A stretch of 64,000 bases of DNA. Source: Squalus acanthias (lineage: Eukaryota). Made by a program: the position numbers and the translations under genes. The stretch covers positions 54,746,001 through 54,810,000 of the forward strand of contig CM059437.1 in NCBI GenBank assembly GCA_030390025.1, in the 5' to 3' direction. Under the pieces are notes generated by a model, which was not told where the DNA came from, did no database searches, and worked only from the letters and a program-made list of their open reading frames with translations. This document shows, one piece after another, positions 1 through 64,000 of the stretch (the stretch's first letter is position 1; each line of letters opens with the position of its first letter).

Positions 1-86
1 TAGGCCATTCGGCCCGTCGAGCCTGCTCCACCATTCAATACGATCATGGCTGATCATCCAAATCCAGTACCCTGTCCCTGCTTTCT
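1..86 (-). mobile_element. CR1 LINE 3' UTR fragment
   Basis: Matches the reverse complement of the CR1 3' UTR seen elsewhere in the window (e.g. 10350-10435). Confidence 0.7.
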
Positions 87-240
87 AACACAGAATCCCC
101 ATCGAGCCTGCACCAACACATATCCCACCCCATCCCCGTAACCCCACGTATTTAATTCCCCCGAACATATCCCATCCTATCCCTGTAACCCCACATATTT
201 AATCCCCCCCTAACACTAAGGGTCAATTTATCATAGCCAA

Positions 241-3200
241 ATATTAATCAAGCAGTCAATTACTACTGTAAGGAGGGATGATATCTTAGCAGGTTCCTCT
301 AATGAGGCCATATGGGTAGAACTTAATAACAAAAAGTGGGTAAGCATATTGCTGGGAGTGTACTATAGGTCCCCAATCACTCAGGGGGAGATAGAGGAAC
401 AGATATGTCGGCAAATCTCAGAGAAGTGTAGAAATAATAGGGTAATAATAGTTGGGGATTTCAACTGCCCCAATATTAACTGGGATAGTCAGAGTGTGAA
501 AGGCTTAGAGGGTGCGGAATTCTTAAAGTGCATCCAGGAGAGCTTTCTGAGCCAGCATGTAGAAAAGTCCTACAAGAGAGGGGGGCGGTACTGGACCTAA
601 TTCCAGGGAATGTAGCCGGGCAAGTGGCAGAAGTCGGAGAGCATTTTGGTGACAGTGACCACAATTCGGTGAGATTTAAGGTAGTCATGGAAAAGGACAA
701 AGATGGACCGGAAATAAAGGTTCTAAATTGGGGGAAGGCCGATTTTAATATGATAAGGCAGGATCTGGCCAAAGTGGACTGGGATCAGCTACTTGCAGGA
801 AAATCCACATCAGAGCAGTGGGAATCTTTCAGAAAGGAAATAGAGAGAGTACAACGCCAACATGTTCCCATAAAGGTCAAGGGTGGGACCAACAAACCCA
901 GGGAACCCTGGATGTCAAAGGGATATACAAGAATGGATTAGGAAAAAAAGGTAGGCTTTTGGCAGATACAAACGACTAAAAGCAGTGGAAGCCCTGGAGG
1001 AATATAGAAAGTGCAGGGGGGTACTTCAAAAAGAAATTGGAGAGTGAAGAGGGAGCATGAAAAAACATTGGCGGGCAAAATAAAGGAAAATCCCAAGGTG
1101 TTTTATAAGTATATTAAGGGAAAGAGGATAACCAGGGAAAGAGTAGGGCCCATTAGGGACCAAGGTGGCAATCTGTGTGTAGAGCCGGAAGATGTAGGTG
1201 AGGATTTAAATGAATATTTTGCATCTGTGTTCACTATGGAGAAGGACGATGTAGGCATAGAAATCAGGCAGGGGGATTGTGATATACTTGAACAAATTAG
1301 CATTGAGAGGGAGGTAGTACTTGCGGTTTTAGCGGACTTAAAAGTGGATAAACCCCAGGCCCTGACGAGATGTATCCCAGGCTCCTGTGTGAGGCAAGGG
1401 AGGAGATTGCAGGGGCTCTGACACAAATTTTCAGAACCACTCTGGCCACAGGGGAGGTGCTAGAGGAGTGGAGGACAGCTAACGTAGTACCATTATTCAA
1501 GAAGGGTAGTAGGGATAAACCAGGGAATTACAGGACAGTGAGCCTAACATCAGTGGTGGGGAAATTATTGGAAACAATTCTGAGGGACAGAATCAGTCTC
1601 CACTTGGAGAGGCAAGGATTAATCAAGAATAGTCAGCATAGCTTTGTCAGGGGGAGATCATGTCTAACCAATTTGATTGAATTTTTCGAGGGGGTGACTC
1701 GGTGCGTGGGTGAGGGTAGTACAGTTGATGTGGTCTACATGGACTTCAGTAAGGCTTTTGACGAAGTCCCACATGGGAGACTGGTCAAGAAGGTAAGAGC
1801 CCATGGGATTCAGGGCAATTTGGCACATTGGATCCAAAATTGGCTTCGTGGCAGGAGGCAGAGGGTGATGGTCGAAGGTTGTTTTTGTGACTGGAAGCCT
1901 GTGTCCAGTGGTGTAGCGCAGGGATCGGTGCTGGGTCCTTTGCTGTTTGTAGTGTACATTAATGATTTAGATATGAATGCAGGAGGTATGATCAGTAAGT
2001 TTGCAGATGACACGAAAATTAGTGGTGTGGTAAATAGCGAGGAGGGAAGCCTCAGGCTACAGGACGATAGAGACGGGTTGGTTAGATGGACAGAACAGTG
2101 GCAAATGGAATTTAACCCTAAAAAGTGTGAGGTGATGCATTTTGGGAGGACTAACAAGGCAAGGGAATACACAATGAATGGTAGGACGCTAGGAAGTACA
2201 GAGGATCAGTGAGACCTAGGTGTGCATGTACATAGATCCCTGAAGGCAGCAGGCCAGGCAGATAAGGTGGTTAAAAAGATATGAGATACTTGCCTTTGTT
2301 AGGGAGAAATTAATTCACTCCAGTCTGTGTTGATAGGTAAAAGCAAACAGTTTATTAATGTTCAGAGATCTCTGGGAGAGCGTCATAGACCTTACCCGGC
2401 CTAGTGACCACGGCTTTCGACCTCCCGTTGTCAGTTACAACCTTTTATTTAAGAATTATCCAATCACATTGTTACAAAATATCACATGATTACAATTATG
2501 TCAATTCAAACTAAACCAGTTAATTCATTATATTTCTTATCTTTGTCAGCTACAAACTAAATACAATTATCCAATTACGTAGATATGCTGCAAGCAATGT
2601 TTGTTGGGAATCGCATTCTATGTTTTGCCTGGGTGCTGGGTCTAAACTCATTCTCACATGTGTCCATTGTATTTCTGTACAGATGCCCATTGTATTCTGT
2701 CCTTGAATGCTGCTAAGCATCCAATCCTTATCAATCCACCTGGTTGCTTCTTATTCTATTTCGGACATAACTTCCATTCCCTTTACAGCTAAGAGAGGTT
2801 TAATTTAATTTAATTTAACATGAGTTCAAATTAACCCTTTCACCTTCATTAGCTAAGGCATAGAATGTAAGAGCAGGGAGCTTATGATGGAGCTGTACAA
2901 AACGCTAGTTAGGCCACAGCTGGAATACTGTGTGCAGTTTTGGTCGCCACACTATAGGAGGGATGTCATTGCATTGGAGAAGGTGCAGAGGAGATTCACC
3001 AGGATGTTACCTGGGCTGGAGCACTTCAGCTATGAAGAGAGACTGGACAGGCTGGGGTTGTTTTCCTTCGAGCAGAGAAGGCTGAGGGGGGACCTGACTG
3101 AGGTGTACAAAATTATGAGGGGCATAGATAGGGTAGATAGAAAGGAACTTTTCCCCTTAGTAGAGGGGTCGATAACCAGGGGACATAGTTTCAAGGTAAG

Positions 3201-3467
3201 GGGCAGGAGGTTAAGAGGGGATTTGAGGAAAATATTTTTCACCCAGAGGGTGGTTGGAATCTGGAACTCACTGCCTGAAATGGTGGTAGAGGCAGGAGCT
3301 CTCACAACATTCAAGAAGCATTTAGATGAGCACTTGAAACGCCATACCATACAAGGCTATGGACCAAATGCTGGAAAATGGGATTAGAATAAACGGGGCT
3401 TGATGGCCGGCGCGGAAACGATGGGCCAAAGGGCCTCTTTCTGTGCTGTATAACTCAATGACTCTAT
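241..3467 (+). mobile_element. CR1 LINE, degenerate ORF2 (APE endonuclease + RT), interrupted by a solo LTR
   Basis: ORF fragments with GDFN, SDH, QGSVLGP, FADD and C-terminal LEYCVQFWSP/FFTQRVV motifs; ends in a (TATGACTC)-like tail. Confidence 0.92.
2297..2842 (-). mobile_element. Solo LTR (546 bp) inserted in CR1
   Basis: TG...CA ends (TGTTAGGG...CCCTTTCA); 4-bp TSD CCTT at 2293-2296 and 2843-2846; minus-strand AATAAA at 2351-2356; the CR1 sequence resumes seamlessly after it. Confidence 0.75.
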
Positions 3468-4360
3468 GGGGTAAAAATTCACTTGGTTGCGCCACCCGTT
3501 AGCGCCTTAAGAGGGCGCTAATGGGGCGCAAAGCTGCTAACGCCCGGGCGCAGCGATGTTTGCGCCGCTCGAGAACTTAACTTGAGATTGTGCGGCGGCG
3601 CTAAAACTTACCGCTGCGACCACCTGCGCGTGCAGATTGTGATGTCATTCCATGGTGCAACGCCCTTGGGGCGCCCCGTAGCGGAAATTGAGTGGCGCCC
3701 CCTGCCTTACCGCCTGGCGCTTCCAACGACCAGAAGACTGGAACGCTATCAATCGCTGTGGGGCTGGGGGGGGCGCTATTTAAAGGGGGCCTCTTCCTGT
3801 CTTTTATTGTTGGTGGCATTTTTGAACTACGCATTCTGAGAGAGAGAGGGAGAGACTTCTGGAGAGATTCAACGTTGTGTGAAGGAGTTTTGGGTACTGA
3901 GCAGCACTTTGCAGGTTCATTTTGATTTGCCATTCCTTGTATCGATTTAGCAGAGACCGTGGGAGCTGCACTCTGAGCTCTTTGCCTGGTGCTCTCCATT
4001 GTTCTTTCCAGCACATTTGATGTGCAAGTCTCTCCAGGCCGAGATTCAAGGCAGCAATGAACAGGATGTGGATGGAAAGCAAGATTAACCATCCCCTTTA
4101 AGAACTGGCCTGTGCCATTGTGTGTGTGTTCCATTGCTGACTGACATTACATGAGCTTCGCCAGCGCTCCGAGTTAGCGCCACACTGCTCGGCCTTTGCG
4201 CCTTAAGAGAGGTGTGCAGCGCCTGCTTTAGCGCTCCACTCACCTCCCGGGGCGGTAAAAGTGAAGTTTCCCGTCAGTGCCGATAATTAGCGCCAGGCGC
4301 TAATATTGGCGTCCGGACGATATTTGCGCCCCAAATGGGGCGCGACCTAATTTCTACCCC
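3468..4360 (+). mobile_element. Non-autonomous PIF/Harbinger element (internal deletion derivative)
   Basis: TIRs GGGGTAAAAATT / AATTTCTACCCC; 3-bp TSD TAT; both ends homologous to the element at 4372-8533. Confidence 0.88.
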
Positions 4361-4884
4361 TATGACTCTGAGGGGGAAAAATTCAGTTGGTTGCGCCTCC
4401 CGTTAGCGCCTTAAGAGGGCGCTAATGGGGCGCAAAGCCATTAGTGCCCGGGCGCAGCGATGTTTGCGCCGCTCGGGAACTTAACTCGACATTGTGCGGC
4501 GGCGCTAAACTTTACCGCCGCGACCACCTGCGCGCGCAGATTGTGACGTCATTCCATGGTGCAACGCCCTTGTGGCGCCCCGGAGCGGAAATTGAGTGGC
4601 GCCCCCTGCCTTACCGCCTGGCGCATCCAACGACCGGCAGACTGGAACGCTATCAATCGCTGTGGGGCTGGGGGGGTGGCGCTATTTAAAGGGGGCCTCT
4701 TCCTGTCTTTTTCTGTGGTTGACATTTTTGCACCACTCGTTCTGAGAGAGAGAGAGAGATTCGGAGAGAGAGAAAGAGAGACTTCTGCATTGAGTCAACG
4801 CTTTGTGAGGTAGTTTTGCCTACTGATCCTAACTTCGCTGGTACTTTGGTTGCTGTCCTTCATAACTTTGCTTGCAAAGAGACT

Positions 4885-6043
4885 ATGGGGGCTGCACTGA
4901 ATGGGGGCGTCGTCCTGCTCCAGCTGAATCGGAGGACACAGAGACGCAGAGAGAGAGTGGCAATGATGGCCAGACGGAGGAGGGCCAACAGGCGTCTGTA
5001 CAGGAGAGCTTACCCTCCCAGGGTATATCGTGAACAGCTCTCCTACATTCATATGTCTGAGGAGCTGTGTTTGCGAAGGCTGTGATTCAGCAAGGTGGTG
5101 GTCACTGAGCTCTGCCACCTGCTGCAGCCAGATCTGCAGCCTCAACTGAGGTCCAGGACGTCTCTGTCGGTGGCAGTGAAGGTCACAGTGGCTCTCAACT
5201 TCTATGCTACTGGCTCATTTCAAGCTGCTGCTGGGGACCTCGCCAATATCTCCCAGTTCGCAGTGCATTGCTGCATCCGGCAGGTCACAAATGCCCTCTT
5301 TAAAAGGAGACAAGAGTTCATCTCTTTCCCCATGACCCTAGACAAGCAGCGTGACCGCGCTCTGGGCTTTGCGAGGATAGCGGGCTTCCCCATGGTGCAG
5401 GGCGCCATTGACTGCACGCATGTGGCTTTGCGTGCTCCACATGAGAATGCCGAGGATTTCCGGAACAGAAAGGGGTTCCATTCCTTGAATGTTCAGTTGG
5501 TCTGTGACCACAGACAGCTGATACTTGCTGTCAATGCCCACTATCCTGGCAGCTGCCACGATGCTTTCATCCTGCGCCAGACTACTGTGGCAGAACTTTT
5601 CGAGGCACCGCATCAGCCAGTTGGTTGGCTTCTGGGGACAAGGGGTATACATTGAGCACCTGGCTGATGACACCGCTCCGTACGCCCAACACCCCTGCTG
5701 AGCTGCGGTACAACGAGAGCCATCAAGCGACCAGGAACATCATTGAGCGCACAATCGGTGTGCTGAAGCAACGGTTCCGCTGTCTCGACCATTCTGGAGG
5801 AGCCCTGCAGTACTCGCCTGAGCGAGTATCCAACTTCGTAGTTGTGTGCTGCATGTTGCATAACATGGCAATCGTCAGGACCCAGCCAATGCCACCAGGC
5901 CTTGGAGCACCACCAGAGGAGGAGGAGGAAGAGGAGGAAGAGGACGAGGAGGATGATCATCGCAGCACCAAGGCGGGAGGGCGGCCCACAATGGTGAAAC
6001 TGCAAGGGCCATCCGTCAACGGCTGATAGCAAGCCGCTTCTAG
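4885..6043 (+). pseudogene. Harbinger (HARBI1-like) DDE transposase, disrupted
   Basis: Motifs [51 protein letters not shown]. In-frame TGA at 5083-5085, frameshift in the G-run near 5635, and a probable further frameshift before the RQRLIASRF* end (TAG 6041-6043). Confidence 0.88.
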
Positions 6044-6355
6044 GGCCCCTGCTGTGGAAATGGCTTCTGCCATTGCTAACAACATCAATGAACCCAGCAC
6101 GCAACCCCTAAGCCGGCCAAGGCACCAATGATTCCAAACACCAAACATGTATATTTTGAATACAAAAACTTATTTATTTTACAAACTCTGTGTGTGTCAT
6201 TTCCTCAGGACAAACTCATAGAAATAAACACAAAAAAACAGTCATTAACATAACTGGTTCTCACAACCTGGAGATAATGTCCAAAACACGAGACAAAAGT
6301 TGGACCACGAACCTCGGCCTTTAATAAAAAAATGACCAGCATTTTGTCACACCTC

Positions 6356-8174
6356 CTACTTTTTGCCCTTCGAGGGTGATCTCCTTCCCTTGTGCACTTC
6401 CCCCCTTCTAACCCTACTGCTCCTCCGTAATGGGACCTCAGTGGCTGCAGCAAGGCTGGTGGAAGGCTGCTGATTGTCAGACCCTGACACTGCAGATGCC
6501 CTTGAAGGACGGCCTCGACCAGTTCTGGGTCTGGAGGGCCCGGCTGCAGACTGCACCAACTCTGCATGGGCGGCAGCAGTCTGTCCTACAGGCGGTGGCA
6601 AGTGCAGTGGAGAAGTGACAGTGTTGGCAGCAGGAATGCTGTCATCGTGAGAGAGGACAGCAACTCCCTGCTCGACCAACACACTGGCAATCCCACGGGG
6701 CAGCACTTCAGCATCCGGAGCAATCTGCTGGAGCACAGATTGCTGGCCTGCTGCGGCGCGGTGAGAGCCCCGGGGACATGTGAACGAACCATCGAGGTTG
6801 GCAGCAGTCAGTGCTCGCGTGGCCTCAATCTGAGTCTGCATGAGAGCAGTCAGAGATGGGATCACGGCAGTCAGTGACTGAATTGCAGCACTAAGCTTTA
6901 GTGTGGCATCCGCCTGTGCTACAGCGAAGTGCTCCACACTCCTTGCCAGTGACTCAATGCATTCGGGCACCCTTCCCACTGCACCCATGAGCTCAGTGTG
7001 CATGCCCACCGCCTGGGTGTTCATTTCTGCGATCAGCCGCTCCTCCTCTGCATCCATTGCAGTAGGAGTCGCTGGCATACTCTCCCTCTGGGGAGAAGGC
7101 CCCCGTTCTTCCCTACCCCCATGGCGTTGCTGCAGCCCGCTGGGTCCTGGAGCTTCACCCTCATCAGACCCTTCCCCCCTGCTCCCCTCCAGGGAAGGCA
7201 TGTTCCCAGTGTGGGCATGGGCTTCCTCGGGAGAGGGTGGCACTGATGCTCCGGCTTCCTCTTCCTCCTCGGCTGCAGCTTCACTCCCACTGGCAGCTTC
7301 AGGGCCCGTCTCCTCAGCTGGTGAATCACCATCTAAAAGCAGGGAGGTACAAGAGTGGCTTTAGCGTGAGGACAGGGTGGCAGTAAGGGAGGAATAAGTG
7401 CAGCGAGTTAGCAAGTTGGATTGAAAGTGTCAAAGGCTGGTGTTGTGAGGGACAAGTGGAAGGACAGAGGACAAAAAGGTGATGACCTTACCATTGCTGT
7501 CCAGAACGGGGTCGGCGTCTCCAGTGGCGACGGGTCCGATCACCCGGCTTGCCACAATCCTGTGGACGCGCTCCTCAAGATTGCTGAGGGGTTGCAGCTG
7601 AGGCCGCCCTCCACCTGTCCATTGCTGCTGTCTCCTATTATGCGCCAGCTTGGCCTGCAAGAAAAAGGACAGCATCTGAGTAAATATACAGCCATGGTCT
7701 TGCCTGATGTGCCTCCCATAGGTGAATAGCCCTTACTGTATGCAGCCATGGTCTTGCCTGATGTGCCTCCCATAGGTGAATAGCCCTTACTGTATGCAAA
7801 GTGTGGAATGTGTGTGTGTGTTTCATGAAAGGCCATAGGTGTTGGATGAGTGTTGTGCATTGGGGTTTTAAGACCCTCTGGCCATAGAGTGAGGTTGAGA
7901 TGGAGGGATGGAGAGGTATTGAGAAAAAGCCACTCACCCTGACGACCCGAGTGAGGTCATTGAACTTTTTGCGGCATTGAACATGGGTCCTGGGCACCAT
8001 GCTCCTGGAGGAGACGCTCTGAGCCACCTCCCTCCACACTCTTCTGTACTCGCGTGGCAAAGGCCTCCTGCCACTCTCAGGGAAGAGTATAGATCTTCTG
8101 CGCTCCACCGCACCAACCAGAGCATCCAAGGCCCGCTCGGTGAAGCGCTGAGCTCGTTCTCTCACCCTCTCCAT
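6356..8174 (-). CDS. Harbinger Myb/SANT-like DNA-binding protein, 3 exons (8174-7938, 7654-7492, 7332-6356), 458 aa
   Basis: N-terminal RFTERALDALV...W..VA..V......RT..QCRKKFNDL Myb/SANT signature; GT-AG introns of phase 0 and 1 give a continuous 1377-nt frame. Confidence 0.8.
7689..7796. repeat. Perfect 2 x 54-bp tandem duplication in Myb-gene intron 1
   Basis: CAGCCATGGTCTTGCC...CCCTTACTGTATG occurs twice, back to back. Confidence 0.9.
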
Positions 8175-8967
8175 CCTTGGCAGCAAAATGGATTCACAGG
8201 TCTCTCCAGGCCGAGATTCAAGGCTGCAATGAGCAGGGTGTGGCTGGGGAGCAAGTTGCCCCCCCCCCCTTTAAGAACTGGCCGGCGCCAGTGTGTCTGT
8301 GTTCCCTCGGTAACTGGCAGCACCTGCGCTGCGCTCGCGCGCTGAGTTAGCGCCTCACTGCTCGGCCTTTGCGCCTTAAGACAGGTGTGCAGCGCCTGAT
8401 TTAGCGCTCCACTCACCTCCCGGGGCATTAAAAGTGAAGTTTCCAGTCAGTGGCGATAATTAGCACCAGGCGCTAATTTTTGCGTCCAGACGATATTTGC
8501 TCCCCAAATGGGGCGCGACCTAATTTTTCCCCCTAAGTCTATTGTTTCCGTCAAGAAATGTCAAACTTTTGTCACCCATCGTGTCTGTAAGCTCGCTATT
8601 CCGACTGATTTCACAGATTTTACTTGCAATGTGCAGAATATCACGAAGAAGAAAACCTCATTATTTAGTCATATTTGTAAAGTTGCCATGGATTGGTACA
8701 GAGATATCGGACAGAAAACAATGACAGCACCTGAGATGGAAGAGTCATTTTATTACACTGTGGTATTTGTAACGTTACACTGAAACTTTGATCAGTGCAG
8801 GGTGAACACTCGGTAAAATACAAACAGCGGCATGCAGCGGATAAACAGCACATCTGTTGTCATTTGAATTGTTCCACGTACAATCAAACATGTAATGTCC
8901 GAATACGGAATTTATTTTAAAGAAACTTTACTAATGGTATAATAGATCAATATATTAGATTCTTCAA

Positions 8968-9039
8968 TCAGATACAGCTGGATTTCGCGATACTTGATTG
9001 AAGTGGGTTTGCCTGAGTCTCGTGTTTAACCACGCAGGA
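8968..9039 (-). pseudogene. IGLC: Ig light-chain C exon, 3' piece of the split exon (SCVVKHETQANPLQSSIAKSSCI*)
   Basis: Homologous to the last 72 nt of the C exons ending at 19427 and 55181; followed by a 3' UTR (~8575-8967) similar to 19030-19426, with minus-strand AATAAA at 8749-8754. Confidence 0.9.
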
Positions 9040-10310
9040 TACAACAGGTGCCAGCTCTGTGAACATGACAGTGGGGCTCACCGTGATGGAGCTTCTGCTG
9101 ACAGCTCTGACGGCTTCCATGGCAGCTCAATGGCTGCCATTTTACTTCTTGGGCCTAGTGTTGACTGGGGTGTCCAGATCATCGTATCACTCCTCCAGTC
9201 TGTTCTGTCACCGAGCCATAGGAGAGATGAGGTGTTGTCCCAGGAGAGTAGCCTTGGCTCAATGAGAGCAACACCTGCTCCCACGCCACCTTTTCCTCCA
9301 GTGCTCTTGTTAGACTAACTTAGCCAGCTGGCCCAGACAGCCCTCATCCACGCCGAGATGCTGCAATCTATATTCAGGTCCTCAAGGCTCAGAGCTGCTT
9401 GAGGGCATCCAACACAGCCATCTGAAGTGTTCTGAATGGAAGCTCAGCAGCCTTCCACTTCCGAAGCTGCAGCCACTAGCGGTACAACTCGTAGCAGCAC
9501 TAGTATAGGGCAACAAGCACAGAATATGACATCAATGGGTGGCACAATGTTGATTCCTTTCATTATACACTTCTTTAAGACAATTGCTGGAGTTTTATCT
9601 GGATTTGGTGTTGGTGTTGGTGTTAGTGAAGTGAGAGCGAAACTAATAAGGCTGGACTGTAGGAACGCAATCAGATTGTGCTAGTAATGATTGTGGTGAT
9701 AAGGATTGAGGGGGGGAATATGTATTGGGGCTGGGAGCGATGGTTCAGCTGAAGCACTTTTGGATGAATCGACCTCTGAGAGTTCTGGCAGCTAGCTGCG
9801 CTAGTGGTCGATGCTGCTCCTGCTCTTCCTCCTCCTGCTGAACTTCTTCCTGCCCAACTGGTGGTAAGGGCTGCTCTCTCATTATTGCAAAGTTATGCAG
9901 GACACGACCACAAATCTGGAAACACAGTCACGGCTGCAGTGCTCCTCCCGAACGATCCAGGTAGCAGAAGCGATGCCTGAGCAATTATATTTCTGGTAGT
10001 GGCCTGGCTCCTGTTGTAGGCCAGCTCTCTGTCTGTGCACACGTTCTTCACAGGGACCATGAGCCACGTCTGAAGGGGATAGGCCTTGTCGCCCAGGAGA
10101 CACCCTTTTTGAATTAAAGGCATCACAGAGGACTGGCTGCCAGAAAACTTGTCACGGAGCTGCCTAGCGCACTGCCTATGGTCGAAAACAACGATTTTAT
10201 TCCTACAACGCACAGGAAAAGCAACTGCACAAATAACATGAAATCGAATACAGCGATTATGGGCTTCTGCTTGGTTAGGAGGAAATAACTTTGTACAACC
10301 AGATATTGTC
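9040..10310. mobile_element. Degenerate Harbinger remnant (transposase C-terminal part on minus strand, probable Myb-gene last exon on plus strand)
   Basis: Minus-strand GCLLGDKAYPLQTWLMVP...YNRSQATTRNII; plus-strand QPSTSEAAA resembles the C-terminus of the Myb protein at 6356-7243. Confidence 0.65.
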
Positions 10311-10311
10311 A

Positions 10312-11266
10312 TAGAAACATAGAAACTTAGAAGATAGGAGCAGGAGTGGGCCATTCGGCCCCTCGAGCCTGACCCGCCATTTAATGAGATCATGGCTGAT
10401 CATGCAAATTCAGTACCCTGTCCCTGCTTTCTCCCCATATCCCTTGATCCCTTTAGCCTTAAGAAATATATTTAACTCCTCCTTGAATATATTTAATGAA
10501 TTGGCCTCAACTGCGTTCTGTGGTAGAGAATTCCACAGGTTCACCACTCTCTGGGTGAAGAAATTCCTCATCATCTCAGTCCTAAATGGCTTACCCCTTA
10601 TCCTTAGACTGTGACACCTGGTTCTGGACTCCCCCGCCATCGGGAACATCCTTCCTGCATCTAGTCTGCCTAGTCCTGTTAGAATTTTATAAATTTCAAT
10701 GATATCCCCTCTCATTCTTCTAAACTCGAGCGAATATAAGCCTAATCGACCCAATCTCTCTTCATCCATCATTCCTGCCATCCCAGGAATCAGTCTGGTG
10801 AATCTTCGCTGCAATCCCTCCATGGCAAGAACATCCTTCCTCAGATAAGGCGACCAAAACTGCACACAATACTCAAGGTGTGGTCTCACCAAGGCCCTGT
10901 ACAACTGCGGCAAGACATCCTTGCTCCTGTACTCGAATCCTCTCGCTATGAAGGCCAACATACCATTTGCCTTCTTAACCGCCTGCTGCACCTGCATGCT
11001 TACCTTCAGCGACCGGTGCACAAGGACGACAAGGTCTCATTGCACTTCCCCTTTTCCCAATCTATTGCAGTTCAGATAATAATCTGTCGTCCTGTTTTTG
11101 CCACCAAAGTGGATAACCTCGCACTTATCCACATTATACTGCATCTGCCATGCATCTGCCCAATCACCCAACCTGTCCAAATCATACTGGAGTTTCTCTG
11201 CATCCTCCTCACAGCACACACGCCCACGCAGATTTGTGTCGTCTGCAAACTTGGAGATATTACATC
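10312..11266 (-). mobile_element. CR1 LINE, 5'-truncated
   Basis: ORF2 C-terminus (10410-11021) and a TTCTATGT-type tail. Confidence 0.9.
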
Positions 11267-11271
11267 ATGCA

Positions 11272-12445
11272 AACAAGACATAGAATCTTACAGCGCAGAA
11301 GAAGGCTGTTCAGTCCATAGTACCTGTGCCGGGTCTATGAAAGAGCTATCCAATTTATCCCACTTCCTCTCCACTGCACTTTCTCCATAGCCCTGCAAAT
11401 TTGTCTTTTTCATGTATATATGCAATTCCCTGCTTCCACCACCCTTTCAGGCAGTACATTTCAGATCCTAAGAACGTGTTAAATCAATTTTCCTCATCTC
11501 CCCAGTGATTCTTTAGCCAATTATATTAAGTCGGTGTCCATTCGTTAGCGACCCTCCTCTCAGTGAAAATGCTTATTTTTAATTTACCCCTCATAATTTT
11601 GAACACCATTACTAAATCGACCTTTAACTTGCTCTGATCTAAGGAGAACAATCCTAACTTCCCTAGTCTCGCCTATTATTGAAGTCCCTCATACTTGGTA
11701 CTATTCTGGTAATCTCCTCTGCACTCTGTCCAAGGCCTCGACATCAACTCTAAACTGAGGTGCCTAGAATTGGACACAATACTCCAGCTGAGGCTCAACC
11801 AGTGGTTTATAAAGTTTTAGCATAACTTCCTTGCGTTTGTACACTATGCAGCTATATATAAAACCAAGTATCCCCTATAACTTTTTAACAGCCTTATCAA
11901 CTTGTCCTGCCGCCTTCAAATATCCCTGTTTGCGAAACCCCACGTATCTCTCTGTTCCTGCACCCCATTTAAAATTGTAACATTTAATTTATATTGCTTC
12001 TCATCATTATTCCTTTTAAAATGCTATCAATTTTTCAATTCAAAGCATTAAATTTAATCTGCACTGTGCCTTCACATTTCGCCCCTCTATCTATGCCCTC
12101 TTACTGTCTGTGACTATCCCCCTCACTGTTTATTGCATTTACAAGTTATGTGTCATCTGCAAACTTTGAAAGTAAGCCCCCTATACTCAAGTCCAGGTCA
12201 ATAATGTACTTCAAAAGAGCATTGTTTCTAATACAGACCCCTGGTTGATGCCACTGTACACTTCCCTCCAATCTGTAAAACAACCGTTCAACACTACTCT
12301 CAGCTTTCTATTTCTTAGACAATTTAGTGCCCAGGCTGCCATTACCCCATTAATCCCATGGGCTTCAATTTTGCTAACAAGTCTATTATGTGGCAGTTTA
12401 ACAAACGCCTTTTCAAAGTCTATATACACATCATCAACCGCACTA
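11272..12445 (-). mobile_element. Degenerate CR1 LINE 3' portion
   Basis: VYIDFEKAF, QGSVL motifs; CR1-type 3' UTR near 11280-11400. Confidence 0.8.
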
Positions 12446-13059
12446 CTCTCAGTCTGATCATTATTAAATATTAGCAATGAGATTAACATAACATTATTAT
12501 GATATCTATCTGACTTCTTACAGAGATCAGTATCAACAAAGAACACTAAAGGGATACAGAGTATGTGATAAGTGTAAAAGTGAATGTTGAAACCACGATA
12601 CTTTGCTGGACTGGTTTCAGTAAAAAGTGCCAGTGGAAGTGTAATTACATAAGAACGAAACGTAAGAAAGAGGAGCAGGGTTAGGCCATTTGACCTTTGA
12701 GCCTGCTCCGCCATTCAAGAAGATCATGGCTGATCTTCTACCTCATCAACACTTTCCTGCACTATCCCCATATTCCTTGATTCCCTTAATATTCAAAAAT
12801 CTATCGATCTCTGTCTTGAATATACTCAACGACTGTGCCTCCACAGCACTCTGGGGTAGAGAATTCCGAGGACGCAACACCCTCTGAGTGGGAGAAATTC
12901 CCCCTCATCTGAATCCTAAATGGCCTACAAATTATTCTGAGACTGTGACCCCTGGTTCTAGATGCCCCAGCCAGGGGAAACATCCTCCCTGCATCTACCC
13001 TGTCAAGCCGTGTAAGAATTTATATGGTTCAATTGGATCACCTCTCATTCTTCTAAACT

Positions 13060-15628
13060 ATGTATGTAAAGTATGTTAAAAGAAAAAGATTAATGAAGAT
13101 AAATGTAGGTCCCTTACATTCAGAAACGGGAGAATTTATAATGGGGAACAAGTAAATGGCTGAGCAGTTAAACATATACTTTGGTTCACAGAATAGGACA
13201 CAAATAACTTTCCAGAAATGCTAGGGAACCAAGGGTCTACTGAGAAGGAGGAATGAAAGGAAATTAGTATTAGTAAAAAATAGTGCAGGAGAAATTAATA
13301 AGGGCCAAAAATTCATCCCGGTGCGCGAGAGTACGCACTGCGTACTCTCGCGTATTCCCTCTGCAATTGCCGGTTTTCTGCATGCCCTGCGCATGCGCTG
13401 AAAACCGGCAATTGGTCTTTTGAAAAGGGGGCGGTTCCTCGGTGCATCGCGTGCGCACTACAGGCTGCGCGCACGCTGTGCACTTCATGCTTTGGATGCG
13501 CAGGTAAGTACTGAAGATTTTAGAAATGGAAAAAGGAGGAGTAAGAACCACTTTTAACAAGGTAAGTAGTGAATTAAGTATTTTTTTTTATTTTTTTAAC
13601 AGGTATATCTTTTTTAGAGACTTTAAAGACAGGTAAGTTTATTTTTATAACTTTTTAAAAGATTTTAAATTTTTTCAAAAATTTAATTTTTTATTTAAAA
13701 TGGTTAATTTATTTAACTATACTTATTTTATTAATGTGATGGTTTTTTTTAATTTAATTGAGGTTTAGCTGTTATTTTGGGGGGGTGTAAGATTCATAGA
13801 TTTCACAGCACGTATGTGACACTTATGAATGGAAGATGGTGTGCTGCCATTGGCTCTAACTGAGTCACGTGATCCCACAGCTCGCACGAATTCACTACGC
13901 CGGTGGGATACGCAAGCACTGCCCGGCTGATGTCTGGAACATCAAGTTCGTGCGAGCTGGATCTGAAAAAGCACAAGCGGAGTGAGAGATCGCGGGGAAG
14001 GCTTACCCCCGCGGGAACAGAGCGAGATCAATTTCTGGGCCAATAACACTGAAAGCCGATAAATCCCCAGGGCCTGATAATCTGCATCCGAGAGTACTAA
14101 AAGAGGTAGCCATGGAAATAGTGGATGCATTGGTTGTCATCTTCCAAAATTCGATAGCTTTTGGAACATTTCCTTCAGATTGGTGGGTGGCAAAGGTAAC
14201 CCCACTAATTAAAAAAGGAGATAAAGTCAAAACAGGGAACTACAGACCGGTTAGCCTAACATCAGTATTAGGGAAAATGCTAGAGTCTATTATAAAGGAT
14301 GTGATAATAGGACACTTAGAAAATATCAACGGGATTAGACAAAGTCAACATGGATTTGTGAAAAATAAATCGTGTTTGACAAACCTACTGGAGATTTTTG
14401 AGGATGTTACTGGTAGAATAGATAAGGGAGAACCAGTGGATGTGGTGTATTTGGATTTTCAGAAGGCCTTTGATAAAGTCCCACATAAGAGGTTAGTGTG
14501 CAAAACTTAAGCACATGGGATTGGGGGTAATATACTGGCATGGATTTAAAATTAGTTAACAAACAGAAAACAGAGAGTAAGATTAAATGGGTCTTTTTCG
14601 GGGTGGCAGACGGTGACTAGTGGGGTTCCGCAGGGATCAGTGCTTGGGCCCCAGCTATTCACAATATATATCAATGATTTGGATTAGGGAACCAAATGTA
14701 CTATATCCAAGTTTGCTGACGACACGAAACTAGGTGGGATTGTGAGTTGTGAGGAGGATGCACACAGGCTTCAAAGTGATTTAGACAAGTTGAGTGAGTG
14801 GGCAAATACATGGCAGATGCAGTATAACGTAGATAAATGTGAAGTTATCCAATTCGGTAGGAAAAACAGAAAGGTGGAGTATTTTTTGAAATGGTGATAG
14901 ATTGGGAAATGTTAATGTACAGAGAGACGAGGGTGTCCTTGTACACCAGTCACTAAAAGAAAACATGCAGGTGCAGCAAGTAGTTAGGAAGGCAAATGGT
15001 ATGCTGGTCTTCATTGCAAGAGGATTTGAGTACAGGAGCAAGGATGTCTTATTACAGTTATACAGGGCTTTGGTGAGACCACACGTTGAGTACCATGTGC
15101 AGTTTTGGTCTTCTTACCTAATAAAGGATATACTTGCCATAGAGGGAGTGCAGCGAAAGTTCACCAGACTGATTCCTGGGATGACAGGACTGTCGTATGA
15201 GGAAAGATTTGGTCGACTAGGCCTGTATTCATTAGAGTTTAAAATAATGAGAGGGAACTCATCGAAACGTATATAATTCTGACAGGGCTAGAGAGACTGG
15301 ATGCAGGGAGGATGTTTCCCCTGGCTGGGGGGTCTAGAACGAGGGGTCACAGTCTCAGGATACGGGTTAAGACATTTAGGACTGAGATGAGGAGAAATTT
15401 CTTCACTCAGAGGGTGGTGAACCTGTGGAATTCTCTACCACAGAAGGCTGTGGAGGCCAAGTCACTGAATATATTTAAGAAGGAGATAGATAGATTTCCA
15501 GACACAGAAAGCATCAAGGGGTATGGGGAGAGAGCAGGAATATGGTATTGAGATAAAGGATCAGCCATGATCATATTGAATGGTGGAGCAGGCTCGAAAG
15601 GCTGAATGGCCTACTCCTGCTCCTATTT
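13060..15628 (+). mobile_element. CR1 LINE nested in the minus-strand CR1
   Basis: RT fragments NYRPVSLTS, YLDFQKAFDKVPH, FFTQRVV; CR1 3' UTR ending CCTACTCCTGCTCCTATTT. Confidence 0.88.
13301..14042. mobile_element. Harbinger-type MITE
   Basis: Imperfect TIRs GGGCCAAAAATT / AATTTCTGGGCC; GC-rich subterminal arms around an AT-rich core; interrupts CR1 ORF2. Confidence 0.7.
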
Positions 15629-17974
15629 TTCTAACTCTAGAGAATATAAGCCTCGTCTACTCAATCTCTCCTCATAGGACAATCCCCCCATCCCAGGAAC
15701 CAGTCTGGTGAAACTTCGTTGCCCTCCCTCTATGGCAAGTATATCCTTACTTCGGTAAGGGGACCAAACCTGTGCGCAATACTTCAGGTGTGGTCTAAAC
15801 AGGGCCCTACATAATTGCAGTAAGATGTCTTTACTCTTATACACAAATCCTCGTGTAATAGAGGCCAACATACCATTTGCTTTCATAATTGCTTGCTGTA
15901 CCTGCATGTTAACTTTTGTGATTCGTGTGCAAGGACAACCAGGTCCCACTAAACATTTCCCAATCTATTACCATTTAAAAAATACTCTGCTTTTCTATTT
16001 TTCCTACCGAAGTGGATAATTTCACATTTCTCCACCTTATATTCCATTTGCCATGTTCTTGCCCACTCACTTAGTCTATCGATATCCCCTTGAAGCTTCT
16101 TTGCATCCTCCTCAATACTTACATTCCCACCCAGCTTTGTATCATCAGCAAACTTGAATATAATGATTGGGATGTAGATTGTAAATAGCTGAGGCCCAAG
16201 CACTGTGCCCCACTAGTTACAGCCTGCCAATCCAAAAATGATCCGTTTATTCCTACTCTCTGTTTTCTGTCCGTTAACCAATTCTCAATCCATTCTAATA
16301 TATTGCCCCCAATCCCATGAGCCCTAATTTTGTTTAATAACCTCTTGTGTGGCACCTTATCGAATGCCTTCTGAAAATCCAAATACACCACATCCACTGG
16401 ATCCCCTTATCTATTCCGTTATTTACAACCTCAAACAACTCTAACAGATTTGTCAAACACGATTTCCCATTCATAAATCCGTGTTGACTCTGCCCAATCC
16501 TATTATTATTTTCAAAGTGCCATGTTCCCACGTCCTTAACAATAGATTCTAACGTTTTCCCTACTACTGATGTCAGGCTAACTGGTCTGTAGTTCCCCGT
16601 TTTCTCTCTCCCCCACTTTCTTAAATAGTGGGATTACATATGTTACCGTCCAACCCGTGGGAACCATTCTAGAATCTATGAAATTTTGGAAAATGACAAC
16701 CAGTGCATCCACTATCTCTATAGCCACCTCATTCAAAACCCTAGGATATAAACCATCAGGTCCAGAGGATAAATCAGCTTTCAGTCCCATTAATTTCACC
16801 AGCACTATTTTTTTACGAATAATAATTTCTTTCAGTTCCTCATTCTCGCTGGAGCCTTGGTTCTCCACTATTTCATGGAAGTTTTTTGCGTCCTTTACTA
16901 CATGGTTATTAATTAACCCTTTCTCTTTGCACAATACTACATCTAAAATGACCTGCACCCTAGTTGGTTCCTCAACATACTGATCTAGAAATCTATCTTG
17001 CATGCATTCCATGAATTCGTCCTCCACACTATTACTGCAAATTTGGTTTGCCCAGTCTATATGTAGATTAAAGTTCCCCCTGTATTACCCTTGTTACATG
17101 CACCTCTAATTTACTGATTCATACACTGCCCTTCATTACAACTATGGTTTGGAGGCCTACAAACAACTGCCACCAATGTTTTCTGCTCCTTGCTGTTTCT
17201 TAGCTCCACCTAAACTGATTCTACTTCTTGATTTTCGGAGCTAAGATCCTTTCTCTCTACTGTCTTTATCCCATCCTTTATTATCAGGGCTACGCCTCCT
17301 CCTTTCCCATTTTCTTCTAAAAGTTAAGTATCCTTGAATAATTAGTTCCCAACCTTGGTCACTTTGCAACCATGTCCCCGTTATGTCTATTAGATCAAAC
17401 CTGTTAATTTCTATCTGCGCTATTAATACATCTATTTTGTTGCGAATGCTTCGCGCATTCAGATATAGTGCCTTTAGCTTTGACTTATTTCTATTTTTCC
17501 CTGATGTCACCTTAGTCACAGATGCCTTATTGCCTTTGTTACTCTCTCTGACCCTCCCTGACCCACTCTGCTTATTTTTATCCAAAACTCTACTCTGCTC
17601 TGGAGCCGTGACATTTCTCTCGCTGCTTTTAAATTTACTCTTTCCTGAAGCCTCCCACCCACCTCCCTTCATTAGTTTAAAGCCCTGTCTACTGCCCTAC
17701 ATATTCGGTTCGCCAGGGCACAGATCCCAGTCCGGTTTACTTCCATTCTGAGTTATTGCACGTAGCACCTTCCTTGGTGTTAAGAATCGCTGAACAGGGA
17801 TCAAAAGGAATCGAATCTTATTGAAACAGAAATCTTGCAAAGCCTGAATTCGCATCACGCAAATACCTGGACAACCACATTGTGTCACTGAATCTGTGTC
17901 ACCAGATGATTAATTAAAACGTACACTATGCTCAGCCAATTATTGCCAGAAACAATCTACACGGATTGTTTAAC

Positions 17975-18020
17975 GCCACTAAAACAGATTATCTGGTCAT
18001 TATCACATTGCTGTTTGTGA
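17975..18020 (+). mobile_element. DeuSINE (AmnSINE/SacSINE-like) core fragment
   Basis: CACTAAAACAGATTATCTGGTCATTATCACATTGCTGTTTGTG resembles the Deu-domain consensus as recalled; not aligned. Confidence 0.5.
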
Positions 18021-18029
18021 CATAAACGA

Positions 18030-18962
18030 TTCGAACTGGGGAAGAGGAAGGACAATTTTTAAAAATTGCAGATGACACCAATTTGGGGGGATATATTTGA
18101 TACTGAAGAATACTGCGACAAAATACAAGATCTTAGTAAACTTGCAGAATAGGCGTGTAAATGGTGAATGGATTGTATTACAGATAAGTATGAGGTGGTG
18201 CTTTCTGGTAGGAGGAATAAGAAGGCCACAAACCCCTTGGAAAATAAGAGTCTAAATGGAGTAATGGAGCAAAGGGATCTAGGGGTATAAATTCACAAAT
18301 CATTAAAAATTTGCAACGCAAGTTAGCAAGGCCATAACAAATGCAAACAAAGCACTGTGGTTCATTTTCAGAGGAATGGAATTGAAAAGCAGGGAATTTA
18401 TGTGAAACTTCTATAGAACTTTGGTTAGACCACACTTAAATGTGTGTACAGTTCGGATCTCCATATTACAAAAAGGGTATAGGCACTGGAGAAGTTGCAA
18501 AAAGATTTATAAGGATGATACCAGAACTGCGAATTTATAACTGTCACGAAGGACTGGTCATGCAGGTGCTCTTTTCCCTAGAAATTAAAAGGCTGAGGGG
18601 TGAACAAATAGAGGTCTTTAAATTTATGAAGGGGTTTGATACCATAGAGTAGAGGAGATGTTTCCGTTTTTGGGGCGTCCAAAACTGGGCGCCATAAATA
18701 TGATTGTCGCTTATAAATCCAATAAAGAATTCAGGAGAAACTTCTTTGCCAAGAGTGTAGCTACCGCATGGAGTACTTGAGGCGAATAGCACAAACGTCT
18801 TTAATATGAATCTAAATACGTCCATGAGGTTGAAAGGAATAGAAGGATATGCAGATAAGGTTAGATGAAGTAGGTTAGGAGAAGGCTCATGTGGAGCAGA
18901 AACACCGTCACAGACCAGTTGGGCCTGATGGCCTGTGCTGTAAATTCTATGTAATTCTATGA
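18030..18962 (+). mobile_element. Degenerate CR1 LINE 3' portion
   Basis: ADDT and CVQF.SP remnants; ATTCTAT-type tail. Confidence 0.75.
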
Positions 18963-19426
18963 ATTTAAACAAATGTGATTAAAATATATATTGTAAGATA
19001 TCTTTCCCAAAATGTCAAATTAATAGTAATCTATCGTGTCTGCAACCTTGCTATTCCGACTGATTTCACTGACTTGACATACAATGTCCAGAATGTCATA
19101 AAGAATATAACCTCCTTATTTAGCCACATTTAAAACATTGCTATGGATTGGTACAGAGGAATAGGTCAGAAAAGAATAACAGCACCTGAGATAATGGCAG
19201 AGTCATTTTATTACACTACGGTATGTGTAACGTTACACTGAAACTTTGATCAGTTCAGGGTTTACACACTGTAAAATACAGACAGCGGAATACAGCCGAC
19301 AAACTGCACATCTGTTGTGATTTGAAATGTTACACTTAAAATCAAACATGTACTATCTGAATACGGAATTTATTTTTAAAGGGAAGTTAATAATGGTATA
19401 ACAAATCAATGCATAAGATTCTTGAA

Positions 19427-19749
19427 TCACATACAGCTGGATCTGGCGATACTTGTTTGAAGCGGGTTTTCCTGAGTCTCGTGTTTAACCACACAGGAGT
19501 AAAGCTCGTGTGAGTTCCACTCTGAGGCTGGCAGAGTCAGATAACTGCTCACACTGAACGTGTTGTCCGTCTCCTGCTGGATCCGACTGGTCTCAACACC
19601 ATTCCCTCTGACACTGCCATCGACAGTCCACTCAATCTCCACAGCGCCCGGGTTAAAACCATTCACCAAACACACCAAAGTCGCCGTGTTCTTTGCTGCG
19701 ATTTGAACGGATGAAGGCGGAAGGACAGACACCGAGGGGGCCCGCGGAT
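19427..19749 (-). CDS. IGLC: Ig light chain gene A, constant exon (C1-set domain)
   Basis: PSVSVLPPS, ATLVCLVNGF.PG, W, FSVSSYLTL, YSCVVKHE, terminal Cys; acceptor TTTCAG; 323 nt, phase 1; minus-strand AATAAA at 19207-19212. Confidence 0.95.
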
Positions 19750-20144
19750 CTGAAACGAAGAATCCAATTAAAGAAGATCCATACTAAATTGAAATAAAAA
19801 GTCGGAATCAATGTGTTACTTTCTTCAAATCTTACAATAAAATTCGGCGTCACTTTACAAACGTATATGAAATGTAATATAACGGAAGCTCATCAGTGTC
19901 AATTCTCAAATAACAGGGGCCCGCAGTTCTAGAACGTTTATAACCTGAGAACATTTTCCTATTTTTCCTACATGGAAAGGAACGTGTAACAAATATTTCC
20001 ATGGAAATATGATCCAAACTTTGTGCATATATTATAAATCGAATTTAATATCTGTCCGCTAAGACATAATTTTTCTTTCAGTTTTGTACCATTTCATTTC
20101 CCCGTTAAACTTTAGCGCGTCGTTATAAATGTTTCCACATTTCA

Positions 20145-20612
20145 CAGTCATGGAATCTCACAGCACAGGAGTCCATTCGACCCATCGTGCCTGTGCCGGC
20201 TGTTTGAAAGAGCTTTCCAATTAGTCCCACTCCCCTTCTCCTTCCCCATAGCCCTGCACATTTTTCCTTTTCAAGTATTTATCCAATTCCCTTTTGAATG
20301 TTACTATTGAATCTGCTTCCACCACCCTTTCAGGTAGTGCATCCCAGACCATAACAATTTGCAAATAGACAAATTTCTCCTCATCTCCACCCTGGTTCTT
20401 TTGCCAATTACCTGCTCGTGCAAAAAGTTGCTCCTTATCTGCGGTATCAAAACCCTTCATAATTTAGAACACCTCGTTATATCTCCCTTTAATCTTCTCT
20501 GCACTAAGGAGAACAATCCCAGTTTCTCTAGTCTCTCTATTTAACTGAAGTTCCTCATCTCTGGTACTACGGGTAAATCCCCTTTGCATCCCCTCCAAGA
20601 CCTTGACATCAC
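20145..20612 (-). mobile_element. CR1 3' fragment in the J-C intron of gene A
   Basis: W.ALPERVVEA...FKRELDKYL motif and CR1 3' UTR. Confidence 0.8.
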
Positions 20613-21302
20613 ATTTGTGAAAGAACATGGTCAGAAAATATTTTTTTTTAACTATCACTGGGCACACAGTATTACATCGAAATTACTGGTCCTACTCAAT
20701 CTGCCATAGACTTTGTGTCTCAGGAGCTGCGATTTAAAGAGAATGCAAAAAGCAATAAAGCCGAATTTGGGGTAAATATTGGAACCAATAGTGACTACAA
20801 AGTTACTGTAATGTTCAGCTCAAACACGCTAATGAATTTACTAATAAGCTCGATTCGTGCTTCTTGCTCAAATTTTGCACTACTTTTGACGAAAATATTG
20901 GACTAATATCTGGGCTTGTGTACCATCACTGCTATGGCCGCTCTGCTCGGCTCGCAATAGCTGTTTGGAGACATCTTCGGGGTCAATGTGTCACAAAAGA
21001 TGTAATTAAAGAGAAACAGGCTACAACAAATAAGGCTGTTATTGTGAATAATATTATCCCAATAATAACATCAATATGAAAGTAATGCCAATAATATTAA
21101 ATATTAATACTCCTGTGATAAAACAATTACATATAACCCAGTGTAAGAATGTTGAAGCCGGACTGTCATCATCTCCTGACTCTTTAGATGACCATTCGCG
21201 CCGACCATATGTTACAAGCTGTCAATAACAAACCCTCGGTAAATGCTTTATGTAATGTAAAGCACCGGAGAAAAGGCTGAAACGTTTATTTTTTTTAATT
21301 AA

Positions 21303-22119
21303 AGCACTGCCGCGATTTAATAGAATGGTAGAATTAGAGGCGGGGTCGCTTCAAATGGTTCTGGCATTGAGGCATCACGTCAGCTGCAGCGGCGCGTCTC
21401 ACTAATACCAGGTTTGTCCGGGTCGGTTTAAGTATCTATTGCAATTCTGAGGCGTTCGCCTTGGAACCCAGAACTTCACTTTGCTTTCTATACAATTTGG
21501 AGGCTGAAACTGGGAGAAGTCCTGAAGAACCACCGACCCCTATTGTCATAGTTGCTATAATCCCCCGGCAGCGCCCGGAGTTTAGCTGAACTTTCTGGTA
21601 TTGAAATATCTGGAGTCCCGTGGGATTATTCAGCAGGTTTTACTGCCAGTTTAAATTATTGTCGAAACACTAAGACTTTGACATTTGTACCAGAGATGTA
21701 TTCTTAATGTAACAACTGATAATATAAATTAAGATTTTTGCTGTTTCTTGAAAGCTAATTTCACCCTGATGTAGTCGAATAACCACGTCAAATAGCGATA
21801 GAGTATCCACATTTTTGATAATATTACTCCACTGACTAACTCTAATCACAGAACCAGCAGCAAAGCGCAATGGAGTGAGTATAAGAGCAGGTACAAAAAT
21901 CAGAAAAGCTATTTCGAGACATTATTCACACAAAATTATCGATAGGAAGATAACAACCCCTTAACTTGTTAAAAATAGATACCCTGACAATTGGATGAGA
22001 ATCATGTACTGAATGGTTTTCACTCAGTTATGAGACGAGTGGGAGAGAGTTACAACAAGTCGCTACACTATCCTCCCGCAGTCTCAATTCGAGAATGGTG
22101 ATTAAATCGCGGCAGTGCT
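21303..22119. mobile_element. Non-autonomous DNA transposon, Kolobok-like
   Basis: Perfect 19-bp TIR AGCACTGCCGCGATTTAAT flanked by TTAA at 21299-21302 and 22120-22123; AG...CT termini. Confidence 0.7.
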
Positions 22120-22968
22120 TTAATGTGAATGCATTAGGTGTCGATTTGAAACTTTTCAATTTGTGTCTATAGACTTTTACCGAGAACTTATTCTATGGGG
22201 CTATAATGGCCGGGTGTAAGCCAGTCTGAAAATTACGCGCGGCTCACAGAATCATAGAATTGTACAGCTCCGAAGGAAGCCGAATTCTCCCGCCCCAGCA
22301 CTTTGATAGATCTGTCCACTTAGTGCGATTCCCATAACTTTCTTTTGTTATTTTTTACATGTTTATCAACTTCCCTTTTAAGTGCGTTCTTTTAGTAATG
22401 CTGTTAAATTTATGTCCTCTGGTTACCGACTGACCGATCAGTGATAATTGTTTTTTTAATTTGCTGCAACTGAATGACTCATGATTCTGAACATTTCTAG
22501 CAGATCACACAGCACACTTCGAGTGAAATTAGCTTCTCTCCTCTCTTGACTTAACTAAAACCTATCGGTACCAGTATAATATTAAAAAATGGCTTCTGTT
22601 ATCTCTCCAAGGCGTTGACACCTCCCTAAAATCGGGCGCACTTTCTGTTTTGCTAGCTCTTAAATATCACTGGTCGCTGTTCCACAACTTCGGTATAAAT
22701 ATATTTTGAGGCAAATAATCTTGAGTTGCAGTAATTCAGTCTACCAATAAATTTCTTTCAATGGATTTTTGGTATTTCATTCGCAGTGTTAGTAATGTTA
22801 GGGAACAGTTTGATGCGCGATTTGGAAACCGAACAGTAAAAAAGCTTGACGCGATGAGAGACTCGGATTCGGATATTTTTTGATCGACGGGATTTAGACA
22901 AAAAAAACAAAAATCGAAAACTGGTAGCTGACAAACCCAAAGTTCCGCATTGCGAATAATTTACTTAC

Positions 22969-23304
22969 TGCCCAGGTTCAGCTTGGTTCCTCTCCCGAAA
23001 AAGATATAATAGGGACTGGTACGCAGAACAGAGCAGTAATAATCGGCGGCGTCCTCCGATTGCACGTTGGTGATGGTTAAATGCATCCTCGATGAGTCCG
23101 CAGACCCGGTGAATCGATCTGGAATCCCCGAAGGTCTGCTGCTCCCATACCAAACAAGCACAGGGGCACTGCCGGGTTTCTGCCAGTACCAGCTGCTGTA
23201 GCTGCCTATGCTGCCTTCGGATATGGTACAAGTGATTTTGACGGTTTTTCCCGGGGATGTTGAGATGGACGGTGGCTGAGTCAGGACAGGATCCGCGTTT
23301 GTAC
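22969..23304 (-). CDS. IGLV: Ig light chain gene A, germline-joined VJ exon (lambda-like/type II)
   Basis: [25 protein letters not shown]...WYWQKPG...[28 protein letters not shown]; V runs in frame into J with no RSS; CAG acceptor and GTAAGT donor. Confidence 0.95.
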
Positions 23305-23447
23305 CTGGTGAAATAACAAGTTATTGATTAGTCACAATTTTTGCCCTTCGAATATTGCTTATAATTCAGGTCTATTCAACTCAAGCACAAGAAAAACTCA
23401 AGGCAATGTAAAAAGCAGCGATATTGAAGGTTACGTCCTGTACTTAC

Positions 23448-23496
23448 TTTGGAGACAGAACATCAGTGCGGCGAGAACTCGAACCCATTCAGTCAT
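23448..23496 (-). CDS. Ig light chain gene A, leader exon (MTEWVRVLAALMFCLQ)
   Basis: Hydrophobic 49-nt exon with GTAAGT donor; spliced L-VJ-C totals 708 nt, 235 aa. Confidence 0.9.
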
Positions 23497-23619
23497 GGTG
23501 AAGTTTCTGGTGAAGATCTGAAACAAAATATTTCCTGACACGAATGTAGTTCTGAGCTCTTTCTAAACCTCTCCTTAAGAAGATTCAAACTTCGCAACGT
23601 CATTGATTATTAATTATTC

Positions 23620-23627
23620 ATGCAAAT
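23620..23627 (-). promoter_or_regulatory. Ig octamer ATTTGCAT of gene A promoter
   Basis: Perfect octamer ~125 bp upstream of the ATG; TTAAGGAGAGG TATA-like motif shared with gene B lies between. Confidence 0.85.
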
Positions 23628-23919
23628 ATCCATCCACATGACCTCGCGCTATAGGAGTCCAAGTATTGCGTTGACTGGCATTTGCGCGATGCACATTCCA
23701 GCCATTAAAAGAGAAACAAAGTCAAAGCCACAGAATAAAACACGAGAATGGTTGAATGTAGCAAATTAAAAGGTGAGGTGAAAAAAGGAGGCTTGGGTTT
23801 TAGAGGCCTGAAGATTATAATAGCGAGGGGAAGCTGAGGGCGGTAATCGGTTCAATAGCTGTGGGGTCCTCGGGAAGAGGAACTGGAGAAGGAGATTTTA
23901 AGGTGCGATTTCATTTGCA

Positions 23920-23920
23920 C

Positions 23921-23965
<45 letters not shown>

Positions 23966-23978
23966 GATAGAGAGAGAT
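23920..23978. repeat. (GATA)n microsatellite
   Basis: About 11 GATA units followed by a GA-rich end. Confidence 0.95.
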
Positions 23979-25131
23979 ACCGACCGACCGACCAGGAAAC
24001 ATTCGACACTTGCAGAGAATTAACCGTTTGGAGAAAAATATGGAAGCGGACACGGAGCTTTTTGCAAGAAATTTTATTAATATAGCTGAAAGATCTATTT
24101 GAGGTCGCAGGAGAAACTGAGGTTCACTATACCAATATATGGAATGACTAGGGGCTGAATGAATCAAATATAACAGTTGTTTGTTTCGACTTGTGATAGA
24201 TATAAAATACTGCAGCGTGAAATCCCGCTGTGGGATGTTATGGTTGAACCTTTGTACGAAATTCCATTGCTTCCTATTTGAATGGGAGAGTTAACCCTTT
24301 CAAAGCAGCAATCACAAATACATTTCAATCAAATATGTTAAATGTCAGCGCGATTTCACTGCAACTGTCTTTGAAAAATTGAATAAGTAAAATTGTCATT
24401 GTCCAGCTGAAGGTCACAGAAGAGAGCAAGCTGTAACGATTCAGTCATTGCACTGGGAGAGTACTGACGGTTGTGAGTTCAGATAGGGACCCATAAATAA
24501 ATGTCTGCGAATCTTTATATACATAGGCTTAAATCAGCCTTATTATTTTATGCTCTTATTTACCTTCACAATTGAAGAGGACCAAATCAATAAAATTAGA
24601 CAATACTTGATGAGAATTTTCTGTAAAGCTACTCTCGACAAATAGTTTCCTATATTTCCTGTTTTAAAAACACATTTTTGCCGTAAACTTTCCTCACGAT
24701 GAGTTAATTCCTGTTATCCAATTGAAGCAATATTTTCCAGATTGGTGGTCTGGAGAGTGTATAATTTAATAGGTTAACAGCTTGTTGTGGTAAAGGTTAT
24801 TATGGAATGGTTAGTACAGAGTGCTACAGTAAAAGAAGAAATGTAGAAAACGCAGTGTTACATTGGGCGTGGTTCGGCAGAAGGCTTGGAACATCCGATG
24901 TAAAATTATGAAAAATAATCCAGAAGTCAGTAGTAATATCTGTTAATTATGGGTTTATTCTGTGACATGGAGTCGAATACATGTTTTAGATTAGGTTGTT
25001 GGGATTCTTTAGGCTAAGCTAATCAGCAGGAGGTGTCACTAAAAGGCAATTAGGAAGCATCAAAATGATTATATAAAGAAATATGGTTAGTTTGGGAGAC
25101 AAATTGTCTGGTTTAAGTTGTTATTATTCAT

Positions 25132-26725
25132 GGTAACGGTGTGACCTTTTAGCCACAGAATTGTCTTATCTGTACTATTCAGAAAGGAAATGAACTGTCA
25201 CATTCCAGTGAGTATGAAGTATATGTGGTGCAACATTGTCACCTACTGGTATAGTAGCATATGACACACAAGGTTCACACTTAGAATTAATGGCATGGAC
25301 CGCCTGTTTTACACAGGTCTATTGAAGGCAATACAACTGAATGTCGAGCAGGGAGTGTAATGGGCGGCCAAATACCATACCACCGGTTCTGCGCTAACGC
25401 CCAATAACTTCGAATCTATTGGGGTAGATATTCGATACAGGTGGCTATAACTGTCCGTGATATATCATTTGGTAGCGGTGTGGTCTTTTAAACATGCAAT
25501 TGCCTTATCTGTACAATTCAGAAAGGAAGTGAAATGTCACATTCCAGTGAGTGCGAAATATATGTGGTGCCACGGTCACCTACTGGTATATCAGTATCCA
25601 AAACGGAAAATCTGTCGGAGAGGGAGATGGACCCAGGGGACTCCTGCACTACCTTCCTAGCTCTTTTACTCTGTCTGGTGGTCACCCATTCCCTGTCTGC
25701 CTGTGCACTCTTGACCTGCGGTGTGACCACCTTGTTAAACGTGCTATCCACGAAGATCTCAGCTTCGCGGATGCTCCACAGTGACTCCAGCCACAGCTCC
25801 AGCTCCAAAATGCAAATTTCGAGTAGCTGCAGCTGGAGACACTTCAAGCACATGTGTTCGCCCTAGAGACCTAAAGTGTCCCTGACTTCCCACATAGCAC
25901 AGGAGGAGCACTCCACGCTGCCAAGCTGCCCTGCCATGCCCTACCCTTAATTTACTCCCTTTTAATTAAAGAATATTAAATACACTAGGGACCTTACTTC
26001 CCTTTAAACACTACTTACTCTAAACTAGAGACCTTACTTTTACTTTAATGACTGGAATGTAGAAATACTGTAGAAATACTCACCGCTGGTTCTCTGTCCC
26101 CTCTTGTGCAGCTTTTTAGCTCCTGCTCTCCTTGAAGCTGACAAAGATAGAAAAAGAAAGGAACACCCTCACTCACCAAACTCGCAGCTTAACACTCTGT
26201 TCCGATCTGCACTCCTTGACACACTGCACTCTAGCCTCCCTTATTTATACTGCTGAGATTTAAATAAGTGAGCTCTCTGGCAGTTACAGAACCAGATTAG
26301 ACCACATATTAATTAGTTACTCTCACCTGCTCTCCAGCACAGACCTTGCTTAGCCCTGTCCAAGCCTGGAAGAAACTTAAAACTTGAAACAGTAAATTTA
26401 AATGCTAATTGCAAGCACACAAGACTAGAATTTATAAAAATAAGAGATTAACCTTTAAGATTCACTCCCTCACTCACCAAACTCGCAGCTTAACACTCTG
26501 TTCCAATCTGCACATATGACACACAACGATCACACTTAGAGTTACTGGCATAGACCGCCTATTATACACAGGTCTATTGAAGGCAATGCAACTGAAGGTC
26601 GAGCAGGGAGTATAACGGGTGGCCAAATACGATACCGCCGGTTCTGCGCTAATGCCCAATAACTTCGAATGTATTGGGTAGATGTTCGATACAGCTGGCT
26701 ATAACTATCCGTGACCTATCATTTG
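25132..26725. repeat. Tandem duplication of a ~340-bp unit, second copy interrupted
   Basis: 25132-25471 matches 25471-25590 plus 26513-26725. Confidence 0.85.
25591..26512 (-). mobile_element. CR1 5' fragment (5' UTR + ORF1 N-terminal zinc finger/coiled coil)
   Basis: ORF 25518-25853 (CLKC...FNKVVTP...WVT...LSDRFSVL) is homologous to CR1 ORF1 at 58233-59006. Confidence 0.75.
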
Positions 26726-28224
26726 ACTCATACTGCAGTGCCCCTCCCAATCTGCCCAGCTAGCGAAAGTGTGCCTTTAAGGCCCTGATGGCCCTCCCAA
26801 TGACCAGTCTAGTAGAGGAATTTGCCTCCTTGTAGTGCTCCTCTGCCATTATTGGACCATTCTTACTGCGAGAACAATGCATTGCATAGGGGATAGGCTT
26901 TGTCATCCAGAAGCCATTGATGTGATTTTCTTCCCTGATGAGGTCAGCGTGTTCGTATGAAGGCTTCTCTTCATGTGGTCACACATAATAGGTACATTCA
27001 CGGATTGGAAGCCCCTCCTGTCGATGTAGTTGAGAGGTTGTTGTGTGGGAATGCGCACAGCAGCATGCTTGTCCTCGATTGTAGCTTTGTAAAAACAAGC
27101 AACCCAGTAAAAGTAGGTGGCCATATCTTGCTATGTTGCCAAAGGTGATGAATTTGCCTGCACTCCTGCAAAGGGCGTAAACAACATAATGAGTGCACAG
27201 CCGCTACTACTGCCAGGATGCTATTGCAGAGATTGCTGACGGGTTCCTAGAATTACGCTGTGACACCAAGGGTGAGGGCGGTTATTACCTGCATATCCAC
27301 AGAGAAAGCATTGTGTGTAGATGAGCATGGCTACAGCTCGTCCTGCGGTAGGTAACAGAGCTACCCTATTACCTCGTTGGTAAAGTACGCGCATCTTATT
27401 CACAACTCCTCATAAAAGTCCTCATATGGAGTAATATCTGGTAGGCTGCATCTTCTTAAAAGTTGCCTAAATCTTCTTTGCTCCATCATGTGCTGTTCCT
27501 GCTCCTCCATGATGAAAGTATACAGGGGTATGTCTACAGGGAATGTCATCTACAGGAGCCTGATACTGAGAGAGTTCCCTCGTCGTGGTTCATACAGAAT
27601 GACACAGACAGAAGTTTTAATTCATGACAATTAGCTAATGAAGGGAGTTTCCCTTCTGCACTTTATACCCATGCTCATTATGTGTTCGCAGGAAATAAAC
27701 CAGGTGATCAATATACAATGGAAAGACAAATTTCGAAAATATACTTTCACAATCCAGGCAGGAAAGACCCTTATCTATCCGACCATTAGCGAAATTCTTT
27801 ATGTTCTTTATCTTAACGCGGCCACATTAATAAGTACAAGGGAGCCTTCTTAAATTATGGTCCAGTGGACTACAAGTTTGAAACTGCTAAGAGGAAGACC
27901 GATCTAGGGTAGCAATGCAATTCATTGGTAACCAGGGCGACTGTTTTAGGAGAATGAATGAGGCAAATTTTGTTCTAGAATTTTGCACTTTGTGGATCGC
28001 AGTCCGAAATTACATCCATTTTTTTCTGAAAGCATAAACTACGGTGAACCACGCGGGTAGGAATTGCTTTAGTCACTGTGTAATGCGATATCCCAAATAT
28101 TTCCTTGGGTTTTCCTGGTGAATTTATAAGCATAGGAGACAAGCTTTAATTTAGAAGGTTTACGAGTTCACTACAAATACTAAATGGGGGGGATCTTTGC
28201 AAATGCATTTATAATGTCCGTCAG

Positions 28225-29525
28225 GATCGGACAAAGTCAACATGGATTTACAAAAGGTAAAATCTACTGGAATTTTTTGAGGATGTAACTGGTAGAATAG
28301 ATAAGGGAGAACCAGTGGATGTGGTGTATTTGGACTTTCAGAAGGCTTTTGATAAGGTCCCGAATAAGAAATTTGCGTGCAAAGTTAAAGCACATGAGAT
28401 TGGGGGTAAGGTACTGACTTGGATAGAGAACTGGTTGGCAGAGAGGAAGCAAAGAGTTAGAATAAACTAGTCTTTTTCCGAGTGGCAGGCAGTGACTAGT
28501 GGGGTACCGCAGGGATCGGTGCTAGGACCCCAGCTCTTCACAATATATACTAATGATCTAGACGAGGGAAATAGATGTAATATCTCCAAGTTTGCAGACG
28601 ACACAAAGCTGGGTGGGCATGTGTGCTGTGAGGAGGATGCTGAGAAACTCCAGTATGATTTGGACAGGCTGGGTGATTGGGCAGATGCATGGCAGATGCA
28701 GTATAATGTGGATAAATGCGAGGTTATCCACTTTGGTGGCAAAAAACAGGAAGACAGATTACTATCTGAACGGCAATAGATTGGGAAAAGGGGAAGTGCA
28801 ACGAGACCTGGGTGTCCTTGTGCACCAGTCACTGAAGGTAAGCATGCAGGTGCAGCAGGCAGTTAAGAAGGCAAATGGTATGTTGGCCTTCATAGCGAGA
28901 GGATTCGAGTACAGGAGCAAGGATGTCTTGCTGCAGTTGTACAGGGCCTTGGTGAGACCACACCTTGAGTATTGTGTGCAGTTTTGGTCACCTTATCTGA
29001 GGAAGAATGTTCTTGCCATGGAGGGAGTGCAGCGAAGATTCACCAGACTGATGCCTGGGATGGCAGGAATGACGTATGAAGAGAGATTGGGTCGATTAGG
29101 CTTATATTCGCTAGAGTTTAGAAGAATGAGAGGGGATCTCATTGAAACTTATAACATTCTAACAGGACTAGACAGACTAGATGCAGGAAGGATGTTCCCG
29201 ATGGCGGGGGAGTCCAGAACCAGGGGTCACAGTCTAAGGATAAGGGGTAAGCCATTTAGGACTGAGATGAGCAGGAATTTCTTCACCCAGAGAGTGGTGA
29301 ACCTGTGGAATTCTCTACCACACAAGGCAGTTGAGGCCAATTCATTAAATATATTCAAGAAGGAGTTAGATATATTTCTTAAGGCTAAAGGGATCTAGGG
29401 ATATGGGGAGAAAGCAGGGACAGGGTACTGAATTTGGATGATCAGCCATTATCTCATTAAATGGCGCAACAGGCTCGAGGGACGGAATGGCCTACTCCTG
29501 CTCCTATCTTCTATGTTTCTATGTC
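28225..29525 (+). mobile_element. CR1 LINE, 5'-truncated
   Basis: [17 protein letters not shown]2 C-terminus, TTCTATGT tail; same subfamily as 10312-11266. Confidence 0.9.
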
Positions 29526-29675
29526 CCACAAATCGTGATCAGATTAATTCATAATCTGTGGTGCGATCAAGTTGATTGAGCGACACCCGCTGTTAATCTT
29601 GCTTTGGCTTGCCCCACGAGAGAAAATATTTTATTTGTATCTACCTATCGAATTGCATAATCATTTGAAATATAT

Positions 29676-29931
29676 CAGGAGAAAAGCTCGTGTGAGTTCC
29701 ACTCTGAGGCTGGCAGAGTCAGATAACTGCTCACACTGAACGTGTTGTCCGTCTCCTGCTGGATCCGACTGGTCTCAACACCATTCCCTCTCACACTGCC
29801 ATCTACAGTCCACTCAATCTCCACAGCGCCTGGATTAAAACCGTTCACCAAACACACCAGGGTCGCCGTGTTCTTTGCTGCGATTTGATCCGATGAAGGC
29901 GGAAGGACAGACACTGAGGGGTCCTGTGGAT
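29676..29931 (-). pseudogene. IGLC: Ig light-chain C exon, 5' piece of the split exon
   Basis: PQDPSVSVLPPS...WNSHELFS, then homology stops abruptly; intact TACTAG acceptor. Confidence 0.92.
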
Positions 29932-30118
29932 CTAGTAAAAATGCAAGAGTGAGCGAAAATTCCCTCTTAGTTGCATATGAACAGTCGAAAGTCAATCTTG
30001 GGTTTTCTATTTTTTAACATTCAGTTGCTGTACAGACATATTAGCAATACATTACAATGGAGGTTTAACAGTGTTTATTTAACACACATAAACACTGCTT
30101 AGTCCTCAGCTAGAGTAT

Positions 30119-30798
30119 TGGCCCAAAATTTGCGGTCGGAGGCTTCCCGCGAGCGGATGCCTCCGACCTGTAAAAAATCTACGAATTTACCTGGTGGTCG
30201 GGGAGGTATGGAGATTCGCGCTCCTGGGCCTCTCTGGGTAGAGGCCCACGTATCCCAGGGGCGCAGGCGGTTCGCAAGCGCCCCTGGGATCGCGTGGGCC
30301 AGCCCAACCAATAAAGGAAGGGAATCCCCATTCATACTTGTGGGAGTTCCGTACAAACAGAATCCCCAGAAGTATGATTGGGGATCACTTAAAAAATACA
30401 CGAACACATGAAATAAATAAAAAAAATACTTATTTAAAATGAATTAAAATGCCATTTAATTAAATATTTTAAACAAAAATTTAATTTTTTTGAAAAGAAA
30501 ATTATGTTTTAACGGGACTAAAAATAAACTTGCTTATTGGACAGGGTTTTTAAAGTATAAATGAGTGATAACATTTTATTTTTCAATTTTTCAAAACTCT
30601 TATGCTGGTAAAAGCAAGCCTTACGCCTGCTTTTACCAGGCATAAGAATTTCACGCGCATTCAGCGGGAGGAAAATGTGCAAATAGCGCAACTCTCCGCC
30701 CGCAGATGCCCATTTCCCGGGGATGCCGATTATCAGATCGCAAGTTCCTGGTTTTAGCGCATGCGTACGCACCCGTGGGGGTCCCAAATTACGGCCGA
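30119..30798. mobile_element. Harbinger-type MITE
   Basis: Degraded GGCC..AATT TIRs; internally homologous to 48044-48783, including the CTGGTAAAAGCA...TGCTTTTACCAG hairpin. Confidence 0.7.
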
Positions 30799-32351
30799 TG
30801 TGCTCAATTCTGAGCTCCAGGCTTTCAGCTGCTCGGACCTCCTCCGCCCTTCAAATGTTGATCTGTGCCTCAACTCCATTTACCCAGCTTAGTTGGAAGC
30901 TGGTCCTGAGCGAAAGAATAGACCGTAGGTGTTTTGTTGTACGCCGTCAAGGAGTAGGAATGAGGGGCCAGAATTGTTTCTACTTATGGAAACAGGACAT
31001 AAAAGTTCAATAGGACTGTGAAATCTTATATGAAATCTTTTCTATGAAATCTTCACCCACACGTTGACAACGTAGCTGTACATTTTCAGGCTCCGCAGAA
31101 GAAGTTTATTCTGCATCTAATTGATTTATGCCTTATTTAGGAGCATTGATATCAACAGCGCGTAGATATTCCTCAATTTAATTAATAAAAAATACCCCAA
31201 CTTGTATGATGTTTAATGAAGCCCAGAGAGCTGTAGAAAAATGACGAAGTGTAAACCGCAGGAATTATGGTGGCACATTTCTCCCGTGTGGTATCTGTAA
31301 TGAAATCGCGAGCCTCTTCTTCATAAGTAACCGTATACACAGCGCCCAGAGGAAATCTCCCTCCTCCACCTCCACAAAATTAATTCAGCGAGATGAGATC
31401 AAAGTAATGCAACGGTCGTTAAGACTCTGTCGTGCTTTGCTATGTAATATCTTTAAAGTGACTTCTCAAAGAAAGTTACATATTTTCCATAGGTAATTGA
31501 CGACTTTAATCGGCTTTCATCCTTCATACGAACTGCATATTAACATGGGAAAATGACAAATATTGTGGTAACTTAGTTGTTCAAACAGAATGCACTCGAT
31601 TTAAGCTCATTCTGCTTAAATAAATCTATGCTGAATGTTCCCTTAGCATAGCACTGATGCCCTCACCATCATATTGTACTGCATTACAACGTGTATTAGA
31701 CTCGACTTTCAGCTACTCGTTTCACGTGATGTTGATACATTTGCAGTTTTTATATTTAATCGAAAATAAAAATTAAGTCAGGAAAACATTATACAAAAAT
31801 TGATCTTAACGAGGCAGTTGGCAACCCGCTGATGACTTTTATTGATCTGCAAGAAGCAATTCATTTTTGTGTCTGTTTTCACCTACTGTATTGCATTGCA
31901 GTGTGCACTAAATATATAACTTGTAATACAACGGAAAGCAAAGTTAATGTTCGAATTATTAGCAGTCCTAACAGATGGAGACTGTTCCTTTTGTACAGAG
32001 TGGAGAAATATGCAACATACTTTCTTCATGATGAAGATTCTTTACATGAAATGTGTCCTTTTAAGTCTGTTAGTTGCTGTTTTTGTCCCTACCTTCTGAT
32101 AAGCAAGATATACGATATATATATATATATATGTTTATGCTTTAGCAACTGTGTCGATTTACTAGAATGGTACCAAGGATGAAACACTTCAGTTACATTC
32201 AGAGACTAGAGAAATTGGGGTTGTTCTTAGAGCAGAGAAGGTTCAGGGGAGATTTGAAAGATGTGTTCAAAATGATGAAGGGTTTTGATAGAGTAAATAA
32301 GAAGAAACTGTTTCCCGTGGCAGAAGGGTCAGTAACCACAAGACACAGATT

Positions 32352-32963
32352 GGGTGACCGCTTTGCGGAACACCTCCGTTCAGTCCGTAAGGGGAACCCC
32401 GAGCTCCTGGTGGCCTGTCACTTTAATTCACCGCTTCACTCCCACTCTGACCTCACCGTCCTCGGCCGATTACACTGTTCCACGGAAGCGCAGCGTAAGC
32501 TCGAGGAACAGCACCTCATCTTTCGTTTAGGCACGCTACAGCCCTCCGGACTCAATATCGAGTTCAACAATTTTAGATCATAACCTCAGCCCCAATCACA
32601 TTTATATTTTATTTTTGCATCCACCCTTTTGTTTGTGCCCCCCCCCCTTTTTTTCCCTCCTAGAAGCTGGCAGCTGTCCTTCATTCTGCCAGTGCATTTC
32701 ACACTTCTTTTAGCCTTAACCTGTCACATTAACACCTCCTCTTGCCTTGAATATCTCTTAATGTCTCTTAATGTCTCTTAATCTCTCCTTTTGTTCTTTC
32801 ATCCCCTCCCCCTTTTCCCAGCTTTATCCTTGCCTTAAATCTATTTGATTTCCTGCTGTTTCCAGTTCTGACGAAAGGTCTCGACCTGAAACGTTAACTC
32901 TGTTTCTCTCTCCACGGATGCTGCCTCGCCCGCTGAGTTTTTCCAGCGTTTTCTGTTATTATT
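32352..32963 (+). mobile_element. Penelope-like element 3' end (GIY-YIG C-terminus + pseudo-LTR with hammerhead motif)
   Basis: RLGDRFAEH...VACHFN...EQHLIFRLGTLQPSGLN; flanked by ACAGATT at 32345-32351 and 32964-32970. Confidence 0.82.
32864..32899 (+). ncRNA. Minimal type I hammerhead ribozyme motif
   Basis: AGUU-CUGACGA-A-AGGUC(UC)GACCU-GAAA-CGUU-AACU: conserved core, helix II, helix I pairing and palindromic helix III. Confidence 0.65.
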
Positions 32964-33844
32964 ACAGATTTAAGGTGATTGGCAAAAGAACCAGAGGTGA
33001 CAGGAGATAAAACATTTTTACACAGCAATTTGTTATGATTTGGAATGCATTGCCTGAAAGGGTGGTGGAAGTAAAACTTTCAAAAGAGAATTGGATAAAT
33101 ATGGGGAAAGAACAGGAGAGTGGGATTAATTGGATTGCTCTTTCAAAGAGCCAGCACAGGCACGATGGGCCGAATGGCCTCCTTCTGTGCTGTATCATTC
33201 TATAATTTTATGATTCAATGCTGGCATAGAATTTCCGCTTTGGCCGCAATCGGGAAATCACACCCTTCCCTCCCCCGCCCAGGGCCTCCAACTTAATGGA
33301 GGGTCAGGCTTCTGTTCTTCATATTTGGGTGGCATACTGGCGGGTGTGATAATTCACTGTTTCGAGTGTGCCAAAGACGCCTTGAAGAATCTGGCAGCTG
33401 CCATTGTTCCACCCATTAAGGTGTTGGCTGATACTGCAGTTCAATTCCACACTGGTTGGCCGACTCGTGTGGTCTGAGTAGCAGATGCTTCCACCTCTCT
33501 GGGTAGCAGCACCACTCTGGACTCTATCCTTACAGCAACAGGCACTTTGCCAGATAAACATGGCAGGATGCACGTGGCAGCTCAGGATTGCAATATTGGG
33601 ATGCAGGCAGCAGCATCCCTGCTCTAGGAGCAGACGGTCGTATGACTCCATTAACGTTAGCTGGTAGACAGCGCAGGGGGGCAGCTGGTAGAAGAGTTCA
33701 TCTGGGGCACGGGGGCCAAGCAAGGTGCCTTAAGAGAGATGTGACATTTAATTCCTGTCTCTACTACCTCCACTTTATCCTCCTTATCGTCCAATGGGAG
33801 AAGGGAGGACCTGCCATACTGCACAATGTTTGTTAAAGTTTGTT

Positions 33845-34532
33845 GGCCCTGAAATTATGGTCTCGTAATTCATTTGAAAGGCCCCACAACTTCCGGGTTT
33901 CCGCAAGCACTTGCGCATGCGCGTAATCTGGAATTTGCGATCTGTCAAGGTAGCCTTGACAGATCATCTGAACCGCATGGAAAATCAGTATTGCTCGCGC
34001 AGAGTTGGGCTACTTCCGAGCAATTGCCCACGAAACACTTACGGCTGGTAAAAGCAGATGCAGGGCTTGCTTTCATCAGCGTAAGAGTATATATAATCCT
34101 TAAATTAAACATTTAAACATAAAAAATGGTACACTTACACTCTAAATTCGTTTATGCAAATATTTATCAAAAAATTAAATTTTTATTGAGGTTGGTGTAA
34201 TCAATAGAATGGAAATTCAGTACATTTATATTTATTAGAATTGTGCAAGTTGTATAAATATTTGGGAATTCCATTGCACCTCATTAGGGGATTCCCTTCG
34301 CAAATGATTGCAATGGAATCCTCCATTGTGATTGGAGGACCTGGCCCACCTGATCCCAGGGACGCTTCCGAACTGCTCGCGTCCCTGGGATCCGTGGGCC
34401 TTTACGCTGCTGTCCGCATCGAGGCCCGGCACTGGAACTCTCCGCAGCCTGGCGCCTGGTGGTAGGTTAGTCAAGGTTTCGCGGGTCGGAGGCGTACTCT
34501 GAAGGTAGGCCTCCGACCGCAATGTCTAGCTC
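33845..34532. mobile_element. Harbinger-type MITE (opposite orientation to 30119-30798)
   Basis: Starts GGCCCTGAAATT; right arm is the reverse complement of the left arm of 30119-30798. Confidence 0.65.
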
Positions 34533-34999
34533 AATATTTTCGCAAATTTTGAATTTTGCAAATTTTTTGAACTTCTGTAAATGTTTAAATTCATAACAGT
34601 TTTTGCAAAATTTGGAATATCATACATCTTTGCACTATTGCTCATGTTTGAATTTGATACAGTTATTGCACAGTTTTTGGATTTTGTAAATCATTGCACT
34701 CTTGTTTAAGTTTAAACATTTTGAATAATTTTTGGAACTTGATAAATCTTTGCACTCCTGTTGATGCTTAAATGCTAAAGTTTAATGCAGCATTTGCAAA
34801 CTGTTTACATCATTTCGTCTTATAAATGAAACAATAAACATTTATATCGTTTTAATTTTTAGAACTGCAAAACAGTTACATTTTCTATATATGTATTGTA
34901 TTTATTTAACATTTAGAGATTTAAACTTCTTGCAATAAAAATCTTTTGCATTTGAACTGATCGGTGTCTGAGATTTATTCTGCTGACAGACCTGGGGGA

Positions 35000-37010
35000 A
35001 GGGTAGTCGATGAGATGGGGTGAGTGCGGATTGCTCATTGCATGAAAGCTTGCTCCACCAGCCGTGCTCTTACAGCCTTGCCCTAACGGGCACTTTCCTC
35101 CTGTACAAGTTTGGCATCTTCCAGTTCGTGGTCCCGCAACGCTGCAACTTCTGTCTCTATCATCTCCTCTCTCAGGATGTCGTGGTCTAGACCTTCTGCC
35201 AATACAAAGTTGTGCAAGGTGCAGTAATCCACCGTAATACTATCTACTCTCTGTGAGGAATACTCAGTACACCCCAGATCTGTCCAGAAACCTGAAGCGA
35301 CTCTTCAGCACCTCGACTGTTCTCTCGATGACCTGGCTGTTGGACACATACGCAGGGCTGTATGCCTAAGAATCTGGCCGAAATCAATGAAAACCCTCGG
35401 AACAAGCGCAATTGGTGGAAACTTGCATTTAGGTCCTGGGGGGTGGCCAGTTTTATGGGCGTTGGGGCGCATGTTCAATGAGCGCGCTTAAAAGATTGCG
35501 GATACTTGGGCGTACTGTAGTTACCCGCATAACTCGTGTAAGTCCAAATTTCCGCGATATTTTAAGCTGTTTAATTTATTTGCGCCCAGATTAACTTCTT
35601 ATCTGGACATAAACAAGAAGAAATTCCCCATTTACTTCTGAAGTGAACAGGACGCATATGAAAACTGCATTGTTGGAATATGTAACAATAAAAACTGGGT
35701 TTCAGTCCAGACACCCCTCAGATTTGTAAGAGAATGGATCAGGAATGCCGTTTCTATATAGGGTTAAATGCGTGATGCTTAATATCGCCCGTTTTGAATC
35801 ATTTAATGTATATCAATTTAATTAACAATGATTACTACACTGTTCTGCGTCAGCAGGACCACCTCGTGAGACGGTTGAAGCACCAACAGCTCATCAGAAG
35901 GGCTGAGCAGTCAGCGGAATTGAATCACAAACAACTGCCGTATTTAACTATAGCTAACGAAGTATAAATTGCACCGTCATAAAGTCGAGTATCAGAGATT
36001 ATAGTAATATACTCCCAGAAGTATAACTCATATTTCAGATTAATCTATAGAACCTTAGTCGTCACGGGGACAACATCTAACGTACTTTTTGTATTACAAT
36101 ACCTCAGCCTCTCGTGTGTTAAATAGAATATCGGCACAACAGAACAATGGCCAAGATTACCGGTTACACACTTGCTTCTCATGTTTTAAAACTTATGAAT
36201 GGAAGCGATGAGCGCAGGGAAGTTCCTTGAGTGTACTCGTAAAAGTACCAGCGTAAGTGCACAAGGAACCAGGAAACGGAATTTAATAACTGCTTTCTTG
36301 GCGTAATAATATAGCGCTACACTTGCCCAGAACATATTGAGGTCATAACAAAAACAAAAAATTGCAATTGCCCTGAGGCCCAGCAATATATCTATTGAGA
36401 AATACACTTGTATTCGTGGGTCCACATATAAGGGAAAATAGTGCTGATGGCATTTCTGACAAGGGTTTTAGTCATGAAGGTGCTTGATTATGTATCTCTG
36501 TTCACGTCACAGTAACGATTTATGTTCCTGAAGCGGTTGCCACGGGGGACAGGGGCTTGTATGACCACATGTCTGATATCAGTAATGTTGTGCACAGTAC
36601 AGAATCCAGGCAGATAGTAAATTTTCAGGGCTCTTTTCCCACAACTTCATCGTTTCCATCTGGAGATTGATAAATTCATTGGGGCAGTCAACCAAGTGGT
36701 TTGTATCTTGCATGTTACTGTTGTGCGCTGCAAGTTCAGAGATTTTGCTGCTTGAAAGGACCCAGGAGCGTAACAATATACGGCAGATGTTGCCATTGAT
36801 TTAGCCGTCACTATCCTGGAAGCAGCTTCTAGGCTTGGCTTCAGGTATTGCAAAATTATCTTGTGGCTTCTTTAGGGAATAATAGACTTCACTTGTAAGT
36901 TGCAACTTCTTTGAACATGCCCAGCAACAATTGCCTTTGCCTCTATACGGGACTAGGTCCTACTAGAGGGCCTAAGGTGCCAGTACACTGGCTTCCATGC
37001 CTCCTTAGAG
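35000..37010 (-). mobile_element. Highly degenerate, fragmented Harbinger transposase
   Basis: Minus-strand CYAPGSFQAA (~36750-36780) and VIERTVEVLKSRFRFLDRSG...CTLHNF (~35200-35340). Confidence 0.6.
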
Positions 37011-37167
37011 GATAGAAATGATCATAACTATACAGTGTAATAGTGCAGCTCACGGATTCTTCACTATTTCAGAGTACCTACTTTTCAAGCTATTGTTAGT
37101 TTAAATGTACTTTTCCGTAAAAGTATTTTAACGAATTGCACAAAAAAATAAAGCGCCAAAGCACTGA

Positions 37168-37682
37168 TTGTGTGCATGTGTCGGGGCGTGTCATTGCGTC
37201 GGTGTGTTTCGGGTGGTGTGTGTTTGGGAGGGGCGCGTGTGTGTGGATCAGTAGGGTGGGCGTGTCAGTGTGTGGGGTGTATATGTGTTGGGGGTGTGGA
37301 GTGGTTTGTGTGCGTGTGGGAGGGTGGCTGGTGGGGGTATGCATTGGGGATGTGGGGTGGGGTGTGGATTGTAAGTGGGAGGAGGCGGTGGTGTGGTATG
37401 TGTATGTTTCCGGGGGGTGTAGTGTGTGTGTGTGTAAGGTGTGGGTGGGTGGAGTGGGGTGTCCGTGTGTGCGGTTGGATGTGTGGGGGAATGAGGTGTG
37501 TTTGTGGGGAGTGGGGTATGTGAGTGTTGGTGGGGTGTGGGTATGAGTATGTGGAGGTGGAGTTTATGTGTGTGTGGGGTGGGGGTGTGTGTTGGAGGTT
37601 GTGGTGTGGGGGAGGTTGGGGTTGTGTGTGGGGCTGTGTGTTGGGGGTATGGTGGTGTGTGTGTGGAGAGGGGTAGGAGTTG
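37168..37682. repeat. GT/G-rich low-complexity tract
   Basis: Degenerate (GT)n/(GGT)n over ~500 bp. Confidence 0.9.
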
Positions 37683-38684
37683 TCAAAATTGATTCAGTGT
37701 AAGTGAAGCGAGTCAAAGTATTGTAGAAACACGATTCCGTTATTCTGTCTGATTCATCACACTGACTATTAGATCGATGGCACTTCAGAATATCGAACGG
37801 ACTCGAACGACTACTCACAAAAGAAATATTTCTCCTGTGATAATTATTAAAATATGCACCCGTGAAAACCAACTCCCGACACAGATTTGGAACAAAATGC
37901 CAAAATAAATCTTTATTTGTGCAGATCCCACACGGGATGTCCAATTAAACAACTGGCATGAGTATCGAACAGCGGAACCGTTCCCATGTAAAAGGGTGAG
38001 GAAGTGAAATATTGAACACTGTCACATAATTACGAAATATACCGTGAACTGTTCGTGGAGTTCATTGATTAAATCATTTACTGTTTAGATAATGGAAGAG
38101 TCACTCCCATTTGGAGATATTCACGTTTTGTTTCCTACATCACAGAAAGGGCAGCAGCATAAAGTGCATAATGAAATGCCCATCTCTGGTTTACCGCCCT
38201 AAATAGCAATGTCTTCTTTCATTATCATTCTTTGTGCCCAAAGTAAACGGAGCCTGTTGGTTTGCTAAATTCAATCGTCTTCTGCGCAATGAAGCAATTA
38301 ATCTGCAATACGCCTCGACAGTAGATTTTTCCAGTTCGCGCGGGTAGTACAATCAACTTTCTGGGCGTTTCAAAGTCTCTGTAATAAACGGTAATATTGA
38401 TGCCATTCTCTTAAAAAAGCCACTCAGTTTTTAAAAAAGAATAAAATTCGGCAGTTTTTAACAGGTATTTTGGGAGAACTAATTTACGGAACATTGTCAT
38501 CTAGTTCTGGGGAATGAAGTGGGACAAGTGGAGCAAGTTTCAGTGGGAGAGCATTTGGGGACCAGTGATATTAATATTATCAGGTTTTGAATAGTTATGG
38601 GAAAGGACAAGGAACAATCCAGCGTGAAAATATTTAACTGCAGGAGGGCTAACTTCAAAGAGTTCTAAAGGGACCTGGCCCAGT

Positions 38685-39970
38685 TGCAAACTTACTCACC
38701 AATAACTTGCTCACCGATGCTCAGTTTGGATTCCACCAGGACCACTTAGCTCAAGGTCTCCTTAAAACCTTAGTCCAAACATGGACGAAAGAGCTGAATT
38801 CCAGAGGTCAGGTGAGAGTGCCCTTGACATCAAGGCAGCATTTGACCGAGTGTGGCATCAAGGAGCCCGAGTAAAATTGAAGTCAATGGGATTCAGGGGG
38901 AAAACTCTCCACTGGCTGGATTCATACTTAACACAAAGGAAGATGGTTGTGGTTTTTGGAGGTCAATCATCTCAGCCCCAGGACATCGCTGCAGGGGTTC
39001 TGCAGGGGAGTGTCCTAGGCCCAACCATCTTCAGCTGCTTCTTCAATGACTTTCCCTCCATCATAAGGTCAGAAATGGGGATATTCGCTGATGATTGCAT
39101 AGTGTTCGGTTCCATTCGCAACTCCTCAGATAATGAAGCAGTCCATGCCCGCATGCAGAAAGAACTGGACGACATTCAGGCTGGGACTGATAAGTGGCAA
39201 GTAACATTCGTGCAACACAAGTGCCTGGCAATGACTATCTCCAACCAGCGAGAGTCTAACCACCGCCCTTTGACATTCAACTGCATAACCATCTCTGAAT
39301 CCTCCACCATCAATATCCTGGTGGTCACCATTAACCCGAAACTTAACTGGACCAGACACATAAATACAGTGGCTGCAAGAGCAGGTCAGAGGCTGGGTAT
39401 TCTGTGGTGAGTGTCTCACCTCCTGACTCCTCAAAGCCTTTCCACCATCTACAAGGCACAAATCAGGAGCATGATGGAATATTCTCCACTTGCCTGGATG
39501 AATGCAACTCCAACAACAGTCAAGAAGCTCGACACCATCCAGGACAAAGCAGCCCGCTTGATTGGCACCCCATCCACCACCTTAAACATTCACTCCCTCC
39601 ACCACCAGCACACCGTGGTTGCAGTGTGTACCATCTACAAGATGCACTGCAGCAACTTGCCAAGGCTTCTTCGACAGCACCTACCAAACCCGTGACCTCT
39701 ACCACCTAGAAGGACAAGGGCAGCAGGCACATGGGAACACCATCAACTCCAAGTTCCCCTCCAAATCACACACTTGGAAATATACAGCATTCCTTCATCG
39801 TCACTGGTCAAAATCCTGGAACTCTCTCCCTTACAGCACAATGGGAGTACCTTCACTGTGCAGACTGCAGCGGTTCAAGAAGGGGGTTCACCACCACCTT
39901 CTCAAGAGCAATTAGGGATGGGCAATCAATGCTGGCTCACATCCCAGGAACGAATAAATTAAAATTAAAT
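38685..39970 (+). mobile_element. Non-CR1 LINE 3' half (Jockey/CR1-superclade-like RT) nested in CR1
   Basis: ALDIKAAFDRVWH, QGSVLGPTIF, FADD, IYKAQIRSMMEYS; A-rich tail. Clade assignment uncertain. Confidence 0.75.
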
Positions 39971-40117
39971 TAATCAACAATTGTTAGGCAAAACAGTCAT
40001 TGAACAATGGGAGGTCTTCAAAGAGGCGATGGTTCGGCTACAGTGTAGACACACTCCCAAGAAGGGGAAAGGAAAGGCATCCAAAACTAGAGCTTCGTGG
40101 ATGACTAAAGATATAGA

Positions 40118-40399
40118 TAAAGGGCATTAAGGGTTACGGGGAGCGGGCAGGAATTTGGACATGAGTCTAGGTTCGGATCGGTCATGGCCCTGTGGGTAGT
40201 GGAGCGGGCCCAGGGACTGTGTAGCCTGATTCTGCTCCTATTTCGTGTGTGCAATTCTGTTAGATGCAGGAGATGGTTCTGTGATAGATAGTAGATTGGC
40301 GGTTAGGATCAGATCAGCCATGATCTTATTGAATGGCGGAGCAGGCTCGAGGGGCCGATTGGCCTACTCCTGCTCCTATTTCTTATGTTCTTATGTTCT
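40118..40399 (+). mobile_element. Young CR1 3'-end insertion (mostly 3' UTR)
   Basis: Nearly identical to the reverse complement of ~62910-63185; TSD TATAGA at 40112-40117 and 40400-40405. Confidence 0.85.
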
Positions 40400-40634
40400 T
40401 ATAGAGATTAAAATGAGACAGAACAAGTAGGCTTATGATAAATGTAAGATTCATAATACAGTAGAGAACCAAGCTGAATACAGAAAGTACAGAGGAGATC
40501 TAAAAAAAGGGAATAAGAGGAGCAATGAGAGATCATGAGACTAGATTAGAGGCTAACATAAATGGGAACTCAAAAGTCTTTTGTAAACACATAAATCGTA
40601 AAAGGGTAGTCAAAGAAAGGGTGAGGCAGTTTAG

Positions 40635-41056
40635 ATGCCCGATACGAGCCTCCCAAAACAAGCGCTCTACTCGGAGCTCCGGCACGGCAAGAGAGCCCCA
40701 GGTGGGCAGAGGAAACGCTTCAAGGACACCCTCAAAGCCTCCTTGAAAAAGTGTAACATCCCCACCGACACCTGGGAATCCCTGGCCCAAGACCGCACAA
40801 AGTGGAGGAGAAGCATCCGGGGAGGCGCCAAACACCTCGAGTCTCTTCGCTGGGAGCAAGCGGAAGCCAAGCGCAGGCAGCGCAAGGAGCGCACGTCAAC
40901 CCAAGCACCCCACCCACCCACTCCTTCAACCACCGTCTGCCCCTCCTGTGACAGAGACTGAAGGTCCCACATTGGACTTATCAGTCACCTGCGAACTCAT
41001 TTTTAATGTGTAAGCAAGTCATCCTCGGTTCCGAGGGACTGCCTAAGAAGAAGAAG
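40635..41056 (+). mobile_element. RTE-clade LINE 3' end
   Basis: MPD..LPKQALYSEL..GKR..GGQRKRFKDTLK motif, (AAG)n tail, 12-bp TSD GAGGCAGTTTAG at 40623-40634 and 41057-41068. Confidence 0.88.
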
Positions 41057-43366
41057 GAGGCAGTTTAGGTACCAAAAAGGAAATATTCTTGTCAAGGCAG
41101 AGAGCATGGCTCAGGTATTAAATGAATACTTTGCATCAGTCTTCACTAGAGAAGAGGATTCTGTCAAAGTAGCAGTAAAGGGGGAGGCAGTAGGAATGTT
41201 GGATAGGATAAAAAGAGATAAAGAGACGGTACTTAAAAGGTTGGCAGTCCTCATTAGAAAACTCACCCGGTCGGATGAGAATCATCCTAGGTTACTGATG
41301 GAAGGAAGGGTGGAAATTGTGGAAGCTCTCGCCACAAACTTCCAATCCTACTTGGATATAGGGATGGTGCCAGAGGACTGGAGGATTGTAAATGTTACAC
41401 CCTCGTTTAAAAAAGGGGAGAGGGATAAACCTGGCAACTACAGGCCAGTCAGCCTAACATCGATGGTGGGGAAACTTTTAGAGACAACAATCCACGACAA
41501 AATGAATTGGCATTTGAAAAAGTATGAGCTAAAAATGAAAGTCAGCACGATTTTGTTAAAGGCAAATCGTGTTTGATTAACTTGATTGAATTCTTTGATG
41601 AAGTAAAGAAAGGGGTTGATGAGGGTAGTGTGGTTGATGTTGTGTAAATGGTCTTTCAAAAGGCAAGTGATAAAGAACCACACAATAGACGTGTTAGCAA
41701 AATTAAAGCCCATAGGATGAAATGGACAGTGGCAGCATGGATACAAAATTGGCTAAAGGACAGAAAGCAGAGAGTAGTGTGAACGGATGTTTTTCAAACT
41801 GGATGGAGGTATACTGTGGTGTTTCCCGGGGTCGGTATTAGGACTACTGCCCTTTTTGATATATTAATGACCTGAACTTGGGTATACAGGGCATCATTTG
41901 AAAGTTTGCAGATGACACAAAACTCTGAATTGTAGTAAACAATGAGGAGGATAGTAATAGACTTTAGAAAGACATATACAGACTAGTGAAATGGGCAGAC
42001 ACATGGCAGATTAAATTTAACGCAGAGAAGAGTGCAGTGATATATTTTAGTCCGAAGAATGAGAGGCAATATCAACTAAATGATACAATTGTAAAAGGTA
42101 TGCAGGAATAGAGACACGTGGAGGTGAGTGTACACAAATCTTTGAAAGGACAGGACAAGTTGAAAAGGCTGTTACAAAAAGCATATGGGATCCTTGGCTA
42201 CATTGATAGAGGAATAGAGTACAAAAGCAAAGAAGTTATGCTTAACCTTTATAAAACATTGGTTAGGCCTCAGCTGGAGTATTGTGTTCAATTCTGGACA
42301 CCACACTTTAGGAACAGTGTCAAGGCCTTGGAGAGGGTGCAGAAGAGATTTACTAGAATGGTACCAGGGATAAGGGACTTCAGTTATGTGGAGAGACTGG
42401 AGAAGCTGGGGTTGTTCTCCTTAGAGCAGAGAAGGTTAAGATGAGATTTGATAGAGGTGTTCAAAACCATGAACGGCTTTGATAGAGTAAATAAGGCGAG
42501 ACTGCTTCCAGTGGCAGAAGGGTAGGTAACCAAAGGACACAGATTTAAGGTGATTGGCAAAAGAACCAGAGGCAACATGAAGAAACATTTTTTTACACGG
42601 CGGGTTGTTGTGATCCGGAATGCATTCCCTGAAAGGGTGGTGGAAACAGATTCAATAGTAACATTCAAAAGGGAAGTGGATAAGAACTTGTAGGAGATCT
42701 TTTTACGGGGCTATGGGGAAAGAGCAGAGGAGTGGGACTAATTGGATAACTCTATCAAAGAACTGGCACAGGCACGATGAGTCAAATAGCCTCCTTCTGT
42801 GCTGTATCATTCTATGATTCTATGGTTCTAAGTCTTCTTTATTGACCTTGTGGGATTTTAAAAATGAGTTCTTCATGGGCGATGAATGTTAAATCGTTAA
42901 GGCTTGTGTACATAGAAGGTTAAGGAGATATGTGGATATGCCACACTCTCACTCCTCGCGATCGCCAGTTGTCTCTCGATGCAGGGTCTGAATCACTGTA
43001 GCTTGATCTCTCTAGATTGAACAATAAAAATCATGTGTCTCTCATTTCTTCAAAGACACATTGGGTCAAATTGCACCGTGTCCTACTGCTATATCTACCT
43101 TTCAAGTTTGCATACAATTCATTTGGTCGTCACTTTAACAGGTTTTTAATAGTGTAATGTCTCTGTTACATAGCAGCCAATGGAATTTCATATGAACCCA
43201 TTCAGTGTCCCCATGCTAAGATGGGCAACACAATTTCATCTCTATTGTTCCTGCATGTCGTGAATGAGTCTAATATTAAACAAAATAATATTGGCAAAAA
43301 TTGACTTTCTGCAAACGTTAATCAGACCAATTCCAAGGATCCAATAAACGGCCGCGATGTGTAGAA

Positions 43367-43374
43367 ATTTGCAT
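43367..43374 (+). promoter_or_regulatory. Ig octamer ATTTGCAT of gene B promoter
   Basis: Perfect octamer ~127 bp upstream of the leader ATG, same spacing as in gene A. Confidence 0.85.
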
Positions 43375-43500
43375 AAATATTAAATGCGACGCGATAGCTC
43401 CTTGTGTAAATGCTTTTAAGGAGAGGTTTAGAAGGTGCCGCATCATTAGGTTCGTGCAGGGAAACATTTTGTTCTGACATTGATTTAAAAAATCTACACA

Positions 43501-43549
43501 ATGAGTGAGTGGCTTCGTGTTCTCGCCGCCCTGATGTTCTGTTTGCAAT
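43501..43549 (+). CDS. Ig light chain gene B, leader exon (MSEWLRVLAALMFCLQ)
   Basis: 49-nt exon with GTAAGT donor, homologous to the gene A leader; spliced gene is 723 nt, 240 aa. Confidence 0.9.
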
Positions 43550-43813
43550 GTAAGTAGAGTGCTGTAAAGGTCTTCAATATTCCTGCTCTTTGTATTACGC
43601 TGATCGGGTGCCGTACTTGAGCTTCACCGGTCTGAATTGCAATTATTTTCCGCGCGGCCGTTTATTGGGTCCTTGGAATTGGTCTGATTGACGTTTGCAT
43701 AAAGCGAATTTTTGCCATTTTTTTTTCAATATTAGACTAATTCACGACAGGCAGAAACAGTTGAGGTGAAATTGTGTTGAGGGTCACTTATTAATAACTT
43801 GATATTTCTCCAG

Positions 43814-44164
43814 GTACCAACGCGGGTACTGTACTGACTCAGCCACCGTCTATCTCAACTTCACCGGGAAAAACCGTCAAAATCGCTTGCACCCTGTCCG
43901 GAGGCAGCATGAACAGCTACCACACGGGCTGGTACCGGCAGAAACCCGGCAGTGCCCCTGCCCTTGTTTGGAATGACTATGGTTCAAGCAGAGGTTCGGG
44001 GATTCCTGGTCGATTCACTGGATCCAGGGACACGTCGAGCAACGTCATGCATTTAACCATCAGCAAATTACAATCCGGAGATGCCGCTGATTATTACTGT
44101 GGTGCCTGGGATTACACTGCTGGTGGATTCACTTTCGGGAAAGGAACTGAACTGAATCTGGGCA
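43814..44164 (+). CDS. IGLV: Ig light chain gene B, germline-joined VJ exon (lambda-like/type II)
   Basis: [25 protein letters not shown]...WYRQKPG...DAADYYC-GAWDYTAGGFT-FGKGTELNLG; in frame, no RSS; canonical splice sites. Confidence 0.95.
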
Positions 44165-44557
44165 GTAAGTAATTTTTTCGCTATGTACATCTGAGATTCT
44201 TGAAATGCGAGTTTTCAATTTTTGGCTCAATCCGGTTGTAGTGAAAATGCTTTCGAACATACATTTATAGTTCTCCAATTCCCTCTTGGTGTTTAGAGGG
44301 AGATTTACTGTTTGTCAGGTGCGAGAATGTCACACAACAATTACAATGTTATAGATGAAGTGCTAAATTCTTCCGAATATTTTTTTTAATGGGGGTGGAT
44401 GCAGTTTCGTATTACTTGTACATTTGAGACATATTTGTAAAACTTTGGACAATCTGCATGAGACCGCATTGAAGAATATCCGGACCCTTGTGACTGACTT
44501 ACATTGACCTCCTGCTGTAATTAATGACTCGTGTGGAGCTAAAAAATATATATACAT

Positions 44558-45020
44558 ATAGAATCATACAATCGTGCAGCACAGAAGGAGGCCATTCGGC
44601 CCAACGAGCCTGTGCCGGCTCTTTCAAAGAGCTGTCTAATGAGTCCAACTCCCCTGCCCTTTCCCCATCGCCCTGTATTTTGTCCTCTTAAGATATTTAT
44701 CCAATTCCTGGATGGAGGCGGTCATTTCCTGTCTTGTATAGTTCTATGTTATTAAGGAAACTGGGAACTATTGGGTGCAGAGAGATCAGTTTTAAGTAGG
44801 CCAAATGATGCGTCATGGGTAACTGTGCTCTCCCGGGGCTTGATTTGATCGACTTCAAGAGTCCCGGAGGAATTTCCCAGAGCTTTCCCGGAATTGACCA
44901 CATGTTTTTTGCTGTTTTGGCTCCCCAGAAAATAACAGTAAGGGAGGTTGGTGCATGAGTGGATATCTTCAGCAATCTGGCGCTCCTTTCTATTATTTTC
45001 GTATGTTCGTATGTTTGTAG
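44558..45020. mobile_element. LINE 3'-end fragments (CR1 minus ~44558-44707; CR1-like plus ~44750-45016)
   Basis: CR1 3' UTR motifs; TTCGTATG-repeat tail at ~44998-45015. Confidence 0.55.
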
Positions 45021-45389
45021 CATTGTAATACAAATCGGTGATTGATCCCCCGCCGATACGATTCATTTTGTATGAATACTACCACGGAATTAGGATTCTG
45101 ATCATTTTTGTTCCTGTTTTTTAAATTTATTTTATTCTGTCAGTAAAAAAGTGCAACCCTACAAATATTTTGATTTGATTAATAAGCTACATGCTGTAGA
45201 AAAGTTGCTTCATTTTATTATACATAATTCCGTTAAAGTTACATCTGGTGCAAACTTCAAAAAACATTTTAACAAGTAGGAGATTACGCTTTAGAAGTAT
45301 TTACATATCTGGTGAGTAGTTTGTCTCAGTTGGTAACTTTCTCACGTCTCGATCAGAGCGTTTTGAATTTAAGCCCCTTTTCCAGGAGT

Positions 45390-45700
45390 TACATCGGAAT
45401 ATTGGAACAGGAGTCGGCTATCGAACCCCTCGAGCTTGTTCACCACTCTATTGGATCATGGCGGATCTGTGCCCCAACTCCATTTACCCGCCTTTGTTCC
45501 CTATCCCTTGATACCCGTAGTATACAAAAATATATCTGAGTCTTGAAAATTTCAACTGACCCAGCATCCACAGCCTTTTTGGGGAGAGAGTTCCAGAGTT
45601 CCATCATACTTTGTGAAAAAGTGCTGCCTCATTTCACTCCTTAATAGCCTAGCTCTAAATTTAAGATTTTGCCCCCTTGTTCTGGATTCCCCCACCAAAG
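45390..45700 (-). mobile_element. CR1 3' fragment
   Basis: LVGESRTRG...LRSEMRQHFFT and CR1 3' UTR. Confidence 0.7.
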
Positions 45701-45842
45701 GTAAAGTGGTATGGGGGGAGTGCAGCATGGTCGGCAGTGCTTTCCTTTGGATATACAAGACAGGAAATGACCGTCTCCATTCAGAAATTGGATAAATATC
45801 TTAAGAGGACAAAATACAGGGCTATGGGGAAAGGGCAGGGGA

Positions 45843-45918
45843 GCGTTTCCTCTGCCCACCTGGGGCTGTCTTGCCGTGCCGGAGCTCCGAGTAGAGCGCT
45901 TGTTTTGGGAGTCTCGTA
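45843..45918 (-). mobile_element. Short RTE fragment
   Basis: TRLPKQALYSELRHGKTAPGGQRKR, matching 40643-40720. Confidence 0.75.
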
Positions 45919-46552
45919 AATAGGGGTCCCAGCTTTCTGTTCAAGTAGGCGTTAACGATCCTCTTGCATTGTTCGAAGAAGAGCAGAAAATCACAGACAT
46001 TACCCAAAACCCCGACTCAACCATTGCCTCCAAAGAAACGGAATGATGTCTATAGCTTTATGTTTTGTTTAAGATTACCATCACTGCGCTTCAAAGTAAT
46101 ATATGTGAGATCTGATTTGGTGATATGCAAATACTACTCGTTATTTTTTTATAGTAATATAAAAGAATAGAGGCAGCTGATCTTTCTGCAGCAGACCATT
46201 CATAGTGTGACTAGGCTGCCAAAAACCGAATATGATGAAGCCAAGGCAGGTGCATGGAGTTAAGCTACAGTTCAGCCATGATCTCATTGAATGGCGGAAC
46301 AAGCTTGAGGGGCTGAATGGCCTACTCCTGTTCCTATGTGTCTATTCAACACAGTTCCCCACAGAAAAGTGTGAGGTGATACATTTAAGTAGTAAGAATG
46401 AGGAGAGACAATACAAGCTAAATGGTACAATTTTAAAGGGGGTGCAAGAACAAAGAGACCTGGGGGTGTTTGTGCACAAATCTTTAAAGGTGACAAGAAG
46501 ATTAACAAAGCAGTTCAGTAGACATATGGGATCCCGGGCTTTATAAATAGAG

Positions 46553-46760
46553 AGAAGTCGCACAACACCAGGTTATAGTCCAACAGCTTTATTTGAAATC
46601 ACAAGCTTTCGGAGCACTGCTCCTTCGTCAGGACTTCACCTGACGAAGGAGCAGCGCTCCGAAAGCTTGTGATTTCAAATAAAGCTGTTGGACTATAACC
46701 TGGTGTTGTGCGACTTCTCACTTTTGTCCACCCCAGTCCAACACCGGCATCTCCGCATCA
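46553..46760 (+). mobile_element. Penelope-derived non-autonomous insertion with 81-bp inverted repeat
   Basis: Arms 46552-46632 and 46639-46719 (1 mismatch, 6-bp spacer); 13-bp TSD TTTATAAATAGAG at 46540-46552 and 46761-46773. Confidence 0.8.
46636..46672 (+). ncRNA. Minimal type I hammerhead ribozyme motif
   Basis: UCAC-CUGACGA-A-GGAGC(AGC)GCUCC-GAAA-GCUU-GUGA. Confidence 0.65.
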
Positions 46761-47630
46761 TTTATAAATAGAGGCAGGGAGTACGAAAGCCAAGAAGTTA
46801 TACTAAACCTATATAAAACATTAGTTCGGCCCCGGCTGCAGTATTGTGTCCAATTCTGGGAACCACACTTGAGGAAGGACGTGAAGGCTTCGGAGAGGGT
46901 ACAGAAAAGATTTACTAGAATGGTTCTAGGGATGAAGGATTACAGTTACTTGTCTAGACTGGAGAAGCTGGGGTTGTTCTCCTTAGAGTAGAGAAGGCTA
47001 AGAGAAGATTTGATAGAGGTATTTAAAATCATGAAGGATTTAGATAGAGTAAATAAAGATAAACTTTTTGAATGGCTGAGGGATCGATAACCAGAGAGCA
47101 CATATATAAAGTGATTGGCAAAAGAACCAGAGGCGACATGAGGGAAACTTTTTAACACAACGAGCAGTTAGGATTTGGAATGCACTGCCTGATAGGGTGG
47201 TGGATACAGATTCAATAGTAGCCTTCAAAAAGGAACTGGATAAACACTTGAAGGAGAAAGAAATTGCATGATTATGGGAAAAGAGCGGGGGAGTGGGACT
47301 AACTGGATTGGTCTTCAAAAGAGCTGGCGCAGACTCAGTGGTTTGAACGACCTCTTTCTGTGCTCTATTATTCTATTATTCTATGATTCTATTGTGTAGC
47401 ATTTACATCAAACAGCGTCTCGCGCGAGACTCTGCCAGGGTGCAATGGTAGACCCAGCATTCAAATTATACCATACTGAAAAGATTAAACAGTCTGGGAC
47501 TTTGAAAGATTGAACAGACTGGTGCTCTTTACTCTAGAAAAAAAGGTTGAGGGGTGATCTAATAAAGGTCATTAAAATTATGAATGGGTTTGATAGGGTA
47601 GAGGTAGATAAGATGTTTCCACTTGTGGGA

Positions 47631-49422
47631 TGTAGAGTTTCTGGGTCTTTGCCAATTAACCCTTTCACTCCTAAGTTTCACTCTCAAGATTCGACTTGAA
47701 CCGTGTTGGTGACAGTAATTATATTTTATTCAGTGTAAGTGAGACTTGATACATTACAGCATCTGAGCAGTAGTAAAGCAAGGCGCAATCAAGATTTATA
47801 TTACTCATTATGCCCTGGGTAGAAGCTATGATCTCCACGAGTCCGCCCCCGTTGGCCCTGGCCTTGAAGCTCACTCATCCACCCGGTGTGACGCATGTGG
47901 GTCCTCCGCTAATCTGAATCCCTCCACGGCTCGTCTGGCCGACTGCCTCCTTATATTCTTACTCTCATTCAAAATCTATGGAGTCCTCCTGAAACCAATC
48001 ACTGGCCTACACCCGAAACCTAAAATCCAATCATAAAGATGCTGGGCCGTATTTTCCGATCAGAGGCTTCCCACGTGTGGAGGCCTCCTATCTGGAAAAA
48101 ATCTACCACTTCCCTGAGGGCTCCCGAGGTGGGTATAGTTCCGATCCTGGGCCTCTCCAACTCCAAGTGCGCAGGGCTCATGTATCCCAGAGGCCATGGG
48201 ATCACGTGGGCCATGGGGAGCCAATTAAAGAAGGGAATCTCCCTTCATACACTTGAAAGATAGACCTGTCAAATATATGAATGGAGATCACCCCAAAAAC
48301 ACTTTAAAACATTAAATAAATTTAAAACAAACATCACATTTTTAAAATTAGTTGAAATTACAATAAATTAAATATTTTAAACAAAAATTTAATTTTTTGA
48401 AAAAAATAATTAAAGTTTTTTACGGGGCTAAAAATAAACTTACCTTTTTTAAAGTACTTTTAAATGATAAATGAGTGAAAAAATATATATTTTTTTACTT
48501 TTTTCAAATCTTATGCTGGTAAAAGCAGGCCTTACGCCTGCTTTTACCAGGCGTAAGATTTCTAAGGGTTTTCTGTGGGTTGAGGTGCTCCAGAAAGCGG
48601 AACTGTCCGTCCACAGAGGCCCTTCTCCAGGGCAGGCATCCGATCTGTCAAGAGCATTCTTGACACATCGGAAATGCCGGTTTTCAGTGTATGCACTGTG
48701 CATGCCTGAAACCGGCATTTCCAATGTCCCTACGGGTGTGTACACAGTTCGTACACACCCGTAGGGATCGGAATATCCGGCCCGCTATGTCTGCAGTACC
48801 ATGGCTTGCACAGGTTCTAGTCTTATGACACCCTGACATCATCTATTCTTGACCATCAAGACTCATATCTAGGGTAGTTATGACAGCACAAATGGAACAT
48901 GTCTCCATAGTGTGCTTGTTGTTTGCTGTGAAAGGCCTATGTTTTTAATTCACTGCAGATATCATAACATTCCAACACAGTGGCAGTTACACCTGACCTT
49001 GCTCTCCAGGCTAACTGCCCTCTATTCGACCATGGTGATTCTCTTTCTCACCCCAGGCTGTCTGGTTACAGCTTACTCACAGACTTTTAATTATAAGCAA
49101 AAGGGTAACATAATTCAGGTTATCATTGCATACAATTGATGATTACATTCTTCTAGTTCTGTTCCCACAGACAAGCTGTCTGTTTTGTTCTGCTAGGAAT
49201 GCATCTTTCATTTGGCCAAGCAAGGCCCAGCACCTTGGTTTCTTCCATTTTTATCTAATCGGGTCTACCCAGGGCATATCACAACAGGGTTTACAAGTAT
49301 GATTGTAAGTGTAGCAACAACAGAATGAAATCTTTAAACTACAATTAATAATAGTGTCAATTGATTTAGTTCAGGTTAGTTTGTAAGAGAATATAAAAAT
49401 GGAGAATTCCCAGGATTCCACA
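47631..49422 (-). mobile_element. Solo LTR (~1.05 kb excluding nested MITE) inserted in a CR1 fragment
   Basis: TGTAGAGTTTCTGGG...CCCAGGATTCCACA ends; flanks GGGA/GGGG; minus-strand TATA-like (~47951) and AATAAA (~47725); host CR1 (47510-47630, 49423-49735) is continuous across it. Confidence 0.68.
48044..48783. mobile_element. Harbinger-type MITE nested in the LTR
   Basis: 18-bp TIR GGGCCG(T/G)AT(T/A)TTCCGATC, 3-bp TSD GCT; internal hairpins at ~48516-48550 and ~48727-48767. Confidence 0.85.
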
Positions 49423-49819
49423 GGGGGAATCCAAAGCCAGGGGTCATAAATATTAGATAGTCAATGAAAAAGCAATAAATAATTCAGGAGTAACTTCTTT
49501 ACCCAGAGAGTGGTTAGAAGATGGAACTTTCTAACACATGGAGTGGTTGAGGCGAATAGCAATGATGCCTTTAAGGGGAAGCTAGATAAGTACATGAGGG
49601 AGAAAGGAAGAGAAGGATATGCAGATATTGCTAGATGAAGTAGATAGGAGGCTCGTGTGGAGCATAAACATCTGCATAGACCAGTTGGGCCCAATGGCCT
49701 GTTTCTGTGCTGGATATTCTTTGTAATTCTATAATAATCTAAGGAAGGTAATCGTGGTTGAGCATTATTAAACTTCCATCATAATATTCTTACTAAGTTT
49801 CGACTACACATTAAAAACA

Positions 49820-52800
49820 GAAGGGGAACAGATAGGCATTTCTGTGCACACAGGCATGACTCCAGGATGGTATGTTGCCTCCCTGGTGCCAGGGTCAAGG
49901 ATGTCACTGAGTTGCTGCAGGACACTCTGAGGGGGGAGGGTGAACAGCCAGAGGTCATTGTCCATATCGGTACCAACGACATAGGCAGAAAGAGGGATAA
50001 GGTCCTGCAGGCAGACTATAGGAAGCTGGGAAAGAGATTAAAAAGCAGGACCTCAAACAACAACAACAACAACAACAACTTGTATTTATAGAGCGCCTTT
50101 AATGTAGTAAAACGTCCCAAGGTGCTGCACAGGAGCATTTTAAGACAAAAAATTGGACACCGATCCACATAAGGATAAATTAGGGCAGGTGACCAAAAGC
50201 TTGGTCAAAGAGGTAGGTTTTAAGGAGCGTCTTAAAGGAGGAAAGAGAGGTAGCGAGGCAGACAGGTTTAGGCAGGGAATTCCAGAGCATAGGGCCTAGG
50301 GCAGCAGAAGGCACGGCCACCAAAGGTTGAGCGATTATAATCAGGGATCCTCAAGAGGGCAGAATTAGAGGAGCGCAGATATCTCAGGGGGTTGTGGGGC
50401 TGAAGGAGATTTCAGAGATAGGAAGGGGCGAGGCCATGGAGGGATTTGAAAACAAGATGAGAATTTTGAAATCGAGGCGTTGCTTAACCGGGAGCCAATG
50501 TAGGTCAGTGAGCACAGGGGTGATGGGTGAACGGGACTTGGTGCGAGTTAGGACAAGGGCAGTCGAGTTTTGGATGACCTCAAGATTACGTAGGGTGGAA
50601 TGTTGGAGACCAGCCAGGAGTGCATTGGAATAATCAAGCCCAGAGGTAACAAAGGCATGGATGAGGGTTTCAGCAGCGGACGAGCTGAGGCAAGGGCGGA
50701 GACAGGTGATGTTACAGAGGTGGAAGTAGGCAGTCTATGTTATGCTGCGGATATGTGGTTGGAAGCTCATTTCAGGATCAAATATGACACCAAGGTTGCG
50801 AACAACGTGGTTCAGCCTCAGACAAATGTTAGGGAGAGGGATGTACTCAGTGGCTAGGGAATGGAGTTTGTGGCGGGAACTGAAAACAATGGCTTCGGTT
50901 TTCCCAATATTTAATTGGAGAAAATTTCTGCTCATCCAGAACTGTATGTCGGACAAGCAGTCTGACAATTTAGACACCGTGGAGCGGTCGAGAGAAGAAG
51001 TAGTGAGGTAGAGCTGGGTGTCGTCAGCGTACATGTGGAAACTGACGCTGTGTTTTCAGATGATGTCACCAAGGGGCAACATGTAGATGAGAAATAGAAG
51101 GGGGCCAATGATAGATCCTTGGGGGACACCAGAGCTAATGATGTGGGAGCGGAAAGAGAAGCCATTGCAGGTGATTCTCTGGTTACAAATAAATAGATAA
51201 GACTGGAACCAGGCAAGTGCAGTCCCACCCAGCTGGACGATGGTGGAGAGGCATTGGAGAAGGATGGAGTGGTCAAAGGTAGTAATCTCGGAATTTCTCC
51301 CGGTGTCACGTGCTAGTGAGTACAGGACTAGGAGGATAGAACAGATGAATGCATGGCTTAACAGATGGTGCAGGAGGGAGGGCTTTAGATTCCTGAGGCA
51401 TTGGGACCGTTTCTGGGGAAGGTGGGACCTGCACAAGCCGGACAGGTTACACCTCAACAGAGCTGGGACCAATATTCTCGTGGGGAAGTTTGCTGGTGCT
51501 GTTGGGGTGGTGGTTAAACTAGCTTGGCAGGGGGATGGGCACCAGCATATAGGAATAGAAAAGAGGAATAAGGTGCATAAAAGAGTAAGTGTGTTGGATA
51601 GTACGAGAGAAGAAAGTAGTACTAGAGGCGGAAGAAGTACCATATTAGATAGGAGCAGACTTAGAAAGAATACAAAAAATTCAAAAATCGGTTTAGAATG
51701 CATGTACGTAAACACACAAAGTGTAGTGAATAAGGTTAGTGAGCTACAAGCACAATTAGCCGTGTGGCAATATGATGTTGTGGCAATAATGGAAATGTGG
51801 CTTAAAAACGGTGAGGACTGGGCACTTAATATTCAAGGGTACATGGTGATCAGAAAAGATAGGGAAGGAAAAAAGGTAGGTGGGGTAGCAGTGCTGATTA
51901 AGGAAGGCATTGTAGTATTTGAAAGGGAGGATGTTGTTGAGGGGACAAGGACAGAATACATTTGGTTAGAGTTGAGGAGCAAAAAGGGTATGATCACGCT
52001 ATTGGGAGTATTCTATAGGCCTCCAAATAGTGAGAGGGAAGTAGAGGAGCAAATCTGCAGGGAAATCGCAGAGATATGTATGCTAAAGAGTGGTGATATT
52101 GGGGGGACTTTAATTACCCAAATATCGATTGGAATAATGCTAGGGTAAAGGGAAAGGAGGGGGAGGAATTTCTGAAATGTGTTCAGGAGAAGTTCCTTGA
52201 CCAATATGTTCTTGGCCCAACTAGGAAGGAGGCATTGCTGGATCTGGTGCTGGGGAATGAGGTGGGCCAGGTCGATCAAGTGTCTGTGGGAGAACACTTG
52301 GGTATGAGTGATCATCGTATCATAAGATTTAGATTAGCAATGGAGAGGAGCAAGGAACAATCTAGAGTGGAACTTCTAAACTGGAATAGGGCTAACTTCA
52401 ATGGGATGCGAAAGCATCTAGCCAGGGTAAAATGGAACCAAAGACTGACAGGAAAAACTGTAACGGTACAATGGGTGATCTTTAAGGAGGAGATTTCCAA
52501 GTACAGGCTAGGTACATTCCAGCAGCAGAGAAGGGTAAGGGAACCAAAGTAAGGGCTCCTTGGATGACGAGGGAGATAGAGAAGATGATGAAAGAAAAAA
52601 AGAGGGTGTACGATGCATGTCAGGTGAATTCTTTAAGGCAGAACCAGACCAAATACAATAAGTTGAGAGGGGATGTGAAGATGAAAATAAGATTGACAAC
52701 GAGAGAATATGAGAGTAGAATGGCAGTTAACATAAAAGGAAACCCAAAATTCTTCTACCGACATGTAAACAGTAAGCAGGTAGTAAGAGGCGAGGTGGGG

Positions 52801-54550
52801 GCTATTAGGGACAAAGAAGGTGATATATGCTTAGACAAGCAGGGCAAGGCTAGTATACTCAATGAATGCTGACAAAATATCGGTAGAAGTTGAAAAGGTA
52901 GGAGCAATCGAAGGGGTGAAAATTGATAGACAGGAAGTACTAGAAAGGCTGGGTGTGCTTAGAGTGGATAAGTCGCCTAGTCCAGATGGCTTGCATCCCA
53001 GGTTGCTAAGGGAATTGGGGGAGGAGATAGTGGAAGGGCTTGCCATAATTTGCCAATCTTCCCTAGATATGAGGAAGGTGCCTGAGGATTGGAAAGTGGC
53101 AAATGTGACACCATTGTTCAAGAAAGGGTATAAGGACAATCCTCATAACTACTGACCGGTCAGTTTAACATCCGTGGTGGGTAAAGATTCAGAAACAATA
53201 ATCAAGAAAAAAATTAACGGGCACTTGGAGAGGTTTAAGCTAATTAAGGAGAGCCACCATGTATTTGTAAAAGGCAGATCGTGTTTGACTAATCTAATTG
53301 AAATTTTTGATGAAGTAACAGGGAGGGTTGATGAAAGGAATGCAATGGATGTTGTCTACATGGATTTTAGGAAGGCGTTTGACAAAGTACCACATAGAAG
53401 GCTGGTTAACAAAATTGAGGCTCGTGGAATAGATGGGTCAGTGACAGCTTGGATAAGCAATTGGCTTAAGGATAGAAAACAGCGAGTTGTGGTAAATGGC
53501 TGTTTTTCAGATTCGAGGATGGTAGACAGTGGTGCTCCCCAAGGGTCAGTGCTGAGACCGCTGCTATTTTGATATATATAAATGACCTGGATATTGGAAT
53601 ACAGGGTAGAATTTCTATATTTGCCAATGTCACCAAACTTGGGGTGGGGGTGGGGTCGGGTGGCAGACAATGAGGACGATACCAATCGACTGCAGCATAG
53701 AATGGCTAGCAGAATGGGCAGACAAGTGGCAGATCGAATTTAATACAGAGAAGTGTGAGGTGTTGCATTTTGGCAAAGGAACAGGGAGAGGCAATATACA
53801 CCTAATGGCACAGTTTTAAAGAGTTTGCAGGGACAGAGGGACCTGGGAGTTAATGTGCATCGGTCCCTGAAGGTGGCAGGACATATTGAGAGAGTGGTCA
53901 GCAAAGCATATGGGATCTTGTGCTTCATAAATAGAGGTATTGAGTACAAAAGCAGAGAAGTTATGCTGAATCTTTATAAAGCGCTGGTGAGGCCACAAGT
54001 GGAGTATTGCGTCCAGTTCTGGTCACCACACTTTAGGAAGGATGTGAAGGCCCTTAATAGGGTGTAGAGGAGATTTACCAGAATGGTTTCGGGGATGGGA
54101 GATCTTAGCTACAACTACAGGTTGGAGAAGCTGGATTTGTTTTCATTAGAGCAAAGGAGGTTGAGGGGTGATTTGATAGAGGAGTACAAGATTATGGCGG
54201 GTTTGGATAGGCTAGACAGGGAAAGGCTTTTCCCACTAGTTGATGGTACAAGGACTAGGGGACACAGATTTAAGGTTTTGGGCAAGAGATACAGGGGGGA
54301 TGTGAGGAAAACCTTTTTTACGCAGCGAGTGGTGAGGACTTGGAACTCGCTGCCGACGGAAGTGGTGGAAGCGGAGACACTCAATGTTTTCAAGGAGAGA
54401 CTGGATAGGCACTTGAGGGAAATAAACTTGCAGAGCTACGGGGATAGAGCGGGGGAATGGGGCTGACTGGATTGCTCTACAGAGAGCCAGCACGGTCTCG
54501 ATTGGCCTAATCGTCTCCTTCTGTGCCGTTATGACCCTATGACTCTATGA
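49820..54550 (+). mobile_element. Long CR1 LINE (ORF1 esterase part + degenerate ORF2) in the J-C intron of gene B
   Basis: CCLPGARVKD, HIGTND (SGNH esterase), endonuclease and RT fragments, TATGACTC tail. Confidence 0.9.
50058..51272 (-). mobile_element. L2-clade LINE 3' portion nested in CR1 ORF1
   Basis: GVPQGSIIGPLLFLIYMLPLG, YADDTQLY, FLQLNIGKTE; (TTG)n tail; TCAAA duplicated at 50053-50057 and 51273-51277. Confidence 0.85.
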
Positions 54551-54858
54551 CACAAGGTTAAAGAAAGAAAAACTATGATCTTCAGGCTTTAATCCAAGTA
54601 AGAGTGAATAGTCTTTCAGTTTTTAATTTTTGTTCTAAATGCATGGAGCCCTCGGATTTTCTTCAATTCATTATATAGTGTTCTAGATCTACGAACCCTG
54701 TGATTAGTTACAGCATTACCTATCTCCCATTGTAGCATTCTTAAGCTTGTAAAGTGGTACCGAGTTTTAAAACTTTGGAAAAGTAAAACGTTGAATTTCG
54801 ACTTCTTACATCCAATTCAGGGTGGATCTTCACAGGTTGTTTCTACTTTTCCTTTCAG

Positions 54859-55181
54859 ATCCGCGGGCCCCCTCGGTGTCTGTCCTTCCGCCTTCATCCG
54901 ATCAAATCGCAGCAAAGAACACGGCGACCCTGGTGTGTTTGGTGAACGGTTTTAACCCGGGCGCTGTGGAGATTGAGTGGACTGTCGATGGCAGTGTCAG
55001 AGGGAATGGTGTTGAGACCAGTCGGATCCAGCAGGAGACGGACAACACGTTCAGTGTGAGCAGTTATCTGACTCTGCCAGCCTCAGAGTGGAACTCACAC
55101 GAGCTTTACTCCTGTGTGGTTAAACACGAGACTCAGGAAAACCCGCTTCAAACAAGTATCGCCAGATCCAGCTGTATCTGA
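54859..55181 (+). CDS. IGLC: Ig light chain gene B, constant exon
   Basis: 323-nt exon, TTTCAG acceptor, both domain cysteines and terminal Cys; AATAAA at 55400-55405. Confidence 0.95.
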
Positions 55182-55925
55182 TTCATGAATCTTATGTAAT
55201 CGTCTTTTATACCATTAGTAAAATTTCTTTGAACAAAGTTCGATTTTAAAGGCTAGATGCTTAATTTCAATTGCTGTATTTCAAATCATAACGATAAATG
55301 TGCCACTAGTTTGTTTGCTTGAATCCACTGGGTGTAACTTAAGAGTGTGTTGATTCTGTTGTCATCACACCTTCTCTATCAATGGAAATGCAACAGAGTA
55401 ATAAAATTACTGTTCTACTGTCTCAGATAATGTCACTATTTTCTTGCTGTAATTCTCTCCGAATTTATAACAATTTTAAAACATCCAAATCGCTATTTTC
55501 AATTTTTCCTGTAAATTTACATAAAACCGCCAAACTTTCGGTAGACATGGCGATTTTACAGAACCGATGGGTGACGTGGTAGAGGCTAAATTTGGTGGGT
55601 ATATTGAGTGAACTGCATTGTGTTTAATTGTGATTGCATTTAATATTCTATCTTGTTCTTAATGACCTCAGTGACAAACCATATAAATACCAAAATTACG
55701 TTATATTATACTCGTTGGAAAGGTAGCTCCAGCCGAATGAGAATATAATTCACGTTCACGTAATTAAAGGATCTATCCTATACTCATACGAAACATTCAC
55801 ATACTAGAGAGCATTTTGAACCCATTTTCATTGCATTTGCCGGGACACGAACAGTATAAAGTCCCCTTTTGTGTAAAAAGGTTAACGAAAGGCAAAGGTG
55901 TCTCCTTTCTGACCAAATGTGTCGC

Positions 55926-57240
55926 TGTGGAGTGTTCGGAGCTGTACATAGAAAATGGCTAAGTTAGAATAGCTTGACAGGACCAGAATGCATTATGGTT
56001 GAATGCATTGGGAATGACTACGGTTGCTATGGGACAAGCTAGTTATGGGATAATGGAAAGTACAACAATGAGCTCATCACAGCTACGTAAGAGAACAGGC
56101 TTAAGAGATCTTGAGATAAGAGAACTGGGACCATCTCCTACAGATAAGCTTGGAACAAGGGAGGCAAAGATTGCGGTTGAGAGGGAGGTCCAAAGGCAGA
56201 ACTACTACAACTCAAGTTCAGCTATGCCTGTTTGCTAATCTGTATAAATATGAATGATTAGTAACACATGTTCAGCCCCAGCACTGCAAACTGCCATGAA
56301 TGGTATAGTTTGTATTTCCCAAGTAGACATTCTACTTGTGAAAAATATAAACATATATCACTCACTTGTAGTCTCAGTCCGCTGTCAAATATCAATAAAC
56401 ACCTGTCAATGTATCACTTACTCATGGGTCTTAGAATCTGTTAATTACTATTTATACCACCGTGTTGGCGACCTGTTGCAGGATACTAAATCGTGGTTGT
56501 TTGACCAGCGACTTATTTGATCAGGGACTGATCATCCCTGAACCAACCCCAACGCATACTAGAGAGAATTCAGGAATACGAATTGAAGTTGAAGTTAATA
56601 GAAAGTAGAGGTAATGGAGAAGTTAGGAGAATATGTACACAAATGCCTCGCCAGACACTGGTGGCCCTCTGACGGTAGGGGACTTGATGGGGAACATCGA
56701 CGCCCTGAGCGAGTTGGTTCAGGTTCTAGAAAAGAGCTCTTTGGTGCAGGAAAGAATTATAAAAGTTACACCAAAGCAGCGGTGTTGCAAGGTTTGTTCG
56801 CCGTTGCTAAGGCAGTTACAGACGAGAATAAGAAGCTAAGACCTAGTATAAACGAATAGAAGGATGATCAGCAAAGAGTGTGTGTAACCTGCCAAAAACT
56901 AATAACACAACTAGAATAGTGCTCAAAACATTGCAAGAAGTTAAAGGAAATTGTGCAGGAAAAGGATGAGGAGTACCAGGGGTTAAAGTGAGCCGTTAAA
57001 CATTAGACAGCGTCTGTGATGTAGTTAGGTAAAGAAACCTTGGCTATTCACATGGAGTGTAACCAAAGAATTGGGAGACAAGAGAAATAAATTAAAAGCC
57101 CACAAGGTTTATAACCACGAGGTTTTCACTATCAGGAACGGATGAACGGGGCGAGTCTCTTTTCTCTTAGCTAGACCGGCCCATTGGCCTCCTTCCCTTT
57201 TTCCCAATGTGAAGCGCCCAAACTAAAAGCAATGGGATGT
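55926..57240 (+). mobile_element. Truncated LTR retroelement: putative 5' LTR (~55926-56461), PBS-like site, decayed gag-like region
   Basis: TATAAA near 56244, AATAAA at 56394-56399, TGGCGACCTGTTGCAGGAT at 56466-56484 (tRNA-Ser-like PBS shape), then broken ORFs from 56614. Confidence 0.45.
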
Positions 57241-57954
57241 GACGAACAGTCGTTGTAACAGCTGGAGTATTTCCTTATCTTCTTATTCTATATCTATTTT
57301 AGATAATATTCAACATTCTATTCGCTTTTTGGTGACATTTTTTCATCTGCAAGCTAGCCTTTAATAATATATCTACGTGGATCCCAAATCCGTTGTCTGT
57401 GGAGCAGTGTATTCGTATTTAGACTCTATTCTGATTTGTTATTTTCCTATCCAATATGTTCGACTTCACACTGTGTTACCTGAAACTGTCATGGTTCCAC
57501 GCACTCTACATCCTTTTGCAAAATTCTGATCTCTTCTTCATACATCACTATGGATTGCAGTTGAATATCACCTGTAAAACTGGTTTTAGTTCCTTTTTTA
57601 AATCCAGGCCATTTATAATGGGTTGAAATGTTGGAGCCTCAGCGAGAAAGCAACAAGGAGATTTACTAAAGATTTTTTTAAATTAATTATGAAAGGTTTT
57701 GACAGATTAAATGGTGAAACCCTATTTGCTCTGATTGGGAAATCAGTGACGAGAGGCATCCATTTAAAATTATCACTAAGAGAATAAAGAGAGAGATTAG
57801 GAGAAAGGTAATTGTGCAAACATTTATTGGAGTAGGTATTGCTTTGCCACCGACAGTCTTTGAGGGAGAGACAATTGCATCTCTAAAGCGAAAATTGGAA
57901 AAATATTTGATTGAGGGAGATACCCTGAATGTGAAAAGAAAGAGTAGTGGGATC

Positions 57955-60900
57955 AGTAGTTGACGTGGAGCGGTCTGCTCAGAGCGGGATTAAATGGAGT
58001 GGATTGAACAGAGTGTTTTATTTGGGAATTTGGAAAGAGTGAGAATTCGGAGAAGAGGGGGAAGGAGATGTAGCTTTTTGCCTAACACAACTTGTGGTGC
58101 TTTGTGTTACAGGTAGATATATAATTTCAGTACCCTTAACTTAATCTAGATCAAGTAAGTAGTCAAGAAACTACAGTGTAAACTAAGTTACCTAATTACA
58201 AATTTAATTAAATAAAACAAGGTCATATAGAGATGGGAGTGCAGGTAGTGTGCCGCAACTGCAGCATGTGGGAGTTTGTGGAGAGCATTGTGATCCTGGA
58301 CAACCACGTTTGAAGTAAGTGCTTGCATCTTGAGGAATTTCAGCTCAGAGTTTTTGAGTCTGAGGTGCAGACATTGCGGGGCATCGGGGTTGGGGAGAGT
58401 TACCTGGACACTTTGATCCAGGTGGCAGTCACACCCCTTAGGTTAGGTAATGCTCCAGGCCTGGTTAGTGGTCAGGGACAGGAGGGTGTGACTGCAACTC
58501 AGGCAGGTAAGGGGACCCCAGCTGCTGTGCTGGAGGAGCCTCAGTCTTTGCCCTTGTCCAACAGGTATGAGGTTCTTGCTGCCTGTGTGGATGAGGGAAA
58601 AGCTTGCAGGATGAATGAGAAAGCTGACCATGGCACCATGGTGCATGAGGCAATTCAAGTGGGGGGAGTGAAAGGGAATGTAGTTGTGGTAGGGCACAGT
58701 ATAGTCAGGGGGATAGATATTGTTCTCTGCAGCCGTGAACGAGAGTTCCGAAGGTTGTGTTGCCTGCCTGGTGCCAGGGTTAAAGACATCTCCTCACGGC
58801 TGGAGAAGAACTTGGAGTGGGAGGGGGAGGATCCAGTTGTTGTGGTCCATGTAGGAACCAACGACATAGGTAGAACTAGGAATGAGGTTCTGCTGAGGGA
58901 GTTTGAGGAGCTAGGATCCAAATTAAAAAGCAGAACCTCAAAGGTAATAATCCCTGCATTGTTACCTGAGCCACGTGCAATTTGGCATAGGGACAAACAG
59001 ATTTGATATTTAAATGCATGGCTCAAAAATGGTGTGGGAGGTAAGGGTTTCAGATCATGGGGCACTGGCACCAGTACTGGGGAAAGAGGGAGCCGTTCCA
59101 TTGGGACGGGCTCCACTTAAAACGGGCTGGGACCAGTGTCCTGGTGAACCAAATAACGAGGACAGTAGACAGGGCTTTAAGATAATGAAGGGAAGGGGTG
59201 GTGGTGGACGGATTCAGGAAATAGCATATGTAAATGCAGCGAGAGAAATGTCAAGGCTCTAGAGCAGAGTAGAGTTTTGGGTAAAAATAAGCAGAGTGGG
59301 TCAGGAAGGGACAGAGAGAGCAACAAAGGCATCAGTGACTAAGGTGACATCAGGGGAAAATAGAAATAAGTAAAATCTAAAGGCACTATATCTGAATGCA
59401 TGAAGCATTCGTACCAAAATAGATGAATTAATAGCGCAGATAGAAATTAGCAGGTTTCATCTAATAGCAATAATGGAGACGTGGTTGCAATGTGGCCAAG
59501 CTTGGGAACTAAATATTCCAGGATACTTAACTTTTAGAAGTGATAGGCAAAATCGAAAAGGAGGAGGGGTAACCCTGATAATAAAAGATGGGATAAAGAC
59601 AGTAGAGAGAAAGGATCTTAGCTCCGAAAATCAAGTAGTTGAATCCGTTTGAGTGGAGCTAAGAAACAGCAAGGGGCAGATAACATTGGTGGGAGTTGTT
59701 TATAGGCCCACAAATAGTACTTGTAATGTAGGGCAGAGTATAAATCAGGAAATTAGAGATGCATGTAACAAGGGTAATGCAGTAATCATGGGGGACATTA
59801 ATCTACATATAGACTGGGCAAACCAAATTTGCAGTAATAATGTGGAGGACGAATTCATGGAATGTATCCAAGATAGTTTTCTAGATCAGTATGTTGAGGA
59901 ACCAACTAGGGAACTGGCTATTTTAGATCTAGTATTGTGCAATGAGAAAGGGTTAATTAATAACCTTGTAGTAAAAGGGCCTTTAGGGAAGAGTGACCAT
60001 AATATGATAGAATTTTATATTCAGTTTGAAAGTGATTTAGTTAAATCTAAATAAAGCAAACTACGTAGGTGTGATGGGCGAGTTGGCTAAGGTAGATTGG
60101 GAAACTACATTAAAAAGTATGATGGTAGACAAGCAATGCCTAGCATTTAAAGAATTAATACATAATTTACAACAAATATACATTCCTTTAAAGCACAAAA
60201 ACCCCACAGGAAAAGTGGTCCAACCGTGGCTAACAAGAGAAGTTAAAGATAGTGTTAGATCAAAGGATGAGGCTCATAATGTTTCCAAAAAGAGTAGTAA
60301 GCCTGAGGATTGGGAGGATTTTAGAATTCAGCAAAGGAGGGCCAAGAAATTGATAAAGAAAGGGAAAATAGAATATGAGAGTAAACTAGCGAGAGACATA
60401 AAAACAGACTGTAAAAGCTTCTATAGGTATGTAAAAAGGAAAAGATTAGCAAAAGTAATTGTGGGTCCCTTACAGGCTGAGACAGGAAAAATTATAATGG
60501 GGAATAAGGAAAAGGCAAAGAAATTAAACAAATACTTTGTATCTGTTTTCACAGAAGAAGATGCAAAAAACGTTCTGGAAATATTGGAGAACCAAGGCTC
60601 TAGTGAGAATGAGGAACTGAAAGAAATTAGTATTAGTAAAAAAATAGTAATGGGACTGAAAGCTGATGAATCCTCTGGACCTACATCCTACATCCTAGGG
60701 TTTTGAAAGAGGTGGCTATAGATTTAGCGGATCAATTAGTTCTCATTTTCCAAAATTCCTTAGATTCTGGAATGTTTCCCGCAGAGTGGAAGGTAGCAAA
60801 TGTAACCCCACCATTTAAGAAAGGAGGAAGAGAGAAAACGGGGAACTACAGACCAGTTAGCCTGACATCAGTAGTAGGGAAAATGCTGGAATCTATTATT

Positions 60901-62244
60901 AAGGACGTGGTAACAGGGCACTTAGAAAATAATAATAGGATTGGGCAGAGTCAACGCGGATTTATGAAAGGGAAATCGCGTTTCACAAATCTCTTGGAAT
61001 TTTTTGAGGTTATAACTAGCAGAAATGATAAGTGGGAACCAATGGATGTGGTGTATTTGGATTTTGAGAAGGCATTCGATAAGGTGTTACACATGAGTTT
61101 ATTAAACAAAGTTTGGGCTCATGGGATGGAGGGTAATATGCTAGCATGGATTGAGGATTGGTTACCGGACAGAAAACAGAGAGTAGGAATAAACTGGTCA
61201 TTTTCGGGTTGTCAGGCTGTAACTAGTGGGGCACCGCAAGGATCAGTACTTGGGCCTCAGCTATTCACAATCTACATCAATGATTTGGATGAAGGGACCA
61301 AATGTAATATATCCAAGTTTGCTGATGATACACAGGTGGGTGGGAATGTAAATTCTGAGGAGGATGCAAGGAGGTTTCAAGGGGATATGGATAGGCTAAG
61401 TGAGTGGACAAGAACATGGCAAATTGAATATAATGTGGAGAAATGTGAAGTTATCCACTTTGATAGGAAAAATAGAAAAGCAGAGTATTTTTTAAATGGT
61501 GAGATTGAGAAATGTTGGTGTTCAGAGGGATCTGGGTGTCCTTGTACACGAATCACTGAAAGTTAACGTGCAGGTCCAGCAAGTAATTAGGAAAGCAAAC
61601 GGTATGTTGTCCTTTATTACAAGAGGATTTGAGTATAAGAGTAAAGACATCTTACTGCAATTAGATAGGGCCCTGGTGAGACCACACCTGGAGTATTGTG
61701 TACAGTTTAGGTCTCCTTACCTAAGGAAGGATATATTTGCCGTGGAGGGAGTGCAGCAAAGGTTCACCAGACTGGTTCCTGTGATGGGGGGATTGTCGTT
61801 TGAGGAGAGATTGAGAAGACTAGGCCTATATTCTCTAGAGTTTAGAAGAATGAGAGCTGATCTCATTGAAACATACAAAATTCTTACAGGGCTTGACAGG
61901 GTAGATGCAGGGAGGATGTTTCCCCTGGCTGAGGAGTCTAGAACCAGGGGTCACAGTCTCAGAATAAGGGGTCAGCCATTTAGGACTGAGATGAGGAGAA
62001 ATGTCTTCACTCAGAGGGTGGTGAATCTTTGGAATTCTCTAACCCAGAGGGCTGTGGAGTCTCAGTCGTTGAGTATATTCAAGACAGAGATCGATAGATT
62101 TTTGAATATTAAGGGAATCAAAGGATATAGGGATAGTACAGGAAAGTGGAGATGAGGTAGAATATCAGCCATGATCTTATTGAATGGCAGAGCAGGCTCG
62201 AAGGACCAAATGGCCTACTCCTGCTCCTATTTCTTATGTTCTTG
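57955..62244 (+). mobile_element. Near-full-length CR1 LINE (5' UTR, ORF1 zinc finger + esterase, ORF2), degenerate
   Basis: ORF1 from ATG ~58233 (VVCRNCSMWE, VHVGTND); ORF2 fragments 59186-62155; 3' UTR and TTCTTATG tail. Confidence 0.92.
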
Positions 62245-62896
62245 CTCTGGCAAATAGCGAATTGCTCTGTAAACTTCTAAATATATGCAGAAAATTACCT
62301 TTAACTAAATTACAAGTAGGAAATGGGGGCACAGATTCAAAACAATACAATGGAAATTCAGGATTCAGATCAAGATGGTTTTCTTCACAGAAAGTGTGAT
62401 CAATACTTGAAAGAGACTTCCAGACACAATAGTAGCGATGATAACTCTGGAATCATTTAAGAGACAATTGGATCAGAGCAGCGGAGAAACCGTAGAGTAT
62501 TTCTGGATGAATTGACGAAGACAACTTTAAATGGCCTTCCTTGTCAGTAATTACCTTTTGATCAAAGCACTCGAGGCGATATACAAAAGGTTCAAAATCT
62601 TGATTCCTTGTGTCCGAAGGCTGCGCTATTGAGAAAAAGTAGAAAAATTGAGACTCTTCAATCCTAAAAGGAGAGTAAAAAAGCCCCCTACATATTTATG
62701 TAAGATACTAGCATTACAGATTTAACTACAACACTACTTCAAGTTAAACCATCACTGTAGAACAAGGGGAAAAGAAAATCTCTAAGACTGTCAGGAACCG
62801 CTTGTTCAGGCAAAGAGTAACTGCTACTAGTAATAATCTGCTGGCTAATGAAGACCAAACCTCTGGAATCATTCAGAAGGCAGTTTGAGGCTGTGA

Positions 62897-64000
62897 TAAG
62901 AACATAACATAAGAACATAAGAAATAGGAGCAGGAGTAGGCCAATCGGCCCCTCGAGCCTGCTCCGCCATTCAATAAGATCATGGCTGATCTGATCCTAA
63001 CCGCCATTCTACTATCTATCACAGAACCATCTCCTGCATCTAACAGAATTGCACACACGAAATAGGAGCAGAATCAGGCTACACAGTCCCTGGGCCCGCT
63101 CCACTACCCACAGGGCCATGACCGATCCGAACCTAGACTCATGTCCAAATTCCTGCCCGCTCCCCGTAACCCTTAATGCCCTTTACTTCTAGGAAACTGT
63201 CTATTTCTGTTTTAAATTTAATTAATGTTGTAGCTTCTACAGCTTTTTGTGGCAGCATATTCCATGGACCTACCACCCTCTGAGTGAAGTAGTTCCTCCT
63301 CATCTCAGTTTTGAAAGAGCAGCCCCTTATTCTAAGACTATGTCCCCTAGTTCTCGTCTCACCCGTCATCGGGAACATCCTCCCCGCATCCACCCGATCC
63401 AACCCCTTCACAATCTTATATGTTTCAATAAGATCGCCTCTCATTCTTCTGAACTCCAATGAGTAGAGTCCCAATCTACCCAACCTCTCCTCATATGACC
63501 ACCCCCTCATCCCCGGGATTAACCGAGTGAACCTTTTTTGCACTGCCTCGAGAGCAAGGATGTCTTTCCTTAAGTAAGGACACCAAAACTGTATGCAGTA
63601 TTCCAGGTGCGGTCTCACCAATACCTTGTACAACTGAAGCAATACCTCCCTATTTTTATATTCTATCCCCCTAGCAATGAAAGCCAACATTCCATTTGCC
63701 TTCTTAATCACTTGCTGCACCTGCATACTAACCTTTTGAGTTTCGTGCACCAGGACCCCCAGATCCCTTTGCACTTCAGTACTCTCCAGTTTCTTGCCAT
63801 TAAGATAATAAATTGCTCTAGGATTTTTCCTGCCAAAGTGCATCACCTCACACTTTCCAGTGTTGTATTCCATCTGCCAAATCTCTGCCCACTTACTTAG
63901 CCTGTCTATGTCCCCTTGCAGGTTTTTTATGTCCTCCTCACTCACTACTTTCCCTCCCATCTTTGTATCATCTGCAAATTTTGATATGTTACACTTGGTC
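62897..64000 (-). mobile_element. Young CR1 LINE 3' portion running off the window edge
   Basis: Uninterrupted ORF2 C-terminus (63139-63960) and long 3' UTR with TTCTTATG tail. Confidence 0.92.

Follow-up and report, generated by a model that had tools for sequence, protein, structure and literature searches.

There is no settled account of how the many V-J-C miniclusters in sharks and rays are multiplied and dispersed, and in the literature searched the clusters appear as duplicated units, with no description found of a cluster nested in the exon of another. Gap filling and replication-fork switching have been proposed for sequence capture in animals (PMC8277862); a 5-bp flanking duplication is reported for RAG and Transib transposition (PMC8355894), and germline RAG activity has been inferred for the germline-joined genes of sharks (PMC2193156); Cryptons, for which movement in circular form has been proposed, lack TIRs and LTRs and carry terminal direct repeats of 4-6 bp that are regarded as crossover substrate (PMC3212892); and Ty1 integrase inserts arbitrary, non-cognate DNA with a 5-bp target duplication, provided that it ends in TG...CA (PMC2939329).

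The locus analysed here lies in a 64-kb stretch of DNA (the window), in which genes A and C share the organization of the cartilaginous-fish light-chain miniclusters: octamer, leader, joined VJ exon and single C exon. It looks as if one of them, the entire gene A, was placed as DNA, seemingly in a single event, into the C exon of a paralogous copy, B. The parts of the interrupted exon, its flanks and the features of gene C are the following:

29676..29931, minus strand: 5' piece of C exon B, lambda-type, 256 nt, with an AG acceptor and in frame (Pfam C1-set, E = 3e-21)
8968..9039, minus strand: 3' piece of C exon B, 72 nt, through its stop codon
29676..29680, no strand: CAGGA, right copy
9035..9039, no strand: CAGGA, left copy, also found in the paralogous contigs that match the left end of the insert
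29932..30079, minus strand: remnant of the B J-C intron, about 148 bp; homology to the gene A intron stops at 30079
8556..8967, minus strand: 3' flank of B, 412 bp, with AATAAA at 8916-8911; 83.5% identical to the gene A 3' flank
43798..44169, plus strand: germline-joined VJ frame of gene C, head-to-head with A and B
54859..55181, plus strand: intact C exon of gene C, differing from that of gene A at 5/323 positions

The 29931-29676 piece has a stop-free translation (PQDPSVSV...SHELFS), and the 9039-8968 piece reads SCVVKHETQANPLQSSIAKSSCI before its stop. The two overlap in TCCTG alone on the minus strand, that is, CAGGA on the plus strand at 9035-9039 and 29676-29680; the repeat is exactly 5 bp and the neighbouring bases differ between the copies. 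The sum of the pieces (256+72-5 = 323 nt) equals the length of both intact C exons (19749-19427, minus strand, and 54859-55181, plus strand). BLAST of the pieces against the 64-kb window gave matches at three places only, their own site and the two intact exons, to which the 256-nt piece is 94.5% and 96.1% identical and the 72-nt piece 90.3% and 91.7%. Moreover, 19904-19494 of gene A aligns with 30079-29676 at 81%. Since the pieces are exactly complementary and each keeps its own intron or 3' flank, they represent one exon that was cut once. No V or J belonging to B was found within the window, and the host is thus a C-exon relic without V, not a whole cluster.

The interrupting segment and its contents are:

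9040..29675, no strand: inserted segment, 20,636 bp, with gene A in TE-rich DNA, of which about 6 kb lie upstream and about 10 kb downstream of the gene
23620..23627, minus strand: octamer of gene A, ATTTGCAT
23448..23496, minus strand: leader exon of gene A
22969..23304, minus strand: germline-joined VJ exon of gene A, V-set, followed by a GTAAGT donor
19427..19749, minus strand: intact C exon of gene A, 323 nt
19374-19369, minus strand: polyA signal of gene A, AATAAA
9040..10316, minus strand: old Harbinger relic, DDE_Tnp_4 and part of a second ORF, ending at the segment boundary about 1.6 kb before the end of the element (by collinearity)
10317..11266, minus strand: 3' end of a young LINE, 5'-truncated, 95.2% identical to the copy at 28574-29524
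28223..29524, plus strand: 3' part of a LINE, RVT_1, with its 3' end 151 bp inside the right boundary
29525..29675, no strand: right-end 151 bp of the segment, without similarity elsewhere in the window

Gene A sits entirely within 9040-29675 and, judged from exons checked singly rather than in a joined model, seemingly is a functional germline-joined VJ-C gene of lambda type. It fits a cartilaginous-fish germline-joined light-chain cluster in having a leader, a fused VJ exon free of RSS, one C1-set exon and signals for splicing and polyadenylation, and its nearest named protein, at 89% identity, is the 'immunoglobulin lambda-1 light chain-like' protein of Mustelus asterias. The original prediction of a C exon split at a CAGGA overlap, with pieces adding up to 323 nt, was borne out by coordinates, translations and BLAST, and its placing of the whole of gene A in 9040-29675 held once octamer, leader, VJ, C and AATAAA had been located. 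It had also described a cluster inside the C exon of another cluster, of which the C exon interrupted by gene A stands, but the host has no V or J in the window.

The segment begins with TACAAC and ends with ATATAT (TA...AT). No TIR or LTR was found at its ends, the best end-to-end local alignment scoring 10, where shuffled sequences reached 9.6 on average and 18.5 at most, and no poly-A. No CACAGTG or CACTGTG heptamer lies within 120 bp of either junction, and no CAC or nonamer at the termini. The end alignment at null level and the heptamer scan agree with the earlier statement that the ends lack TIR, LTR, poly-A and RSS. The segment is overlapped by 53 stop-to-stop frames of 75 aa or longer; Pfam identified RVT_1 in six of them, DDE_Tnp_4 in one and Ig domains in two, and integrase, tyrosine recombinase, RAG/Transib, helicase and polymerase families in none (0/53). 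The left end had further been said to cut through a Harbinger remnant; homology is demonstrable from 10093 to about 9232, and the last ~190 bp are collinear and in an open frame (E = 6), so that this is only probable. The left boundary thus probably falls in sequence collinear with an old Harbinger ORF and would not be the terminus of an element.

Several carriers were considered and rejected or disfavoured. An LTR retrotransposon or integrase product would be at odds with the missing terminal direct repeat, with ends TA...AT instead of TG...CA and with the 0/53 frames for integrase, which also sets the segment apart from the Ty1 case, as no integrase occurs in the scanned frames. Identity as a Crypton is disfavoured by the lack of a tyrosine recombinase in the same frames (0/53, at least 75 aa, Pfam), which may yet have been supplied in trans. 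Helitrons insert at an A|T site without duplication, Polintons have 6 bp and TIRs, and Harbingers TWA and TIRs; none of them suits a segment that is flanked by a 5-bp repeat, lacks TIRs and, in the frames scanned, encodes neither a helicase nor a polymerase nor an intact transposase.

Read evidence came from contigs of two runs (X1 and X3) of one sample and concerns the left junction. This junction is present in the contigs: 9039|9040 is bridged by X1 record 2 (170 nt, 0 differences, 9005-9173) and X3 record 11 (267 nt, 6 differences, 9005-9270), with a short side of 35 letters in each. Contigs of the sample differ by about 1% elsewhere, which suggests another individual or haplotype than that of the assembly. 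Besides, both runs contain contigs of a paralogue, which are known by their alignment coordinates and not their letters. X1 record 3 (527 nt) matches from the end of the contig, at 9232, to 9035 with 15 differences in 198 and continues with 329 unlike letters, and X3 record 12 (496 nt) likewise matches from its end, at 9197, to 9035 with 12 differences in 163 and continues with 330; that they run leftward beyond 9035 is deduced from these equal unaligned remainders. The paralogous contigs are about 92% identical (~7.6% diverged), and their match starts at 9035 and not at 9040, so it includes the left CAGGA. An extension of 5-of-5 letters into CAGGA has odds of about 1 in 1000 by chance. Sites at which a CAGGA end could pair are common, with 197 occurrences of CAGGA/TCCTG in the 64 kb. 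As far as the alignments indicate, CAGGA was probably present at the breakpoint in the source before the insertion, which would point to a 5-bp microhomology junction rather than a transposase-type staggered cut. In the bin 9171-9337 the summed depth of about 51-66 (X1 and X3) is what the window copy plus about one paralogue would give, and it suggests a duplicate of low copy number, not a TE family. The change 9132 G>A is present in X3 record 12 and absent from X1 record 3, hence more than one paralogue may exist. Exon B shows about 2-4 clearly B-derived amino-acid changes compared with P0001-P0003; in view of so few changes against the ~7.6% divergence, the paralogue may predate the insertion and would then not be the direct donor.

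The reading that we favour, with a probability of about one half, involves no transposition and no RAG reaction, but an insertional (dispersed) segmental duplication through MMBIR/FoSTeS or synthesis-dependent repair. At a DNA break or stalled replication fork in the C exon of the lambda-type light-chain copy B, repair would have drawn on a paralogous part of the light-chain locus, from which about 20.6 kb, comprising gene A and its TE-rich surroundings, were copied. The broken end ...CAGGA-3' would have paired with a CAGGA in the source and primed the copy, giving the 5-bp microhomology of the left junction, and the new strand would then have been joined, with no homology, to the far side of the break. 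The second copy of CAGGA could have arisen when a short staggered break was filled in, or when the strand re-entered 5 nt behind its point of exit. The outcome would be the destruction of B and the gain of one working light-chain gene at this place. For the right-hand CAGGA, copying requires an extra step. That the paralogue represents the source, that copying was the mechanism and that the steps came in this order are our inferences. With duplications of the MMBIR/FoSTeS type the locus has in common a kilobase-scale paralogous copy at a break, arbitrary ends, a probable junction microhomology of a few bp, a small duplication where the segment went in and what may be a retained relative of the source; it differs from them in its target, an exon of a paralogous gene, in its cargo, an entire antigen-receptor gene, and in that the donor is putative.

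Less probable, although still worth serious consideration, is a true target-site duplication, in which the fill-in of a 5-nt staggered break in the C exon was accompanied by the capture, through end joining, of a free 20.6-kb fragment, linear or circular, from another light-chain cluster. Such an event would be expected to leave an exact 5-bp direct repeat in a complete exon, and a segment without transposon ends that stops at arbitrary positions, but the CAGGA beside the left end of the insert in the paralogous contigs would be left unexplained. The claim that a cluster was put as DNA into a staggered 5-nt break in a C exon is accordingly retained for the placement as DNA in a paralogous C exon, and weakened for the staggered break, as the paralogue shares the 5-mer.

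Doubtful is the integration of a circular copy at the short shared core CAGGA, whether by microhomology recombination of the Campbell type or by a Crypton-like tyrosine recombinase provided in trans. A single 5-bp core would account for both copies of CAGGA as well as for the one at the paralogue boundary, and the Crypton features described above (PMC3212892) are partly matched. However, unlike a Crypton, the segment has neither a recombinase gene in the frames scanned nor a known second copy with the same two ends, and its left end probably lies inside a dead Harbinger; a circle opened inside that relic might continue it at the other end, and the right 151 bp show no such continuation, a weak test. 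Slightly more doubtful still is the broader view that light-chain clusters are moved as discrete units by an enzyme of 5-nt stagger or CAGGA core, RAG-like or a tyrosine recombinase in trans, possibly by way of a circular intermediate, with the paralogue as a second insertion and not a donor.

It is quite unlikely that two separate rearrangements (duplications or deletions) in different C paralogues left pieces that are complementary by coincidence. In its 3' flank B is closer to A (83.5%) than to C (70.6%), in a short intron stretch of about 130 nt the A-C identity is 76% vs 70% for B-A, and B has no V, all of which could be read in this sense. Nevertheless, two independent breaks within a few bases, in correct order and orientation, are estimated at less than about 1%, the intron comparison spans only those ~130 nt, and the B-specific differences, 10/256 in the 5' piece and 6/67 in the 3' piece, do not differ significantly in rate (Fisher p = 0.11).

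An assembly artefact at one junction is more improbable again: the locus is repeat-rich and the read support is for the left junction, but contigs of two runs bridge that junction, and a chimeric join would not yield a precise 5-bp duplication without exon loss.

Very improbable is a RAG- or Transib-type transposition of the cluster, a role that the original prediction had entertained and that the results do not support: the 5-bp size and the inferred germline RAG activity in an Ig locus (PMC8355894 and PMC2193156) are set against termini without CAC, heptamer, nonamer or TIR, junctions free of heptamers for 120 bp, the lack of such a gene in the frames scanned and a supposed duplication that is common to the paralogue and probably to the source. 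Equally remote is LINE-mediated retro-insertion, in which the exon received the reverse transcript of a read-in RNA that stopped 151 nt beyond the LINE at 28223-29524; the 3' end of this plus-strand LINE lies 151 bp from the right boundary, but a 20.6-kb cDNA would be required, the junction has neither tail nor poly-A, the LINE ends at 29524 and not at the boundary, and an independent LINE of the same young subfamily lies near the other end in opposite orientation. LINE retrotransposition or transduction as the origin of the segment was rejected on the position of that 3' end, the missing poly-A and the 20.6-kb insert.

Under segmental duplication, the locus keeps both junctions of one cluster-copying event at base resolution, in which a working cluster, together with about 16 kb of DNA around it, was copied into a neighbouring paralogue, making one gene and killing another. 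The suggestion that such a structure is a footprint of cluster amplification is plausible for one insertional segmental duplication, but no dedicated mechanism is shown. If the microhomology reading is true, clusters can disperse by ordinary errors of replication or repair, and RAG or transposons are unnecessary; if other clusters share the same ends and the 5-mer, the opposite conclusion holds. If clusters were instead moved as discrete units by an enzyme, their multiplication in cartilaginous fish would be at least partly transposition-like.

One further element adjoins the locus just 3' of the flank of B:

4362..8535, plus strand: full-length, high-copy Harbinger, DDE_Tnp_4 and Myb_DNA-bind_5

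This Harbinger belongs to a different family from the relic inside the segment and, according to read depth, is far more abundant.

The C exon that hosts the insertion, here called B, is present in the window as two collinear pieces on the minus strand, a 5' part and a 3' part:

29931-29676, minus strand, C exon B piece 1 (5' part, 256 nt), found by BLAST and translation
9039-8968, minus strand, C exon B piece 2 (3' part, 72 nt), found by BLAST and translation

Piece 1 translates without stops (PQDPSVSV...NSHELFS) and its frame matches the Pfam C1-set family (E = 3e-21), and piece 2 reads SCVVKHETQANPLQSSIAKSSCI before a stop. The only bases common to both pieces are TCCTG on the minus strand, which on the plus strand reads CAGGA (9035-9039 and 29676-29680), and 256+72-5 equals 323 nt, the size of the intact C exons of gene A, which lies between the pieces, and of its plus-strand relative, gene C. 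The direct repeat is exactly five bases long, because the bases adjoining its two copies are unlike. BLAST with both pieces matched the window at three places only, namely B itself and the C exons of genes A and C. Coordinates, translations and BLAST therefore agree with the original prediction of two collinear pieces that overlap by 5 bp and sum to 323 nt. Upstream of piece 1 there is an AG acceptor with about 148 bp of homologous intron, reaching to 30079, and the stop codon of piece 2 is followed by AATAAA (8916-8911) and 412 bp of 3' flank with 83.5% identity to that of gene A. The prediction had also taken the host to be another whole cluster, which does not hold for the window: homology to the other clusters ends 148 bp upstream of the exon, and B has no V gene, since a regular-expression search and tblastn with the gene A V frame over the whole window returned only the following:

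23320-22964, minus strand, V gene of A, found by pattern search and tblastn
43798-44169, plus strand, V gene of C, found by pattern search and tblastn

The B exon differs from both the A and C exons at 16 positions, 10 of which are synonymous (P = 0.003-0.007 under neutrality), and a rough by-eye polarisation against three related proteins (P0001-P0003) places about 2-4 amino-acid changes on B's own line. This pattern suggests that selection maintained B as a C gene through most of its past and that its disruption is comparatively young. A protein search for the empty site with the piece-1 frame (106 aa) gave three matches among seven candidates, none of them B-like or intact with the flanks of B. 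P0001 and P0003 are shark lambda-type light-chain fragments that public databases list under Aeromonas veronii (contig of 652 bp) and Salmonella enterica (contig of 410 bp) as hypothetical proteins; evidently the bacterial assemblies were contaminated with fish DNA or cDNA.

The inserted segment (9040-29675, 20,636 bp) encloses gene A, whose exons were treated singly, so that the structure below consists of separate exons and is not a spliced model; the C exon of gene C is added:

23627-23620, minus strand, octamer of gene A
23496-23448, minus strand, leader of gene A
23304-22969, minus strand, fused VJ exon of gene A with GTAAGT donor (V-set, E = 3e-17)
19749-19427, minus strand, intact C exon of gene A, 323 nt
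19374-19369, minus strand, AATAAA of gene A
54859-55181, plus strand, intact C exon of gene C, 323 nt

The closest named protein is the 'immunoglobulin lambda-1 light chain-like' protein of Mustelus asterias (89% identity over the C part), which makes gene A a lambda-type gene from an elasmobranch. Between A and C, the C exons differ at 5 of 323 nt, that of gene C showing no private difference, against about 75% identity between the V exons and 67-76% between the flanks, which suggests that C exons have been homogenised between clusters by gene conversion or strong selection. A LINE fragment common to both genes occupies the corresponding position in each, some 400 bp upstream of the C exon (20146-20611 and 54041-54550), and its insertion is therefore older than the A/C duplication; the homology of B stops short of this position. 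The remainder of the segment consists of LINE fragments and Harbinger relics. Fifty-three stop-to-stop frames of 75 aa or more overlap it, and Pfam identified RVT_1 in six of them, DDE_Tnp_4 in one and Ig domains in two. A 214-bp direct repeat inside the segment (25258-25471 and 26513-26725, 89.7% identity), with about 1 kb between its copies in which the frames have no Pfam match, is a candidate small element, LTR-like or of another, unclassified type.

An old Harbinger relic occupies the left 1.28 kb of the segment in reverse orientation, with homology in the transposase and a second ORF from 10093 down to about 9232; its last 190 bp are collinear and have an open frame, but show no significant similarity to the reference element in the window, so that a cut through the relic, as the original prediction suggested, is no more than probable. 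Collinearity places the end of the relic about 1.6 kb before that of the element, and the left boundary is thus probably an arbitrary break and not a terminus. Comparison of the first and last 600 bp in direct and inverted orientation revealed no TIR or LTR (score 10 versus a shuffled mean of 9.6 and maximum of 18.5), and the right 151 bp (29525-29675) match nothing elsewhere in the window. An inverted 950-bp pair (10317-11266 and 28574-29524, 95.2% identity) was rejected as terminal repeats, because it represents LINE 3' ends of one young subfamily with unlike 5' truncations, 1277 bp and 151 bp inside the boundaries. To the left of the segment, a 905-bp non-autonomous Harbinger derivative (3458-4362) is arranged head-to-tail with a full-length 4.2-kb copy (4362-8535), both terminal parts being common to the two (90% and 83%). 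Contig depth over the full-length copy from 7000 onward reaches hundreds of thousands, which marks the family as very abundant and probably recent.

Five of nine sequencing runs contained at least half of the sampled words, and Logan contigs were aligned to positions 7000-12000: those of X1 and X3 come from one sample, those of X5 from a second sample of the same organism, and those of X7 carry another organism label. Other contigs of the X1/X3 sample are about 1% off the window and its runs contain only 0.59 of the words, so that the sample probably represents a haplotype other than the assembled one. Two contigs, placed by coordinates only, align to the left end of the insert and break at 9035: X1 record 3 (527 nt) from 9232, with 15 differences in 198 aligned positions and 329 letters unaligned, and X3 record 12 (496 nt) from 9197, with 12 in 163 and 330 unaligned. 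On these coordinates, the equal remainders show both contigs extending beyond 9035 on the left, where their sequence no longer resembles the window; under the opposite reading, the alignment break and the contig end would have to shift together by about 35 bases. The records point to a paralogue of the left end, about 92% identical, located elsewhere in the sampled genome and without continuation into piece 2. According to the alignment coordinates it would also have CAGGA preceding 9040, and a chance 5/5 extension through these bases has odds of roughly 1 in 1000. The summed depth at 9171-9337 is about 51-66 (X1, X3) versus 21-34 for single window-type contigs, an excess that leaves room for about one paralogue, compared with up to hundreds of thousands over the adjoining high-copy Harbinger and LINEs; hence we read it as a low-copy duplicate, the putative donor or the donor's sister, rather than a repeat-family member. 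Since 9132 G>A occurs in X3 record 12 and not in X1 record 3, there may be two paralogues; the only X5 contig aligned at 9132 carries the paralogue-type letter. At 7.6%, the divergence of the paralogue seems older than the modest decay of B would imply.

Provided that the source had CAGGA at its breakpoint, five bases of microhomology mark the left junction. This is what copying during replication or repair (MMBIR/FoSTeS, synthesis-dependent gap filling) typically leaves behind, and it is unexpected for a transposase. We favour, at about even odds, a copying event in which a break in B's exon would leave an end in ...CAGGA-3'; this end would anneal to a CAGGA within the region of a paralogous cluster and prime 20.6 kb of copying, after which the new strand would be rejoined to the other break end without homology. 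That end would keep its own CAGGA, through fill-in of a staggered break or through synthesis coming back in 5 nt behind the point at which it had left. Pairing sites are plentiful, the window containing 197 occurrences of CAGGA/TCCTG. For sequence capture in animal genomes, the proposed mechanisms are gap filling and fork switching (PMC8277862). Tandem duplication was rejected as the origin of the left junction, since the downstream homology of B and A covers 484 bp only and not a 10-kb unit.

A true target-site duplication at a staggered break, with end-joining capture of the segment, was the interpretation originally predicted. The exact 5-bp repeat agrees with it, but the CAGGA common to the paralogue is left unexplained, and we consider this account unlikely, though a serious competitor. 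Integration of a circle at a 5-bp core, Crypton-like in form, is considerably more doubtful. Like Cryptons, which according to PMC3212892 have no TIRs, use 4-6 bp direct repeats as crossover substrate and are proposed to form a circle, the segment has no TIRs and a 5-bp direct repeat; however, the 53 segment frames contain no match to integrase, tyrosine recombinase, RAG/Transib, helicase or polymerase families. Circular permutation was sought by comparing the right-terminal 151 bp with a Harbinger-relic continuation, and neither tblastx nor blastn gave a match, a weak result since 9040-9231 also fails to align to the in-window Harbinger. Coincidence of separate rearrangements is highly improbable; the 10 differences in piece 1 and 6 in piece 2 give rates that do not differ significantly (Fisher p = 0.11), as one common history of both pieces predicts. 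Misassembly is even harder to credit: the left junction, 9039|9040, is bridged by X1 record 2 (170 nt, 9005-9173, no differences) and X3 record 11 (267 nt, 9005-9270, six differences), each with a short side of 35 letters, and no bridge appeared among the matches listed for X5 and X7. The earlier suggestion of a RAG role is close to untenable: the 5-bp repeat size agrees with RAG/Transib transposition as described in PMC8355894, but the segment has no RSS, no CACAGTG/CACTGTG heptamer lying within 120 bp of either junction. LINE-mediated insertion is given equally little credence, and the segment ends have no poly-A. Integrase-mediated insertion of foreign DNA would produce a 5-bp duplication but requires TG...CA ends (PMC2939329), and the segment runs from TACAAC... 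to ...ATATAT.

As a class of event, insertional duplication by microhomology is known, and full-text literature searches covering main texts returned no report of an Ig cluster nested in the C exon of another. Germline-joined clusters are established and credited to germline RAG activity (PMC2193156), and the genomic distribution of miniclusters is described as not well known (PMC12227049). The locus offers a clean, base-resolved footprint of cluster dispersal, which would gain far greater weight if other clusters had matching ends and the matching 5-mer. Elsewhere in the window, a G/T-rich low-complexity tract (37136-37546) produces long spurious open frames on both strands, and a 280-bp inverted pair (40118-40397 and 62906-63185, 99.6% identity), which overlaps similarity to a LINE 3' end, may represent two very young LINE tails or a recent local duplication.
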